From: Macrostomum hystrix
Taxonomy: Eukaryota; Animalia; Platyhelminthes
DNA: 64,000 bases
Direction of reading: 5' to 3'
Assembly: GCA_950097015.1 (NCBI GenBank)
Contig: CATNEN010000001.1
Coordinates: 19,096,001 to 19,160,000, forward strand
Shown here one piece after another: positions 1-64,000 of the stretch (within the stretch, counting starts at the first letter, position 1; every line of letters starts with the position of its first letter). The notes under the pieces are model-generated. The model had not been told where the DNA came from. It did not search any database and saw nothing but the letters and a program-made list of their open reading frames with translations. The position numbers and the translations under genes were made by a program.

Positions 1-1829
1 TATGCTCAATAGTAAATAGATGGTGCCAGAGTATTAAACTCATGTAGCTGCTGTATGAGGAGCTGCGCCACCCAAGTGCCACAGGGCCACAGGGATCCTT
101 TTCCCTTCCTCCAATTCCTATTCACTCATATTCCTATCCTTCTAGCCTACACATAATTGTAGTCTATACTTTGACAGCACTTCATATGGCACCACAGAAC
201 ATTAAACAACATTAGCACTTGGCATTTTTTTCAAGTCTCTTATTGTTTCTTTGCATGGGGCGTAGGTATATTTACTAGGCATACTCTTGCTATAAAATGC
301 AACATGTAAAATGAATATTTACATAAAATACTGGCAATTTTCTCTCAAGCTACTGAGCTTACACCAAATTAGAAATACATTGGGTCTAGGGGCACACAAA
401 AGTCCCTAGAGTGCTACATCTAGGTAATAAAGATCCATGGATTTGTCAATGATTAGAATAGTTATAACGTGTTACATGACACTCATAAAACAAAGTCATA
501 CACAGTCATAGACAGTTACAGATGACAGATGTTAGACTTTGGTTCCAATTTTCTTATTTCTTCCCCTCATCCTATTAGATCTTTCATCTAAAAGCACAAT
601 TCTTTTAAATCTGTGACCTATGAAGTGGGTGCAAATTGGCAAGTATACCATACTGACCATACCATTTTTGGAATTGAATATACAATAGTCAATTAGTTTA
701 CTTTGGATTACATATTCCACTAATTATCAATTCAATCATAGAATAAAGCCCTGCGGAATTTTTTAGGGCTACAGAAAAAAGGCCAAACTGCAATGGCAAC
801 ACTAGTCCTTGATCCTAGGCTCCCAGCTCAGATCCCATATCCCAGTAGTTGCTTGGAAATCTTAATAAGAATTTATATTCCTGGGTCTTAATTTTATTTA
901 GAATAATACATTGCTTCTATACAATTATGACGAGTGGCCAGCCAATAAGCTATGCGTATAGACCCACTATACAGTTTTTTTATTCTAATATTAAGACTTA
1001 TTAAGATAAACATAAATTCTGTAGCCTATGTAAAAAGGCTTGGATAGCTCACTATTTATAATACACTGAAACTTATAGGGGGCCTACTCTTAGAGGTCTA
1101 CATTATAATACATAAATGGAATGTGGGTGCATTTATTTAGTGATGATCATAGCAGGTCACATATTAGCTATGAGCCAAGCTGACAAGTAAGGACAGTGGC
1201 ACTGGGTTGAGAGCAGTAGATTCATATTGTTTGAGTTGAATGCTTCGACTGTGCAAGTCAAACATAAAACAAACAACAGACTCATACTGCCTCCCCAAGC
1301 CTGTGATTAGCAGTAACAGTTGTCCAGCTCTGCACATTACTTTATATTGTATTCTGCTAAATTTCAATATTCTCCGCTTTCACATTATGCCTCGCTTTTA
1401 TACCGTGAAACAAGCAATTTATAACTTGACGTACCCTTGTCTTCATATAAATTGACCGCGAAACGTTAATTTAAATGGTCCCTCATAACATACGGTGTAG
1501 AAACCATCTTTCCTAGAAAGCAAGTCGTTTCATAACGTAACTGTTGTTGCTCGGTCGTATAAAATCTCTCTTTAATTATATGACTTTCCGATGCTCATTT
1601 AAATGGGCTAACTCTTCCACAGAGCATGTCTTACAACACATTATTGTTATTGCTCACTTAAATTTTCTCCTTTGGGGAAACTGTCAACTTTCATTGCCTC
1701 CCAATCATAATACTAATTTTCAAAATTATTCCTTTAATCCTACTTCTAAGTTGGAATTCTATTTTCCTAATTGAAATTTACTCGTAATTTTAAATTGCAT
1801 TTAATGCATTAAATGCAAAATTACAGAAG

Positions 1830-1849
1830 ATGGTGGATGCTCCGCCGCA

Positions 1850-1882
<33 letters not shown>

Positions 1883-1958
1883 GCGTGTCGCGGAGCGAAG
1901 ATTGGTTAGACTGAGACGCCTAAGATCAGGCAATCTTCGGCTGAATGTGCGGACTTAA
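1830..1958 (+). CDS. Putative 42-aa Pro/Arg-rich micropeptide (MVDAPPQP..RLRRLRSGNLRL), paralog A
   Basis: ATG just after an acceptor-like TTACAG; paralog at 3406-3531 conserves MDAP-polyP-RLRRLRSxNLRL with mostly synonymous codon changes; upstream ~140 bp also duplicated (about 1673-1815 vs 3260-3400). Confidence 0.45.
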
Positions 1959-2129
1959 AATATTAGAATATTATACATAGTTGAATATTTATAGTTGATT
2001 ATTAGTTGATTACTTATAGTTGATTTATAGCTGATTCTATAGTTGAATATTATTTTGAATATTATATATTCAATTAAATATTTCTAATTGAATTAATTAA
2101 TTCAAAGTCCGCATATTCAGCCGAAGATT
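1932..2129. repeat. Inverted repeat with ~25-bp arms around an AT-rich spacer
   Basis: AATCTTCGGCTGAATGTGCGGACTT (1932) is the reverse complement of AAGTCCGCATATTCAGCCGAAGATT (ends 2129) with one mismatch. Confidence 0.8.
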
Positions 2130-2136
2130 AGTTGAT

Positions 2137-2624
2137 AATGTTGACAATTGATGTGTATGCCGAATGCACAGTTTCTTTATTTAGTTTTAGTTTGTTAGTT
2201 TGTCAATGTTGACAATTGATGTGTATGCCGAATGCACAGTTTCTTTATTTAGTTTTAGTTTGTTAGTTTGTCAATGTTGACAATTGATGTGTATGCCGAA
2301 TGCACAGTTTCTTTATTTAGTTTTAGTTTGTTAGTTTGTCAATGTTGACAATTGATGTGTATGCCGAATGCACAGTTTCTTTATTTAGTTTTAGTTTGTT
2401 AGTTTGTCAATGTTGACAATTGATGTGTATGCCGAATGCACAGTTTCTTTATTTAGTATTAGTTTGTTAGTTTGTCAATGTTGACAATTGATGTGTATGC
2501 CGAATGCACAGTTTCTTTATTTAGTTTTAGTTTGTTAGTTTGTCAATGTTGACAATTGATGTGTATGCCGAATGCACAGTTTCTTTATTTAGTTTTAGTT
2601 TGGTAGTTTGTCAATGTTGACAAT
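2137..2624. repeat. 68-bp tandem repeat, 7 full copies plus a partial
   Basis: Unit AATGTTGACAATTGATGTGTATGCCGAATGCACAG...TTTGTC starts at 2137, 2205, 2273, 2341, 2409, 2477, 2545, 2613. Confidence 0.95.
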
Positions 2625-2670
2625 GTTTCTCAATGTTTTGCCTGAAGTATAATGTCCATGTCAACGATGG

Positions 2671-4600
2671 CCGGAGGCCTTTTTTGGATAATTTTGTTGC
2701 CTTCTATCTTCTTTCCTTTGCTAACAGCGTAGCTACGGAGTCATTTTATCGCAGTACTTCATTCACTTTGATTTTACATGAATAATACGTTGTGCTAAAG
2801 CCTGCACCATTCCAGGATTAACCTGTGTCTGACGGCAGCTGCTGACTCTTGTTGTGCAATTCTGCCTAGTGCACTAGCCACATGGCTACCTCTCTTCGAC
2901 CTGCATTTCCAGTGAGTCCTGTTTCAATCTGTCCATCACTTGTCATTCTGGAATACGTTTGTCATTCCAAATCTGTCATTCTGGAATTCATTTCTGTTAG
3001 AAATACCTGTTGGACCAAGAGCGTCATTTGTTAGGCCGACAGCGTCAACTGTTAGATAGAGAGCGTCACCTGTTAGAAAGAGCCTGTGATCACCTGTTCT
3101 GTTAGACACAGTGTTCACCTGTTCTGCTTGGCATGGTACCTGTTAAACATCGAGCCCGTACTCACCTGCACTACTCAAACAGGCCTACCGACACGTATGG
3201 CCTTCATCAGACGCATCAACGGGCTCTCAAACTTGGTTGTCAACTTGTCAATTCTCGCTCGGGGAAACCGTCAACTTTTATTGCCTCCCTATCATCATTA
3301 TAGTTTTCGAAATAATTCCTTTAATCTTGCTTTTAAGTTAGAATTCTATTTTCCTAATTGAAATTTCCTCCTAATTTTAAATTGCATTTAATGCATTATT
3401 GCAGAATGGATGCTCCGCTGCCTCCGCCGCCGCCGCCGCCGCCGCGCAGAGGCAGACGCCTGCGACGCCTGCGGTCGGCCAATCTTAGGCTTCTGGATAC
3501 TCAAATAGGCATCAATAAAGACAAGCGATAAGACAGGGCTGCAAGGTACTGGAACTTCAACGTATTGAACAGCGCGCTTAGGGTCCGCGATTTGAACATA
3601 GGGAGAAATGTTTATTTTACTTTCGAATGTCACAAAAATCCGTGCATATTATTTTATGTAACCTTCAATTATGCATACTTTTTGTAATTCATGGTTTTGA
3701 CTGAGCCTTTTTCAAACCAAGTCATGATCGCATCGAAAGTTTTTAAGATTGCAGTTATGTCTTTTGTAAGTCAATATATCCTTTAATATAAGTATAGGCA
3801 TGTAATCAACGCTTTTTTTCAACGCCGTGTAGGTTCTACAGCGTATTATAATAATTCTGAGAGCTGAGATGTTGCAGACCAATCAGATTTTATAGGAAGT
3901 ACGCATGAGAAATGCATCTTAGCTACACAGTAAGTCTGATGGGCCTTGCCGTACGCAAATAAATAAAGAGGGCCCGGAGGCCTATTTTTGGATAATTTTG
4001 TTGCCCTATATCTTCTTTCCTTTGCTAACAGCAAAGCTACGGAGTCATTTTATCGCAGTACTTCATTCACTTTGATTTGACATTAATAATACGTTGTGCT
4101 AAAGCCTGCACCATTCCAAGATTAACCTGTGTCTGACAGCAGCTGCTGACTCTTGTTGTGAAATTCTGCCTAGTGCACTAGCCACATGGCTACCTCATTC
4201 TTCGACCTGTGGTCTAGAACAGTGATGCGCCTGCATTTCCAGTGAGTTATTTGACATTTTCTAATGTGAATATGAATGAAGATCAAGTCCTGTTTCAATC
4301 TGTCCATCACTTATAATTCTAGAATTCATTTGTCATTCCAAATCTGTCATTCTGGAATTCATTTCTGTTAGAAATACCTGTAAGACCAATAGCGTCACCT
4401 GTTAGACAAAGAGTGTCACCTGTTAGACAGAGAGTCTGTGATCACCTGTTCTGTTAGACACAGTGTTCACCTGTTCTGCTTGGCATGGTACCTGTTAGAC
4501 ATCAAGGCCGTACTCACCTGCACTACTCAAACAGGCCTACCGACACGTATGGCCTTCATCAGACGCATCAACGGGCTCTCAAACTTGGTTGTCAACTTGT
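2671..4600. repeat. Diverged ~600-bp direct duplication (2671-3248 and 3974-4600)
   Basis: Both copies run from CCGGAGGCCT..GGATAATTTTGTTGCCC to GGTTGTCAACTTGT; internal CACCTGTTAGA subrepeats. Confidence 0.85.
3406..3531 (+). CDS. Putative 41-aa Pro/Arg-rich micropeptide (MDAPLPPP..RLRRLRSANLRL), paralog B
   Basis: ATG after TTGCAG; peptide-level conservation with 1830-1958. Confidence 0.45.
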   Translation: MDAPLPPPPPPPPRRGRRLRRLRSANLRLLDTQIGINKDKR

Positions 4601-4960
4601 ACAATCCATCAGCTCCAGGCTTGTCCCGTCAGGACCTGCTACAGGAGCTGCTGCAGACCAACCTGATCACGGAGCTGCGCTCGAAACCGGAGGTCAAGCG
4701 AATGGGCCTGGACGTCTGCTGCCTGGGTTGGCGGCTTCGGTGGCGGAGGCGGCGGTGGCGCCACCAGCAGACGGAAGCAGGGCCAGGTGACACCCGTGCT
4801 GCCGATATTGGATCCGCAGACCTGCCTCACCGACGCCTGACTTGCGTGTTGAGAAAGTGCAAACCCTGGACTGACCTCAGTGAGACAGGTGGCAAGCTGT
4901 CTCGCAAGACTGAATCTTTCTCTTGTTGCGCCCGCTTTTGTATGTGCTCCTGCTTAATCT

Positions 4961-5029
4961 GTGCTAATTATTGCTTCTCTGTGCTCATTATTGCTTCTCT
5001 GTGCTCATTATTGCTTCTCTGTGCTCATT
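4961..5029. repeat. 20-bp tandem repeat, ~3.5 copies
   Basis: GTGCTCATTATTGCTTCTCT units at 4961, 4981, 5001, 5021. Confidence 0.9.
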
Positions 5030-5895
5030 CTTGTACTGCTGTGCTGCGATTCTGGCTACGACTCCAAGAAAAGGTTACGACTCTGTCAAAATCCTAATCG
5101 AACTGTTTACTACAAATCATTCATAATAGGGCTCATATACTTCAAAGCTCAAAGTGCTTTCTAAGAAAATGATTCACCGGTTTCATTGGTATCAATGAAA
5201 CTGACAATCACACAAACGATTAGAATTTTAGCAGATATTTCGTCATTTTCAAGGCGAAAATGTTTCATTTTTAATGCGTCATTGTACTTCGTCATATCAT
5301 GTGGAATTGTGTTCTAGCTTTTTGCGTCATCATTTCAACCACTACGCTAATTCTTTTCTATGTAATCCAACTCATTTTTGTAAGTAAACTTTAAAGTTCA
5401 TCGCTAGTTATTAATTTTTTAAACAGCAGCACAAATCTTCATGCTGCAATAATTATTAAAAGTATACTTTTGTTCATAAAAAAATTTCTTTTATTTCTGT
5501 GAGACTGCAAATGTGACGGTTGCACATTCTAGAAAATATGACATCTGTGTGTTCTGTGAGACTACAAAAGTGACGTTTGCACATTCTAGAAAATATTTCT
5601 TTTATTTGGAGAGGCAACTGAATTTGAAATTGAATACATAAGTGAATCCGCCAGGTGGATTCTACCAGGTGGAAAAATGCATCCATCAGAGTGGGACCAA
5701 TGACAGTCTGACTCTCTCCTCTAACCATCGCTGCCACACCGTGACACCAGTGCTAAATTTCGTCGAAGCTGCACTATATGGCCTAATATTAATATCTCGG
5801 ATTAATCTACTGACAAACATATAAAGTACGGTACAGTAGTTGTACTGACTAGGTTAAGCCAGATACACACACATATTTATTGTATTGATATGGTC

Positions 5896-6455
5896 AGTGT
5901 TCGTTAAACTCTGACTTACCTCATTATTGGCTTCGTAGCACACCTCATTTTGCTCATAGATGAGTATATATATGTTCATGACGAATGGTTCCCTTTAATT
6001 TCCGTTTTTCTGAGGGATGTCATATCCGTGTGATATTCACAAAATCGTGCTGTGCATCCACAAGCTACATGTATATATCTTACTGATAATTTGTAAACGG
6101 CTTCTTAAGTAAGTTGTAATAACTCAAAGGCAGAAGTAAGGCCAGAATTGAAACACATAGTAAAGAACCAGTCTGATATCGCGGCTCCTTATATATGCGT
6201 TCATGCAGTCTAATTTCCAGACCCTGCAGGGCTGGGGATTTTGGGGATCCCAGACAGACGGCTCAACCCAGTCGCACGCAAACCAAGCATGAGACACAAA
6301 CAACAGCAGACAGTGGTGACAAGTGCATGCAAACGGCAATAGCTGCCCACTAGCTCCAGTATAAGTTTATAACTCTGGCTACAATAGTAATAATTAAGTA
6401 GTCTTTGTGCTGCGAAACAACAACAACAACAACAACAATATACGCCAGGTCTCTC
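5896..6455. repeat. 560-bp direct repeat, copy 1 (copy 2 at 14108-14667)
   Basis: AGTGTTCGTTAAACTC...ATACGCCAGGTCTCTC, near identical with a few substitutions; brackets the truncated LTR element. Confidence 0.95.
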
Positions 6456-6585
6456 TATCTGCGCCAACACTATTCTATCACCGCCTAATCTTGCTACCCC
6501 CTTTCTTCTTTTGATTTTAAGTGAGTACTTGCCAGGGCCATGGTACCCGCCTAGGCGCCGGGCCAGCTCGGGCGAGCCGATCACT

Positions 6586-6854
6586 ATGTCGGTCATTCTG
6601 AGTAAGCTTAACCTTCAATGTGACTACATTCCTGCGTTTCTATCCCGCCCGCGCTTCACCATTTGAAACCTTATTGCCTGCTAACCAAATTACTCCCCCA
6701 CCTTACTCCTGCAGACATCAACGTGCCCGAAGGCCGAGAACAGGCGGTCGCCGACATCGCTCTCGGCTTCCTCAAGGGCCCGATAGGGTTGATGATCTGC
6801 GTGGCCGCGGCCGCCGCGGCCCTTGCTATGGCCGCGATGATCTGGCTGCTGTAG
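6586..6854 (+). CDS. Putative spliced small membrane protein antisense to gag (exons 6586-6601 and 6715-6854; may extend 5')
   Basis: GTAAGC donor at 6602, CTAAC branch site, pyrimidine tract and CAG acceptor at 6714; in-frame product MSVILNINVPEGREQ..PIGLMICVAAAAAALAMAAMIWLL*; AATAAA near 7006. Confidence 0.4.
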
Positions 6855-7379
6855 ACCTCGCCTCAACTGGCTGACAACACAGTTGGGAGCCTGGCGGCCG
6901 ATTCCCGGTGGCATCTGCCCACTGATGACATTTTATCTGCTCACTTGCTATTGCCTTACTTGCACTCCTGCTCAATCATCCTTTCTTTTTCGTGCCATCT
7001 CGGAAAATAAAGATTTACTAGCCCGCCTGGCTCTACTCCGCCATTGACTTTGTTGAAAAGACTACTCGCTATCCTTGCCCGACTTTCTTTCTTAGCTGAA
7101 TCCTATTGCTCAAGTTTTACAACCGCCTAGTAACCAAAAAAACTAACTGATAGACTGTTAATGAGTTTTTGAAACGTCTGGAACCTTAATTCGTACGATT
7201 TATTACCACCTAGGTACCTAGATTTGGACTCCCAGCTGCTAGCTTCTGGCTCCTAAATAATGTTTCTTTTTGTCTTTTCTAGCCCTAACAAAAGAAAAAA
7301 TTATCATTTTGAAATCTGTCGCTCATTGAAACAGCCAGATTGTCTCCCCTAGAATTTGAATACCCGACCCTACCGGCTT

Positions 7380-8045
7380 CTTGATTTACAACCGCCCACT
7401 CTTTAAACAAACATTAAGAAAAACTCCCGAAACATACCACCCCGCTCACTTTAGCGGGTTGGTATACCCCCTAAATAGAAGCCGGTTTAGCTAAACTCCC
7501 GAAACCAAGCATAGAGAACATGTAAGATAAGCAAGTTTTGCGAAAAGTAGGTGCGAACCCTAGTTTGCGGCAGTTAATACAACAATGTTTCATGCGAAAA
7601 TTCTTACGAAGGGGAATTTCACCCCACTAAATATGTTTTTGGATTTTGATTAGTTTATATAAGTTTTTAAGAGGTTTTGGCGCCGAGATGGCCTTTTTTG
7701 ATTTGAACCGCCTTCCCACCCTTAAAGAAAGCATAGAATTCCCCAAGGCATACCACCCCGCTCACTTTAGCGGGTTGGTGTCCCTCCTAATTTAGAAGTT
7801 GTCCTAAATTGAACTCCCACAGACCCACCAATATGAACAAGATAAGGCAGAGGTGCCATGCATGATGTGGTGCGATTAAAGTAAAATGCTCTTTAAGAAA
7901 AGAAGGTGCATACCCTAGTTTGCTACAATTAGATAAGCATCTTATGCAAAAAGTATCAGGGGAGTTTCACCCCACTATGTGTGTTTTTGTGGTTTTGGCT
8001 AAAATTATAAGAGTTTTTGTGTGAGATTTTTTTTGGCCAAGGCGG
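7380..8045. repeat. Two diverged ~320-bp tandem units inside the LTR element
   Basis: Both contain AACCGCC..CATACCACCCCGCTCACTTTAGCGGGTTGGT..CCCTAGTTTGC..TTTCACCCCACTA; boundaries approximate. Confidence 0.75.
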
Positions 8046-8237
8046 CTGTAGATGAAAAAGGGAAAACATGCACAATAGGAAGAAAAGAACAAACGGTGCA
8101 GAGTGCGAATTATTATTAAAGGGGAGAGGAAAAAGGAAAAGGACAAAGGGGGAACAGGGGACAGGGGCCTAACGGATAGTGGTCCTGTTCCTACTATTCT
8201 ACGGTCACTACCTCTGTTGACCCTACCTTGCGCTTTC

Positions 8238-8819
8238 CTATTCTTCGGCCGCCTCCTTGATGGGCGTACTTTCCACCGGTCCCTCGCTAGCTTCTTCGCC
8301 TTCCATCTCTCTCACCATGCGGCCGAGCGTGCTGTCCCCGGGCGGTGGTTCTTCGGCGATGCGATGTCCGTGGAGCCACTCACGCCAATCCGGGTCTGCC
8401 GCTGACCGCAGGGTGATCTCTGGCATCCCGATCCGGCGCATGACCAGCTGGTGCTCCAACTCTTCCTGTCCTGGGATCCTCTTGGCTTGCAGCCAGGACG
8501 CGAGCTCATCGGGGATGGTAATGCTCCAATCCTCTGGCGGGCTGTACTCCATCCACCGCAGGTTCCAAGGGAGGTTTGCCTCGTCTTCTCCCCTAGGCGG
8601 CAGAGGGTCCCGCTCTTCGCACCACGCCTGGGCCAGCCACCTAGATTCTGCCAGCTGGCAGGCAAGGGCGAGGTCAACGCCTGCTTGGGCCGCTCGTCCT
8701 ATCATGGGTAACAGCCACAGGCGGACCATCAGCCAGGTCCTCTTCCCTGCCAGTTCGCGGCGATAATCCGTGGCGGCCACTTCTAGCCACCACGCCAGGA
8801 CGGTGCCAAAGCTTGCCAT
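8238..8819 (-). CDS. Unknown 193-aa Trp-rich ORF downstream of the protease in the LTR element
   Basis: ATG in GCCATG context on the reverse strand, GC-rich, same strand as gag; no family recognised. Confidence 0.5.
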   Translation of the reverse strand: MASFGTVLAWWLEVAATDYRRELAGKRTWLMVRLWLLPMIGRAAQAGVDLALACQLAESRWLAQAWCEERDPLPPRGEDEANLPWNLRWMEYSPPEDWSITIPDELASWLQAKRIPGQEELEHQLVMRRIGMPEITLRSAADPDWREWLHGHRIAEEPPPGDSTLGRMVREMEGEEASEGPVESTPIKEAAEE

Positions 8820-8970
8820 GTCTGAACTAGTTCCTTTGTTCTTAAGCTAGAATAAAACTTTCCTGCTTAGCTTTCCCAGCCCTTACTTAAATAAGTCGAC
8901 GACCAGAGGAGGGGGTGGGGTGGGCGAGGAAAGAAAATGGTGATTGACCCTAGGTCACGGTGACCCTCAT

Positions 8971-9519
8971 TTAAAATTTAGCCTTCCGCCTGAGTGAAAA
9001 GGGGAGAAATTGACGATATATGATTAAGTGGCGCGAGTCAAAGTCAACGATGGCATGATGATGAGCCAACCAGGAGGCACCGAGCAGGGGAGAGCAGTCG
9101 CCCTCAACCACTAAGAACACGGTGTCCAGCGCTTCGGTGCCAACCTGTAATTTGACCCTGACCTGCGCCTGTGCAACAATGGGTGTTCCATTATAAGCAA
9201 AGAGAGAAAATTGCGGGGGTTCGAATGGGTAGTGTTGAAAGATTGATGACAACGAGTCCGGGAGCACATTTACCATAGACCCTGTGTCGATGAGGAGGTC
9301 TAGGGGTGTCCCTTCCACTTCCAAGGCGACCCACACCTCACTAAGCTGCTCAGAGCGATTTGGGCGGGTTCGCACTCGGGTGGGGACTCGGCCGAGTGAA
9401 TTCACTCGGACTTCTCGGAGGTCGGAGGCGGCAGCTGCCGCCGCTCCGACTGTCGAGCTGCGGGCTGGGTCTCGGGGCCGTGGGACTGCCTCCAATTGGC
9501 GGCCCCGTTCCCATTTCCC
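8971..9519 (-). CDS. Retropepsin (aspartic protease), reached by -1 frameshift from gag
   Basis: LLIDTGSMVNVL and PLLGASWL motifs; slippery GGGAAAT at 9519-9513 followed by a GGGGCCG/CGGCCCC stem; ends in a stop with no RT. Confidence 0.85.
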   Translation of the reverse strand, partial: GKWERGRQLEAVPRPRDPARSSTVGAAAAAASDLREVRVNSLGRVPTRVRTRPNRSEQLSEVWVALEVEGTPLDLLIDTGSMVNVLPDSLSSIFQHYPFEPPQFSLFAYNGTPIVAQAQVRVKLQVGTEALDTVFLVVEGDCSPLLGASWLAHHHAIVDFDSRHLIIYRQFLPFSLRRKAKF

Positions 9520-10460
9520 TTCGCCACCTCACGATTCGCTTCTCCAGCGGCCCCGTGTTCTGCACGCTTCGGGTGCCACTGATGCCCGTTTGGGTGTGGG
9601 CAGAGAGGGGGGATGGGGTTGGGCTTGGCTTCCCGCAGCTGCTGAGAAATCTCGGCTAGCTGCTGGGTCACCTTGGTTAATTCTGCCAGCAGCCTGTGCT
9701 GCGGCTCTGGCTGGTCCGGTTCGTCACCTAAACCTGCCCTGATTTGGCGCACTCGCCGGCGAGGGTCCCGCTCCACCGCCATTTCATGCGCCTGCGTGGC
9801 AGCACGCAGCTCGGCGGCGGCGGCCTCAGCCGTGGCAAATTCCATCCGCATGATGGGTGCCAACACCTCGGGTGGGGCCACTATCCCCTCCATAAATGAG
9901 GCCAGCAAGGCGCGCTCGAAGTGCACACCGTGGCCGTTGGGGGTGGCCTGCAGGGCCGCTGTTCTGAGTCTATCGGCGAAGGCGGGGTACGTCTCGTCCC
10001 GTCCTTGCTTCAAATTACGCCCGCTCAGCAGCCGGGCGTAGGGGGTGCAGGCGCCACTAAGGGCCTCGGTCAGATCCTGCACGAATCTAAGGTAGGTCAC
10101 CCGGCGGGGCAACCCTAGCGCTTCGGTGAGGGGCTCGCCACTCAGGTGAGCGAGGAGGGTGAGGATTTTCTCCTCCTCGGATTCGACACCCTCCGCCTCC
10201 AGCTTCAGGTTAAATCGGCGAAGCCAGAGGGGGAAGGAATCCTTTCGGGACTCGAGGGGTTCAATAGAAACTTTGACCCGGTGGTTCCGGGGTCGTCGCA
10301 CCTCTAGCCGCTCCAAAAGCAGCGCTAGGCGCTCCACAGGGTCGGCTTGCTGTGCTGCAGCAGCCGCTGGGGGTTCGGCGCGCGCCGCAGCTGCGGCGCG
10401 GCCTCTGGGTGGGCGGTTGACTCCAACCACTTCCACCACCTCACCCTCCTGGTCGGACAT
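9402..10460 (-). CDS. gag: Ty3/Gypsy-type Gag (capsid)
   Basis: LWLRRF..LLAHLSGE..LKQGRDETYPAFADRLR (MHR-like QgxxEs motif)..FMEGI; lies between the PBS and the protease. Confidence 0.8.
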   Translation of the reverse strand: MSDQEGEVVEVVGVNRPPRGRAAAAARAEPPAAAAAQQADPVERLALLLERLEVRRPRNHRVKVSIEPLESRKDSFPLWLRRFNLKLEAEGVESEEEKILTLLAHLSGEPLTEALGLPRRVTYLRFVQDLTEALSGACTPYARLLSGRNLKQGRDETYPAFADRLRTAALQATPNGHGVHFERALLASFMEGIVAPPEVLAPIMRMEFATAEAAAAELRAATQAHEMAVERDPRRRVRQIRAGLGDEPDQPEPQHRLLAELTKVTQQLAEISQQLREAKPNPIPPLCPHPNGHQWHPKRAEHGAAGEANREVAKGNGNGAANWRQSHGPETQPAARQSERRQLPPPTSEKSE

Positions 10461-11759
10461 TTTCGGCCAAAAGAGGAATGAGGATTTTGCGAATGAAAAA
10501 GAGGGGGGGTCTGTCGCTAATGCAACAATGGGGGAAAAGGAGAAGAGGAAAAACAGATCACGACTGGAGATCGTGCGGGGGGGAAAGAAAATGAGCCTGA
10601 GCTGTCAAGTCCAGCCCTAATTAATAATGCGGCGAATTCCCTACTCCTAGAGAGCAACCCTACTGCAAAAATGATCAAAAATCAGTGAGAGAGAAAAGGG
10701 CCCAGGGCCCTGGCTAGCTTTGCTTCCAGCCTTGGCTACTGACAACTGTTTGCGCGCACTCAAGTTTGGGACATAGAAGTCTAGGTTTTAACTTAGCACT
10801 CGTTCTGCAACCCTATAGCGGACTGTTGCACTATAGGTACGGCGGGGTCAGTACTACTGCAAGCTTGCGCCTGCAACAGCCTATCACCCTACCTTGGAAA
10901 GTACACGCCTCAATAAGATACTCAGAGAAGGGATAATCCCCGACTCGTTCAGGGAGTCATCGATTCCCGGCTGCATTGCCGGGGGCCCCCCTCGCGATTT
11001 ACGAGACTGGGAAGCCCAGGGGGGATATACCTGGGATCTCGCTCGGATAGGAGTCCATGGCTAAAGCCTGGCTACCCCATTTAGAAAACCCCTCAAAGAA
11101 TCTCTTAGAAAAACGTGCCGACCGAATTCTAGCCCATACTTGAAGTAGGCAGCTTCGAGAGGCGGGCACAGGGGTCGCTAGACCTCCCTCAAAGTCCCAC
11201 CTCCCTAACTGTTCCCCACCAAAGTCAGACTTGGTCAAAGTTATGTGACACTTTCAAAATCAGGTACACGTAAGCAGGCCTGCATGCTGCCCAAGAGAAC
11301 CAATCCCCGGTGCTCGGCGAGTCATCGATTCCCGGCTGCATTGCCGGGGGCTCCCCTCGCTCGGTTAGAAGGCCGAAAGGCGTTGCCCGGTCCCTCGTTA
11401 AGAATGGCCCCTCCCAGATCAGTCACGCGGGAAAACCCCACAGACAGTCCCTGACTCCTGCAGCAGCCACATAACCCGAAGACACTCTAGCATGAAGTCC
11501 GCTCACACAGCCTACTCATAGTAGAAAGTCAATAATCAGAATTTTGGAAACTCTAACAAAAGCCTAAATTAAATTGAAAACAATTTGCGACTGTTCGAAA
11601 ATTAACTGACAGTCACTAGAACTGAGATTCACTATTTAGAGATAAGATTTCGGCATACGGAATATGAAATCTAGAAGGAGCCCTTTCGGCTAGCTACCAC
11701 AGAAATCTGCGGCGCTAAACTAACAATTGAAATTCAAGTTCGTTTCGCGCCCTTTCTAG

Positions 11760-11777
11760 ATCCCACCGCTGCCACCA
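11760..11777 (-). promoter_or_regulatory. Primer binding site complementary to the tRNA-Leu 3' end
   Basis: Minus strand TGGTGGCAGCGGTGGGAT, 1 nt after the LTR end, matches eukaryotic tRNA-Leu ...AUCCCACCGCUGCCACCA. Confidence 0.85.
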
Positions 11778-11778
11778 T

Positions 11779-14107
11779 TGAAATAGTGCGGGCCTTTTGC
11801 TAGCCGATGACCGCCCTCATGAAAGATAGGAGTGTGGAAAACGACGATAGAGTCGGAGGTCGATCGCTGCTGCCGCGAGTTGTCGCAGAGAGGGATGACG
11901 AAGGGAGGGATGAAGGGAGAGATGAAGGGAGAGATGAGGCGGTACAAAGGATGCAAGTGAGTGGTCCTATTGGCCTCAGGCTGGCCAGTCCCACCCAACC
12001 CATAGGCCACAGGCATGACTGCCGTGCCCACCCCAAGCAGTGCTCGAAACCGGCTAAAAGTCTAAATAGATGTCGGACTACCCGCAAGCGAATAGGACAG
12101 GGCTAGATAGCCTACTGTCATCAGTAGCATGTTCGTAACTGACTCCTGACTTTGGTAGCAGTGGTCGACTCGGCCTAGGCTCTTGTCTTAGAAATGCGGA
12201 AAGGCTATCGGCAAAGCGGATAATGATCGAAGGTAGCGCCACCACCCAATGCGCCTACGTTGCCACCGCAGACATTTGGGAACTTGGGTCCCCGGAGCTC
12301 GCAGCTCCCAGTTTGTCACACAGATCTTAGACAAGCCGAAAAATAGAGCATTCTGTAACTTCCATTTTAGACTAGGGTGAGAACCCCAGAATGGATCGAG
12401 TCACGCCTCACAAGGGGATTCCTGAAACTGCGCTACAGTGGTCTAGAAAGGTGGTACTCCGAACCCGAATGAGAAATCCATAGCCAGAATCCTACTCATG
12501 AGACATTAGACACATTCCGTACATTAGACTGCAGCCTACTCATTAGATAACTAGCAAGCCGAATCTGTGTGAGATGAGGAAATCAGAGGCAGGAGAGATT
12601 GAGCAGAACACTGGCTGAGTGATTATGCAAGCGGTGATTATTAGATCACACCCCTCGCTCCCATGGCGGCGGCAGCGAGAGGCGGGGAACAGAAGGGAAA
12701 CATTAATTGACAAGGGAGGTTGACACGCACTCCTTGATCTGCCAGAAAGAGAGGAAAAACCCGCCAAGGAATTCCCCCACCCCTAGCAGAGAAACACATG
12801 CTACGCTCCGCATATTACTCGCAAATCCCTAGCTCCTTATTACTCTCATGCGCGCTCACAGTTATCCTCCTGCCGCAGCTTTCGGCTAGGCATCACCAGA
12901 GCCCATCCCCCTAATAAGTTAGCCACTCATGATCGAGGGCTGTCTAACGATAAAATAAGAGAAAGTGAAATGCATAGTAGAAAGGATTTAAGTTGTTATT
13001 AAGTTGCCCAATAAGTTAGGTAAGCTGTGATTTAATAGTTTATTAGGCTAGATCAAATCCCTGCCCTTGCCCTTATTACCCACTAGCTAAATAGTAAATC
13101 CCTTAGGGATAGCAATAAAAGTCCGCTGCGCGGGTTACTTATCTGACTACGCTGGTTGACAGGCTGCAGGCCGTCGATCTCGCGGGGGAATACAAATGAA
13201 CAGGAGAAAAGGTGAGGGATTGCTGAGTACAGTTGGCAAGGGGCCAGACTGCAGGGAGCTCAAGGCTCAATTTGGAGCGCACCTAAGGAGGTGGCTTGCG
13301 CTTAAGGGCACTAGCAGGTAGTTGCCTGCTGCTATGATCTGGAGCCTTAGGCTCAGGGGCTAAGTCCTATCTAGTAAGGGGGAGAGTCCACGGACCGTGT
13401 TCCGGGACCAGACAGGAAGGGGGGTAGGTTTTAGTCCAGGGGGGGGTCCTGGGAAGGTACGGAGCAAGGTTCCCCTAGGGGCAGCGCAGCGCGCTCTCTT
13501 AAACAGTCCTGCAGCTCCGCCAACCTCGCATTCATCAAAATAACCCACATGCTCGCCAGCCTGTCAGCGAGGAATCGGGTCGGCATTATGCCACCCCAAT
13601 TGCCCACTGAAGCGGCGGCGAGAATCGCCAGATGCCCCACTAGGAGCGTCTGCCGGCAGTCGGCCAATGATTGTGATCCCGCCGGGATATGGGAAGCGCA
13701 GGCGCCGACCTGCCTATAGTGTCGTTACATGTATCTAAAGGGGGAAAGGTCATAATCGAGCTTCGGCTCGGGTTACAGTAAAGAAAGGGGACATGAAGAA
13801 TTAAAGCTCACTCTAAACGCATGAGTGATCCCGACAATCTGATCGCGGTTTGGAGGGGAACGATGACCTAAACTAGTCCATACAGTATTTCTATGGCCGC
13901 GATCAGTCACTCCTACAGGGGACTAGACAGATCCGAGACAAAGGGAATCGGCGGCTACTTAATTCACCTCCGCCCCAAGTCTGGCCCTAAGATTAATGAT
14001 GGTGTTCTGCGGCCAGCTGCTATGTGGGTCGCGATTATTAACTTGCTAAAAATGGAAAAATTTGGCTGGCTCACACCCCACTCGATTCCGAAGTACACTC
14101 CACATCA
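11779..14107 (-). repeat. 5' LTR (~2.3 kb)
   Basis: TG..CA termini (TGAAATAG on + at 11779; CACATCA at 14101-14107); homology to 19298-21120 begins exactly at TGAAATAG. Confidence 0.8.
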
Positions 14108-14667
14108 AGTGTTCGTTAAACTCTGACTTACCTCATTATTGGCTTCGTAGCACACCTCATTTTGCTCATAGATGAGTATATATATGTTCATGACGAATGG
14201 TTCCCTTTAATTTCCGTTTTTCTGAGGGATGTCATATCCGTGTGATATTCACGAAATCGTGCTGTGCATCCACAAGCTACATGTATATATCTTACTGATA
14301 ATTTGTAAACGGCTTCTTTAGTAAGTTGTAATAACTCAAAGGCAGAAGTAAGGCCAGAATTGAAACACACAGTAAAGAACCAGTCTGATATCGCGGCTCC
14401 TTATATATGCGTTCATGCAGTCTAATTTCCAGACCCTGCAGGGCTGGGGATTTTGGGGATCCCAGACAGACGGCTCAACCCAGTCGCACGCAAACCAAGC
14501 ATGAGACACAAACAACAGCAGACAGTGGTGACAAGTGCATGCAAACGGCAATAGGTGCCCACTAGCTCCAGTATAAGTTTATAACTCTGGCTACAATAGT
14601 AATAATTAAGTAGTCTTTGTGCTGCGAAACAACAACAACAACAACAACAATATACGCCAGGTCTCTC
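14108..14667. repeat. 560-bp direct repeat, copy 2
   Basis: Matches 5896-6455; begins immediately outside the LTR end. Confidence 0.95.
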
Positions 14668-14730
14668 CATGGAAACTGGAGAAACTGGGGAAACTGGGAA
14701 ACTGGCTGCGAAACGCATGCAGTTAAGGCC

Positions 14731-15415
14731 AAGCGTGGCACCAATTGTTGGTTTCTTGAATTTTCCTAAACGGCAATAGGTGCCCACAAGCTCCAGTTCA
14801 AGTTTATAAATCTGGCTACAATAGTAATTAAGTATAGTCTTTGTAGTGCGAACATCATGTAGTTGAGGTCAAGCGTGGCACCAATTGTTGGTTTCTTGAA
14901 TTTTCCTAAACGGCAATAGGTGCCCACAAGCTCCAGTTCAAGTTTATAAATCTGGCTACAATAGTAATTAAGTATAGTCTTTGTAGTGCGAAAATCATGT
15001 AGTTGAGGTCAAGCGTGGCACCAATTGTTGGTTTCTTGAATTTTCCTAAACAGCAATAGGTGCCCACAAGCTCCAGTTCAAGTTTATAAATCTGGCTACA
15101 ATAGTAATTAAGTATAGTCTTTGTAGTGCGAAAATCATGTAGTTGAGGTCAAGCGTGGCACCAATTGTTGGTTTCTTGAATTTTCCTAAACGGCAATAGG
15201 TGCCCACAAGCTCCAGTTCAAGTTTATAAATCTGGCTACAATAGTAATTAAGTATAGTCTTTGTAGTGCGAAAATCATGTAGTTGAGGTCAAGCTTGAGG
15301 CCAAGCGTGGCACCAATTGTTGGTTTCTTGAATTTTCCTAAATGGCAATAGGTGCCCACAAGCTCCAGTTCAAGTTTTTAAATCTGGCTACAATAGTAAT
15401 AATTAAGTATAGTCT
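14731..15415. repeat. 140-bp tandem repeat, ~4.8 copies
   Basis: AAGCGTGGCACCAATTGTTGG units at 14731, 14871, 15011, 15151, 15303; unit related to the 3' part of the 560-bp repeat. Confidence 0.95.
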
Positions 15416-16034
15416 GTGTGATGCGACGCCGCAGGCTTACTTATTGACCCCGGATTTCGACAGGGATCGCTTCTACGTCTATCCCAGAATACGGGGAATC
15501 AAATCCCATCGAAATTCATCAAAGTTAAGGGGCATCCTGAAATCACTTTTGTCAATGGTACCCCCGTCAAAATGACAAGCCTTGACAGGCAGGGCGGTAT
15601 CGACTTTGAGTGGACCCCATTTGAAAACCGCTTCATCTAGAGAGATGAGACTGACGTTGTCTGGTTGGTCAGTAGATTTAGCGTCAGATGTTGTTAATTC
15701 CGTCGATAGATTTGCTGCCGTTGTATTGTACTAAGAGCCATAATTGTACTATCTGACGATTGTGGTTTCAAGATTTCAAATGATTTCTACTTGAACTTAT
15801 TAACCTGGAAAGTCACCTAGAAAATTTGACGAAATACATGCGAAAACATTTCAAGTACCTAGCCGATTGCTAGCTACTGCTTCCATACTATTAGGTACTA
15901 TGTTTTCTAAACTATTTTTGGACGGGAAATTCATTCTAGGCGGTCCGAGCTCAATATCTTTTGAAGAAAAAAGTTATGACCATTTTCTTACTTTTTACTA
16001 ATTTTATCGACTCTGACTATGTCAGTAGTATACT

Positions 16035-16345
16035 TTCTCCTCTCTGTGGCTCACTCTCTCCTCTCTGTGCCCTCACTCTCTCCTCTCTGTGCCCTCACTT
16101 TCTCCACTCGGTGCCCTCACTCTCTCCTCTCTGTGCCCTCACTTTCTCCTCTGTGCCCTCACTCTCTCCTCTCTGTGCCCTCACTTTCTCCACTCGGTGC
16201 CCTCACTCTCTCCTCTCTGTGCCCTCACTTTCTCCTCTGTGCCCTCACTCTCTCCTCTCTGTGCCCTCACTCTCTCCTCTGTCACCTCACTCTCTCCTCT
16301 GTCACCTCACCCTCTTCTCTGTCACCTCACCCTCTTCTCTGTCAC
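16035..16345. repeat. CT-rich ~20-22-bp minisatellite
   Basis: Repeated CTCTCTCCTCTCTGTGCCCTCA variants. Confidence 0.9.
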
Positions 16346-16727
16346 CGCACCCTGTGATTCCAAGAAAGAAGTAATAATAATAACATAATAGTAATTTTAG
16401 TCAGTATACCTTGCAGCAGGTCACCTATGCCGTGCCTGTGCGGCACAATTTTTGCCAATGAGATGCGCTGATATGTTTTGATAAATTAGCTTATGTATTT
16501 TCCCTGAAGTTTGACACGGAAAAGAATTGGTGAAAAGTCCTAGTTAGACAGAAACATTAATTGAACAAAGTACAGACCCTCACGTAAAAACACATACAGT
16601 GCATGCACAGTGAGCATAAAGAAAGCAGGAATTAGAGTTTGAGATTTTATCATTGTCAAACGCGTTTAGAACTTCAGAACTCTCTCCTCTCACTCCGCTG
16701 CTCGTTTGCAAGGGAGCACGACCATTG

Positions 16728-16997
16728 AAGAAATTGCATGACTACCAGGGAAAACTGAATAATTTAGTCATCGGAACATATTCTGAACAGTTTGACTCTA
16801 GCTCTCCTCTGACCATCCAAGAAATTACATGACTACCAGGGAAAACTGAATAATTTAGTCATCGGAACATATTCTGAACAGTTTGACTCTAGCTCTCCTC
16901 TGACCATCCAAGAAATTGCATGACTACCAGGGAAAACTGAATAATTTAGTCATCGGAACATATTCTGAACAGTTTGACTCTAGCTCTCCTCTGACCA
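16728..16997. repeat. 91-bp tandem repeat, ~3 copies
   Basis: AAGAAATTRCATGACTACCAGGG units at 16728, 16819, 16910. Confidence 0.95.
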
Positions 16998-17417
16998 TTG
17001 TTGCCACACCTGGGCTAAATTACTCTAGCTAAGTGTAATGACTATAGGTAAGTCAAATACATGCACAAGTAGGATTGCAGGCAAGCAGACACGAAAGGTG
17101 TACACACGCATATGAGCATTGACACTTGTATGCATATGAACGCATATGAAGCAATTATGAAGTCAGATTGGCCGAGTTCGCATAACAACAAAACGCCTTG
17201 GACGACTGGAGGGAATTGAAAAATGACATTAGACAAGGCTAAAGGCGTAGAAGTGCGTAGCCACGTACCTTTAATTGTGCAAATATTTATAAAAGCTAAA
17301 ATAGCGTTAGCAAGATGCTTCTTCAAAGATTGGTCACAATGGTTGAAAGACCAGAAACACCACCTAAAAAATTGTATGGATCGTCATTTCCATTGTGTTG
17401 AATGCTCGCGCACGTCA

Positions 17418-17954
17418 TCATGTTGACATCGCGCACGTCATCATGTTGACATCAGAATTGTAGCTTAAAGCTGCAGCGGAGCGTTGATTACAACTGTAGT
17501 CTTGGGCCCCAGGCACCTGTGGATTTAAATCAACTGAATGAGCACTCGTAGGTTGACCAGCTGCTGGAAGAGCCGGCGATATTTCGTTGGCAGGAGTTTT
17601 ACCACCAACAGCGATGTTACGTAGCTTGTCAATGAAACTTAATGCAGCAAGGTTAGCAGCTTTGAAGTCCTCAGTCGTGATGATGATTCTATCGCCTCCT
17701 CTTCTCCCGCGATTGTGAATGAGCATGTGCATATCGAATCCCGAAGTGATAGTAGAGCAATATGGACAGAGATAAAAAATAGGAGACAACTCCAGCTTAT
17801 GTTGTAGGCGACAGTAGCGAAAGTTGGCGTCGATTCGCCTTTCAGATAGGTCCGGATGAGCTCCGCGGCAATGCTGTTTAAAACCTGATGCCCTGCTACT
17901 CCAGTGGCACTGAAGACACATAATCGCGGCGTGAATGTTGGGAGGTGTCATCAA
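17418..17954 (-). pseudogene. Double C2H2-like zinc-finger ORF, frame broken by a 23-bp duplication
   Basis: CLQC..HCRGAH and CPYC..HMLIH; paralogous to ORF 47490-48227; TCGCGCACGTCATCATGTTGACA duplicated at about 17406-17451. Confidence 0.55.
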
Positions 17955-18054
17955 CTTTCAATGGAAGTGATGCTGGCCTGAAATTTATTCGAGATTGAAG
18001 TTTGAAAGGTTGACAATTAAAGCTAGACCCTAAATGAAGGCGTGAACGCTACTA

Positions 18055-18382
18055 TCTAATATACTAAAAATGAAAATCTTGCTTGCTTGCTTGTAATTGA
18101 TTTTCTCCCGAACGGCTCAACCGATTTTCACAATTTCTTCACCAAAAGATGCCAAATATGGGGACACATATACACGTATTTTTATTAAGCTTAATTCCAT
18201 TGCCAAGGGGATTAAATATTCGAAAAACAGTTTTAAATAGGCTTTTCTAATGCATTCTTGTTTTCAGCTTGTGCACAGTGAGGCTCCAGTGCCAATTTTA
18301 ATGATTGCATCAGAGCCAGTTTTGATAACGAACTGATAAGAACTCACAGGGAGGCTACCCAGAGGGTAGCGAAGGCAGCTAG
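18055..18382 (+). mobile_element. Non-autonomous Helitron
   Basis: A|TCTAATATACTAAAA 5' end, GCTACCC-AGA-GGGTAGC hairpin, then CTAG|T 3' end; no TSD. Confidence 0.8.
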
Positions 18383-18385
18383 TCT

Positions 18386-18775
18386 TCTTATATACTAAAA
18401 ATGAAAATCTTGCTTGCTTGCTTGTAATTGATTTTCTCCCGAACGGCTCAACCGATTTTCACCATTTCTTCACCTCTAATATACTAAAAATGAAATGGTT
18501 GGTTGGTTGCTTGTAATTGATTTTCTCCCGAACGGCTCAACCGATTTTCACCATTTCTTCACCAAAAGATGCTAAATATGGGCAGAATTTTACACGTATT
18601 TTTAATAAGCTTAACTTCATTGTTAAGGGGATTAAATATTCGAAAAACTGTTTTAGATAGGATTTTTAATGCATTTCATCAGAGCCAGTTTTGTCAACGT
18701 GCATTCCACTGCCAATTTTAATGATTGCATCAGGGCCAGTTTTGTTAATAGTGAGTACACTGATAAGAATTTCAC
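18386..18775 (+). mobile_element. Two further partial copies of the same Helitron in tandem
   Basis: Repeated ATATACTAAAAATGAAA..CTCCCGAACGGCTCAACCGATTTTCAC at ~18390 and ~18475. Confidence 0.7.
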
Positions 18776-18999
18776 CGTGTCAAATGTACATAGCTATGTC
18801 AACCCCACTGACGAGACAGTCAGTACGAATTTATAAATAGATTACATCACAGCTTTTCTCACCCGTGTGTGTGTGTGTGTTTGATTTGAATAGGTAAAAT
18901 GTGCATAGCAGACTTCAATTCAACGATATATTGAGACATCTACTCCTTTCTTACTACAACATATAAATCATCAAATCTTAACAAAATTTCAATCGAGAA

Positions 19000-19297
19000 A
19001 AGTGTCCAACAGTTTTTTAAATGTCCAACAGTTTTTTAAATGTCCTACAGTTTTCTACATGTGTTTACCAGTATTCTAAATGTGTTTACCAGTATTCTAA
19101 ATGTGTTTACCAGTATTCTAAATGTGTTTACCAGTATTCTAAATGTGTTTACCAGTATTCTAAATGTGTTTACCAGTATTCTAAATGTGTTTACCAGTAT
19201 TCTAAATGTGTATAATTCTAAACGTGTTTAACAGTTTTCTAAAAGTGTTTAACAGTGTTCTAAATGTGTTTAATTAACCGCTTTCTAAATGTGTTTA
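19000..19297. repeat. 21-bp minisatellite
   Basis: Seven perfect ATGTGTTTACCAGTATTCTAA units from 19059 plus degenerate flanks. Confidence 0.95.
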
Positions 19298-21120
19298 TGA
19301 AATAGTTGCGGGTTTGCAAACCGATGATCTGTCCTCGTGAAGAAAAGGAGTGTGGGGATGGCGATAGAGTCAGAAGTCGTACCGCAAGGTCTCGCGAGTT
19401 GCCGCGGAAAGAGGGACGAAGGGAGAGATGAAGGGAGAGACAGTGGATGCAGGGAGTGGTCCTCTCGGCCTCAGGCTGGCCAGTCCCACTCAACCCATAG
19501 GCCACAGGCATGACTGCCGTGCCTACCCCAAGCAGTGCTCGAAACCGGCTAAAAGTCTAAATAGATGTCGGACTACCCGCAAGCGGATAGGACAGGGCTA
19601 GGTAGCCTACTGTCGTCAGTAGCATGTTCGTAACTGACTCCCAACCTTGGTAGCAGTGGTCGACTCGGCCTAGGCTCTTGTCTTAGAAATGCGGAAAGGC
19701 TATCGGCAAAGCGGAAAATGATCTAGGGTAGCGCCACCACCCAATGCGCCTACGTTGCCACCGCAGACATTTGGGAACTTGGGTCCCCGGAGCTCGCGGC
19801 TCCTAGTTTGTCACACAGATCTTAGACAAGCCGAAAAAATAGAGCCTTCTGTAACTTCCGTTTTAGACTAGGGTGAAGACCCCAGAATGAATCGAGACAC
19901 GCCTCACCAGGGGATTCCTGAATTTGCGCTACAGTGGTCTAGAAAGGTGGTACTCAGAACCCGAAAGAGAAATCCATAGCCAGATTCCTACTCATGGGAC
20001 ATCAGACACATTCTGTACATTAGGCTGCAGCCTACACATTAGATAACTAGCAATCCGAGTCTGTGCGAGCTGAGGAAAACAGAGGCAGGAGAGGTTAAGC
20101 TGAACACTGGCTGAGTGATTATGCAAGCGTGAGATTAATCGAACATCACTCTCGTTCCCGTGGCCGCAGGTGCGAAAGGGGGACAGCGGGAAAACTCCAT
20201 TGGAAAGGGAGTTCGACACGTACCTTGAACCCACCCAAGAGGGAGAAGGAAAACCGGCCAAGGATTCCCCCAACCCCCTGGAAAGGAAATGCACATGCTA
20301 CCCTCCGCATTTACTTACAAATCCCTAGCTCCATATTACTCTCATGCGCGCTTACAATTGCCTTCCCGCCGCAGCTTTCAGCTCGGCCGTGCCAGAGCCC
20401 ATTCCCCTAATAGATTAGCCACTCATGGTAGAGGGCTGTCTAAGGTTAAAATAAATAGAAAGTAATGGCATGGCGGAAGGATTTAAATTGTTATTAAATT
20501 GGACTAATGTTTGAATAATTGGCTAGTAATTACTGCTTTTATTAGGCTAGATAAATCCCTCGCCCAAGCCCGTAGCTTCCGCCTAGACTAAAGAAAGGGG
20601 TCCCTTAGGACTAACAATGGTAAAACCGCTGCGCGGGTTACTTAACTGATGTCGCTTCGGCCGCGTGCTGCAATCCCGTTGTTCTCGGGGAAGAGGATGG
20701 GGTAAGATAGCAAAAGCCGGGAAGGGAAAGATGCTGCGAGTCGGCAGGGGGCCAACACGCTTGGAGCTCAAGGCTCAATTTAACAGCTCACCTAAAGAGG
20801 TGGCTCGCGCTCAGGGGGAATGGGGACAGGCAATGGGCCTGCGCTAACTGTGGAGCTATGAGCTCTAGGGTCTATGCCCTAAGTGGGTCCGGAAAGGTGC
20901 TCTGGGTCTGGTGGGAGTCCGGCCCGGCAAAAGTAAGTCCGGCAGGGGAGAAGGGGAAGAGCCGGTGGGAGAAAAAAAAGGTCCTAGAGGGAGCAGCGCA
21001 GCGCGCTTGCTTAAATAGGCCTTGCAGCACGCCAACCCCGACATCCATCAAAGCAACCCACATTCGCGCCCGCCTGTCAACGGGGAATCGAAGCGACGAC
21101 AGGCCGCCCCAATTGCCCAA
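19298..21120 (-). mobile_element. Diverged, truncated LTR of the same family as 11779-14107
   Basis: Colinear homology from TGAAATAG to CCCCAATTGCCCA; stops at the inverted-repeat arm, ~500 bp short of the LTR end. Confidence 0.85.
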
Positions 21121-21121
21121 T

Positions 21122-23011
21122 CAAAATGTTATTATGGCTACCTTGCACTATAATCAATTATATTTTTTATTTAAAAAATAACATGTAATAATTGCACTTA
21201 AAAAGCAGTTATGGGGCAGTAGGAACTGTCGATTAAGCAGGTAAAACCATCAAGCAGTAGCCAGAGACTGGTGCAACAGAGGCACTGATAACTCAAGTCA
21301 TTCTGACTACTGCCTGACTCGCTTCACTGCGATAGTTGCATGCATTGGGTATAAGCAATGGAACATTCATGCAGCCACCATTACACACAAAGTCACTTTC
21401 ACCAGCTCTGCATAATAGCTGCTTCAGAGCTCGCCAGCTGCAAATCCCATTTATCAGAGTTTGGAACCTCCAGCAGTACATAAAGCAGCTGATATGTACA
21501 GTTCACAGACTCTCTGTCAGCCCATAATCTGATTTGCAGCGACCTACCCTTAAATAGTAGGATTTACTCAGTGAATCATCCGGGCAAAAATACTTCACTG
21601 AGACTCCATGTGACTTTAATAATACAATTGAATTTTAAGTCTGTCCCAATTTACTCACTCATTTGAATTCTTATCAGCATCATGAGTCTGGAAGCTTGGT
21701 TCTGGCGTGCTGGTCTGCGGTTGTACATGTGCCTGCTCCTGGTTGCTCTGCGTGTAAACTATCTCCAAGCCCTCAAAGCGAAGCCGGAGCTGCTGCACAC
21801 TGCTGTACGCTTCGTAGAAATTCCGGGGATAGTCCATGACGATTTCCGACCTCGACTGCTGCGGTGTCGGCCGGTGCCGCTCAGAATTTGCCTGCTGTGA
21901 TGCCATCACGGGACAGAAATCCTCCTGGGTTGAGTCCGACGAATCAACCAGGCTCCGCAGTTCTGGCCATGATGTGGCATCACATTTCTTGGCTTCCTTG
22001 CAACTCAGGTTGACAAGTCCAGAAAACTGCTGGGCCGTTGCTCTCTGCACTTCTAGAACGTCGCCAACCGACAGCAAAATCGGAACCGGCCCGAACCGGC
22101 CAGCGGGGGAGACTGGTGGGAGGAGAATCGACCGAAGGCAGACATCGGACCCCGTGACCACGGGAGGAGGCGGAGCCGGCCTGGACTCTATCTGGAGATG
22201 AGTTTTTAGGCCTTTGCCCCACCGTCCTTAGGACCGGGTTTGGTGTGCCTGCCAACCGAGTAATCCAATTCTTTGCGCTGTACTAAACTCGGGGCTGCGA
22301 CCCCACTCTTCACAAATTCTCTTGCGCTCTGTTGCTAAGGCTTTTCCATCCCCTCGGAAAAGAGGGGTTTGAGCACATTATATAAGATGGAGCGGGGCGC
22401 GGGAGCTGCCCGGCACCCGCGGATTTTGAGAGCTAAGACTCGAGCTCCGTTTTTATTGCACTTTAATCCATAAGACATTGCTTTCCGCGTTAGTTCCTGA
22501 CTTAAACTCTGATCGCAGTAGTTTCCGATCTAGAATAGTTATAGATCATTAGCCTTACTTAAAAGAGTCGATAGTCATACTTAGTTATTGCGTTCTTGTC
22601 ATCGACACTGCGAATACACTGCTAGACTACTTACTACAGAAGACTACAGCTTGGACTTACGATCGAAAGAAGAAGAGTGAGACATCAAACCGAGAAGCAA
22701 CACACACTAAACTTAATGCGCTATAGTCTGTCTGTCTATCACTCTGTCTGTCTGTCTGGGTTATATACTTTTGTCAATAGCTGACAATAATTAACTTGAA
22801 GTACATAAATGACTTCTTTGTTCTTTGTTTCTTGAATTGCTAGCAAAGTGTGTTTATTAGCTTCCAGTACTTTTCACAAGTGGTCAACAGTAGAGTTTTA
22901 ATGCTTTCTCCTATTGAATTTCTCTATTCAAATTTCACCTTGAAAACAAGGCACAATAATTCTCATTGAGCTGTCTCAAGAGGTCTCTTAAAACCGAATT
23001 AAATCTAGACA
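21122..23011 (-). repeat. Left arm of 1890-bp inverted repeat
   Basis: Reverse complement of 24223-26112 (paired coordinates sum to 47234; mirrored ORFs in the track are identical). Confidence 0.95.
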
Positions 23012-23629
23012 TCTAGAATCATTAAATCTTGTCAAGCATTTTGCATATGGAAGAGGAATAAAATCGTTCTATTCAGTAAGTGATTACTTAATACTTACTT
23101 GCAGAACATTACATGTATAAAGTGGAAAGGCAAAAACGGGAATATTACCGTGCTTAATGTTATTATTTTATTTTTTAAATAAAAATATAATTGAATATAG
23201 CGCAAGGTAGCTATAATAACATTTTATACAGTCTCAGCAAGGGCCTGAGATAAAAGTACATTGATTAAATGACACCCACAAACTGAGTTAAGCGTACAAT
23301 GAGACTATAGACCATTCAAATAGTGACTATTCACTTCACGACTGGCTGTTTCTCCGTGGGTGTGGCGTGTCGCGATTTCGGCGGGGGGCTGAGGGCCAGT
23401 TTTAGCCGCCAGCCAATCAGAAACGAGGGCGTTTAGTTGTAAGCGGCTGAGCTGGTTTGGAATGGTAGAATATGCAATACGGCATATATCTGGAGAATTC
23501 CAGAAACCAGTAAGCCCCTTAAAACCCGTGAGTCTAGCGCAGACATGCTGAACTGGTATTTAATGTTGAAAGTTTCATACCCAAGACTAGAGAGACAGAC
23601 GATCAACAGCAACAACAGAAATATCAACA

Positions 23630-24031
23630 ATGCATATTAATAATTACTTCAACAGCGGCGGGCGAGGCGGTCGACGTCGCACCGGACCCCGGGGCGGTCC
23701 AGCCGCTGGATGTTATTTCTGCGGTGGGCCGCACCGGGTCATCCGGTGCGACCGGATGAGGGCTGTCGCCCTGGTCTGGCAGCAGGAGCAGCAGCAGCAG
23801 CCGCCACCGCAGCAGCAGCACCCGCCACCGCAGCAGCAGCAGCAGCAGCAGCCGCCACCGCAGCGGCAGCAGCAGCAGCCGGCACCGCAGCAGCAGCAGC
23901 CGCCACCGCAGCGGCAGGCGCAGAGTAACAGAAGTAACAGCATATCAGAAGCGGTTGCCCGGATGGGCCTAACGGCCGATAGAGTTCCGCCGCCTCCACC
24001 GCCGCCGCCGGCTGCCGGAAAGAAGAAATGA
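23630..24031 (+). CDS. 133-aa protein with RGG-rich N-terminus, CCHC-like zinc knuckle and polyQ/P tract
   Basis: GGRGGRRR then CYFCGGPHRVIRC (CX2CX3HX4C); GC box and CCAAT ~220 bp upstream; lies in the inverted-repeat spacer. Confidence 0.55.
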   Translation: MHINNYFNSGGRGGRRRTGPRGGPAAGCYFCGGPHRVIRCDRMRAVALVWQQEQQQQPPPQQQHPPPQQQQQQQPPPQRQQQQPAPQQQQPPPQRQAQSNRSNSISEAVARMGLTADRVPPPPPPPPAAGKKK

Positions 24032-24222
24032 AATATAAAAATACAAATATACAATTAGAATGTAAAATAATACATTTATTTGTTGAGTGATTGGAAACAA
24101 GGAACTATTGTCGTTTCTTATTTTTGCCGCTTCGTTCATATCGACATTACGTATAATTTGCCGCTTTGTTTAAAGATTCGTTCATGTCGACATTACGTAT
24201 AAGTAGTACTTGCCCTCCTCCG

Positions 24223-26112
24223 TGTCTAGATTTAATTCGGTTTTAAGAGACCTCTTGAGACAGCTCAATGAGAATTATTGTGCCTTGTTTTCAAGGTGAA
24301 ATTTGAATAGAGAAATTCAATAGGAGAAAGCATTAAAACTCTACTGTTGACCACTTGTGAAAAGTACTGGAAGCTAATAAACACACTTTGCTAGCAATTC
24401 AAGAAACAAAGAACAAAGAAGTCATTTATGTACTTCAAGTTAATTATTGTCAGCTATTGACAAAAGTATATAACCCAGACAGACAGACAGAGTGATAGAC
24501 AGACAGACTATAGCGCATTAAGTTTAGTGTGTGTTGCTTCTCGGTTTGATGTCTCACTCTTCTTCTTTCGATCGTAAGTCCAAGCTGTAGTCTTCTGTAG
24601 TAAGTAGTCTAGCAGTGTATTCGCAGTGTCGATGACAAGAACGCAATAACTAAGTATGACTATCGACTCTTTTAAGTAAGGCTAATGATCTATAACTATT
24701 CTAGATCGGAAACTACTGCGATCAGAGTTTAAGTCAGGAACTAACGCGGAAAGCAATGTCTTATGGATTAAAGTGCAATAAAAACGGAGCTCGAGTCTTA
24801 GCTCTCAAAATCCGCGGGTGCCGGGCAGCTCCCGCGCCCCGCTCCATCTTATATAATGTGCTCAAACCCCTCTTTTCCGAGGGGATGGAAAAGCCTTAGC
24901 AACAGAGCGCAAGAGAATTTGTGAAGAGTGGGGTCGCAGCCCCGAGTTTAGTACAGCGCAAAGAATTGGATTACTCGGTTGGCAGGCACACCAAACCCGG
25001 TCCTAAGGACGGTGGGGCAAAGGCCTAAAAACTCATCTCCAGATAGAGTCCAGGCCGGCTCCGCCTCCTCCCGTGGTCACGGGGTCCGATGTCTGCCTTC
25101 GGTCGATTCTCCTCCCACCAGTCTCCCCCGCTGGCCGGTTCGGGCCGGTTCCGATTTTGCTGTCGGTTGGCGACGTTCTAGAAGTGCAGAGAGCAACGGC
25201 CCAGCAGTTTTCTGGACTTGTCAACCTGAGTTGCAAGGAAGCCAAGAAATGTGATGCCACATCATGGCCAGAACTGCGGAGCCTGGTTGATTCGTCGGAC
25301 TCAACCCAGGAGGATTTCTGTCCCGTGATGGCATCACAGCAGGCAAATTCTGAGCGGCACCGGCCGACACCGCAGCAGTCGAGGTCGGAAATCGTCATGG
25401 ACTATCCCCGGAATTTCTACGAAGCGTACAGCAGTGTGCAGCAGCTCCGGCTTCGCTTTGAGGGCTTGGAGATAGTTTACACGCAGAGCAACCAGGAGCA
25501 GGCACATGTACAACCGCAGACCAGCACGCCAGAACCAAGCTTCCAGACTCATGATGCTGATAAGAATTCAAATGAGTGAGTAAATTGGGACAGACTTAAA
25601 ATTCAATTGTATTATTAAAGTCACATGGAGTCTCAGTGAAGTATTTTTGCCCGGATGATTCACTGAGTAAATCCTACTATTTAAGGGTAGGTCGCTGCAA
25701 ATCAGATTATGGGCTGACAGAGAGTCTGTGAACTGTACATATCAGCTGCTTTATGTACTGCTGGAGGTTCCAAACTCTGATAAATGGGATTTGCAGCTGG
25801 CGAGCTCTGAAGCAGCTATTATGCAGAGCTGGTGAAAGTGACTTTGTGTGTAATGGTGGCTGCATGAATGTTCCATTGCTTATACCCAATGCATGCAACT
25901 ATCGCAGTGAAGCGAGTCAGGCAGTAGTCAGAATGACTTGAGTTATCAGTGCCTCTGTTGCACCAGTCTCTGGCTACTGCTTGATGGTTTTACCTGCTTA
26001 ATCGACAGTTCCTACTGCCCCATAACTGCTTTTTAAGTGCAATTATTACATGTTATTTTTTAAATAAAAAATATAATTGATTATAGTGCAAGGTAGCCAT
26101 AATAACATTTTG
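24223..26112 (+). repeat. Right arm of 1890-bp inverted repeat
   Basis: Reverse complement of 21122-23011; contains an unassigned 168-codon ORF (25073-25579). Confidence 0.95.
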
Positions 26113-27252
26113 TAGTCCCTCTTGCAGCAAGGGCAGATGGTTGCATTATTTTAATTATTTTAAAGATTCCTGTTTTCCTAACTTTTTGGAGCATTGAAAT
26201 AAATAAAAGTGTATAAAATTAATTCCGGGTTCAGTTTGAAACTTATTGCATGCTTATTTATATAAATTAAATCAATGTTCATAATTAGAAAAATAAAATC
26301 TTAGACTAGCAAACAGTATGTAAAAAAACTAAAAAAGCACTGTCAGTGCATTACATATCGTCGGGTATACATTGCATTGTAGGCCAGATTGAAGGCTACT
26401 TTGTTTGCCAATTGACACCAACAATTGTCAAGCACTTTGCATATGGAAGAGGAAAAGTGATTCAGTAAAAGTGATTACTTACTTGCAGAACATTACATGT
26501 TTTATATAAAATAGGATTTGATTCAAAATAATTTTTGACAATGTGAATGAGGCATTTAAGAAAAGAGAAGTCTGCTGAGGAGTGTGACTAGAAAAAAGAA
26601 TTTAGTATGATAAATATATGTCATATATCTTAGCTATATAAAGCCAGTGTTAGCTTTATTAAAAGCGTCAAAGGTCGAAGGATGTAGCTCCAGTTGCTTT
26701 TGCAAAGTCCATTCACAATAAGATAGCTGCATTGAACTGACTCTTTAAGTCATTTATTATAATAATAGCGGCCTCATTCAAGGGCAATAGTTGCAATGCT
26801 GAGCTACTTATTGTTTGGAACATTGCAGTCGCAGTTAGTACGATGAGCAGGGCTTAGAAATTCACTTACAAATGAAGAAAGTCAAAAATTTGACTGGATG
26901 TGTATAAAACTGTAGTACACACGAGCAATACAAGCAACAAGAAAATCGGAATAAAGCAAGTCATTTCTCGGAAAGTCGCAATTTCGTGGAATAAAATATA
27001 ATTTTATTTTCAGTTACAACTAAAAAAGTGCTCTCAACAGTTTTATGAATTAAAAAAATAAGATAATTTTTATCAAACACGTTGACATATACAGGGCTCC
27101 AAACTAAAAAACTGTAAAAAGTTGATAGTTTTGTTTTACCTAAAATGCGTTATTAACGATCTCCAAAAATTCCTATTTTAAGCTTAAGCTTAAGAAAGAC
27201 ACTTCAAGTACTCCTGCTAAAAGGTATATATTAGACGAATATTAATTATTTC

Positions 27253-27282
27253 TGCTCCCCGAAGGGGGGCATAACTTGCTAG
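27253..27282 (+). mobile_element. Probable Helitron 3' terminus
   Basis: TGCTCCCC-GAA-GGGGGGCA hairpin followed by CTAG|T; 5' end not identified. Confidence 0.45.
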
Positions 27283-27886
27283 TATAAACGCTAATAAGGA
27301 CATTGATCTGCCATGCATATAATTGTATAAAGCAGGCAGTCTATTCTCAAATGCACATCTATCTCCATTTGTCCTAGTTGTTCCCTGCACAGCCAACTAA
27401 TGAGCAGAAAGAAAGCGCATCTAAAAAACAAGCAATTAAAAACGAAAACGCGAAACACTGTTTAGGAGCCCCTGACAGACAATGAAACTGTGAGCTATAT
27501 AATAATAATAAAACGGAATTGAACGGAAAAGCTGATAAATGAACGAATTTAATAGTGTCATTAGTCCCACGAATAAAAACAGCTAACGTAATTACACTGC
27601 CAGTCCGCTGGATAGTGCAAACATGCACGGTAAGATTGGCAGCGCACGGTAATTAGCAGATTTTATTCGCGCTCAACGAGTCACCTCACAAAAGCTCCCG
27701 AACCAAATGATAGCTTTTCGTGAAAATCGACCATATCGATCAAAGCTTTTCGCCTTTTTCAAAGAACTAACCTTCTTAGCCGTACAGCACCCCTAAAGTC
27801 TTCCGTGCAGGGCAATTGTTTACTAACAATTACTAACATACTAACTAAGTTACTCGAAAACAACTACTGACTGACTAACTACTGGC

Positions 27887-28708
27887 ATGGAGTCCGTTTG
27901 TCGACGTTTTCCTTCGACGCCGATAGACACCATCAGAACCTGCATGTACGACGGTGACGTCCAGGTTGGATATGCGCCGTTTGCCCTGGCCAACTGCGCA
28001 GACATAGTCTACGAGCAGCTCATGGCTGAGCTACTGCCCAAGGCCATCCGGCACCGACCTAGCGAGAGAAGGCTTGTCCATTGGATTGGCCCCGCATACT
28101 CCTACTCAGGAGTCGCTCTAGCTGCGAACAACGACTGGCACCCGACGCTGCTAGCGATTCGCGACTACCTGGTGGATGAGTCGGGCATTGACTTTCCAAT
28201 ATTCAACAGCTGTCTGGTCAACTTTTATCAAGACGCTGATGACAATATTCCTTACCACTCTGACGATGAGCCGGAGCTAGGGACAAATCCGACCATCGCC
28301 ACGGTGTCATTCGGCGCCTCCAGGACGTTCTGCGTGCGGGACAAGCGCACCCATAACGTCATTTATAAGTTCGACACGCTGCCTGGCTCGTTGATCACCA
28401 TGGCCGGAGCCTGCCAGCGCAAGATGCAACACGCCGTGCCAGCGGTGCATGCGCAGCAGGGAGCCCGAGTGTCGCTAACATTCCGTGTCACCGCGGAGCT
28501 AAAGGACAACCGTAACCGTAAGCGCCAAGCAGAAGAGCCTCTAGGCGTCAAGAGTCCCCTAGCAAAGGCACCGGCTGAAGCGACGTCTGACACCTCAGAC
28601 ACCTCAGACACCGTGGCAGCGGCGGCGGCGGCGGCGGCGGTGGTGGTAGAGGCAGCACCAGAGGTCTCAACGGTTCCGAAGGCGCAGGCACAGCCTGGTC
28701 CTTGGTGA
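27887..28708 (+). CDS. AlkB-family 2OG-Fe(II) dioxygenase (ALKBH2/3-like), N-terminal part of LINE ORF1
   Basis: YSYSG, FNSCLVNFY, HSD (HxD), QHAVP (distal His), RVSLTFR (RxxxxxR). Confidence 0.9.
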   Translation: MESVCRRFPSTPIDTIRTCMYDGDVQVGYAPFALANCADIVYEQLMAELLPKAIRHRPSERRLVHWIGPAYSYSGVALAANNDWHPTLLAIRDYLVDESGIDFPIFNSCLVNFYQDADDNIPYHSDDEPELGTNPTIATVSFGASRTFCVRDKRTHNVIYKFDTLPGSLITMAGACQRKMQHAVPAVHAQQGARVSLTFRVTAELKDNRNRKRQAEEPLGVKSPLAKAPAEATSDTSDTSDTVAAAAAAAAVVVEAAPEVSTVPKAQAQPGPW

Positions 28709-31118
28709 CTTAAATGCCAGGCACGGCTTCCTGGGGGGAGAAAGTAGGAGTAATAGAGCGGGTCAGCAACTCTACGACTGGCTCTGCTCAGATGAACCAA
28801 CCCCAACCGTTCTAAACCAGGTAGGGGACTTCACAAGAATTGCAAGCAAGGGGGAGTGATCTCACGGAACGTGCTGGATCTTGGACTAGCCTTAGAGGCA
28901 CTCGTCCCCCTCATCACCAACTTCTGCGTAGGGCAGGACCTGGATAGTGACCACCTTCCAATCATAGTCACCTTGGGACTTAAGTCTCCCCTTCTGAATG
29001 ATCAAGATGCCCCCAGAAATTATACTAAAGCAAACTGGGATGCCTTCAAATCCCACATTAGCCAAAAGCTCCTGGATCCCTGGGTCCCTCCCTTGGAAAC
29101 CCCGCAGGATCTAGATGCTGAGGCAGAATATCTAACTGAGGCCATCCAGGGAGCGATTGCGTATGCAGTTCCTCTGAGGAAACGGATCTCACCCCTACCA
29201 CCCTACATCGTGGACAAAATCAAGGAGAGGAGGAAGCTCCGCAGACTCTCACAGTTCTAGAGAGGATTCGTACCGGATCAGTGCAAATAGGCTGGCCAAA
29301 CAAATCCGCAAAGATATCGAAAATTTCAAACAGCGTAAGCACACTAAAATGTGCGAGAAACTGGTTGAAAAAAGTGAAAATCAAGAAGTCAAAAACTTTT
29401 GGCGGGATGTAAAAGTTCTAATGGGACAGAAGAAGGGTAACACCATCCCCACCCTGACCTCTGGGTCCATAAAGGCCTTTACCGACCAAGACAAGGCAAA
29501 TCTTCTTGCGGAGTCGCTGGATGCCAAGATGCGCCCTGTCCCGACCACCAGCCTTGATTATGCTGAGACGGTTAACCAATACTCCCAGCTCAGGCTGCTC
29601 TATCCCTCTAAGCCGGACAGCAGGATTCCACTGCTCCCCTTAGAGGCACCAATCAAGTTCGAGGACGTCACTTGGGAGCTTGCCCACCTGAGGGAGGATA
29701 GTGCCCCAGGGCTCGACAAGATCCCCAACAATGCCCTCAAACGTGGTCTCGAACACGTCTCAGTGACCCGTATAACCAGTCTGTTCAACGCCTGTTTTGA
29801 ACAAGGCCACTTTCCCAGCCCCTGGAAAAAAGCAGTAGTAGTGATGCTACCAAAGCCTAACAAACCCCGAGATGACCCAAACTCATACAGACCAATCAGC
29901 CTAACATCCTGCCTAGGCAAAGTTTTTGAAAAAATCATTGCGCGGAGGCTAAAAAGCCACCTGGAATCCACGGGCGCACTGGGTGCAGATCAATGCGCCT
30001 ACAGGAAAAATCACTCCACTTATGACAATCTGTGCCGCTTGGTGCAGAATATCATGGTGGCCAAACACAAGAAAAAGAAATTATCCGCAGTCCTGCTAGA
30101 TGTCGAAGCAGCCTTTGACTCCGTCTGGCAGGACGCACTGCGGTACCAAATGATCCAGGCAAACCTCCCGGGGCGGGTTCTTAGTATCTGCTCCAGCTAC
30201 CTTCGGGACAGGTTGGTCCTAGTGAGGGTTAACTTAGCCCTCAGCCAGTCGTTTAAACTCAAGGCTGGCGTCCCCCAGGGTGGAGTTATCAGCCCACTCC
30301 TCTATCTGCTCTTTGTGAGCACCATGCCAACCCCAAAAACACCTGGAGTAGAACGAAGCCAGTTCGCCGACGACATGGCAATCTGGGCGTCGGCGGAAGG
30401 TTTCGTTAAGCTCAGGAAAAACCTGCAGCGCTACCTGGATGAAGTCCATAAATGGTGCGGCGTGCAGGGCATCAAAATCAATGCCGGAAAAAGCCAGGCC
30501 ATAACCTTCAATTGCAACAAACCCAGGGTAGGGTGCCAGGACAAACGGCCCCAACTCCACCTGGGAACTGTGCAAATACAAAACTGTGATGTAGTTAAGT
30601 TCCTGGGCATAAAGCTGGACACTAACCTGAGACTTAATGAACACGTAAAATCACAAATCAACACTTGCAGAGCGCAGGTGATGTGCCTTAGCAAGATTGC
30701 AAAAAAGACCAATCTGAAGAGCGACACTCTGAAAATGCTATACCGGGCTTACGTGGAGAGCACCATGACATATGGAGCACCCATTCTAACAATCCTAAGC
30801 CCGGGAAACAAGAGTGACCTTCAGAAAATTCAAAACATTGCCCTCAGAATCTTCTATGGGATCCCATCCTACATCTCCACCAGCTACTTGCATGAGCATG
30901 CCCAGATGCCCCTGGTAGCGAACAGGATTGATGATCTGGGGACCCGCTGGCTCCTTAAAGCCTGCAAGGCTAAAATCCACACCCTAGACAGGCGCCCTGA
31001 TCCGATTAGGATAAAACCGGGGTCCAGAATGCCTGTTCTACATCACCTCTGGGAAATCCTGGAGAGGAGAATAGCTGCTGCTACACCAGCGCCCAGGGGT
31101 CCAGGCAGGACAAACTAA
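28692..31118 (+). pseudogene. LINE ORF2 (C-terminal half of APE endonuclease plus reverse transcriptase), 5'-deleted with two frameshifts
   Basis: LVLGDLNARH (from ~28695), VLDL, SDHLPI, then APGLDKI, YRPISL, LDVEAAFDSV, GVPQGGVISPLLY, FADD, KFLGI; frame changes near 28855 and 29260. Confidence 0.92.
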
Positions 31119-33734
31119 AAGAGGCAGCTGTTGCTGCAACAGCAACCAAAAAACAATCTCCAGCACCCAACATATGCAGCAGTTTATCTCATGTTGTGCT
31201 TGCTCTTTAGTTTGGCAAAAAAGTGGAAAAAATAACAAGTCCCGGCACTAGACACTAAGCCATCCAGGTATTCCTTTGGGTCATTTGGCAAGTTTCTTAC
31301 CAGCTTACTGCAAGTAGGTGATATTGGGGTGAGAAGTGTTTTCTAGGTTTGAGTTACGAAGATTTCAAGCTTGAACTAGATTGGGGTGGGCGTATGGGCT
31401 TGGGCTTGTTGATTTATTATTTGGCTGAAGCATAACTTGGTATAAAGGGCAGTTGTCACTGTCACTTTAGAGGGCAGGGGAGGATGTTCTCTAAGTGATT
31501 TAGATAGAAATTGAATAGGCTTAGAACCGCTGGGGGGTCATATTTTTTTGGCAAGAGTAGGCTATAGAAATTAGGCGGGGTGGTGGGTGTCTGACAGTTT
31601 ACCTAACAATGGGCCGGAACTGGAAAGGTAAAGTACAATTTTTTTAGGGTTCAGGCTAGTTTATGGGCACGGGACAGTATTGGCTCAGCATTGCAAGGCC
31701 CTGCCAGTCCAATTCGCATCACTTTAAGAGTTCAATGATCATTAGATTATTTTACTAAAGATTTGCAATGCCCTATGCCCTCCGATACGGAGTCGTTTTT
31801 TGCGGACACAAACCAAACCAAACCAATTCACCAATGTAAACCCTAGACTGCTCCCCTTGTGTGTGATGCGCCAGGACTATCAATCTAGCTTTTTTTCTAT
31901 CAATTCTTCTGTCAAACCAATTTACCAATGTAAATCTGTCAAACCAATTTACCAATGTAAACCCTAGGCTGCTCCCCTTGTGTGATGCGCCAGGACTACC
32001 AATCTAGCTACAAACTCTCAAATAAATTTTTTCCATCAATTTTTCTGTAACCCTCCAATGCGAAAAAACGCACTACAATCTCAATCTACCTATAACTCAC
32101 CTAGGCTGCTCCCCTTGCGATGCGCCAAAAGCTATCAATCTAATTACTAAGCTCTAATCTTTCTGCTAAATTACAAATGCGAAAATGCGATACCCTAACC
32201 AATTTGGGGGTTGGCTAGGCTTTGCAAATTCATATGTACTATGCGCTTGTCTTAGATTTCCTCTTTTATCCTGATGTCCTAATCTTTGTGAGGACCCATT
32301 TTTTATCCCAATCATGCGCACTCAATATACCAAAAAATATATTCCATTCGTTTTTTTTATCGTGTAAAATATTTTTCGTCAATCATATCCAATAAATATA
32401 CAGTACCTACAGCGGAAGAGCCCCTCCCAGGGCTGACCCGCGGGTCTTAGACCCAAACCTCTTAACAACAACGAGTCCGCCGCGAGAAGGCTGACACATG
32501 GGCTCATGAAATTAGCGCTTTAAAATGTAGCGCTTCACAGCACATTGTATTGCATGTGCAAAGTGACCTGTAAAAATTTTGCTAGTTGAACGAATTGTAT
32601 CCAAAATTTGGGCTTACTGGTATTCATTTTAGCGCTCTTAAACTTAACGCTTCACAGCACCCACACAAAAGTAGGTGCAGAGTGACTTGCTGTAATTGGC
32701 TCTGTAGATATACCAATTTTTCCATGGGATAGGGGTGGTATGGTATTTTGTTCCAACAGGAAGACCTCAGGTAGCAAATTTTATGGGAGACGAGGTGGGA
32801 ATTTTCGGGTTATATCGGGTCAACTTGGTAGCAGATTTACGCAAGACAATAGGCGGTAAGGGTTTGACGCAATAAGGGACTCTTGGAGGAATCACAAATG
32901 GTAATGGGTTTCGACAGATTTTAGCTGGAACTCGATGAGTTTCTGGCGTAGGTTTAGGACTTTTAGGAGCACCTTCAGAAGAGTTGCAGCGCTCTTCCTG
33001 CTGCTGCTGTTCTGCGGGAAGTTTTGTTGACGCACTCGTCTCTTGGCTAGTTGCTGATGTAATTTGTACCTCGCCGATATCCTTGTACATCTCAACCAGG
33101 ATAGATAGCTGACTAGCAGCGAACTCAAGTTCCATGTATTGGAGTGGATGCTTTTCTTCTGTAGTAAGTTTGTCAATATACTTTCCTAATTTTCAGATTT
33201 TTGCTCAGCTTTTTTCGACTCATTATTCGGTCTTTTCGGAGAGCCATTTGGGCCTCATTGAAACGCAAACATAGCAATTTTCGTATAGCGCTTATATTTC
33301 AGTGCGCAGCAGTTCAGTTCTGCTCCATTTAGCTTACTATTTAGATTTAATTATTCGGAAGTCAGATTAAGACAAAAAATGAACATAAAGGCCTTCCTAA
33401 AATCACTTTCATCTTCTCTCGTTTATAACAACGTAAACAGTGTATTTAAATTCACGCGTATTTAAATTCACGCGCTAGCTCTGCAGCTATTTTTAGAACT
33501 GGGAAGACCACGCTTCCTCTATGGCTTTGCTCGCAAGCACTCATTTTCTCTCGTTATTGATATTGCATTAGAGCAGCAGCAGTGTACAGTATACTGAATG
33601 TATTGTTTCGTTCGAGATCGATTGACTGACTGATTGACACTGATTGACACAGACTCTATGTCTTATGACATTCAATAATTTGATTTAACTTTGACTGGCG
33701 GCGGCAGCGACGACAAGCAAAAAACACGGAAAGG

Positions 33735-34345
33735 CAATTAGAATATAATTTCTATGCTAAAGTCTACTCGATTATATTTCGCAGAGGCTAACTAATGCTA
33801 TCCAGCTGTACAATTGAATATTTATCTCACCTCGAAGTGGGCACAGGCGGACGGGGGCTGGCTGCTGGTACTGCTGCTTCTGCTGCTTCTGCTGCTTCTG
33901 CTGCAACTGCTGCTACTGCTGCTATTGCTGCTACTGCTGCTGCTTGGCAAATGGGCACAGGCGGACGGGGCTGGCTTCGGCTACTGATGCTGCTGGCTGG
34001 TGCCGGCCGGTTTAGCTGCACTGAGCTGAGGATGAGCATGGAAAAAAGCAATTAGAATATAATTTCGACGCTAAAGTCTACTCGAATATAGTTGCTGAGG
34101 CTAACTAATGCTATCCAGCTGTACAATTTAATTTTTATCTCACCTCGAAGTAAGCACAGGCGGACGGGGTTGGCTGCTGGTACTGCTGCTTCTGCTGCAC
34201 CTCGAAGTGGGCACGGGCAGATGGGGCTGGCTGCTGGTACTGATGCTGCTAGAGCTGTTGAGCTGCTACTGAGCTGCTACTGCTGCTACTGCTGATGCTT
34301 CTGCTGATGCTGTCGGTTGCTTCTGCTGATGCTTCTGCTGATGCT
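33735..34345. repeat. GCT-rich low-complexity region with an internal duplication
   Basis: GCAATTAGAATATAATTTC..CACCTCGAAGT..GGCTGCTGGTACTGCTGC occurs twice (~33735, ~34048). Confidence 0.7.
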
Positions 34346-35067
34346 GTCTGTTGCGCTGCAAATAAGAAAAAGGCTATGTATTTTAAATAGGCCATATAAG
34401 TATCTGTTCATAAATATGCATTACAAGCTGTGTTAATATAATAGGCCCTCAGATTAGTCTTTGTATATATAATAGGCCCTTCAATTAGTATTTGTATACA
34501 TATAACAATCGGTCTGTTAATCTAATAGTTAATAGCGCATGCAGTTCTCTATAATTATAATATATTAGTAATCTCAGTAAGTGTAATGCAGTTCTGAGCT
34601 GCGTAGAAATATATTAGATCCTAATGCTCGCTGTTGACATAATAATAGATCCTGTGGCTCTCTGTCGGTATAATATCTGTAGCCTGTTTTAACTTTGTCC
34701 AAGCAAATAGAAGGCTGACTGTTGATTCGAATTGTGGATGGATCTCTGAATTATATTTGACTGTAAGCTGCAGTTCGATCGAGCAGTTGGGCCGGGCTAA
34801 AACTAAAAGACTGCTACTTTGCTTGCCACCCTTTCTTTAAACCTTCGAAAGCGAAAGGGGGCGGCCCTGTCTCTAAATTCATAGTCTATGGTAAAAGGGT
34901 GTGGAAGGCCACTGCTCTGCCTTGAAAAAGAGAAGCAGTGTGTCTGCTTTAACCAATCGATAATGTCACCCCTGTGGCCATAGACTGAAGACGATCGAAG
35001 TCGTCTCTCTTTCCATCTGCAGGTCTGTCTGGCTGGCTCGGCACTGCTTTTGAGGGAGGAAGATCGA

Positions 35068-36445
35068 GTTGGAGGGGGTGGGTGTGCTGTTCACTGGAAA
35101 ATCGAATGTCTGAGCTTTTCGAGGGGTTTGCTAAAGCGTAAACAAATGTAGTACGCATATAGTGCAGGGCACGCTTCTTTTTGGAACTTCGGGCTCTCTC
35201 CCTCAGAGGGAGCCCCGTCTTAGTAGGAAATTAGCAGCAGCAGCAAGAACTAACAAACAAAATATTCGCTAACTTTTAAACGATTTACTCACATGCACTC
35301 TCTATACATATACTTGTAATGCGATAAACTCAATACATATAAACAACGATAAATAATGATTTCGATTGATTGCACAGACTGACACTGATTGATGCTTACT
35401 CTTTGCCCTTTTAATTTGCTATAATGATGAACCAAATCAAAGCTATAACGTATATATACTGTTTCTGTGCGGCGGTGGCAGCTGCGGCAGCGACGACTCA
35501 AGCCAGTGATTAGCTGTATTTCTTGCAACATGTTTTACGGCTTTGCGCTTTGCTGTCATCATTCAATACAGCTGATCATCATGGCCTACGCAGCAGAGCG
35601 CGCCGGAGCAGTCCGCGAGTCGATTCAGGCTGCGATTCGCCTGATTGTGACTGCTCGCGGCGGCGTGTGCTGGCTCCCCTGGCTGCTGAACAAGGGATTG
35701 CCAAGGGCCGGCATTAGTGCCGAGCTTCTGGCATTCGCCGATTTCGCCAACGCGGAAGCCGCCATCGAATCTACGCATGGACTCGCTGTTGTGTTCATGC
35801 AGGAGGGCAGCTACTTCGTTGTCGAGGGCCCGCCGACACAACAGCGGGTCCGTGAGGTGATGGCGGCCCAAAATCGGCAGATCCCCGCCTGGCCGCATTG
35901 GCGACTGGCCGACGCAGAGTCCGGCTACGCAAGTATTGCGGACTCAGAGGAGTCGGACTAACATTTTATTTTAGTGGGGAGTCGGGGATTGGAGGGGGTG
36001 TGCTGTTCACTGGAGAATCGAAGTCTGACCTTTTGAGGGGTTTGCTAAATCGTAAACAAATCTAGTATTTAGTGCAGGGCACGCTTCTTTTTTGGAACTT
36101 CGGGCTCTCTCCCTCAGAGTGAGCCCCGTCTTAGTAGGAAATTAGCAGCAGCAGCAAGAACTAACAAACAAAATATTCGCTAACTTTTAAACGATTTACT
36201 CACATGCACTCTCTATACATATACTTGTAATGCGATAAAATCAATACATATATATATGATTGATAACGAGATCGGTTGACTACCGATACTGACACAGATT
36301 GACTCTCACTCTGCTCTTTTAATTTGCTGCATTGTGTGTATTTCATATAACCGAACTGACGGTTTTATAAATACTGATTCCATTGCGGCGGTGGCATCTG
36401 CGGCAGCGACGACTCAAGCCAGTGATTAGCTATATTTCTTGCATC
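35068..36445. repeat. Duplicated upstream module (~35068-35525 and ~35988-36445) preceding each LOTUS gene
   Basis: Shared TTGGAGGGGGTG..GGGCTCTCTCCCTCAGAG(G/T)GAGCCCC hairpin..TATA-like box..GGCGGTGGCA..GACGACTCAAGCCAGTGATTAGCT. Confidence 0.85.
35581..35961 (+). CDS. Stand-alone LOTUS (OST-HTH)-like protein, paralog 1
   Basis: IRLIVTARGGVCWLPWL..FANAEAAIESTHGLAVV..G..TQQRVREVMAAQ fits the extended LOTUS pattern of TDRD5/TDRD7; clear paralog at 36460. Confidence 0.6.
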   Translation: MAYAAERAGAVRESIQAAIRLIVTARGGVCWLPWLLNKGLPRAGISAELLAFADFANAEAAIESTHGLAVVFMQEGSYFVVEGPPTQQRVREVMAAQNRQIPAWPHWRLADAESGYASIADSEESD

Positions 36446-36459
36446 ATTTAATCTAGACA

Positions 36460-36813
36460 ATGGAGGAAATCCGCGCAGTCGTGCACCGAGCCATCTCGAT
36501 GATCATCGACTCGTGCGGTGGTGTTATCGAGCTGCTCCAACTGTGCACCTCCATGCGAGCAGTTGGTGTCTCGCAGGGCGAGGTATTGGCAGCCGGCTAC
36601 CCGTCCTTCATCGCTGCCATACAGTCGACGCCTGGCATCTCCGTCGTGCGGATGGAGGACGGGCGCGTATTTGTCGTCAGAGGGCCGCCGACACGCGAGA
36701 GAGTGCGCGAGCTATTGGCTGCGCCAATAAACATTGCCGACTTTTGGCTGCGCACTTGGGCTGAGCGGGTCGATCGTGGTGGTGGTGCTAGGCCGGACCT
36801 AGGTCGGAATTAA
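36460..36813 (+). CDS. Stand-alone LOTUS (OST-HTH)-like protein, paralog 2
   Basis: ISMIIDSCGGVIELLQL..MR..AGYPSFIAAIQSTPGISVV..DGRVFV..TRERVRELLAA fits the LOTUS G(F/Y)xxxxxxLxSxP core plus the C-terminal extension helix. Confidence 0.65.
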   Translation: MEEIRAVVHRAISMIIDSCGGVIELLQLCTSMRAVGVSQGEVLAAGYPSFIAAIQSTPGISVVRMEDGRVFVVRGPPTRERVRELLAAPINIADFWLRTWAERVDRGGGARPDLGRN

Positions 36814-38037
36814 CTAAGTCGACAAATGGGAACCTAGAATCGGAGATGAATTAGGAACAGGGGTTTCCGGGAGATTAACTGACTTGGAGATGGATGGAAG
36901 CAAAATGGGGATAAATTTTTAACATGGGATTGAAATGGGGATAGTTTTTTGCTGTATACAGTATTTCTGATTTAGCTCTTCTTCTGCTTCTTTTCTTGCC
37001 CCCGATGGGAGTGGACCTGAGAGTTCCTTAGCTCGGTCCGACCTCAGGCCACTGCCCAGGGGCTCTCCTGGTCTTGTGCTTACCTCATTCTCTACTCTTG
37101 TCCAACCTTTCCTCTCGTCTCTCCTATCTTGACATCTCTTCCTTTTCATTTTCCCTTCCTTTAGATTTTCTCGCCGTCTTTAAACGTAACTTAATGTAAT
37201 ATTTTATTCATTATTATTCATTATTTACTCATTAATATTCATTATGTACTTTTTTAAATTGTAAATGTGAATGTTCAACATAAAAACATAATACTAATAA
37301 TAGCAAATAAAAAACATTACAATTAAAAAAAACTCAAATATTTGATAGTGATTTAGCAGATGTCGCAGCGCCTTTTACTTCGTTATTTCCTCAAATAACT
37401 AAAATATCAGAGAGCTTATAGCCGCCTGCGTGACTAAAAGTGTTGCACTATGCGCAACACAGTGCTTAGTGAATTCTCTATGTATGCAAGAATTAAGTGC
37501 TATGGCAGCTTGGGTCTGCGTCAGTGAGCTATTGGCCAATTAAGACGCGCCACATGCTACTTTTAAGCCATAGAGGACACAGCCACAAGGTCAGAGACTG
37601 CCGATCGATTTAATTTAGGCCAATAAATTCGCGGTCTGTAAGAATGCACATAAAATGAGGCCAGTACTTTTGGCCAGAGACTAAATTAATAACTGACGCA
37701 CTGTCGTTATGTGATCGGCATGTGAGAGAACAAGAAACCTCTTCTGGGGCTCTCACAGTGGGGAGTCTCGGCATACATGTAGCAGCCAAACATCGAACTC
37801 TATAATATAGAACTGATTGCTCGACGAGGTCGATTGATTGACATACACACGCTGATTGTACTACATAGCAAATGAAAAATTATGTTTTTAAAATTTATAA
37901 ATGATTCAGAGGCTTATAATTTTTACAGCCGGGATGTTGTTGTTGTTGTTGTTGTTGTTGTTAGGTACAACATAAAAATAAGTGATTTATGTGCTCAACG
38001 CAGCACTCAATCGAATATAAATGCAGCAGCGATGACA

Positions 38038-38140
38038 ACAGTACGGGACAATGTGCGCGCACAACACTTAAAATAGTGTATTCCATAATGGGATATAGGG
38101 GCATATATATATTTATTTAGATGCACGCACAACGGACTGT
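38038..38140. repeat. Degenerate inverted-repeat element with GTGCGCGCAC core (copy 1)
   Basis: ACAGTAC..TGTGCGCGCACAACACTTAAAA ... TGCACGCACAACGGACTGT; related to 41550 and 46300. Confidence 0.55.
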
Positions 38141-38225
38141 ACATAGCATGTGTTGATTGAGCATGTATACTGAATTCAGTTCATACACCTATATGGCACT
38201 GCATCAATTTGTAATAACAATAGCT

Positions 38226-41088
38226 ATGACAGACAACGAGTCGTGCTGCATCTTCTGTGGCGACGGCAGACCGCAGACGCATCCGAAGCGCCACTTCCTG
38301 AGGAGGCACGCGGAGGAGGCTGTGCGCCAATTCTGACTCGATGATGCCCCAGTCAAGGTGCGGCCGTCCGAGGCATCTTGGGCGGCGGCGTTAGCCAAGC
38401 AGCGTGCCCAGATGGTCTGGCTCTGCCTGACGTGCAGCACCCATACGCGCAGCTCAGCCAACACTGAGCATGTACACGCATGCCCAGCCTGCGGCAAGGT
38501 GCTGCGTAGGACGGCAAGGCAGCACAGGTGTCCAGCAGTGCCAGCTGTTGTCGCTACCGTTTCTGTGGACCAACAGCAGCCACCGCCTCCGCAGCAGATG
38601 CCACCACCGCATCCGCAGCAGATGCCACCACCGCCTCCGCAGCTGCCTTCCGAGGCAGAACCAGCTGAATACGAGGCTGGGTCTCTGTTGGCCGAGCTCT
38701 ACAGCATCGCCGCGCCGTCAGTTGACGGTCGACAGTCAGCGGCCAGTGCTCGGCTGTCGTCAGCCAGCCGTCCAGCCGTCCGGCGACGCCAATTTGACCC
38801 GACTGCGCCGCTGCTGCTGATGTCCTCACAGGATGACGCTGACGATGGAGATGACGATGTCGGCTTGCAGGAGCTACTGCCCGGAACCAGCATCAGAATG
38901 CGGACTCTGTCGACGGTCCATACGGTGGCAGCAGAGTCTTCCTCTTCGGCTGCCTGTCTGCAGTTGGCGGTGCAGGCCACTAAGTCGGCGCTTAATCGTC
39001 CCAGCACGTCATCGGCTGTGGTGTCGGCTGCACAGAGGCCGCTAGTGAAGCTGGCAGCTACTCCGCCGAGGCAGCGTCGAGCAGCTGCAGCAAGGTGGGC
39101 TGCGTTGAAGATAAAACTGGCCAGTGCCGAATTCGACCGGCTTCAAAAGTCCATATTCGGAGCAGAACTGCAGCAGGAAGCGTCGACAGCCGATCAGAAG
39201 CAGCAGCAACAGCGTCGCGGTCCGCGCTGTCGACACTTTCGCACGTCGCCACCTGCGAAGCCCGTGCCACCAGAGCTGCTGCAGCTGTTGGGTGACCGGC
39301 CCAGCATCTCCGCAACGGTGGAACGCCTGCGGGAGCTATGGTGGAGGGACCCATCGCGGGCCAGGATTGCGGCCAACTTGTGCCACCAGCAGCGTTGGCG
39401 GGACATTAGCAGGTCCGTGAGCTCGACGCTTCTACGCACCTGGCAGCGAGCGGGGATCTCGCTTGCAGACCTGCTGCTTCAGCCGGACAGGGTGCAGGAC
39501 TGCTTCAGCGCTGAAACAGTCGGTGACGCCATGCAGCTGGCCCAGTCGACTGCTGCTCGCAAGTGCCAGGAGCTTGTCAGCATCTGCCGCTGCATGGAGG
39601 GCTGGCTACGCGTGAGGGGCCTGCGAGGCGCCAATGCCATCATGGCCGCCGTTGGCTTGCGCGAAGCCGAGCTGTTCTGCAGCATCGACTCACCCTTGCC
39701 TGACACCGAGCGCCCTGCTATTGAGGACGTTGACTCTGTCGGCAGTGGCGTCTGCTGGAGAATGCAGTTGGCGCAGAAGGCCAACAACCCGCTGGCGGCT
39801 GAGCAGGCTCTCATCGCCCGCCTTAGCAGCGTGGTGCAGCAGGCTCGTGGCGAGTTCGGCAATGTCCGAGCCATACAGCAGGTAGGCTATAGCTGCACAG
39901 CAGCTGCATTAATGACAGTTAGTTCTATTTGGTTTCGTGCTGCTATCTACTAGAAGTAAACGCAACCACATTTATACTATGCAGGCCGTCTACAAGCTTG
40001 GCCACAATGAGCGGCAGGTGGCCTTCATGGACACTTACATCAACGTGGACGAGGTTGATGCCGTGTTCGCCCGCCGTGATCGTTTTTTTGCCATGCTACA
40101 AAGGCACAGCTGGACTTTGCTGCCAGTCGACGGCGAATGGGGCATGCAGGCAGCAGGTGTGGTCGCTGATGGCATCGCTGATGTCACCAAAGACAACGGC
40201 GAAGCAGATGATGGTGCCTTCAGTCGCCGGATGGTTTGTCTGCGGAGGATTGTGCAGGAGATGCTGTTCTACTGCAGCATTGAGCAGCCCCTGCGACTCC
40301 TGCCGTGGATCTACATCCGTCGGCGACACCTGGTCGACCGTTCGGTTCGGCGAAACGCGTCGGCCGACCAAAAACAGCTGTTCCGCCAACACACGCAAAG
40401 TGCAGATGGGGAGAGCGGGCCGTCCGCTGCCGATCTGGCTGGGCACTCGCATCTCGTCCTGCCGCTGCGTGAAGTGCCGCACAAGGTCGGACACTCCGGC
40501 GACCCAGCCAGGATGGTGCTGCCGGATCTATTCTGCGAGGCCTTGCTGCGCCTGCACGACGAATATATCGTGCCGTCGCTTGCTGCTCGCGGCATCGAGC
40601 AACCGGAGTCGCCGACCGTCTTCATTGATGTGTTCGGCGGTGTGTACAGCCAGTCGGCAATGAGCCGCATGATCAGCGCAGGCGGGCAGCGAGTACTGGG
40701 TCGGCACTATGTGGCCACGCACTGGCGTCGCACCCTCTGTGCCGTAGTGCTCATGATGGAGCCGGAGCAGCTGGATATGTTCGCCAGAGCGCACGGCACA
40801 TCTGCAGCTGTCATCCGGTACAATTATGGGCACAATGCCCAGATGGCCACCGAGATGGGCACAGTAATTCGCAGCCGCGATATTGTCCGCCGGTTTGTGG
40901 TGCCATCAGGTGACGCAGAGATGCGACCAATAGTTAGGCCGCCGACCCAGGGACTCATCAGCAGCCTGGCTGGTGGAAGTGGGGAGGTGGCGGCGAGCAC
41001 CCAACGAGCCGACGCAGTCCTGCACGGTAGACCGGTGGCCGGAAAGCGACGGCGGCTGCACTCAGTGGCGGAGCATAATTTTGATTGA
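38226..41088 (+). pseudogene. Zinc-finger plus tyrosine recombinase gene (exons 38226-39881 and 39985-41088), one premature TGA at 38334
   Basis: N-terminal CxxC/H clusters; phase-0 GTAGGC..TGCAG intron joins the two track ORFs in frame; C-terminal R (QPLR), K (HKVG), HxxR (HWRR), GTS-x7-Y arrangement of the phage-integrase fold. Confidence 0.75.
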
Positions 41089-41303
41089 TTCGCCCTGCCT
41101 GCCCGCCTGTCTGTCTGCCTGCTTTATTTAAGATTTTATATATACAATATATATAGTATATATATATTTAAATATTTAAATAGTGAGTGAAAAACACCGT
41201 GGGGCAGATAAAGGGGGCCGGGACAGAGAGAAAACACGCAGAGAAAACATGCACAGGCCTTCGAGGGAGGGATAATTGAATTCGTTTGACTGCATGTTAC
41301 TGC

Positions 41304-41341
41304 AGCGTATAAAGCGCGCACATGTGCGCGCTTTATACGCT
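41304..41341. repeat. Perfect 38-bp palindrome
   Basis: AGCGTATAAAGCGCGCACA|TGTGCGCGCTTTATACGCT. Confidence 0.95.
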
Positions 41342-41549
41342 AATGTTATTATAATTGATATTATATGCTATAGTTAAGAATATTGATTGTATTGATTGAC
41401 TGATTACTCCCGTTGATAATATTATACTTTATTGTTTTTGTTGATAGAATTATTTAATTAGCCATAGATTTATCTGACAATTATTAAACAAATGCTGCTA
41501 ACTGCTCTACTTATAGTAGTCAAGTAAGCAATTTAATTTTAGATTTAGG

Positions 41550-41664
41550 TACAGTTCATAGTGCGCGCACAATACTTAAAAAATATATAAGGATCGTCGT
41601 TCTAAAATTAGAGCTGACATGCCTTATATATTTTTTAGGGAATGTGCGCGCACTACAGACTGTA
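41550..41664. repeat. Inverted-repeat element, TA-CAGT..ACTG-TA, GTGCGCGCAC core (copy 2; MITE-like)
   Basis: TACAGTTCATAGTGCGCGCACAAT..ATGTGCGCGCACTACAGACTGTA. Confidence 0.75.
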
Positions 41665-43154
41665 GACATTGAATTTCGTAGAATTTAGCGCGAATTTGAA
41701 ATTTTAGTTTCTTATATAAAATCTATAAATAACTGATTAGCACTATATGCAGCTGTTAATTGCCGTTATTAAATCGTACTACTATATTATATGTATAGCT
41801 TTTTGCGTCCATCCAAATTGTATTTTAATGCACACATCATTACTACATGTATTTTAATAGATTGTTGTTTCAGATGCCGCTTGTTGATTATCATCTTAAA
41901 TTAGTTTTTTTCAAATCCATACGTACCGTCTACATGTAGTTCTTGATCGAATGCTTTTTCTTGATTTATGTCCTTTATTCACACAATAATGCATGCAGTC
42001 AGCTTTTCATACCATATACTAGTATACTTGCTCAAATTATTATAGCTCAATTATTATAAATTATAATAACACAAATAGCGCCCAAATAAGCACATAACAA
42101 CTGCGTGTGTGTAAAATTATTTTTAGACTACTATTAATAAAGGAATGCGATAAACTCAAGACATAGACAAAGCTTAGGCACATAGAAACTAAATTTTATC
42201 AGGAAGGACTGTATTGCTCATCTTGAGCACACAAGTCAAAGAGAGCTAGCTCGCGCACTGATTGATTTCTCTATGCCAATCGATTAAGACAGACTCGATC
42301 GTTCCCAAGCTACACTTTGATTTTCAATACCAACTCTATTAATCAACCAAATCAGCTCCTTCGTGATCTACTATTTCGTTTCGACTGCCCCCTACACTGT
42401 TCCGATTGCTCCGCTCCAGCTGCGACCCCAACGACGACGACTGCGTTTAAAGTGATTTTTATCTGCGCTCCACAAGGTAGGCAATCATTGTTAATTATTC
42501 TAGCTGCCCATCTATCTAACTTGTTGGAGAGCAGCAACAGCAACAACAACAACAACTATTTGTTGGCGGTGAGGGATTAAAAAGTTTAATGGAGCCGGTA
42601 CAGAAAAAGTAGAACGGCAATAAAATGGGGACAATTGAAATTGTCGACAGCCTGCGACATATGCTAAATGAAAATATTGACTCTGAAATAATAGAACTCA
42701 AAATAAAAGCAATCAGATAAGAGCGAGAAGCGATCCTGAGAACAAGTAATAAATGCCATCTCCATCTCTTAGCACATCTAGACTGACGAGCAACAAAAAC
42801 ACTAGGAAAACACTGCGCGCTATTTAATTCAATTAAACTAATCCCATCTAATGCTTTATAAATTGCTATAGTCCGCGCACATTTCTGCTACCCCGTTTTC
42901 TGCAACTGCGTGCCAGGTATAGATTATAATATATGGTGCTGTTAAACAGCCGAACCCAAAAGCCATTCCTTATTTAGCCCAATAAGGACTAATATTTTGT
43001 TATGTACGAGCTCGTAATATTTTGGCCGTCTAGCTATTTCTGCCTGCCCACATCTGCTAACCCGCTTTAAGATGGTGGTGGAGACAAAATACGGGCGCAG
43101 GGATGAAATAACTTAGCAATAGACAGACAGACAGACAGACATATAAAGGCGGCC

Positions 43155-45947
43155 TCATTCAACCTGGGCGTTGGCGGCGGCGGCTCCGAACATCGGCTGC
43201 TGGCGGCACCCCCCCTGGCAGGCCTGGATGTCGTGGTCGACCTCGACGCATGTATTGCCCTCGTTGCGCAGGCGCCGCTGCACGTCAGCCGGGTAGTCGT
43301 CAGGTGAGGCGTGGCCGGCCATGATCACCAGCCGTTGGCCCCAGTCCAGGTAGACGTGCGCCTGGTGCTTCGCATTGACCAGGAAGCTGTTGCCGTTCAG
43401 CAGGCGCAACAGCGTGGTCTCCAGGTCGCCGCCCTCGAACATGTGCGGCCGCACCTCGTCCAGAAAGATGACGGAGTGGCGCGCGGTGTCCAGGCCGTCG
43501 AACATGAAGTCATTGCCACCGAAGCGCTTGATGACCGGACAGAAGACGCGCTCCTGGCCCAGGTGGCGCTCGACGGCGGTGGTCTTGCCGACTCCCGACG
43601 GCCCGTAAAGGTACACAACGCCCGACTGGTGGCGAAGGGCTGTGCAGACGGCCTCTCGGAGCGGGCACAGGTTCCTAATGTCGGCAGCCTCGGTGGAACA
43701 TGCGGAACAGCCGGCGAGCTGCTCCCTGCGAATCCGGCGCTGGCGCTGCACGTCTCTAAAGACCCCCAGCAACGTGGCGCGCATCTGCTGGTGGGCCAAC
43801 AAGAAGCCGTCAGTCTGGTCGGGCAGGTTGGCAGTCAGCGGGTAGGACAGCGCCCACCGAGTCGCTTGCACCAGCATGCTGCACTGCGTGGCGCCGATCC
43901 CGATCAGCAGCGGGTAGCCGTCGTGCTGCGTCAGGCTCCGCAGCACACTGTCTGGCGAGCGGACGCCGCACAGCGTCAGGGTGGTCCGGTCGGGCACCAC
44001 AAAGCAGCGTCCCTCGTCTCGGCTAGGCAGCAGGCTGAACAGCAGCTCGTACAAATGCCAGCCGGCCGCGTTGGTCTCCAGGCGCACGAAGCCGGACAGA
44101 GTGCGGTGTGGCCGATACTCGCTGTGCTGCTGCTGCTGCTGCTGTTGCTCCATCTCGTCGACGGAGAGCGGGTCAGCGACTAGCCGCCGGTCGCAGAACT
44201 CATCCATGCCGACGCAGAGGCCCGGGCTGGACGCCAGGACGAGCTCGACACAGTGTGCCTCCAGAGCCTCGCCCAGATATACCTTGGCACGCCCTGTTTA
44301 TGTAGGCAGCATGGAAACAGTGGATGCCAGCAGCTGGTTATATGATTCAGAGCTTATGAACAAAGCAAGTGACTCACCGACGAAGCGCACCTTGTCGATG
44401 TGGAAGACGTGCAAATAGCGGCGCCCGGTCAGAATGCCGCTGTCCTCGGGCAGTCGCTCCGCAGGAGCAGCACCGGTCATTGCGAGCGGCCGGCTGACTG
44501 AGCGCGTCACAGTGAACTGCTGCTGTGCTGCTGCCGCATTAAGCAGCGGATTTTGGCCCAGCCGTCGCACCCCTCGGCCGCCTCGTTGTCCTCTGGCGCC
44601 GCCGACCCCGCTCCCGCTCGCCTCGCTGTCCCCCTGCTGTTACTGGAGGAAGTGAATAAGCTGTGCCGCAGACGCCGGCGGACTGTAGCTGAAGGGCACC
44701 AGCGAGGGAGGACGCTCGAGCTGCACCTGCTCTTGTTGCTGCAGCGGCTGTGGTGTTAATATGCGCCACCACTCCTCGCCGACAGGGACGGACTGGCTGG
44801 CCTCATTCATAGCGGCCACCACGGCTGCTGCGAATGCCGCTGTGCCAGGCGACACCACGTAGGCCGTCGTCTCATCTTCCGGACGCTGAGACGGTGTGGT
44901 CTTGGCGACTGCTAATCGTCGGCCATCGGGCTGCGAGTCTGGCACCATGGCGCCCACAATGGAGCAGTCGGCAGCAGCAGCAACAGCGGGAGCAGTCGTT
45001 TCGAGCCGCTGGAAACGGAATCTCCGCCTCCCTGGCTGCTGTTGTTGGTCGGCCGCGACTTGAGGCGGTTTCGGCACCGTGCTGGCGGCCTCCTCCATTT
45101 CCGCATCAGCGCCCGACGGTGGGGGATCTGCAGCGACTGACAGCGCAACGGTGGACGCCTCGTAGTCCAGCAGTGCCTGCAGAGCATCGCGGTCGTCGCT
45201 ATCCATCGCCGCCTCCTGCTCGTTAGGCTCCGATGGCTCCGCCTTTGTGCGAGTTGCCGCTGTCGGCCTGCCGTTATCGGCGCGCTCGTCGTCGACGTCC
45301 TCAATCTCGATGACGACGGGGCTGCGAGGCTGTAGGGCTGCCGTGGACATGTCGGGCGCATCAGACGCCGCCCCGTCGCCATCGCCGCAGTTGGCAGGAG
45401 CATGTCGCCTGACGTGCCTGATCGCTGCCGGCGATGACCATCTGCTGGTGGCCTTCTTGGCACTCCGGTGCTGATCTCCGAGCCAAGCCAGCATGCTCCC
45501 TTTTGGCGCAGTCGAGGCTGAGGCTGCCATCGCGTGGGAGATGGGCGCGTAGACGGCCGATATACTGGCAGGCGGTGGCTGCTGATTGCCTGTGGACATC
45601 TGGTCACTGGCAGGCTGCTGCTCTCCAGTGTTTAGGCGCATGACACCGCTCAATGGCAGCAGGCTGAAGTCGTCGGCGTCGCTGCTGATGTTAGCCACCG
45701 CTGCTGTCTGCACTGGGGTGAAAGTATATATACGCTTTGGGCCTGGCGTAGATTCTGCGGCTGCTGCATTGACAATCCGACGTTGAGAGGGAGCGCTCTT
45801 TCTTTTTCGCTGTGATGGTGGCTGGCGAGTTGATGACGCTACCGGCCCGGCGGAGTTACTATCTTGGGCAACTCTCTCAAACTCGTCCAGCGCGGCCGCA
45901 ATTCGCTCATCGTCGCTGTCGCAGCCGGTTGAAAAGTTGAACGACAT
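43155..45947 (-). pseudogene. CRESS-Rep-like protein with SF3 helicase (exons 45947-44378 and 44293-43155), long disordered N-terminus, one premature TAA at 44640-44642
   Basis: Walker A GPSGVGKT, Walker B IFLDE, B' VNAK, motif C region VIMAGH, Arg finger QRRL; GTGAGT..ACAG 84-bp intron keeps frame; Rep-like N-domain with degenerate motifs II and III. Confidence 0.7.
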
Positions 45948-46166
45948 TCTGTGCTTCCGCAGGTTAATTATAGGCGCGTTCAAATTTGGATGTATGAAAA
46001 TGAGCAGGCTGCAGAAAGCCAACGCAGTCCCAGGTACTCAACTTCAACTGGGTGCAACAGGGTGGGATTCGCTATTAATAATAGAGTCCCAAGTACGTCC
46101 CAAGGAGGAGGAGCAGGCTATTTAGGATGAGCAGCAGATAGTACCAGTGTTACTACTACTTATAGT

Positions 46167-46204
46167 AGATCAATATGCGCGCACATGTGCGCGCATATTG
46201 ATCT
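46167..46204. repeat. Perfect 38-bp palindrome
   Basis: AGATCAATATGCGCGCACA|TGTGCGCGCATATTGATCT; same 18-bp core as 41304-41341. Confidence 0.95.
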
Positions 46205-46299
46205 TATAGCTTTAAACTGATAGATTGAGATTCTATTAATAGGTGCTTAATTAGGTTAATTCGGATCCCGGTTAAGTTGATTGTGTACTTTTAGCTAGA

Positions 46300-46432
46300 A
46301 GTACAGTTCATAGTGCGCGCACATTACTTAAAAATATATAAGGACTTGCCTGCTATTTTTAGGTAGATAAGCACCTCGCATCGTCTTATGTATATATTTC
46401 TTAGGGATTGTGCGCGCACCACGAACTGTACT
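46300..46432. repeat. Inverted-repeat element, TA-CAGT..ACTG-TA, GTGCGCGCAC core (copy 3; MITE-like)
   Basis: AGTACAGTTCATAGTGCGCGCACA..TGTGCGCGCACCACGAACTGTACT. Confidence 0.8.
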
Positions 46433-46586
46433 CTTATACGGTCTATTTTTAGGTTATCCAAAAAAAACTTCCCGGTATCGAGTTGGATCTGCCACCTTAG
46501 TTCTTTTATTGGTGCAGACTTGGTTTGGGTTCACAAACAGGGATAAGTTATTTTAACTGTCTAGTAGCTAAGTCTTTTTGCTGCTG

Positions 46587-47006
46587 CTACTGCTCCATTC
46601 GATATTCGCGACTCCGGAACAACTCTCGCAGTCTTGCCCTTTGCTGCACGCCGCGCCAGTAGTCCAGCCCGTGTAGAATGTGCTGCAGCTCCGAACAGGT
46701 GTCCTCCAGCAGGCCTAGCAGCTCGGCCAAGTCGAAAGCCTCGTTCTCTGTTAGGCAGGTCACCTCCAGGATGGTCTCGTAGCCCGCAGCTGTCTGGTGT
46801 TGTAGCAGCCAGTCCAGGAGGCTCTTCAGCAAGGTGTGTAGCTGGGTGGCATTCAGCTCAGCATTCGGGCAGTGGCGCTGCAGGCAGGTCAGCTGCTCCA
46901 GTCGTCCTCGGTACGCCAGGAACGGGGCCAGGCAGGCGATGTCGCATCTGGCCAGGAGTGCCACGATGGCCGGCGAGCCGAACAGCGCCACAGGATGAGC
47001 ATTCAT
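46587..47006 (-). CDS. Unknown Leu-rich, probably all-helical 139-aa protein
   Basis: GC-rich ORF in AT-rich flanks, TATA-like sequence upstream; no family confidently recognised. Confidence 0.5.
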   Translation of the reverse strand: MNAHPVALFGSPAIVALLARCDIACLAPFLAYRGRLEQLTCLQRHCPNAELNATQLHTLLKSLLDWLLQHQTAAGYETILEVTCLTENEAFDLAELLGLLEDTCSELQHILHGLDYWRGVQQRARLRELFRSREYRMEQ

Positions 47007-47383
47007 CGTGGTTCTACGCACCCAACAATGTCGTGAGTGCAGCAGCAACGCGTCTAACACTAGCTAATACCGCTATAGTCACTATATATCCCACAGTATA
47101 TTGGAAAATTTTCGATCGATAATCACAGTGCGAAATGGGTCCCTAACTCAGGTGCGGGCAGTGGCATGGGGCTGCAGTCATCATGTAACGTAAGATAATA
47201 CCCTGCATGAAACTCATTTCATAGAATGTTCGAACTGCATTCCGCTGCTGTCACAACTGCGCCATTTGAAACAAAATTATCATGACTGGTATATGTATTC
47301 AATCAGCCAACCGATCTCGCACCTAACACTGCAACAATTGCTATCAGTAGTCATCAATTTAGAATTATAGCAAAGCGGGTCGC

Positions 47384-47805
47384 GGGCTCTTTTGCTGCAT
47401 AAGAAAGCATTAAGGATTGAGTCGGGCTCTTTTGCTGCATAAGAAAGCATTAAGGGTTGAGTCGGGCTCTTTTGCTGCATAAGAAAGCATTAAGGGTTGA
47501 GTCGGGCTCTTTTGCTGCATAAGAAAGCATAGGGGACTCGGCCGGGCTCTTTTGCTGCATAAGAAAGCATAGGGGACTCAGCCGGGCTCTTTTGCTGCAT
47601 AAGAAAGCATAGGGGACTCGGCCGGGCTCTTTTGCTGCATAAGAAAGCATTAAGGGTTGAGTCGGGCTCTTTTGCTGCATAAGAAAGCATAGGGGACTCG
47701 GCCGGGCTCTTTTGCTGCATAAGAAAGCATAGGGGACTCGGCCGGGCTCTTTTGCTGCATAAGAAAGCATAGGGGACTCGGCCGGGCTCTTTTGCTGCAT
47801 AAGAA
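47384..47805. repeat. 40-bp tandem repeat, ~10.5 copies, two alternating variants
   Basis: GGGCTCTTTTGCTGCATAAGAAAGCAT followed by TAAGGGTTGAGTC or AGGGGACTCGGCC. Confidence 0.95.
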
Positions 47806-48227
47806 TCGCTACATAAAAAACCATAGACTACACAGCCGGGCTGAATTGCCGCTATTGCAATTTCAATAGAGAGAGTGAGTGCGAGCGAGGAAAATATGTG
47901 AAGTTCTGCTACACGCCGCGAACCTGATTCGCGTAATTTCAGGACAGCCGCACGACCCGCGAGGGCTTTGCGGCGGTATGTAGAGCCATATTCAGGTACG
48001 TGGCATCTCTTAAAATGCGCTCTTTGGTGAGAAATCAGAGCCCCGCATATCGGACAGAGACACACCGGCTTCGCTTTTGAAGTCGCCTTCGCGAAGTCAA
48101 TCATCGCCTGAATCCTGTCATCCTCCAGAGCGGGGTGCCTTTTCTCGCAATGCCTCCAAAGCATGTAGGATCGACCAGTCCAATTGGAACAGACAAGACA
48201 GGACACTTTCGCGTGTTTGTTGGGCAT
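47490..48227 (-). CDS. Double C2H2-like zinc-finger protein (first ~105 aa plausible; remainder reads through the minisatellite)
   Basis: CLVC..HCEKRH and CPIC..HFKRCH; shares W..HC..HP.L..RI.A..LCP.C with 17418-17954. Confidence 0.55.
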   Translation of the reverse strand: MPNKHAKVSCLVCSNWTGRSYMLWRHCEKRHPALEDDRIQAMIDFAKATSKAKPVCLCPICGALISHQRAHFKRCHVPEYGSTYRRKALAGRAAVLKLRESGSRRVAELHIFSSLALTLSIEIAIAAIQPGCVVYGFLCSDSYAAKEPGRVPYAFLCSKRARPSPLCFLMQQKSPAESPMLSYAAKEPDSTLNAFLCSKRARPSPLCFLMQQKSPAESPMLSYAAKEPGRVPYAFLCSKRARLNP

Positions 48228-48373
48228 GGTAAGTTTTGTGTGTTTACAGTTTGAAGTTTAAAGTTTTTTTAAGTTGCCTGCGTTTCGCTGAAATCGGTGA
48301 CGTATACAGGTGCAAGTATGTAATTTGTAATTATGTAAATGCTAAAAAAGGAAAATACGTTTATCAAGCACGG

Positions 48374-48831
48374 CAAGCAATGAAAAAAATAAGAACGAGA
48401 AACGCTGTTTAGGAGCCCCTCCATTTATTTGACAGACAATGAAACTGTGAGCTATATAATAATAATAAAACGGAATTGAACGGAAAAGCTGATAAATGAA
48501 CGAATTTAATAGTGTCATTAGTCCCACGAATAAAAACAGCTAACGTAATTACACTGCCAGTCCGCTGGATAGTGCAAACATGCACGGTAATTAGCAGATT
48601 TTATTCGCGCTCAACGAGTCCGCCGCGAGAAGGCTGACACATGGGCTCATGAAATTAGCGCTTTAAAATGTAGCGCTTCACAGCACATTGAATTGCATGT
48701 GCAAAGTGACCTGTATAATTTTGCTAGTTGAAAGAAATATGTGTCCAAACTTTGGGCTTACTGGTATTAATTTTAGCGCTCTTAAACTTAACGCTTCACA
48801 GCACCCACACAAAAGTAGGTGCAGAGTGACT
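48374..48831. repeat. ~460-bp dispersed repeat; uninterrupted copy of the sequence split by the LINE (27430-27682 plus 32478-32688)
   Basis: Colinear identity from GACAGACAATGAAACTGTGAGC through CAACGAGTC to GTAGGTGCAGAGTGACTT. Confidence 0.9.
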
Positions 48832-48902
48832 TTACAAGGCAGCGCTTGACTTCAATTAAAAACACAAGTAACGGTGGAATCATCAGTACACTGGTTGGAT
48901 AC

Positions 48903-51283
48903 TTAATCGGAGTCGCTATCAGAAGACTCCGATAGATATTTTACAGCATCAGTCACGCTTTTACTTGCAACATCTTCAAGCAGTCTTCTAAACAATTCCC
49001 GAAATTGAGCGGCTAAGCCCGGCTGATTCGCTAAGTCATCACAGAGGCTCTGCAAATTAACCTGAAGGTCAACCCACTCATCTGAAATAATATGCGCTTC
49101 TTTTAGGCGTTTATATTTGTTACTGACGTCTATAGCCCGCTGACGAAATCGGATGGAAAGGTCGGTTCCAGACAAATGTTCATATTTCGCACTACGCGGT
49201 TTTTTATATTCATCGAAAGAAGCTCTGTCTTCAATTGGAAGACGAGCGTAGAGTTTTTTCATGTCGGATGCATAACTTTTAACCTTTCGCAAGCACATTC
49301 TGGTTTGACTTTGGCCAACTGACTTACCAACCTGTTTACTCCAATGATCTCTGTGCACTGCAAGAGCGCGTAGCTCACATAGGATATCATCTTCCGAGTT
49401 GTGTACAGCTACTCGGAGGGAATCTTCATACCATTGGGAGCCTAAATCCAAAATTTCATCCTCAGAGATGACCAGACTGTCATTTCGGACCCCCGAGTGC
49501 TGCAAAATCGCAGACTGGCTTTGTAGCTCTTTTAGTTCACTTAGAATGCTTTTTCCCGCACCTACCATAAGCTTAATACGTTGTGTAAACCACCCAGAAG
49601 CGCTAAGAAGCTGTTGTGCATTAAAGAAGTATAGAATATGCGCCATGTATTGTGCTCGTCGGTCTTTTCGCATGTACTTTAAAAACTTACCGAACGGCCT
49701 GAGTTGAGACCAGGCTCGCTCAGTATTCTCTCCATCGCATAGACCTGCGCCTGGAGTAACGCGAACAGAAAACTTTTTTTGACAACTGGGCAGGTGACCA
49801 AGAGCATGAAAAGCGTTTATTGCACAGCTACTCGCTTGAATGTTGGCACCAGACTTCGCAATAGCGGACGTAACCCGGCTGGATACGCGACAGCCTGTGA
49901 ATTGGGATAAAGAGTAAGTCATGTTGTCATATAACTGTACACAAGCAACAGTATTTCATAGATTGTATGCATTTTATAAAATAATAATAAACTTACCCAC
50001 GTCATATACGACAAGTAATTCCTTAGACACTTTGACGTTTCGCAGAAAGTGTTCAAGGCACTGTTCCAGGTAGCAAAACTTTTCTCCACCAGTTGTGATA
50101 TTTGAGCCACACAAAAGGCGATTGTGACGACAGAATAATCCAAAGAAACCCGTGACATCATGTCTCTGCTCACGGCTTAATGGTTCATGAGCACCGGCCT
50201 TCCAATTAGGACAATTCTGTTCCTCTGCTCGATTTTTTGGCACATCCGCTTTAATATCTACATAGACAAGCGGCGTAGGTAATGGACGACCATCTGATGG
50301 TATTTCCAGTTGTGTACGCCCCTTGGCTTTAAAGCGCTGCCAACCAAATAGAGCATCTGCACAGACAACAGTTTTGCGCACAGCGTGATTATCTGGACAG
50401 AGAAGACAATTATTTGGCCATTTTGCTGAGGCCATTTGCAGGTGGCGAAACCGCAGCAAAACATCATGTCGTTGAATGCGTTGATAAGTGCTTTTTACAA
50501 GAGCCAAATTATATGTACCTTGTCCCAGAGTTGGCCCAATGAGCAGTGTACTGACCGCTCTGTGAACAGGCAACTGCCCAGTCATACACAAACTGTCTAG
50601 CAGGGACAAAAAGGTAAAAGAAAAGAATGCATACCCATCTGAATCAGGCTTTGACCCTTCGCAACAAGGGAAGAACCCTTGAGAAAGGAGTGCACCAATA
50701 AGATCACAGGAGTCGCAGGTAATAAAAATGACCTTTACGCTTCCAGCCAGATCTATAAGGTCAACTTTTGTAGCCGCACAGACATTCAGATTCAATTTAC
50801 TAGAAGCGCAGCAAAACATTTCAAAAGCATCGTGAGTAGCATCCAGTTCCTGAAACATTAGACTCTCCTTATTCCATATGAGAAACTTGTGGGCTGAAAA
50901 CTTTTTATGCGTCTCATTCTTACAGCTGGCACATAAGCTAAGTCGACAAGTAACACATCGATATACACCTTCGTGCTCATAGCAAGAGGAACACAGATTT
51001 AAGAGAAAATGCTTCTCGTAACTACCTCTGTATTTCTCAGCAAAGCTGTCAAAATCTACCCATTCAACATCTTCTACTGTAGGAGCAAAAGACTCAGGCA
51101 TACCGACATCATTCTCGGTGCTAGCTTCCACTGGAACAGTTGAGTAGTTTCAGACACAGGACGCAGAGATGTTGAGCCTCGATTTCGGCCGCTAATGATT
51201 GTCTTAATCTTTCTGGGTCGCCCACGACAGCCAGTTTGCAGTGTAGCTTTGACAACACGCTTCAGTTCGATGCCGCGATACAT
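48903..51283 (-). CDS. KDZ (Kyakuja-Dileera-Zisupton) transposase with N-terminal CxC cysteine cluster; intron 49895-49996; probable frameshift near 51145
   Basis: CSSC..RCVTC..LCASC..H..H..W, GFFP, CADALFG, TGFFGLFCRH, GEKFCY, spliced YDVG|C, FHALGH..CQ, GAGLCDGENTERAWS. Confidence 0.85.
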
Positions 51284-51704
51284 TGTCTGGAAATGAGAAA
51301 GTAATTTATAATCATTGCTCTACAGTATTTAATATTGTAGACAGACAACTGTTTTCTATTTAATACTATAAAGTTTTATATATTCTACAATGAAATCATA
51401 GCACTTATATTCAACATATATTCCCACAAGTATTGTGGCCATGTAACTACAGTCTGTGGAGATTGCTGACCTGCACTTGGGCGTCATTTCTATACACTTG
51501 CTTGAATATAAAGAATTGAACATTTACTTAAAAATTTGCACACAAATCCCTTTTTCTCACTCTCACAAATTAACACATTACTGCCACCCATGGACTCCAT
51601 GGAATGTGACAAAGATTGGCAGACAGTGTCCAGCTGCAGCTATTCTGCCGGACACACTGCAGTTGTTCTGCCTAGATGATCAGCCTGTCTGATACTGATA
51701 CCAG

Positions 51705-52370
51705 TGATGTGCTGTAGACTGCTGAGCAGCCTCCAGGCAATCTGTGAGTCAGGCTGTTCTAGGTCTGTGGGAGGGCTAGGGTTGGTAGTTAGTGTTTCCC
51801 GTGCACTGTCACATCCGCTCGCCACCCCCTCCGCTCTCTCTCTCTCTCTTTCCAGCTCTGTCTGCGCACTGAGTCACATTGCACACCATGGTGCAATCGC
51901 TTAAGTTCGGAAGAAGACTGGCAGAACAACGCTCAAATGCTCCTACTATAAGTAGAGCACAGTCCGACGAATCCTTGAGATGGGGTTGTTATCATGGTAG
52001 CACGTTTTCTGTATGAATATGGCACGTTTCTTGTCTCCAGTTCTCCCGCTCGGAACAGTTTGTGATTACTTTCTGTGTCCATTCTTTTGGCTCTCTAAAG
52101 ATCTTAGACAATTCTTGTTGGTCTAGGTCACACACTGCATTTAGAAGCTTGGTGTGTCACCCGATCTAGCATAAGATCTGTGAGTTTAGCTAGAACGTGG
52201 ACTAGGTAGAAGAAGTCCCGAGAGAACTTAGCTGTCTAAGCCTGACTACCGGATTGTTCCTCTGCTAGGAAGCATCTGAGTGTGAGGCCGGATACTCTCT
52301 CTCTCGGAATCTAGTTCCTGTCTTGGTTATTTTTACCAATTGTGTGTGCCACGCTACCACAGGTACAACA
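51705..52370 (+). repeat. 5' LTR
   Basis: TGATGTGCTG..GGTACAACA; appears identical by eye to 60180-60845. Confidence 0.97.
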
Positions 52371-52371
52371 T

Positions 52372-52392
52372 TGGTGGCAAAGCGGTGTGATT
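52372..52392 (+). promoter_or_regulatory. PBS, imperfect tRNA-Leu type
   Basis: TGGTGGCAAAGCGGTGTGATT versus TGGTGGCAGCGGTGGGATT (2-nt insertion, one mismatch). Confidence 0.65.
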
Positions 52393-52432
52393 CGAGTTAG
52401 CCTTTTACTCATTCACTGCGGATACGAACGCC

Positions 52433-53722
52433 ATGTCCCAAGAGGAATTGGATTCGGAGAGAGAGGAGAGGCAGCAGGTAGCCCGGAGCAAGGAGTCTCG
52501 CGGTGGCTGTGCGCTGCAGGAAGCTGCGGGCAGGAGTCGGTGGAACGGCCGCGGCAACGACTGTGTCGGCGACGGCGAGGACGGCGAGAGCGACTTCGGC
52601 GACGACGACCAGTCCGGCGGCGAGGACGACGACCGGGGCGCAGCGGCAGCGGCAGCAAGGCGACGACGACCGAGGCTGGACGACAGGGCGACGGCTGACC
52701 TGGTGTACCGGATGCTCAACCTGATGGAGAAGCAGGTGGAACAACAACAAGGTAGGACGGCGAAGATTGCCAAGTTTTCTCGGGGTCAGGACGTGCATCT
52801 GTGGGTGGACGCGTTTGAAGCGTATTGCGCCCGGGCTGCGATTCGCAGCTCGGAGACACGCAAGGCCCTTCTACTCGACCACCTCGATGTACAGTGCCTG
52901 AATGCCGTCCTCAGGATGAAGCTGCCCGAAGAGCTCACGTATGCCCAGTTCAAGGAGCGTATTGTGGAGCGATTCGCGCCGCTGAGTAGCCCTGAGGAGT
53001 ACCGAGACGAGTTCCGCAATCGCTATCAGAAGAAAGCGGAAACGCTTGATGACTATGCTGATGCGTTGCAGGGACTCGGCGAGCAGGCCTATACCAACCT
53101 TCGCCAAAGAGATTTGGACTATGAGTTGGTCGACCAGTTTATTAAGGGAGTTCGGACTTCGGTTGAGAACCGCAAGCACCTGTTGCGGACTCGCCCTAGG
53201 ACACTCCTGGAAGCTAGGCGAGAGCTAAAGCGCCTAGAGGTGGTCGACGAGGCAGTCCAGAGGGCGAAGGATGGGCCGGCTCGGATGGTGCACGGCGAAG
53301 ACGAGGACCTGAATGCGCGGCCGCCACCGCAAGGTGTTACCGCTGCGCTGAAGGGACTCGAATCGCTGATGACCAAGATGGTCGAGGTCCAGGGTCAGCA
53401 GCTGCAGCATCAGCAGAAGATGCAGGAGATGCTGGTCCAGGCGCTCAGCCGACCACAAGGAGCCGTGCAGCAGGAAGGACCGGCGCCGCCAAGAGGGGCA
53501 TGCTTTGGTTGCGGGAAGTTCGGACACCTGAGGCGTGATTGCCCGACGAGGCCACCCAAGCCGCGTTATGAGCACCACGCTCAGGGGTACCCGAGAGAGC
53601 AACGGCAAGAGCCCAGGCAGCAGTCCGAGCTGCAGGCCCAAGGCACTCAGACGTCGGGAAACGGGACGGCGAGGAGCACGGACGGCAGTGCCCCTCGCAG
53701 TCCAGTTCCTGGACGGGCCTGA
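52433..53722 (+). CDS. gag: Gag with CCHC zinc knuckle
   Basis: KFSRG..WVDAFEAY, QKKAETLDDYADAL, CFGCGKFGHLRRDC. Confidence 0.92.
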   Translation: MSQEELDSEREERQQVARSKESRGGCALQEAAGRSRWNGRGNDCVGDGEDGESDFGDDDQSGGEDDDRGAAAAAARRRRPRLDDRATADLVYRMLNLMEKQVEQQQGRTAKIAKFSRGQDVHLWVDAFEAYCARAAIRSSETRKALLLDHLDVQCLNAVLRMKLPEELTYAQFKERIVERFAPLSSPEEYRDEFRNRYQKKAETLDDYADALQGLGEQAYTNLRQRDLDYELVDQFIKGVRTSVENRKHLLRTRPRTLLEARRELKRLEVVDEAVQRAKDGPARMVHGEDEDLNARPPPQGVTAALKGLESLMTKMVEVQGQQLQHQQKMQEMLVQALSRPQGAVQQEGPAPPRGACFGCGKFGHLRRDCPTRPPKPRYEHHAQGYPREQRQEPRQQSELQAQGTQTSGNGTARSTDGSAPRSPVPGRA

Positions 53723-56700
53723 GGGAGACTGAGGAGTCAGCTGGAGGAGAGGGTAGGGGCTCTCCTAGCACCAGCTTCCTCGAGCGTTGGTATGCCTCCA
53801 ACGCTGACCCCTATGTGACGGCGATGGTTTCCAAGAAGACGGTGCCTTTTCTCCTAGACTCAGGGAGCAGGCGCTGTCTGATTGGAAGTGAGACGTGGGC
53901 ATCTCTGCGGCATGTAGTGCCGCACGCTGTGCTGACAGGAGAGAGTGCCCTGTGCAACTTTGATGGTTCTCGATTGCCGGTTTTAGGGCGAGTCGCCTTT
54001 GAGGTCAGGCTCGGCGACTACGCTGTAGACGTCGAGTTCTGCGTGACGAAGGGCGAGCACGAGAACATCCTAGGAATTGATTTCATGCGCCAGCACACCC
54101 AGAAGATTGACTTTCCGAAGGGGATGCTGACCATGAAGTCTGGAACGAAAGTGCCGCTGAGGTTCACGAGGCGAGAGGCGAGGGCCAGTCGGGTTTACTC
54201 ACTCGAGCAGACCACTGTGCCAGCGCGCTCTTCGATGCTCGTAGCGGTGAAGCTAGCGGGTGGCCGGACTGACTGTCACGGCACGCCGCTGCTTGTTGAG
54301 TCCTTGAGGTCAGGACTGAAGCCAGGGGCGTCTCAGATCGAGATGGCCCCGACATTGCTGACGATGGCTGACGGAACAGGGTGTGTTGAAGTCATCAATA
54401 CCTCTTGCTTCCCGGCGGTCATTCGACGCAATGGTCTTGTAGGGCTAGCGAGGCCACTGAAGGCCGACGAACTCGAATATCTACCAGAGCTAGAGGAGAC
54501 GCCGGTCAGGCAGGTTCAGGCAGAAGGGCTGGAGAGCGATGAGGCATGGCTAGAGGAGGTGGAGATTTGTGAGAGGTTGACCGAGGAGCAGAGGCATCGG
54601 GTTAAGGAGATGTTGAGAGAGTGCCGCGAGGCATTCGCAATGCATCCCCTGGACCATGGTGTCACTGACTTAGTCACTCATGAGATCATTGTGACAGATC
54701 CCACTCCAGTTCGCATTCCACCGAGGAGGATCCCGCCTCACTTGATGGAACAGTTGGACAAGATGCTGGATGAGATGTTGGCGAAAGGCATCATCAAGCC
54801 GACATTCTCCAGCTACAACACGCCTCTCCTGATTGTCCCTAAGAAAGACAAGACTATCAGGATTGTCTTAGACTATCGCGAGTTGAATAGCCGCTGCCTG
54901 AAGCACGTCTATCCGCTGCCAGACATTCAGCAGACCTTTGAGCATTTGAGAGGGGCGCAGTACTATTCCGCCCTCGATCTTGCACAAGGTTTCTGGCAGA
55001 TCCCGCTGAGAGAGCAGGATAGACACCTGACCGCGTTCTCGGTTCACCACAGAGGTCAGTTTGAGTTTACTGTGTTGCCGATGGGCATGACGGATTCGGC
55101 AGGGTCTTTTCAGCGCTGTATCAACAAGCTGCTGGAGGGGCTGACGCCAAAGGTAGCGTTGGGGTATATCGATGATATACTCGTCCACTCGCCTACCTTT
55201 GACGACCATTTGGAGCATCTGAGGATGATGCTGACGCGAATCCGTGAAGCCCAGTTCAAGCTGAAGCCGAAGAAGTGCCACCTGTTCAAGAGGGAGCTGC
55301 ACTACTTAGGCCATGTGGTGACACCAGAAGGCATCCTGACGAACGAGGATAAGATCGCCGAGCTCAGAGGCTGGCCGACACCTCGAAGCGCCAAAGAATT
55401 GCGCAGCTTCTTGGGGTTGGCACAGTACTACAAGAAGTTCGTCCGCAATTACTCAGGGATTGCAGCACCATTGCACGAGCTCACTAAGCGGGACGTTACC
55501 AGCTTGAAGGGTCTGTGGAAGACAGAGCATGAGAGAGCCTTTCAGGGATTGAAGGATGCGTTGTGCTCAACGGAGGTACTGGCGTACCCGGAGTACACCT
55601 CTGACCCGAAGGTGACTTTCGTCCTGGACACAGATGCCTCTGATGACCGCATAGGGGCTTGTTTGAATCAGCTGCAGTCTGATGGAGTAGAAAGGCCTGT
55701 TGGCTACTACAGCCGGAAGCTGCGAGGGCCGGAGACCCGCTACACTACGACCCGCAAAGAATTGCTGGCAGTCGTAGATGCGATGCGGCATTTCCGGTAC
55801 TTCCTGGTTGGCAAGAAGTTTGTTGTCCGGTCCGATCACAAGGCCCTGCTGTGGCTCATGCATCAGACCGAGGCGACAGGCATCTTAGGCCGTTGGGTTG
55901 AGAGAATGAGTGAGTTTGACTTCACCATTGTTCATCGTCCTGGAAAGTCTCACCAAAATGCTGACTCGATGTCGAGAAAGCCGGATAATCCGGTGAATTG
56001 TTCTTTTGGGGTGGTGACACCCCACAACCAGTTCGGTGCGAGTGCTTGCACCCGCCAAGTTTCGAGTCAGCTGGAGGAGGGACAGGAAAGGGACGATAAA
56101 CAGGTTGAAGTCAACGAAGCCGCAGAGCCACTGCGAGCTGTGAAACCCAAGGCTCAAGGTGTCATTGACGGCCGACCAGGATGGGAAGCAGCTGTGTCTG
56201 AAGGACTGGTGGAAGAGCCGGTCCTGGAGCCTGTCGAGGTGCGCCAAGATAAGGCGGTGCTGCAAGGGTGTCAGGAAGACACGACCGCAGGCCAGCCTGT
56301 GAGGCGGGAAGCACCTGTCAACGGGGCCCCGCAGTCAGCTCGTTGCAGCCAGTTCTGCCTGCAGACTGTGGATGCCGCCGTGCAGACGGTAGCTACTGAA
56401 GGTAGCTGGAGCCAGGGAGCCACAAGGGAGGAGCACTGGGTGCGGGGCTGTGATGCCAAGGCACAGGTGCAAACTCAGGTGGTGGCGGAAGGCTCAGAGG
56501 TGAAGGAGAAGGTGCCCGCCCGTTGCAGCCAGTCCTGCCTGCAGGCGCCAGATCCAGAGCCTCTGGTGTGTCCGGAGACAGAGGAGGAGGTGTCCGCTCG
56601 TTGCAGCCAGTCCTGCCTGCAGACACCGAATCCTGCTGTTGAGGAGTTCTCGGAAACAGGGGAGAAGTCGCTGGCTCGTTGCAGCCAGTCCTGCCTGCGA

Positions 56701-58773
56701 GCGACTGATCCCGCTGTGTCAAGGTCCTCGGGTCAGGAAGATCAGCAGTTAGCTCGTTGCAGCCAGTCCTGCCTGCCGACTGTTGGTCTCTCCGTGGGAC
56801 AGGGAGCAGAGGTGGAGGGGAGTTGTCAGACTCGTTGCGACCAGTCTCGCCTGTCAAGGACACCCCCTGCTGCCAGGGCTCCTGGGTCCAAGGACAAGGA
56901 GGACAAGGACATTGGAGAGCTGCCTCCGGTAAGAGCAGTGGTGACAGAGTTCCTGAGGGTGCCGGTTAGCCAGGTCGAGTTGCTAGAAGCTCAGCACCAA
57001 GATCCGGCAATCCGATACCTGACGGAACTGAAGCTGTCAGGAAAGGACAAGCCCAGGTTCGATCAGCGACTCCAGATGCCGAAAGAGGTCAGAGACCTCC
57101 TGGGTGCATTTGAGGAGCTGGAGGTGCGCGACGGGTTGCTCGTCATAGACTTTGATGACAACCGGCCGCCGCGACCGGTGCTACCGAAAGCATTAGACTC
57201 GCGCGTCTTTGAGGCCTTGCATGATTCGCCCTTGGCGGGTCATCTTGGCCAGTCCAAGACGGTGCAGAGAGTGAGAGACAGGTTCTGGAGACCCGGTCTC
57301 TGGTCGGAGGCGACGGGGTACGTGGCACGTTGCAGGACATGCCTGGAGAGCAAGACAAGGCGGAAGGAGGTAGTCCCACCGCAGAGCTATCCAGTGTGTG
57401 AGGTTTTGGGAAGGGTGCATGCCGACGTAATCGGGCCTTTGTCTCAACCAAGTGCCCGAGGACATCGGTACATCCTCACCCTGTGTGATGCAACATCGAA
57501 GTACCCGTTTGCCTATCCGATGCGAAACCAGAAGACTAAAACCGTGATCAAACTGCTGCTGGATAGGTTCATTCCCGAGTACGGTGCACCAGCCTGGCTG
57601 CACACGGACCAGGGGACGAACTTCATGAGTGCAGAGTTTGAAGACTTCTGTAAGCTGTATGGCATCCGTCATACGCACACGTGTCCCTATAACCCGGCCA
57701 GCAATGGCCAGGTCGAAAACCTGAATCGCCAAATCAAGTCAGTGCTCACGTGCCTGTTGGAAAAGGATCACAAGGATTGGGACCTGATGCTGCCCGCGTG
57801 CTTAATCGCGTTGCGCACCAGTGTCCACCCTGTGACCGGGTACACGCCGTACTTCCTGGTCTTCGGACGGGAGTACCGGCTGCCCGTGGACAACACGTTG
57901 ACTGCGCTGGCTGAGTACGCAGACTTGCCAGATTATCTCCGACATTTCCAGGAGCGCATAGACCAGGCGGTCAATTGTGCCCGGGACAAGCTCGAGAGGT
58001 ACCAGGTGCTGCGAGAAGAACACTACCAAGAAAGACCGCAGGCGAGACCACTCCGCCCAGGCCAGCTGGTCCTGCTTAACAACCCGATGATCGAATCCGG
58101 CGAGATCAGCAAATTCCATCGGCCTAGACAATCGGTCTACGTAGTGCTCGAGTGTAAGGGCGAAACGGTGTACAAGATCAGGCGACACGGCAACACCAGG
58201 AAGGCCAGGAAGCAGGTGCTGGTAGTCCACCGGCGCAACCTGCTCCCGGTACCGGCCTCAATATGCGACAGGACGGAAGAGGCGAGCCCGGCACGGCGGA
58301 AGCTCGGAAGGCCACCCAAGGGTAGCCCTCCAGTAGCTGACGCGGCCGGTGAGCCTGCCGACAGCGACGACGACGACGATGACGACGACGAGATCGGCCT
58401 GTGGAGCGCTCGAAGGTGGCACCTGCGACCACGAGTTGTTTCCAGGCCGAATCTCCACGAACCGGCCGGTCCAGAGATCTGCAACGGAGAAGAGGCGGGG
58501 GAGGCGTATGGTGATGTGGTTGTCCTGCCGTCGGACAGTCCGTTGCCCTCTCCAACCCTGTCCCCTATCCCATCCTCTGTGCACGGGGAAGTTGCAGAAA
58601 GTGTTAGGGCCGAAGGTGTAGGTGAGGCTGCTCAGATAGGTGAAGCTAGGGATCAGGAGCCGCAGCAGAGGCCGCCAAGAGTTAGGCGAGAGCCGGAAAG
58701 GCTGCAGGTCGATCCAAGCAGAAAGTCCTATTTTGTCAGAGCAATGTATGGCCTACCTACAATGTTTCAGTAA
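53656..58773 (+). CDS. pol: Pol polyprotein (PR, RT, RNase H, IN) via -1 frameshift
   Basis: Slippery GGGAAAC 53656-53662 plus downstream stem; LLDSGS, LDLAQGF, YIDD, TDAS, HHCC zinc finger, D-D-E core (HADVIGP, TDQGTNF, NGQVE). Confidence 0.96.
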   Translation, partial: GKRDGEEHGRQCPSQSSSWTGLRETEESAGGEGRGSPSTSFLERWYASNADPYVTAMVSKKTVPFLLDSGSRRCLIGSETWASLRHVVPHAVLTGESALCNFDGSRLPVLGRVAFEVRLGDYAVDVEFCVTKGEHENILGIDFMRQHTQKIDFPKGMLTMKSGTKVPLRFTRREARASRVYSLEQTTVPARSSMLVAVKLAGGRTDCHGTPLLVESLRSGLKPGASQIEMAPTLLTMADGTGCVEVINTSCFPAVIRRNGLVGLARPLKADELEYLPELEETPVRQVQAEGLESDEAWLEEVEICERLTEEQRHRVKEMLRECREAFAMHPLDHGVTDLVTHEIIVTDPTPVRIPPRRIPPHLMEQLDKMLDEMLAKGIIKPTFSSYNTPLLIVPKKDKTIRIVLDYRELNSRCLKHVYPLPDIQQTFEHLRGAQYYSALDLAQGFWQIPLREQDRHLTAFSVHHRGQFEFTVLPMGMTDSAGSFQRCINKLLEGLTPKVALGYIDDILVHSPTFDDHLEHLRMMLTRIREAQFKLKPKKCHLFKRELHYLGHVVTPEGILTNEDKIAELRGWPTPRSAKELRSFLGLAQYYKKFVRNYSGIAAPLHELTKRDVTSLKGLWKTEHERAFQGLKDALCSTEVLAYPEYTSDPKVTFVLDTDASDDRIGACLNQLQSDGVERPVGYYSRKLRGPETRYTTTRKELLAVVDAMRHFRYFLVGKKFVVRSDHKALLWLMHQTEATGILGRWVERMSEFDFTIVHRPGKSHQNADSMSRKPDNPVNCSFGVVTPHNQFGASACTRQVSSQLEEGQERDDKQVEVNEAAEPLRAVKPKAQGVIDGRPGWEAAVSEGLVEEPVLEPVEVRQDKAVLQGCQEDTTAGQPVRREAPVNGAPQSARCSQFCLQTVDAAVQTVATEGSWSQGATREEHWVRGCDAKAQVQTQVVAEGSEVKEKVPARCSQSCLQAPDPEPLVCPETEEEVSARCSQSCLQTPNPAVEEFSETGEKSLARCSQSCLRATDPAVSRSSGQEDQQLARCSQSCLPTVGLSVGQGAEVEGSCQTRCDQSRLSRTPPAARAPGSKDKEDKDIGELPPVRAVVTEFLRVPVSQVELLEAQHQDPAIRYLTELKLSGKDKPRFDQRLQMPKEVRDLLGAFEELEVRDGLLVIDFDDNRPPRPVLPKALDSRVFEALHDSPLAGHLGQSKTVQRVRDRFWRPGLWSEATGYVARCRTCLESKTRRKEVVPPQSYPVCEVLGRVHADVIGPLSQPSARGHRYILTLCDATSKYPFAYPMRNQKTKTVIKLLLDRFIPEYGAPAWLHTDQGTNFMSAEFEDFCKLYGIRHTHTCPYNPASNGQVENLNRQIKSVLTCLLEKDHKDWDLMLPACLIALRTSVHPVTGYTPYFLVFGREYRLPVDNTLTALAEYADLPDYLRHFQERIDQAVNCARDKLERYQVLREEHYQERPQARPLRPGQLVLLNNPMIESGEISKFHRPRQSVYVVLECKGETVYKIRRHGNTRKARKQVLVVHRRNLLPVPASICDRTEEASPARRKLGRPPKGSPPVADAAGEPADSDDDDDDDDEIGLWSARRWHLRPRVVSRPNLHEPAGPEICNGEEAGEAYGDVVVLPSDSPLPSPTLSPIPSSVHGEVAESVRAEGVGEAAQIGEARDQEPQQRPPRVRREPERLQVDPSRKSYFVRAMYGLPTMFQ

Positions 58774-58833
58774 ATTTCCTCTTCGAAGCGAGGTGAAAGG
58801 CAAATCTTAAAGATAATCAAAGAAAATAAGAAG

Positions 58834-59751
58834 ATGGAGAACGATGAAAATAGAAATCCTGAAGAAAGGGTGCCAACGCGCCCACGGCTTCTGGGAGTGA
58901 CACGCAGGATTGATGCACCGATGGAGGTGAGTAAACGGGTTGAGCTGTTAAGGAGCCAATTTGGCCGCAGTGCGCCCTTCCCACTGGGTCAGCGCTCGCC
59001 GAATTGGCATCGTCAATTCATGCCATCTTTAACCCGTTCACAGCAGCCCCAGAAGAGACAACTTAGAGATGCAAACAGCCAGGAGCCAGTGTACAAAAAG
59101 CACAAAAGTACACAGGCGGTGCCAGATACTGCGGAAGCGGCGACGCAAGCGCGCAGGCCAATCCTGAGCAGCGAGAGCAGCGGCTCAGACGAGGCGCAGG
59201 TGGATCCGGGCGAGGATCTGTGGGCAGCCCTTCAGCAAGGGATGCCCTCAGACGATGAGGGAGTGGCAGACCCCGACTCGGACCACAGCCACGAGTCCGA
59301 CGCCGAGGGCCCAGCAGCACCTCCGGCTGCGGAGCTGTCCCCGCCTCGGGATTCATCTTCAGGAGAGAGCCCAGATGACTTGGGCGCGGCCGCTCGTCCG
59401 AGACGGCGTAGAGGAGGTGCCCAGCGGCGTCGGCAGCGCCGGGCCCAATGGGAGAGCAGAGCTGCAGACCGCGAAGCGGCTACTCAATTCGTGGCCGAAT
59501 CGTTGGCACGTGCTGCCCGGGGCCAACTGGATGAAGGCTGGCCTGCCGCGGTACAAAGAGCCTTCGCCAACGAAGAGAGAGCTACGCGGCGAGAAATGGC
59601 TCAGGAGGCAGCAGCGCGGACTGAGGTGGCCATCAATGGCCCGGCCAGGACGCCACACCAGCTAGTGGCCCGGTATGGCCTGGTCATGATCGAACTGGTG
59701 GAAGGAGGGTGGCTGCCAGAGGCCATGCTACGCATGTCAGCCTACTATTAA
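58834..59751 (+). CDS. Unknown 305-aa ORF3 between pol and the 3' LTR (not env-like)
   Basis: Intact ORF, acidic tract and Arg cluster, no signal peptide or TM helix visible. Confidence 0.7.
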   Translation: MENDENRNPEERVPTRPRLLGVTRRIDAPMEVSKRVELLRSQFGRSAPFPLGQRSPNWHRQFMPSLTRSQQPQKRQLRDANSQEPVYKKHKSTQAVPDTAEAATQARRPILSSESSGSDEAQVDPGEDLWAALQQGMPSDDEGVADPDSDHSHESDAEGPAAPPAAELSPPRDSSSGESPDDLGAAARPRRRRGGAQRRRQRRAQWESRAADREAATQFVAESLARAARGQLDEGWPAAVQRAFANEERATRREMAQEAAARTEVAINGPARTPHQLVARYGLVMIELVEGGWLPEAMLRMSAYY

Positions 59752-60179
59752 TGTGCATGATTATCCAGTAGCGCCACAATTCGTGCATGCGCCGATTTTT
59801 AGTTCCCGCGCATATGCTATTATTAGTTTGTTTGTTGATTTTTGTACGATCTATCTGTTTTAGTCTTGTAAGGTCCTTACTAGTTTCTGTTGTTTAGGCG
59901 CCATGAGCATTTAATTTTCACATTGATGTTCTTGGCCTACGGTTGCCGTTGTATTTTTGTCTTATATATTTGTTTATTCAGCAGTTAATGCGCCATGTAC
60001 GATTGTTGATTTATGCGCCATGGATACATTTGATTTGATGGCAGTGCCTGTTTATGGCCGATTCGTTCAGTGTGACAGTTGTGCGTAAATACAAGGACGA
60101 GAAGGTGCTTACCTGTTTTTGGTTTAAGTGCGGCTGACGGCCAGCCAGTGTTGACCGTCATCCTTTAGCTGGAGGAGAA

Positions 60180-60845
60180 TGATGTGCTGTAGACTGCTGA
60201 GCAGCCTCCAGGCAATCTGTGAGTCAGGCTGTTCTAGGTCTGTGGGAGGGCTAGGGTTGGTAGTTAGTGTTTCCCGTGCACTGTCACATCCGCTCGCCAC
60301 CCCCTCCGCTCTCTCTCTCTCTCTTTCCAGCTCTGTCTGCGCACTGAGTCACATTGCACACCATGGTGCAATCGCTTAAGTTCGGAAGAAGACTGGCAGA
60401 ACAACGCTCAAATGCTCCTACTATAAGTAGAGCACAGTCCGACGAATCCTTGAGATGGGGTTGTTATCATGGTAGCACGTTTTCTGTATGAATATGGCAC
60501 GTTTCTTGTCTCCAGTTCTCCCGCTCGGAACAGTTTGTGATTACTTTCTGTGTCCATTCTTTTGGCTCTCTAAAGATCTTAGACAATTCTTGTTGGTCTA
60601 GGTCACACACTGCATTTAGAAGCTTGGTGTGTCACCCGATCTAGCATAAGATCTGTGAGTTTAGCTAGAACGTGGACTAGGTAGAAGAAGTCCCGAGAGA
60701 ACTTAGCTGTCTAAGCCTGACTACCGGATTGTTCCTCTGCTAGGAAGCATCTGAGTGTGAGGCCGGATACTCTCTCTCTCGGAATCTAGTTCCTGTCTTG
60801 GTTATTTTTACCAATTGTGTGTGCCACGCTACCACAGGTACAACA
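60180..60845 (+). repeat. 3' LTR
   Basis: Preceded by purine-rich GGAGGAGAA; followed by the CCAG TSD. Confidence 0.97.
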
Positions 60846-63002
60846 CCAGCATGGACTTCTCTAATCCTCCAATGGATTGCCACTAATCTCAGTCTAATAC
60901 CCTCTCAAGTGATTTATTTCAAGATTTCAATTTCACTATTTACGATATAAATATTGATCTTAAGTTCAAGGTCCACTGGAAAGAAGCCTTTGTGTGCAAA
61001 GAGTATGCATTAGTTTTTTTGAGATCTTGCCCTATTAACTATTTACTTTATTTACTATTTACCAAAGCCTACTTGACTCAATGTTAAAGTTACTTATATT
61101 GGTGGCGCATGTCACATATTACATTGTTTATAATTTCTTTCTGGCACACAGAGCCACCTTTTTGACTCTGGAAGTAGGCTAGGAGGCTAGGTCTAAAGAC
61201 TAAATGAAATTAGTGACTGTGTTGCTTCATAAAAAGTTGCAGAGCTTGGTACACTGTTAAGCAAGAAATGCAAAGAAACTAGCAGCAGAACTTAATAAAT
61301 AAAAGTGAATATTACAGTCGGACAACTGTTTCTAATTTAATACACACTGGCACAACCTCTAACAAAATTTTGGATTAACCTATCTTCAATGTTAACTAAA
61401 TATGAGTAAATGCTTATAGGCACTAGCTATAGTACTGGTTTACTGCCGAGTTAACTAGTTTCTAACCTGCCAAAGATAGTCAGATAATATTTCCTATTCA
61501 ATACTAGCTATCTAGAGTGTTATATTACATCATATTAACCATGTAATTTTGCCATATAGCGACATATGTTATTTTCCAACTGACATTGTTTAGACATTTA
61601 TCGAGTTTTTAATTACCTTGTGCAAATGACTCTGATTTGTCCAAAACTAAGTGAAGAGTGAAGTAAACAATACAAATATTTTTGTTTTTAACCTTAATTA
61701 CGATTTACGAAGAACGAAATTAGCTACCAAAGTGGCAATAATCTAGAAAAAGTAACAGTAATGTGGAATGATTGCAATTGGTACAATCTTGTACTTTTTT
61801 GTCCCGATTTACCTGCCTTTCAATTTCAGTTGAACTCAAAGAGAAAATTAAATTACTAAATTAATTAAAATTCAGTTCAAAATTAAAATTTGAAAAAGTT
61901 AAAAAACAACATGGCGGACAACTCCGACGAACATGCATCTGAAATTATTTAAAGCGCGCGAAAAAAATCTGCAGAGCCTTCTTTATGTATATGTTTAAGA
62001 ACATAATTATTTGTTTTTTCAAAGCAGTATTAAGTAGCCTATACCTTTATTACGATTTTGTTTTTTTCAACTTGAACGCTACGAGTACGTTACGGTTTAC
62101 ATACGTAAGTTGCGGGTAATATCGAGCCGATCTTCAAGAAAGGAAAATAATGTGTTTCGTAGCTAATTATTTGGAATACCTTGGTTTTTCGAGAATTATT
62201 AAATTAAGATTTAATATACCAGAAAGTCTTACGGTTTCCCTACTTTGTAGCAGAACACGAAAGCTCAGACACTTTTATTAAAAATATATAATATTTGTAG
62301 ATGAATTAACTAAATCGATGTTTCAGTAGGTTGAACTCGTGCGATTATACTGCTTTTGCGACAGAATGCAATGACTTTGCATCAATTAGATTTATAAATT
62401 GGTCGATTATTTATCATGTTGATTTCTGTCGAAAAGGTTAAATGTTCCGGAAACTTTATGTAACTCTAAACAAAGTAAAACATTTAGATACTGGTGTGAG
62501 GCATTGCACTTCGTACCCTACAAAATTTAAACGCTGTTTTGCCGTTTTTATGCAGTATGTGTTTAAAAAAATCTTTTAGCGAACTATTTTCGCTTCAACC
62601 TTTCTTTTAAGTTACTTTTATGCTTTAAAAATAATGATTTTTGCCTTGCTGGTCTTTATTTAAAACTTTATGGATTACATGCACTGACAAAAATAAGTAG
62701 AATGTTTGGTGCAACGATAAATCGATGACTTTCGTTACGGGTGCTAATAATTTTGACTTTTGCTGAGTTTGTAATATTGACGTTCACCCTTTTGGTTTTT
62801 GAAGCTTTGCAGATAAAATTTGGGGACCTGCTGGACCCGTCGTTAGATAATGGAGCGATTCGCTAGCTCGCGATATATTTGCTTGCGTTGCTAATATTGC
62901 GTTGCGAATTTGATCGCTACGATGGCCATTGCTTAAAATAAGTAAGCACAAGCTGCAGCCTGCAGCCAAAAAAGTAATAAATTACTAATTAGTAAGCCAA
63001 AT

Positions 63003-63624
63003 TACTAATAAATAGTAATTCTTCGTTGTATATGGGCAATGTCATGTGGTGAAACTGGTAGCACGTCAGCCTGACAACTGCGGGTCGTTGGTTCGACTCA
63101 TTTTTTATTTAAATTAATGATTATGTTTTGCAGAACAACAAGAAACAAGAACATCATATAAGCCTACTCATTTTTTAATCCGGCTGAGTAAGAAAAAAAG
63201 CGGTTTTACGCTGATTTACATAAATATCAGCACTATACAGTACACTCGAAGCACCAAAGGAATCACATACAGTAGGATAGCCTATATGTTTTGAAAAACT
63301 CTGAAAAAGTATTCGAACGAAAGAATATATACTAATAAATAGTAATTCTTCGTTGTATATGGGCAATGTCAAGTGGTGAAACTGGTAGCACGTCAGCCTG
63401 ACAACTGCGGGTCGTTGGTTCGACTCATTTTTTATTTAAATTAATGATTATATGTTTTGCAGAACAACAAGAACATCATATAAGCCTACTCATTTCTTAA
63501 TCTGGCTAAGTAAGAAAAAAAGCGGTTTTACGCTGATTTACATAAATATCAGCACTATACAGTACACTCGAAGCACCAAAGGAATCACATACAGTAGGAT
63601 AGCCTATATGTTTTGAAAAACTCT
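63003..63624 (+). repeat. ~327-bp tandem duplication, each unit with a tRNA-like A/B-box segment
   Basis: TGGTGAAACTGG (A box) and GGTTCGACTC (B box) followed by a T run, at ~63046 and ~63374. Confidence 0.8.
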
Positions 63625-63659
63625 TAAATTAAGAAAACTCTAAAAGAATTTATTTTTCC

Positions 63660-63901
63660 AAACATATCGGCAGCATCCGAACCCCACAGAATTGCCGCAC
63701 AGAACTGCTTTATTCCACGCCAGCCGGAATTATTATTACCCGACGAAATGTCGGTACTCATCTGCAGCTGAGTAGACTGTGTGCACATCAGGGCAAAGCA
63801 GCTTGCCAAGGGCTGCACGAATAGTTCTAGACTAGGTCGGGAGTCGAACCCAGGACCATCTGATCCAGAGTCCGACACCTTACTGACTGAGCTATCCGCC
63901 C
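63660..63901 (-). mobile_element. tRNA-derived SINE
   Basis: Minus strand GGGCGGATAGCTCAGTCAG (A box)..GGTTCGACTCCC (B box)..CCCTTGGCAAG..TCTACTCAGCTGCAGATGAGTACC, resembling conserved SINE central domains; 3' end approximate. Confidence 0.7.
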
Positions 63902-64000
63902 TCATGGGCAACCTCTCCCCCTCCTCCTTCCCCCCCGTCACCTTCCTATCCCATATCCGAGGCCCACACCAGGAGCGCACCCTGGGCCCATGAGCTGCGA

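Follow-up and report, generated by a model that had tools for sequence, protein, structure and literature searches.

AlkB-family dioxygenases have been described in plant viruses (PMC2553587) and in Gypsy elements of orchids (PMC9289625). The plant RNA viruses are selfish RNA replicons with an AlkB of their own, for which repair of m1A and m3C, with a preference for RNA, has been demonstrated (PMC2553587). They offer the best functional analogue of the LINE-borne AlkB described here, but the viral domain sits in a replicase polyprotein and in a cycle of RNA-to-RNA copying, whereas the LINE domain belongs to an RNA-packaging protein and a cycle of reverse transcription. The Phalaenopsis Ty3/Gypsy elements are likewise retrotransposons carrying an AlkB-family dioxygenase, but they are LTR elements in which a recently captured, ALKBH5-like m6A demethylase occupies a separate, extra ORF (PMC9289625). 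In contrast, the family studied here is non-LTR, has an ALKBH3-type domain fused to ORF1, and shows deep divergence among its members.

Capture of enzymes into LINE ORF1 is known from Jockey elements whose ORF1 took up a viral SF1 helicase (PMC5563155) and from esterase ORF1 proteins (PMC4120745); the accessory domains listed in the passages covered include no demethylase of nucleic acids. The main text of Metcalfe and Casane 2014 (PMC4120745) has no occurrence of AlkB, 2OG, oxygenase or demethylase, and a literature search, with Repbase and Dfam outside its scope, found no case of AlkB in a LINE.

The window (the whole 64,000-nt stretch of DNA analysed) contains a LINE with an ALKBH3-like domain at the start of ORF1. 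The element resembles the Jockey/I-group LINEs with type I ORF1, as far as these are covered in PMC4120745, both in its relatives, in which predicted RRM-like units come immediately before as many as three CCHC knuckles, and in an ORF2 with APE endonuclease and reverse transcriptase (RT) whose neighbours appear to be of the Jockey/I group; it differs in its N-terminal ALKBH3-like enzyme and in having lost the RRM/CCHC part. The initial annotation recognised a LINE with an AlkB-led ORF1, and this part stands, but it overlooked the internal deletion at 28685|28686, the missing N-terminal half of the endonuclease and the division of ORF2 into three pieces. The explanation we favour, with modest confidence, is an APE-type LINE copy with an internal deletion, from a family in whose intact members the ORF1-borne AlkB would demethylate the element RNA before reverse transcription. 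The features are as follows.

27674..27682, + strand: 5′ copy of the target site duplication (TSD), CAACGAGTC; supported by the empty site at 48612-48620 and by the joint 27673->32469, with 9 letters in common, in three of four runs
27683..27886, + strand: 5′ UTR, 204 nt, with an ACTAAC-rich low-complexity stretch ahead of the ATG
27887..28510, + strand: ALKBH3-like Fe(II)/2-oxoglutarate dioxygenase domain, start of ORF1 (Pfam and PDB matches, alignment, model)
28511..28708, + strand: Ala-rich ORF1 linker, cut at 28685, then seven out-of-frame codons of endonuclease DNA and a stop
28685..28686, no strand: internal deletion junction (bridging contig, second contig into 28686, alignment relative to RT proteins, HMM null result)
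28686..29248, + strand: C-terminal half of an APE-type endonuclease and linker, with GDLN at 28704, an SDH motif and a frame break near 28849
29249..31118, + strand: RT part of ORF2, FADD at 30363-30374, second frame break near 29248
31119..32468, + strand: 3′ UTR, 1350 nt, with imperfect internal repeats at 31819-32155 and a short (AAC)n tail at its end
32469..32477, + strand: 3′ TSD copy, paired with the 5′ copy
48374..48832, + strand: uninterrupted repeat of ~460 bp, the LINE target, next to a KDZ transposase gene on that gene's 3′ side

The insertion and its target site

The two exact copies of CAACGAGTC (27674-27682 and 32469-32477) enclose precisely 27683-32468; this 9-mer is expected at a fixed site by chance with a probability of 3.6e-6. 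Because part of the TSD coincides with the short (AAC)n tail, the real duplication may be 5–9 bp long. An empty site lies within the window, where the 9-mer occurs once, at 48612-48620, and is flanked by sequence matching both sides of the LINE: the 5′ flank matches 48374-48620 (86% over 266 columns) and the 3′ flank 48612-48832 (95% over 222 columns). The joined empty form (27673->32469) was present in contigs of three of the four sequencing runs compared, and contigs of run X9 covered the target repeat alone within the stretch compared. Both the TSD and the uninterrupted target had been proposed in the initial annotation and are borne out. The AlkB ORF starts 204 nt inside the 5′ TSD, in agreement with the earlier figure of about 200 bp, and since it lies within the duplicated target it moved together with the LINE, as had been suggested. 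The idea that the KDZ element next door brought AlkB with it was rejected, as AlkB is inside the TSD of the LINE and missing from the empty site.

None of the listed contigs of run X1 bridges the 5′ junction of this insertion, nor does the bin depth allow for such a contig. Two causes fit: removal during assembly clean-up, next to a repeat of depth 2083, or absence of the insertion from that sample. The first 40–60 nt of the 5′ UTR are ~85% like a short dispersed repeat found in other contigs. Loose contig ends at 27686 (runs X3 and X5) had been taken as possible full-length copies elsewhere and were dropped, being 40–60-bp matches of ~85% to this repeat. Rfam gave no match in 27300-32800.

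Internal deletion and related copies

The element has a TSD, a simple-repeat 3′ tail and no LTRs, and its RT is of the non-LTR type (PF00078, E 1e-34), found where the initial annotation had placed it. ORF2 is split into three frame pieces, and its endonuclease half matches PF14529 at E 0.002, below the cut-off. An RT search among long proteins gave 427 matches; all 120 listed carry PF00078 and most an endonuclease. The nearest of these 120 share 26–34% identity over long stretches, many have RNase H, and some are named jockey or BS. RNase H behind the RT defines the I clade in the strict sense; ORF2 gave no Pfam match to RNase H at E 0.1, which places it outside that definition, and no C-terminal CCHC was found behind its RT.

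ORF1 is cut after 266 codons at the junction 28685|28686, with loss of its RRM-like and CCHC part and of ~135 N-terminal residues of the endonuclease; the size of the deletion, ~1.4–2.3 kb, is an estimate from relatives. None of the 120 listed RT relatives (of 427) matches upstream of 28680. Of the endonuclease, the window copy retains the C-terminal half, from GDLN on; in 57 of these 120 the GDxN motif has a median position of residue 141. Following the TFR motif, the window linker has 66 residues, compared with 96–191 ahead of the RRM-like part in relatives. An HMM of the relatives' ORF1 C-terminal half found no match in the window in six frames (best E 0.48), this half having been removed by the deletion.

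In run X1, a 60-nt contig (28656-28715) bridges the junction at a depth of 73, and another contig enters 28686 from upstream sequence that is stop-free and in frame (30 letters displayed). The junction has half the AlkB depth, and 60 nt is the size expected of a bridge if both sides branch. Alternative X1 copies are candidates for carrying the deletion, their depth sums of 73.0 and 74.4 both agreeing with 73.2. Intact copies of the family very likely run from AlkB into the RRM/CCHC part and a whole endonuclease, the ORF1 continuation in run X1 being read from contig geometry. With the RNA-binding half of ORF1 and ~135 endonuclease residues missing, the window copy is likely non-autonomous and dead. 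Its only product could be a free-standing AlkB with a linker stub, and its mobility would need a helper element.

Contig depth in run X1, a rough measure of copy number, rises from ~150 over AlkB to 260–510 over the endonuclease and RT and above 700 in the 3′ UTR, and in runs X3 and X5 the 3′ ends of the element sit in other flanks; the family is thus one with variable 5′ truncation. A second copy starts at 27981 in another flank, and the contig graphs imply further copies that bear AlkB. One related copy, in run X3, has an in-frame loss of AlkB codons 94-122 (29 codons).

The AlkB domain and its relatives

The AlkB ORF (27887-28708) matches PF13532 (E 4e-23), and its best PDB sequence match is human ALKBH3 (E 2e-28); the domain is 38% identical to a vertebrate ALKBH3-like protein. 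All Fe/2OG ligands are in place, as noted initially: H124, D126 and H182 (H-x-D...H), N112, Y114, R194 and R200, together with the lid residues R62, Y71 and Y73. The predicted structure (pLDDT 92) superposes on ALKBH3 with Z 27.5 and an rmsd of 1.5 Å over 185 residues; fold, ligands and lid residues are all like those of human ALKBH3/ALKBH2 (PDB 8jnk, 2iuw, 3rzh). ALKBH2/3-type structures score Z 22–27.5, compared with 17.0 for ALKBH5 and 17.1–17.7 for FTO, and the latter two are not among the 16 PDB sequence matches. Sequence and predicted fold put the domain with the ALKBH2/3 enzymes (m1A/m3C) and not with the m6A erasers. Unlike the human proteins it is encoded by a mobile element, falls in a clade of its own apart from animal ALKBH3, and has a shortened F1 hairpin, which lacks ~5 residues relative to ALKBH3 and is a loop in the model, where ALKBH2 and ALKBH3 have a full β-hairpin; F1 is longer in the relatives P0134, P0141 and P0132. 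Position 196 is Ser, where at least 90% of 100 aligned rows have Asn. Both the short F1 and this Ser are shared with the relative P0123. The short hairpin, Ser 196 and the codons lost in one copy are observations that count against the demethylation proposal.

A search of 1.84 billion proteins gave seven matches at E <= 1e-30 (five annotated Macrostomum lignano proteins and two Logan proteins), all longer than a stand-alone AlkB; an earlier homologue search had returned mostly bacterial AlkBs beyond two M. lignano matches. The nearest relatives are fusions of AlkB with ORF1 (RRM-like and CCHC), so AlkB forms the enzymatic N-terminus of ORF1, in line with the initial annotation. Among six aligned relatives, four have three CCHC knuckles and two have one. 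The model of P0141 (pLDDT mostly 60–87) shows two β-α-β-β-α-β units at 385-561 that are RRM-like; this part gave no Pfam RRM match in the relatives, and Foldseek with the full P0141 model listed AlkB-family chains alone. The ORF1 C-half HMM matches 10 of the 120 listed LINE RT proteins upstream of the RT (E 9e-22 to 1.5e-9), several of them with PRE_C2HC or jockey/BS names, and the Atlas features of this half match those of a PRE_C2HC 'transposon X-element' cluster (0.91); an Atlas feature search with P0123 gave no usable match. Over 15 pairs, identities of AlkB (35–68%) track those of the C-half (27–65%), as expected if the two were inherited together. The relatives are known from proteins, and what connects them with an ORF2 is the window together with the kind of C-half they have. 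A metagenome scan keyed on AlkB core motifs found an RT or ORF1 C-half in none of 80 loci.

The tree places the window AlkB as sister to the M. lignano AlkB-ORF1 fusion P0123 (support 100/99), within a clade of transposable-element fusions (98/95) whose members are 35–68% identical and outside which the host-type genes lie. This tree omits P0121 (long branch), P0152 (fragment), P0133, P0136, P0001 and P0002 (near-duplicates) and most bacterial rows. A one-off template switch joining a 5′-truncated LINE to a host ALKBH3 mRNA, the case named at the outset as fatal to the proposal, would explain why a truncated endonuclease directly follows the AlkB ORF. But the window AlkB shares 58% identity with the ORF1 fusion and 37–39% with M. 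lignano host-type genes, and grouping with host-type ALKBH3 was rejected by the AU test (30 rows, simpler model; P0144, p-AU 0.017; P0231, p-AU 6e-5), the M. lignano genes standing in for the window organism's own. The Ala-rich, ORF1-type linker behind AlkB, the AlkB depth of twice that at the junction and the second copy from 27981 in another flank also tell against such a chimera, which is largely refuted and now appears very improbable.

A possible role in retrotransposition

In intact members, the RNA-binding ORF1 protein, which presumably covers the RNA of the element like its counterparts in other LINEs, would bring the AlkB domain into the ribonucleoprotein. There AlkB may oxidatively strip m1A and m3C, marks that would impede reverse transcription, from the RNA before it is copied. 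The domain is probably an active demethylase, and m1A/m3C in the element RNA is a somewhat favoured candidate for the relevant substrate. Most LINEs copy themselves without an AlkB-type domain, which counts against template repair. In its favour, ALKBH3 has a preference for ssDNA/RNA (PMC2965238), viral AlkBs repair m1A/m3C in RNA (PMC2553587), and in the OTTR method m1A impedes an R2-type RT and AlkB relieves the block (PMC12140624).

Action on DNA, as repair of 1meA/3meC in single-stranded cDNA or in the opened target during target-primed reverse transcription, is rather unlikely. ALKBH3 is active on ssDNA too (PMC2965238), the top structural matches are ALKBH3-ssDNA complexes, and in P0204 AlkB and RT are on one chain; in the clade of the window, however, AlkB is fused to the RNA-binding ORF1 half and not to ORF2, and the alignment has no evident hydrophobic hairpin tip of the ALKBH2 type for duplex DNA. 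Alternatively, AlkB could be kept as a module binding nucleic acid or methylated bases, or be a decaying enzyme. The 29 codons lost in one copy and the shortened F1, the deletion of which abolished ALKBH3 activity (PMC2965238), fit this reading, but each of the seven rows of the family alignment, at 35–68% identity, keeps both arginines, the NxY pair and H-x-D...H, an invariance that is hard to explain without catalysis and makes the reading unlikely. A counter-defence role, in which AlkB would erase regulatory marks (RNA m6A or silencing marks of the host), has a precedent in the orchid Gypsy AlkB, a demonstrated m6A demethylase (PMC9289625). It seems more doubtful still for the window family, with its ALKBH2/3-type sequence and fold, and human L1 is helped by m6A, ALKBH5 suppressing its retrotransposition (PMC7873242).

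LINEs may have captured and kept AlkB repeatedly: in the type I ORF1 of the window family, in the esterase-type ORF1 of P0121 and in P0204, an R2-like protein with a single ORF. For the AlkB of P0204, an origin shared with the ORF1 clade was not rejected (p-AU 0.29). If capture was repeated, we suggest tentatively, methyl damage of the RNA template, or host-placed m1A/m3C, would be a real and selected-against barrier to retrotransposition, with the repair enzyme brought into the ribonucleoprotein. What AlkB-type RNA repair is for remains debated, plant viruses being the strongest case, and an ALKBH3-like domain retained on an RNA-packaging protein at 35–68% identity provides an animal system for asking whether repair of the template is of consequence. 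The catalogue of LINE ORF1 domains gains an enzyme class, and AlkB-ORF1 may point to a means of aiding R2/LINE-based RTs on damaged or modified RNA. Though defective, the window copy is of value for its TSD, empty site and RT, which connect the AlkB-ORF1 family with a genuine LINE insertion.

Boundaries, target and integrity of the AlkB-bearing LINE

The LINE at 27683-32468 is flanked by copies of the target-site duplication CAACGAGTC (27674-27682 and 32469-32477), and both flanks align with a single unbroken stretch, 48374-48832, in which the 9-mer occurs once. The joined, empty form is present in contigs of three of the four sequencing runs compared, confirming the boundaries, duplication and empty site of the initial annotation; the nine letters can be assigned to either side. 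At its 3′ end the element has a short AAC repeat, overlapping the duplication. The target is a dispersed repeat of about 460 bp (depth in run X1 of 2083, vs a minimum of 73 within the element), and its second copy in the window adjoins the 3′ end of a transposase gene:

48903-51101, minus strand: KDZ (Kyakuja-Dileera-Zisupton) transposase; two ORFs, N-terminal part B-box-like

The first 40-60 nt of the LINE (27683-27744) are about 85% like a short repeat that occurs between differing flanks in X1, X3 and X5. It may be what is left of another element's terminus, and had no match in Rfam. The long 3′ UTR carries imperfect repeats of about 120 bp each (31819-32155).

The coding part of the element starts with:

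27887-28708, plus strand: AlkB ORF (PF13532, E 4e-23; best match human ALKBH3, E 2e-28)

A reverse transcriptase (RT) follows downstream (E 1e-34), as annotated initially. That account omitted an internal deletion, by which the N-terminal part of the endonuclease and the C-terminal half (C-half) of ORF1 are absent from the window copy. Before the AlkB ORF ends, in its final codons, endonuclease sequence begins in a different frame, with GDLN at 28704; in the 57 proteins with a scorable motif pair, among the 120 RT relatives listed, GDxN has a median position of residue 141. None of these 120 matches upstream of 28680, and an HMM from the relatives' ORF1 C-halves has no match anywhere in the window. 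In X1, 28656-28715 is covered by a 60-nt contig (depth 73), the very piece expected from 31-mers over a 28685/28686 junction if both sides branch, and another contig runs into 28686 from different sequence (30 letters seen, stop-free in the endonuclease frame). The window copy therefore carries an internal deletion at 28685/28686, of roughly 1.4-2.3 kb as estimated from relatives, and is broken; other copies likely continue through this point. ORF2 lies in three stop-free pieces in different frames, with breaks near 28849 and 29248. X1 contigs have one and two extra bases there, which fits a single open frame in the family, and the breaks may be errors in the window's assembly or private changes.

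X1 depth, a rough measure, is 147 over AlkB (27981-28606), twice that of the junction, 201 over the endonuclease remnant, 260-510 over the RT and higher in the 3′ UTR, as expected for 5′-truncated LINE copies. One copy in X3 starts at 27981 after an AT-rich flank and is 98.7% identical, without AlkB codons 94-122; X1 contigs break there too. In one X1 contig, 27683-27783 is preceded by 1123 nt unlike the window's flank, which may be flank or a longer 5′ end. AlkB-bearing sequence thus occurs in at least two contexts besides that of the window, whose own 5′ junction is spanned by none of the X1 contigs listed.

The AlkB-ORF1 fusion family and the origin of its AlkB

Against 1.84 billion representative proteins, the window AlkB had seven matches at E <= 1e-30, five from Macrostomum lignano and two from Logan. 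Six relatives, analysed as protein sequences (P0123, P0134, P0135, P0141, P0142 and P0280), combine AlkB with a linker of low complexity and a conserved block that opens with P-[IV]-[IVL]-F-[ED]; four of them have three CCHC knuckles and the other two have one. The predicted model of P0141 has two RRM-like units (385-561). The C-half HMM matches 10 of the 120 listed LINE RT proteins (E 9e-22 to 1.5e-9), and Atlas features place the C-half with a PRE_C2HC transposon cluster (match 0.91). By the definition in PMC4120745, the C-half is probably that of a type I ORF1. Across 15 pairs, the identity of AlkB (35-68%) rises and falls with that of the C-half (27-65%), as would be expected if both were inherited together. 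The architecture is well supported.

The AlkB of the window groups with P0123 as its sister (support 100 in a quick 76-row tree, 100/99 in a careful 42-row tree), within a clade of AlkB-ORF1 fusions (98 and 98/95, respectively). The M. lignano host-type ALKBH3 proteins P0144 and P0231 fall outside this clade, with 37% and 39% identity to the window AlkB vs 58% for P0123. AU tests (30 rows) reject its pairing with P0144 (p 0.017) or P0231 (p 6e-5), these host genes being those of M. lignano, not of the window species. A one-off chimera with a host ALKBH mRNA, the case the initial annotation named as its own refutation, is accordingly very improbable.

AlkB also occurs in other layouts. P0204 (Logan, 1787 aa) is a single chain with an N-terminal ALKBH3-like domain, zinc-finger-like motifs and an RT that matches R2 proteins best in the PDB; its C-terminal part looks, by its motif, like a restriction-like endonuclease. 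It is thus a second type of non-LTR element with AlkB, and a single origin with the ORF1-fusion AlkBs was not rejected (p-AU 0.29). The P0121 cluster (595 aa; ENA/Logan contigs of up to 6.2 kb) joins AlkB, which forms a long branch in the AlkB tree, to a GDSL/SGNH esterase, like esterase-type ORF1. P0281/P0137 (Logan, 1012 and 569 aa) are long proteins with AlkB in mid-chain and a further, unassigned domain at the C-terminus; they branch as sister to the AlkB clade of type I ORF1 (98/95). An Atlas cluster holds 163 eukaryotic PF13532 proteins (representative 703 aa), its Ctenophora label resting on two members.

The AlkB-bearing LINE is a real feature. Orchid Gypsy elements already provide a published AlkB-carrying retrotransposon (PMC9289625), and helicase and esterase are known cases of an enzyme captured by the ORF1 of a LINE (PMC5563155, PMC4120745). 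A literature search by title and abstract start found no report of AlkB in a LINE; a domain table in Repbase, Dfam, a supplement or a subscription journal may already include one. The terms AlkB, 2OG, oxygenase and demethylase do not occur in the main texts of PMC4120745, PMC5203782, PMC13343379 and PMC6431247.

Predicted enzyme and its possible role

The predicted model of the window AlkB (pLDDT 91.8, alignment of 100 rows) superimposes on ALKBH3 with Z 27.5 (rmsd 1.5 Å over 185 residues), vs Z 22-25 for ALKBH2 and 17-17.7 for FTO and ALKBH5; erasure of m6A-type marks is a decidedly unlikely role. All seven rows of the family alignment agree at H124, D126, H182, N112, Y114, R194 and R200 and at the lid residues R62 and Y73. 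The Fe/2OG ligands are intact, as first noted; the residues' roles are assigned from the ALKBH3 alignment. The F1 hairpin is about five residues short, a loop in the model; P0123 shares this, and it is longer in P0132 (another AlkB-bearing protein), P0134 and P0141. F1 deletion abolishes ALKBH3 activity (PMC2965238), which tempers confidence in enzyme activity here. A non-catalytic role is unlikely, though slightly less so than m6A-type erasure.

Binding and packaging of the element's RNA is the task of RRM and CCHC domains (PMC4120745), and AlkB at the ORF1 N-terminus would therefore stay held on that RNA. Viral AlkBs repair both m1A and m3C, whose methyls occupy Watson-Crick positions, and prefer RNA (PMC2553587). 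The R2-type RT of OTTR is impeded by m1A, a block relieved by AlkB treatment (PMC12140624). From this packaging, viral RNA repair and RT block, we infer that the function of the LINE AlkB is, somewhat more probably than not, template repair, clearing m1A/m3C from the element's RNA before reverse transcription. Repair of cDNA or target DNA ranks next but is improbable, slightly ahead of a non-catalytic role. The deleted window copy could make, at most, free AlkB plus a linker stub.

Other elements in the window

One further element is of the LTR kind:

51705-60845, plus strand: Gypsy-type LTR element; 666-bp LTRs, 100% identical; open gag (52433-53722) and pol (53824-58773)

Its third ORF (58834-59751, 305 aa) is without a Pfam match. 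A perfect inverted repeat of 1890 bp (21122-26112) surrounds a 1211-bp spacer with a short Gln/Pro-rich ORF (23630-24031) bearing one knuckle-like motif, and is either a fold-back element or an assembly artefact. Long GC-rich ORFs cluster at 38412-45947, where two plus-strand ORFs, both without a Pfam match, converge on a P-loop ATPase ORF (43155-44207, minus strand). The second plus-strand ORF (39979-41088) has a C-terminal pattern that may resemble that of tyrosine recombinases; the cluster is possibly an undescribed DNA element.

Follow-up and report, generated by a model that had tools for sequence, protein, structure and literature searches.

A 14.7-kb mobile element of Macrostomum hystrix with a predicted tyrosine recombinase and a Rep-like SF3 helicase

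The window analysed here, a stretch of 64,000 nucleotides from the Macrostomum hystrix genome, contains a block of GC-rich genes (open reading frames of 61–64% GC) set in AT-rich spacers (36–40% GC), as a sequence-only reading had described. Coordinates were established for the two mini-genes, the gene of a predicted tyrosine recombinase (YR), the convergent Rep-like helicase gene and an orphan reading frame that this reading had listed, as were the GT-AG boundaries of the predicted introns. The features of the locus are as follows.

32767–33170, minus strand: 3′ half of the zinc-finger target gene, outside the element, at the empty-site joint
33171–47896, no strand: whole element, 14,726 bp; empty-site joint 33170 to 47897, sliding 3 nt over TGT
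33171–33187, plus strand: left end, with TGT core, the rest of an 8-bp spacer and a 9-bp arm (predicted att site); same end on the other flanks in X1 and X4
33613–34360, plus strand: upstream motif, then a stretch rich in Ala with internal repeats, which may be a decayed gene
35581–35961, plus strand: mini-gene L1 of 126 aa, paralogous to L2, within a tandem duplication of about 915 bp
36460–36813, plus strand: mini-gene L2, 117 aa, predicted winged helix, in shape nearest LOTUS domains
38037–38141, no strand: copy of the long palindrome, decayed and found by alignment, ahead of the YR gene
38226–41088, plus strand: YR-like gene, 919 codons, Cys/His-rich N-terminal part, intron 39882–39984, stop at codon 37
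41304–41341, no strand: perfect 38-nt palindrome
41550–41664, no strand: long imperfect palindrome
43155–45947, minus strand: gene of a CRESS-Rep-like SF3 helicase, 902 codons, low complexity at the N-terminus, intron 44377–44294, stop at codon 436
46167–46204, no strand: second perfect 38-nt palindrome, core as in the first, outer arms different
46300–46432, no strand: second long imperfect palindrome
46587–47006, minus strand: orphan ORF, 139 aa, shared upstream motif at 47319
47383–47805, no strand: subterminal tandem repeat, 40 bp × 10.6
47888–47899, plus strand: right end, 9-bp arm, then the second TGT
47897–48227, minus strand: 5′ half of the zinc-finger target gene, outside the element, at the empty-site joint

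The YR gene begins 5,055 bp inside the element, counted from its left end, and is predicted to encode a tyrosine recombinase on the basis of an atlas comparison, in which the best clusters were Phage_integrase families (score 0.97), and of motifs judged by eye. The R, K, RR and Y positions are kept in its relatives, and both histidine positions are apparently substituted in the family. Sequence searches with exon 2 in Pfam, PHROGs, NCBIfam and the PDB gave no match; in Pfam no family reached E ≤ 0.5 with exon 2 or E ≤ 1 with the relatives, DUF3504, GCR1_C and DUF3435 included. Exon 2 modelled alone gave an unusable fold (pLDDT 32). The predicted intron is of 103 nt and in phase 0, and P0005, a relative encoded in a single open reading frame, matches both sides of it; neither this intron nor that of the Rep gene was found spliced in the contigs examined. 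No relatives of 1,898–5,000 aa were found, which carries no weight either way. In exon 1, 10 of the 15 differences listed, from more than 500 and with the stop site left out, are synonymous against 25% expected (p 0.0009).

The Rep gene, with a predicted intron of 84 nt, matched CRESS and pCRESS Rep clusters of the atlas (0.92–0.95). Its helicase motifs, Walker A and Walker B, are kept in relatives of 52–69% identity, and PF00910 matched at E 0.017, under the family cut-off. No profile matched the HUH-like domain. The sequences PHRTL (585) and SLTQH (643) stand where the HUH and tyrosine motifs would be expected, in a comparison made by eye with no profile having aligned the domain, and they are neither HUH nor YxxK; the Rep-like domain seems to be without the nicking residues (HUH and catalytic Tyr). 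The copy had been called recently inactivated. The single stop in each of the two genes is confirmed, and recent inactivation is plausible, but both stops lie upstream of the enzyme domains and are followed by in-frame ATGs at 38412 (YR) and 44480 (Rep). The named relatives are Macrostomum lignano proteins. Two bacterial loci that came up in searches of bacterial genomes were rejected as relatives, since they matched in Walker A only, and tblastn against plasmids and phages gave nothing below E 1.

The related palindromes reported earlier are borne out for the two long hairpins (folding z −10.5 and −6.7) and the two perfect 38-mers (z −6.0 and −6.9), and not for the decayed copy, whose folding is not significant (z −1.3). 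They are specific to the element, and GCGCGCAC occurs 14 times in its 14.7 kb against once in the 49.3 kb outside. Nine hairpin matches in Rfam were all sub-threshold. The shared upstream motif likewise holds in part: a matrix built from four sites scored a fifth, correctly oriented and 313 nt ahead of the orphan ORF, at 19.6 bits, against 12.8 bits for the highest-scoring site beyond the element, and found none upstream of Rep. The canonical CRESS nonanucleotide is absent from the window. Two loose matches to it lie in the element (43022 and 37204), both outside the palindromes.

It could be supposed that the element is a recombinase transposon like Cryptons or Starships in which Rep, a captured CRESS-virus gene, is passive cargo with no part in copying. 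The apparent lack of an HUH or catalytic Tyr would fit this, as would the position of Rep between two like-oriented palindrome units (41304–41664 and 46167–46432), such as a separately acquired module might have, and the mosaic nature of the copies, in which the YR part differs from X1 by about 2% (16 of 782 letters) and the 3′ part of Rep is identical (0 of 855). Starships are also described as carrying cargo and being moved by YR alone (PMC10104507). However, Rep has an intron and a GC style equal to that of the YR gene, its helicase motifs are kept in relatives as diverged as those above, and a diverged copy of Rep is also present in X1, so that we consider the passive role unlikely, though the strongest of the alternatives.

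The mini-genes are paralogues and are 33% identical. The predicted model of L2 (pLDDT 80.9) is a winged helix whose shape is nearest that of LOTUS domains: among the Foldseek matches listed, TDRD5 (3s93, TM 0.73 by target, rmsd 2.6, E 0.081) and TDRD7 (3rco, TM 0.69) had the best TM and rmsd, at E 0.08–0.15, and a TFIIIC winged helix came first by E-value. Pfam gave no match for the LOTUS (OST-HTH) domain. For the germline-manipulating cargo of the earlier reading there is only this resemblance in predicted fold (Foldseek E 0.08), and that the mini-genes act as decoys for LOTUS proteins of germ granules is speculative. Family searches gave no convincing family for the orphan ORF.

No capsid, packaging ATPase or PolB was present in the ORF lists and family scans, from which a very diverged small capsid could escape; for PolB and capsid this agrees with the earlier reading. 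The viral fold library gave no match at E ≤ 0.001. The reverse transcriptase and RNase H that mark DIRS, Ngaro and VIPER elements are absent from 33171–47896. These results concern a further alternative, in which the block would be a virus genome, a viral segment or a satellite that has integrated and whose particle genes are unrecognised or lie elsewhere. Rep does resemble the Reps of Cressdnaviricota, and the dispersed palindromes and shared promoter-like motif recall viral layouts. A YR and a helicase can also occur together in Polinton-like viruses (PMC11071296, there an SF2 helicase with virion genes). Nevertheless, the element holds no unassigned GC-rich ORF longer than about 140 aa outside the spans of the named genes, no capsid or packaging family was matched, and three scans of viral contigs brought up no relatives, which makes a viral origin of this kind improbable. 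Metagenome contigs likewise gave no relative with its DNA context, and none outside M. hystrix was recovered with such context.

In public contigs from three samples and two studies, position 33170 is joined directly to 47897, skipping 14,726 bp, in four of five runs (X1, X2, X3 and X5, and not X4). At this empty site the two halves of the zinc-finger gene rejoin into a single open frame of some 244 codons; the zinc-finger ORF, counted earlier as cargo of the element, is the target gene split by its insertion. The joint also replaces the limits of 33600 and 48230, given when no termini had been found, with ends at about 33171 and 47896. A repeat at 32469–32688 and 48612–48832, considered as a terminal repeat, was rejected, as it lies outside the joint and is part of the host element. 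The left end of the element is joined to two other flanks in two of four runs (X1 and X4), and at each of the three left junctions the sequence is AA(G/A)TT-TGT-CAATA, with TGT the only sequence common to both ends of the element. The contigs with other flanks stop 5–6 nt farther out than expected from a TGT crossover.

Joining the ends in silico gives a loxP-like arrangement of 9-bp inverted arms (8/9 match) around a 6–8-bp spacer, which was equalled by 134 of 20,000 and 212 of 50,000 random joins (0.4–0.7%). No junction of joined ends was present among the contig joints and loose ends listed, none of the contigs of the four runs examined spans the filled left junction, the right end was seen on no other flank in the contigs examined and no contig carried both YR and Rep. 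The spacers are covered by contigs of other samples, in which the palindromes are joined to genes; joints inside the element with low depth or short sides were not counted as established. The 14.7-kb block is a real mobile element, and the empty site, the two other flanks and the att-like junction uphold the earlier proposal of a single mobile unit that combines a recombinase-type signature with a CRESS-type helicase.

Movement in trans by a DDE-type transposase would make TGT a 3-bp target duplication, which the 3-bp repeat and short inverted ends formally fit, and the neighbouring KDZ element, whose transposase gene is 1 kb away, could be its source. This, or an empty form that is merely a deletion or an assembly artefact, is very improbable: in the empty form, which was found in two studies, the ORF is continuous again, the same core is present at three left junctions, the arms are symmetric about the 6–8-bp spacer only once the ends are joined, and the predicted recombinase encoded by the element is apparently under selection.

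The pairing of YR with CRESS-type Rep is known from bacterial integrative pCRESS plasmids (Kazlauskas et al, 2019, PMC6668415), from which ssDNA viruses of eukaryotes have been proposed to descend, and searches of the literature gave us no description of it for animals or for any eukaryotic nuclear element. As in the plasmids described there, a CRESS-type Rep-SF3 lies beside a YR within one unit bounded by predicted att repeats, with variable extra genes and no capsid. Unlike them, the element resides in an animal nucleus, both genes have predicted spliceosomal introns, the shared core is of 3 bp, HUH and Tyr seem to be missing from Rep, and the searches brought up no bacterial relative. Cryptons are likewise eukaryotic DNA elements with a YR, inserting and cleanly excising at a short motif shared by end and target (PMC3212892, PMC9977147), and here too one copy of the motif is kept at the empty site, though TGT is of 3 bp against the 5–6 bp that the Crypton survey reports for CryptonF and CryptonS, with none in animal Cryptons (PMC3212892). 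The element differs from Cryptons in its Rep-like helicase, the word helicase not occurring in the main text of that survey, and in giving no DUF3504 or GCR1_C match. With Starships (PMC10104507) it shares YR mobilisation, cargo and a direct repeat with short inverted ends, and for Starships a circular intermediate has been demonstrated (10.64898/2026.09.21.753150). These are, however, fungal and have a DUF3435 captain as first gene, whereas here the YR lies 5 kb inside without a DUF3435 match and is accompanied by a Rep-like helicase. Replitrons and Helitrons are also eukaryotic transposons with a Rep-family protein, and Replitron Reps have been linked to CRESS Reps, but as described (PMC10288648) they use an active HUH and no YR, Replitrons being without a helicase and Helitrons having one of SF1; the element has a YR and an SF3/AAA-type helicase. 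Some Polinton-like and MELD viruses combine a YR and a helicase (PMC11071296, PMC4642659), but these encode virion proteins, of which none was found here.

The block is an insertion that varies between samples and probably moves as a circle, excised and re-inserted by its own predicted YR, with the Rep-like helicase likely copying the circle. Most likely it is an integrative replicon that a recombinase mobilises, with a mode of action like that of Cryptons or Starships and the gene pair of pCRESS plasmids. Recombination at TGT would join the ends into a circle whose junction is the inverted arms around the 6–8-bp spacer, and the YR would integrate the circle at targets like AARTW-TGT. More tentatively, the helicase may load at the repeated palindromes and unwind the circle for host polymerases; the element would thereby replicate itself. 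Because the nicking residues seem lost, Rep would work less as a rolling-circle nickase than in the manner of papillomavirus E1 or of the large T of polyomaviruses. The mini-genes would be variable cargo. A larger claim is possible, if rather less probable: that the element is the founding member of an undescribed animal class of integrative nuclear plasmids, with their own YR acting at a loxP-like site, a circle copied by a CRESS-derived helicase without nicking, in parallel to the path from CRESS Rep to papillomavirus E1, and LOTUS-fold genes acting on germline silencing.

The recombinase-driven transposons known from animals are mostly Cryptons without defined ends. The exact ends, att-like site and sample-variable insertions of this element, in a flatworm of laboratory type, make the circle model directly testable in an animal. 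A recombinase adapted to eukaryotes, having a short target and 14 kb of cargo, would be of interest for genome engineering, and an intron-bearing animal counterpart, if true, would add a capsid-less stage to the continuum between pCRESS plasmids and ssDNA viruses.

The 14,726-bp block at about 33171–47896 is a real and recently mobile element with defined ends. Contigs from five (X1–X5) of the eight public sequencing runs containing this stretch were compared, X2 and X3 being the same sample. Position 33170 is joined directly to 47897, with 14,726 bp missing, in X1, X2 and X5 (three of four runs), and the same joint is seen in X1, X2 and X3 (three of four) in a second comparison. Alignment of copies, which the sequence-only reading had proposed as a way of defining termini, has given the joint, its core and an empty site in X1, X2, X3 and X5. 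Three letters, TGT, can be assigned to either side of the empty-site joint, and AA(G/A)TT-TGT-CAATA is present at all three left junctions, the left end of the element running into two different other flanks in X1 and X4 (2/4 runs). The block was inserted as a unit, its presence varies between samples, and the core shared at its ends is 3 bp long. In the second comparison (X1–X4) no contig bridged the filled junction. The contig joints listed in the two comparisons included neither the right end on another flank nor a circle junction. In the empty site a single frame of about 244 codons runs from the zinc-finger ORF at 48227 through the ORF ending at 32767, so this ORF, earlier taken for cargo, is the interrupted target.

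When the right end is joined to the left, a predicted att-like site arises, with 9-bp inverted arms (8/9) flanking an 8-bp spacer that begins at TGT or, in an alternative pairing, 10-bp arms (9/10) around 6 bp. loxP, FRT and dif sites are built in this way too, as inverted arms around a short spacer. Such symmetry arose by chance in 134 of 20,000 random joins of spacer DNA (212 of 50,000 with a narrower window), and the inner part of the arm is mimicked by the target flanks. The other-flank contigs stop 28 and 30 letters out, 5–6 beyond the prediction for a crossover at TGT; a variable 6-bp coupling sequence might account for this excess, or the contigs might be unrelated graph branches.

Around the insertion the window contains:
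17421–17957, minus strand, a paralogue of the interrupted zinc-finger gene, 34% identical across 74 aa (pairwise E 1e-10), lying among tandem repeats
21655–22227 and 25007–25579, identical 190-codon frames, inverted to each other
27429–27682 + 32469–32688, and 48374–48832, two copies of a ~460-bp repeat, with the target gene between them, just downstream of the KDZ gene
27683–32468, non-LTR retrotransposon with a 9-bp duplication at its flanks, splitting the left repeat copy
48903–51149, minus strand, KDZ (Zisupton-type) transposase gene with B-box and CxC1
51705–60845, Ty3/Gypsy retrotransposon whose 666-bp LTRs are identical, with a pol frame of 1,733 codons

Because the target gene lies between the repeat copies beside the KDZ gene, the element probably inserted into another transposon. 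Within the KDZ gene, 102 nt with CT..AC ends (49894–49995) are skipped in X4 and X5, a skip not shown by X1 and X2; this is a spliced intron, so X4 and X5 may hold RNA. The non-LTR retrotransposon has an upstream AlkB-type 2OG-Fe(II) oxygenase ORF (PF13532, E 4e-23), the identical LTRs make the Ty3/Gypsy insertion very recent, and the inverted 190-codon frames suggest another element bounded by long terminal inverted repeats.

The element carries two large genes:
38226–41088, tyrosine recombinase (YR)-like gene, 919 codons, 103-nt GT-AG intron, stop at codon 37
45947–43155, minus strand, convergent with the YR gene, gene for a CRESS-type replication protein (Rep)-like helicase, 902 codons, 84-nt GT-AG intron, stop at codon 436

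Both had been predicted with one stop each, as is the case here, the second in-frame stop of the Rep-like gene falling within its intron. Exon 2 of the YR gene had no match in profile libraries or among PDB sequences and its single-sequence structure model was unusable (pLDDT 32); in the atlas of scored protein-family clusters it lies among Phage_integrase clusters (score 0.97). A search of 1.84 billion representatives recovered seven relatives, two from M. lignano and the remainder fragments without names. They retain the YR motif residues R (RLxPW), K, RR and a late Y; the two histidine positions appear substituted in the family. One relative, P0005, matches both exons in a single ORF, which supports the splice. 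In exon 1, 10 of the 15 displayed differences from the X1 and X4 copies, a small subset of over 500, are synonymous (25% expected; p 0.0009), and the stop position holds a different codon in those copies. A second, distant M. lignano subfamily of this recombinase comprises seven records (P0007, P0008 and P0010–P0014; 27–32% identity), one of which is 1,084 aa long and has a Cys/His part at its N-terminus; the UniRef labels, Ras-GEF or C2H2, are probably wrong.

For the Rep-like protein the atlas returned CRESS and pCRESS Rep clusters (0.92–0.95), and Pfam detected a P-loop, with PF00910 only below cut-off. None of its four relatives, one from M. lignano (69%), covers the N-terminal domain. The region preceding the helicase has the Rep motif I–III order by eye, but without HUH or YxxK, and was aligned by no profile, so the nicking domain is predicted to be dead. 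Of the earlier view that this copy was recently inactivated, the single stops in YR and Rep stand; both lie upstream of the enzyme domains, and in-frame ATGs follow each of them, so inactivation is no more than likely.

The mini-genes L1 and L2 (126 and 117 aa, 33% identical), within a ~915-bp duplication, are paralogues. L2 is confidently modelled (pLDDT 80.9) as a winged helix whose best Foldseek matches by TM and rmsd, among the rows listed, are the LOTUS domains of TDRD5 and TDRD7 (0.73 and 0.69 by target, rmsd 2.5–2.6), with weak E-values (0.08–0.15) and a TFIIIC domain first in the ranking; on this model, LOTUS-like is a fair label for L2, and the germline role proposed for this cargo in the sequence-only reading is a putative one. 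Across 35113–37851, the mini-gene cassettes are skipped or rearranged at joints in X1 contigs, some of these joints having short sides, and coverage of L1 is thin; cassette number may vary between copies. The orphan ORF (46587–47006, minus strand), which by eye resembles a death-fold domain, has a different neighbour beyond 47064 in X1 and X2.

The expected GC-rich genes (61–64%) in AT-rich spacers (36–40%) were confirmed, and a matrix from four of the shared upstream sites recovered a fifth before the orphan ORF, scoring above all sites outside the element. The window's two longest perfect palindromes (38 nt) and two strong hairpins all lie inside the block, as anticipated for related palindromes between genes, with 14 copies of the core inside and one outside. 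The perfect palindromes (41304–41341 and 46167–46204) share an 18–20-nt core; their outer arms differ yet each is fully self-complementary, which suggests that one arm was corrected using the other as template. A palindrome-like piece (41493–41605) has different neighbours on both sides in X5, so related palindromes are present at other sites too, whether in other subfamilies or as a dispersed repeat.

It would seem very likely that the recombinase excises and integrates the element as a circle and, overall, rather probable that the helicase would copy this circle, starting at the palindromes and using host polymerases. The leading alternative, that the Rep gene is carried passively, is favoured by the palindrome units of like orientation surrounding that gene and by mosaic divergence in X1 (16 of 782 letters different in YR vs 0 of 855 in Rep).

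The element can be set beside several known systems. For Cryptons a short shared motif is the site of insertion and excision (PMC9977147), and our element likewise works at a short motif shared with its target, but has no Crypton domain match and carries a helicase. Starships are circle-forming (10.64898/2026.09.21.753150), and the element would likewise move as a circle; it differs in lacking a DUF3435 match, in that the YR is not the first gene and in having a helicase. Bacterial pCRESS integrative plasmids have the same YR and Rep gene pair, although host, introns and Rep motifs differ (PMC6668415). The element also differs from Replitrons and Helitrons, whose HUH domains are active and which lack a YR (PMC10288648), and from Polinton-like viruses, which have virion genes (PMC11071296). 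No nuclear eukaryotic element with a YR and CRESS-Rep pair was found in the literature searched, which took in few subscription journals and had Repbase/Dfam outside its scope. The gene set is apparently undescribed for an animal and, more tentatively, the element might be the founder of a new class of integrative elements that replicate themselves.

Follow-up and report, generated by a model that had tools for sequence, protein, structure and literature searches.

An unclassified mobile element of 14.7 kb carries two small tandem accessory genes, ORF1 and ORF2, which are under purifying selection and encode proteins whose predicted fold is closest to that of the LOTUS domain. The LOTUS domain is already known, and the novelty would lie in its apparent presence as stand-alone copies on a mobile element. 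From the modelled structure, we tentatively propose that the two proteins may serve the element as decoys that would bind the Vasa helicase of the host and leave it inactive, a reading that we hold to be possible but short of probable. Coordinates are those of the window, that is, the whole 64-kb stretch of DNA that was analysed. The element, its contents and the gene that it interrupts are as follows.

33171..47896, no strand: inserted element of 14,726 bases, with TGT at both junctions (33171-33173 and 47897-47899) and short, imperfect inverted ends; the empty site is present in runs X1, X4 and X5
32767..33170, minus strand: 3' half of the interrupted Cys/His-rich gene, from the empty-site contigs
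47897..48227, minus strand: 5' half of the interrupted Cys/His-rich gene, from frame continuity across the empty site
35069..35580, plus strand: ORF1 upstream module, with a shared distal block, a candidate non-coding exon and a candidate 66-nt intron (35506-35571); splice sites inferred from sequence
35581..35961, plus strand: ORF1, a 126-aa LOTUS-like protein whose C-terminal helix is followed by an acidic tail; predicted fold taken from the paralogue ORF2
35989..36459, plus strand: ORF2 upstream module, 85% identical to the ORF1 module over 472 columns, with a candidate 35-nt intron (36422-36456); splice sites inferred likewise
36460..36813, plus strand: ORF2, a 117-aa predicted winged-helix protein that in structure matches the TDRD5 LOTUS domain best, with insert (residues 39-44), Ghxph motif (46-50) and C-terminal helix (79-87)
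38226..41088, plus strand: recombinase-like gene, with a Cys/His-rich start, a candidate in-frame 103-nt intron (39882-39984) and, in the last exon, an R..K..HxxR..Y pattern picked out by eye
38053..46419, no strand: seven intergenic palindromes of alternating purine and pyrimidine (at 38053, 41314, 41561, 41644, 46177, 46313 and 46410), with none elsewhere in the window
43155..44297, minus strand: exon of an SF3-like helicase / P-loop ATPase that shares 68% identity with Macrostomum lignano BOX15_Mlig013629g1 across 247 aa
44301..46037, minus strand: a pair of frames that lie upstream of the helicase and match no family, one of 113 codons and one, of low complexity, of 465 codons
46587..47006, minus strand: unclassified 139-aa ORF
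47383..47805, no strand: tandem array with a 40-nt unit, immediately within the element's right end

The inserted element and its gene content

Contigs of four public sequencing runs were aligned to positions 28500-48000, and three of the four runs (X1, X4 and X5, from two studies) contained a joint from 33170 to 47897, with a shorter side of 104 letters and with the TGT fitting either side. Since this empty site skips 14,726 bases, the region 33171-47896 is an insertion, and ORF1 and ORF2 are its cargo. The initial annotation had set the two genes next to a mobile-element recombinase; the mobile-element setting is borne out and extended, as the empty site places both genes inside the insertion. 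The reading frame of the Cys/His-rich minus-strand gene is, by arithmetic, continuous across the empty site. The depth of the empty-site contig was high (609), so the insertion target is itself likely to be repeated DNA. The insertion is precise, and a short core stands at each of its two junctions, a structure that fits a tyrosine recombinase without proving one and that a different enzyme could equally leave through a 3-bp target duplication. A search of 33000-48300 gave no Rfam family.

The interrupted gene is flanked by two 95% identical 220-bp repeats (32469-32688 and 48612-48832) and lies beside a Kyakuja-Dileera-Zisupton (KDZ) transposase at 48903-51101, which consists of two frames with B-box and CxC1-like parts. 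The window further contains a Gypsy-type LTR retrotransposon (51705-60845, label by eye), whose 666-bp terminal repeats are identical and whose third ORF lies at 58834-59751, an AlkB-like 2OG-Fe(II) oxygenase ORF (PF13532, E 4e-23) directly upstream of a LINE-like reverse transcriptase ORF (label by eye; the two at 27887-31118), and a perfect 1890-bp inverted repeat (21122-23011 and 24223-26112) around a short zinc-knuckle-like ORF.

The assignment of the neighbouring gene as a recombinase was not substantiated, as family searches and profiles gave no significant match and the motif pattern was recognised by eye only. The gene had no match in Pfam, PHROGs, PDB, phages or viral contigs and no relative among 7997 candidates, whose range of 202-646 aa falls short of the length that the spliced protein would have, and it scored no better than shuffles against a profile of 33 bacterial recombinase domains. 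In hhalign, its HxxR box paired with that of XerC, at a probability of 0.2. A single-sequence model of the protein had a pLDDT of 31 and no usable fold, and an in-frame stop is present in this copy at 38334-38336, near the 5' end of the gene.

The SF3 label of the helicase derives from weak Pfam matches (PF00910, E 0.015; DUF5906, E 0.018), together with motifs that we take to be those of SF3 helicases. BOX15_Mlig013629g1 was the sole relative of the helicase among 1446 candidates, and its occurrence in M. lignano makes it likely that a related element exists there and that the host is itself a flatworm of the genus Macrostomum. The run with the fullest cover, X1, may derive from the source of the window. 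In profile searches, the element showed nothing recognisable as a capsid, packaging ATPase, protease or polymerase; Polinton-like virus capsids can escape such searches (PMC11296320, excerpt).

Two tandem cassettes under purifying selection

As initially annotated, ORF1 and ORF2 are tandem plus-strand paralogues with open frames. They are identical at 35 of 86 aligned residues (41%, E 8e-18), both coding frames are unbroken, and no further copy of either was found within the 64-kb window. Both form GC-rich islands (0.62-0.63) amid AT-rich spacers. The genes had also been called intronless, which is correct for the coding parts; directly before each ATG, however, lies a candidate short GT-AG intron, judged on sequence alone. 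An alternative ATG for ORF1 at 35530 (143 aa) was rejected, being within the candidate intron and without a counterpart in ORF2. The two proteins are most alike over the wing end and C-terminal helix, where 13 of 18 residues are identical (71-88), compared with 23 of 70 before this stretch. Over 87 core codons, the paralogues differ by a pN of 0.435 and a pS of 0.71, giving a dN of ∼0.65 and a dS of ∼2.2 that is near saturation.

Variant contigs from four public sequencing runs were aligned to 35440-36900, where run X6 had no cover. Codon changes were counted among the 40 differences listed of a total of 79, 22 of which come from a third paralogue of run X1 within ORF2 and amount to 19 codons. 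This paralogue is represented by a contig with 39 differences over 36556-36878, and its 5' coding part could not be aligned at 80%. Among the differences listed, 15 of its 19 changed codons relative to ORF2 are synonymous, where 28% are expected (binomial p 7e-6), as are all four changed codons of the C-terminal helix. In a contig of run X2, six of seven changed codons are synonymous (7 of its 13 differences being listed).

The initial annotation had named neutrally decaying fragments of a host Tudor gene as a refuting alternative. That the ORFs are pieces of such a Tudor/LOTUS gene, acquired by the element and now in functionless decay, is highly improbable and already largely refuted. Strong divergence from any known sequence would suit such fragments, but both frames are open, dN lies below dS over the core codons, and the changes in both variant contigs are mostly synonymous among those listed. 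In addition, start, stop and upstream module are separate for the two genes, at least three paralogues have the conserved upstream module in common, and a Tudor domain had no match in the 48 frames scanned within and beside the element.

The proteins had been described as far more diverged than the distal part of the duplicated DNA upstream, and a comparison with the coding DNA confirmed this: in 50-column blocks, 35107-35305 is 91-100% identical, against 34-64% for the coding part. Each module is ∼470 bases long and ends in a conserved GC-rich block, which is followed by the candidate intron and the ATG. At loose ends and joints in the run contigs, the upstream module continues into still other acceptors and start codons. 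Its summed depth is ∼600-1500, compared with 105.5 for ORF1, depth being no measure of copy number. This arrangement suggests a putative expression module that may be shared, reused or homogenised among several cassettes. A shared and reused module would explain why alike upstream DNA precedes unlike proteins.

In run X1, a joint from 35113 to 37851 skips 2737 bases containing both LOTUS-like genes, with a depth of 366 and a short side of only 27 letters; it possibly represents element copies that have no LOTUS-like cassette. Near the left end of the element, 33700-34400 contains duplicated low-complexity Ala/Ser-rich blocks, and a motif at 33701 resembles that upstream of the LOTUS-like genes. 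This region is possibly another accessory gene.

Predicted fold and likeness to LOTUS

The structure of ORF2 was modelled from a two-row alignment in which ORF1 was the second row, and the fold of ORF1 is taken from that of ORF2. The model (pLDDT 80.9) contains a helix at 2-18, a strand, a helix at 25-34, a short helix at 39-44, a helix at 50-56, two wing strands and a helix at 79-87 (a block with pLDDT 82-93); a further helix at 92-105 is of low confidence. When compared with 48,161 representative chains, the top structural match was the TDRD5 LOTUS domain (Z 8.6, rmsd 2.3, 75 of 81 residues aligned), and other matches were a TFIIIC winged helix (Z 8.2-8.4, rmsd ∼4.0), TDRD7 (8.1), MARF1 (7.7), Tejas (7.4) and Oskar (7.0). 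Matches within 1 Z were counted as tied, so the TFIIIC winged helix ties with the TDRD5 LOTUS domain. LOTUS domains made up five of the ten best structural matches, with an rmsd of 2.2-3.0 over most of the length. Other winged helices reached Z 7-7.6 (Zur, 7.6), with Z-alpha domains at 6.4-6.8 and Egalitarian at 6.7. A second structural comparison agreed, and the entry for the Oskar-Vasa complex was absent from the rows of both lists. Among the LOTUS structures listed, none aligned past ORF2 residue 81, before the end of the C-terminal helix. A Foldseek search with the ORF2 model gave no match at E < 0.001.

What defines the OST-HTH domain, and is said to be unique to it, is that helices 2 and 3 are separated by a helical insert bearing a Ghxph motif (PMC2848206, excerpt). 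In the ORF2 model, the six-residue helix at 39-44 lies between helix 2 and helix 3, and the motif is present at 46-50, whereas ORF1 is without its glycine. The C-terminal helix (79-87) follows the wing.

At the level of sequence, neither ORF was matched by the PF12872 profile (E up to 5) or by a profile built from 33 bacterial LOTUS domains, and the latter also misses the solved TDRD5, TDRD7 and Oskar chains. The search for relatives of the ORFs came back empty for 21 candidates with lengths of 64-205 aa, for 125 stretches of viral contigs and 271 stretches of metagenome contigs, and for PHROGs, and PDB sequences yielded none that was significant; an exact look-up found none of the nine window proteins. 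HMMER against 1.84 billion representatives returned three matches, all of them tandem-repeat proteins without LOTUS, and these were rejected. In an ESM Atlas feature search, ORF2 was matched by viral/eukaryotic clusters of 113-128 aa at 0.87-0.88, one of which has OST-HTH on 24% of its members, and by OST-HTH and Egalitarian winged-helix clusters at 0.80-0.87, scores below 0.9 being leads only. ORF1 had no usable match in this search.

The LOTUS match that had been made by eye is therefore upheld by structure, in that the ORF2 model has a winged helix, a LOTUS domain as best match and a helix after the wing, and is not upheld by sequence, as PF12872 had no match. A winged-helix fold closest to LOTUS is what the ORF2 model predicts. 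With PF12872 unmatched, the proteins are filed as LOTUS-like and not as members of the family; LOTUS ancestry of ORF1 and ORF2 is likely.

The palindromes and the matches at Z 6.4-6.8 prompted us to consider the proteins as Z-alpha domains, a reading that was set aside. The insert is extra relative to Z-alpha, and the residues that we take to be the Z-alpha signature are not evident in ORF2.

The proteins could also be winged-helix DNA-binding regulators, such as repressors or excision-direction factors, that act at the element ends or palindromes and share with LOTUS the fold only. DNA-binding winged helices do come close behind the LOTUS domains (TFIIIC Z 8.2, Zur 7.6, Z-alpha 6.8), the seven palindromes lie between the element genes and nowhere else in the window, and small winged-helix excision factors of phages adjoin tyrosine recombinases. 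However, a regulator of this kind is decidedly unlikely. The proteins are acidic or near neutral (10 basic and 15 acidic residues in ORF1, 14 and 13 in ORF2), and low overall basic charge fits a protein partner better than DNA. The rmsd to LOTUS domains is below that to TFIIIC, and ORF2 contains both of the features, insert and motif, that are described as exclusive to OST-HTH. Finally, the depth of ORF1, at 105.5, compared with 559-581 for the recombinase-like and helicase genes, hints that the LOTUS-like genes are optional, with the proviso that depth gives no copy number.

Proposed Vasa binding, other roles and significance

Extended LOTUS domains contact Vasa on its C-terminal RecA domain by way of an early helix and the C-terminal helix, and the latter is the best-conserved portion of the host domains and is required for Vasa binding (PMC5458760, excerpts). 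This helix occurs in animal LOTUS domains only and is dispensable for RNA binding (PMC7498356, excerpt). Removal of the basic tail that follows it left Vasa binding intact and abolished stimulation (10.64898/2026.03.28.715021, excerpt). In the first 12 residues past the C-terminal helix there are two basic residues in ORF1 and one in ORF2, and the ORF1 tail is acidic; the basic tail is thus absent. A conserved last helix followed by a non-basic tail is the anatomy to be expected of a binder that does not activate.

The decoy proposal can be stated as a series of steps. The selected accessory genes ORF1 and ORF2 are cargo of the 14.7-kb element, their predicted LOTUS-like products would dock on the host helicase Vasa, and the docked products would fail to switch Vasa on. 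With Vasa occupied but not activated, the element would then be silenced less strongly by piRNAs. When Vasa was knocked down in M. lignano, piRNAs became essentially undetectable (PMC4604429, excerpt), so Vasa would matter as a target.

Several observations weigh against this proposal. No search gave a Pfam LOTUS match or a relative by sequence, the lead from structure is thin, given that an unrelated winged helix (TFIIIC) ties, and ORF1 has neither the Ghxph glycine nor a usable ESM Atlas match. The Vasa interface tolerates little variation, in that residue 162 of Oskar has to be small and residue 228 both small and hydrophobic (PMC5458760, excerpts), and loss of the conserved Lys/Arg at Oskar 236 impaired binding as well as stimulation (10.64898/2026.03.28.715021, excerpt). 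By offsets from the first residues of the aligned ranges, Oskar 162 would correspond to Ser13 if the alignment is ungapped, and Oskar 228, from the range offsets only, to Val82 or Arg83. In a putative alternative alignment, Oskar 162 would instead fall on the bulky Met14 (Leu in ORF1), and Oskar 228 on Val82. The Lys/Arg at Oskar 236 has no evident counterpart in ORF2. Not all extended LOTUS domains are predicted to bind Vasa, an exception being the second domain of worm EGGD-1 (PMC12803171, excerpt). A broad block of the piRNA pathway should also cost the host, and known transposon anti-silencing factors have a narrow action (PMC6719617, excerpts). A complex prediction for ORF2 residues 1-106 with a stand-in animal Vasa C-terminal domain (metagenome protein L027, whose closest PDB match is Drosophila Vasa) scored 0.00 against a mark of 0.34 and, being run without alignments or folded controls, weighs neither way.

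LOTUS-derived proteins may instead have a different role, either binding G-rich or structured RNA, or recruiting Vasa or another partner to element transcripts and so routing these into or past germ granules. The same evidence for a LOTUS-like fold applies to such proteins, and MARF1 (Z 7.7) and Egalitarian (Z 6.7) are also matched. The uncertain residue at Oskar 162 would be irrelevant, and a narrow, self-directed effect agrees with the known anti-silencing factors (PMC6719617, excerpts). We nevertheless consider this role rather unlikely, since basic charge is low, no canonical four-tract G-quadruplex motif was found on either strand of the element, and it is the last helix, dispensable for RNA binding, that is best conserved.

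In its fullest form, the decoy proposal would have an unclassified 14.7-kb recombinase-helicase element family of Macrostomum flatworms capture the extended LOTUS domain and multiply it. The copies would act on their own as dominant-negative mimics, occupying Vasa without activating it and antagonising the piRNA pathway, and their genes would sit in exchangeable cassettes, each preceded by the common promoter module. Taken as a whole, this scenario is doubtful.

The likeness to the extended LOTUS domains of TDRD5/Tejas, TDRD7/Tapas and Oskar consists of the winged-helix core with helical insert (Z 7.0-8.6) and the conserved post-wing helix. In contrast to those proteins, the ORFs are element-encoded and stand alone at 117-126 aa, without a Tudor or SGNH domain, a profile match or a basic tail. 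The minimal LOTUS domains of MARF1 and bacterial NYN-LOTUS proteins and the Egalitarian winged helix have the same core fold (Z 7.7 for MARF1, 6.7 for Egalitarian), but the minimal domains, unlike the ORFs, have no C-terminal helix and are set in nuclease fusions. The nearest feature matches to ORF2 are small LOTUS-annotated viral/eukaryotic proteins of the ESM Atlas (the 113-128-aa clusters at 0.87-0.88), whose taxa rest on few members. VANC of the Arabidopsis VANDAL transposons is likewise an accessory protein of a DNA element and a proposed counter to silencing; unlike the ORFs, it is sequence-specific and acts on plant DNA methylation (PMC6719617, excerpts).

The element as a whole resembles tyrosine-recombinase/primase-helicase Polinton-like viruses, Cryptons and Starships in its size class, its helicase and recombinase-like gene, its short repeated junction core and its accessory genes. 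It differs from them in having no recognised capsid, packaging ATPase, protease or polymerase, in that the putative recombinase-like gene is not at the element end, and in its candidate introns. The Crypton and Starship traits used in this comparison are in part general background.

Whether animal transposons counter piRNA silencing is a long-standing open question, and a 2019 review, in the parts excerpted, knew of no element-encoded factor against the piRNA pathway (PMC6719617). In the literature searched, which had most subscription papers outside its scope, we found no stand-alone LOTUS-like genes on a mobile element, no element-encoded piRNA anti-silencing factor and no description of the 14.7-kb element itself. 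ORF1 and ORF2 thus provide a concrete, small and cheaply testable anti-piRNA candidate, in a genus, Macrostomum, where the piRNA pathway depends on Vasa and where RNAi and transgenesis are available. Should the decoy reading prove wrong, the absence of both these stand-alone genes and their element from the literature searched would still hold. If the proteins are indeed Vasa-occupying mimics, they would constitute a mobile-element-encoded antagonist of the animal piRNA pathway.
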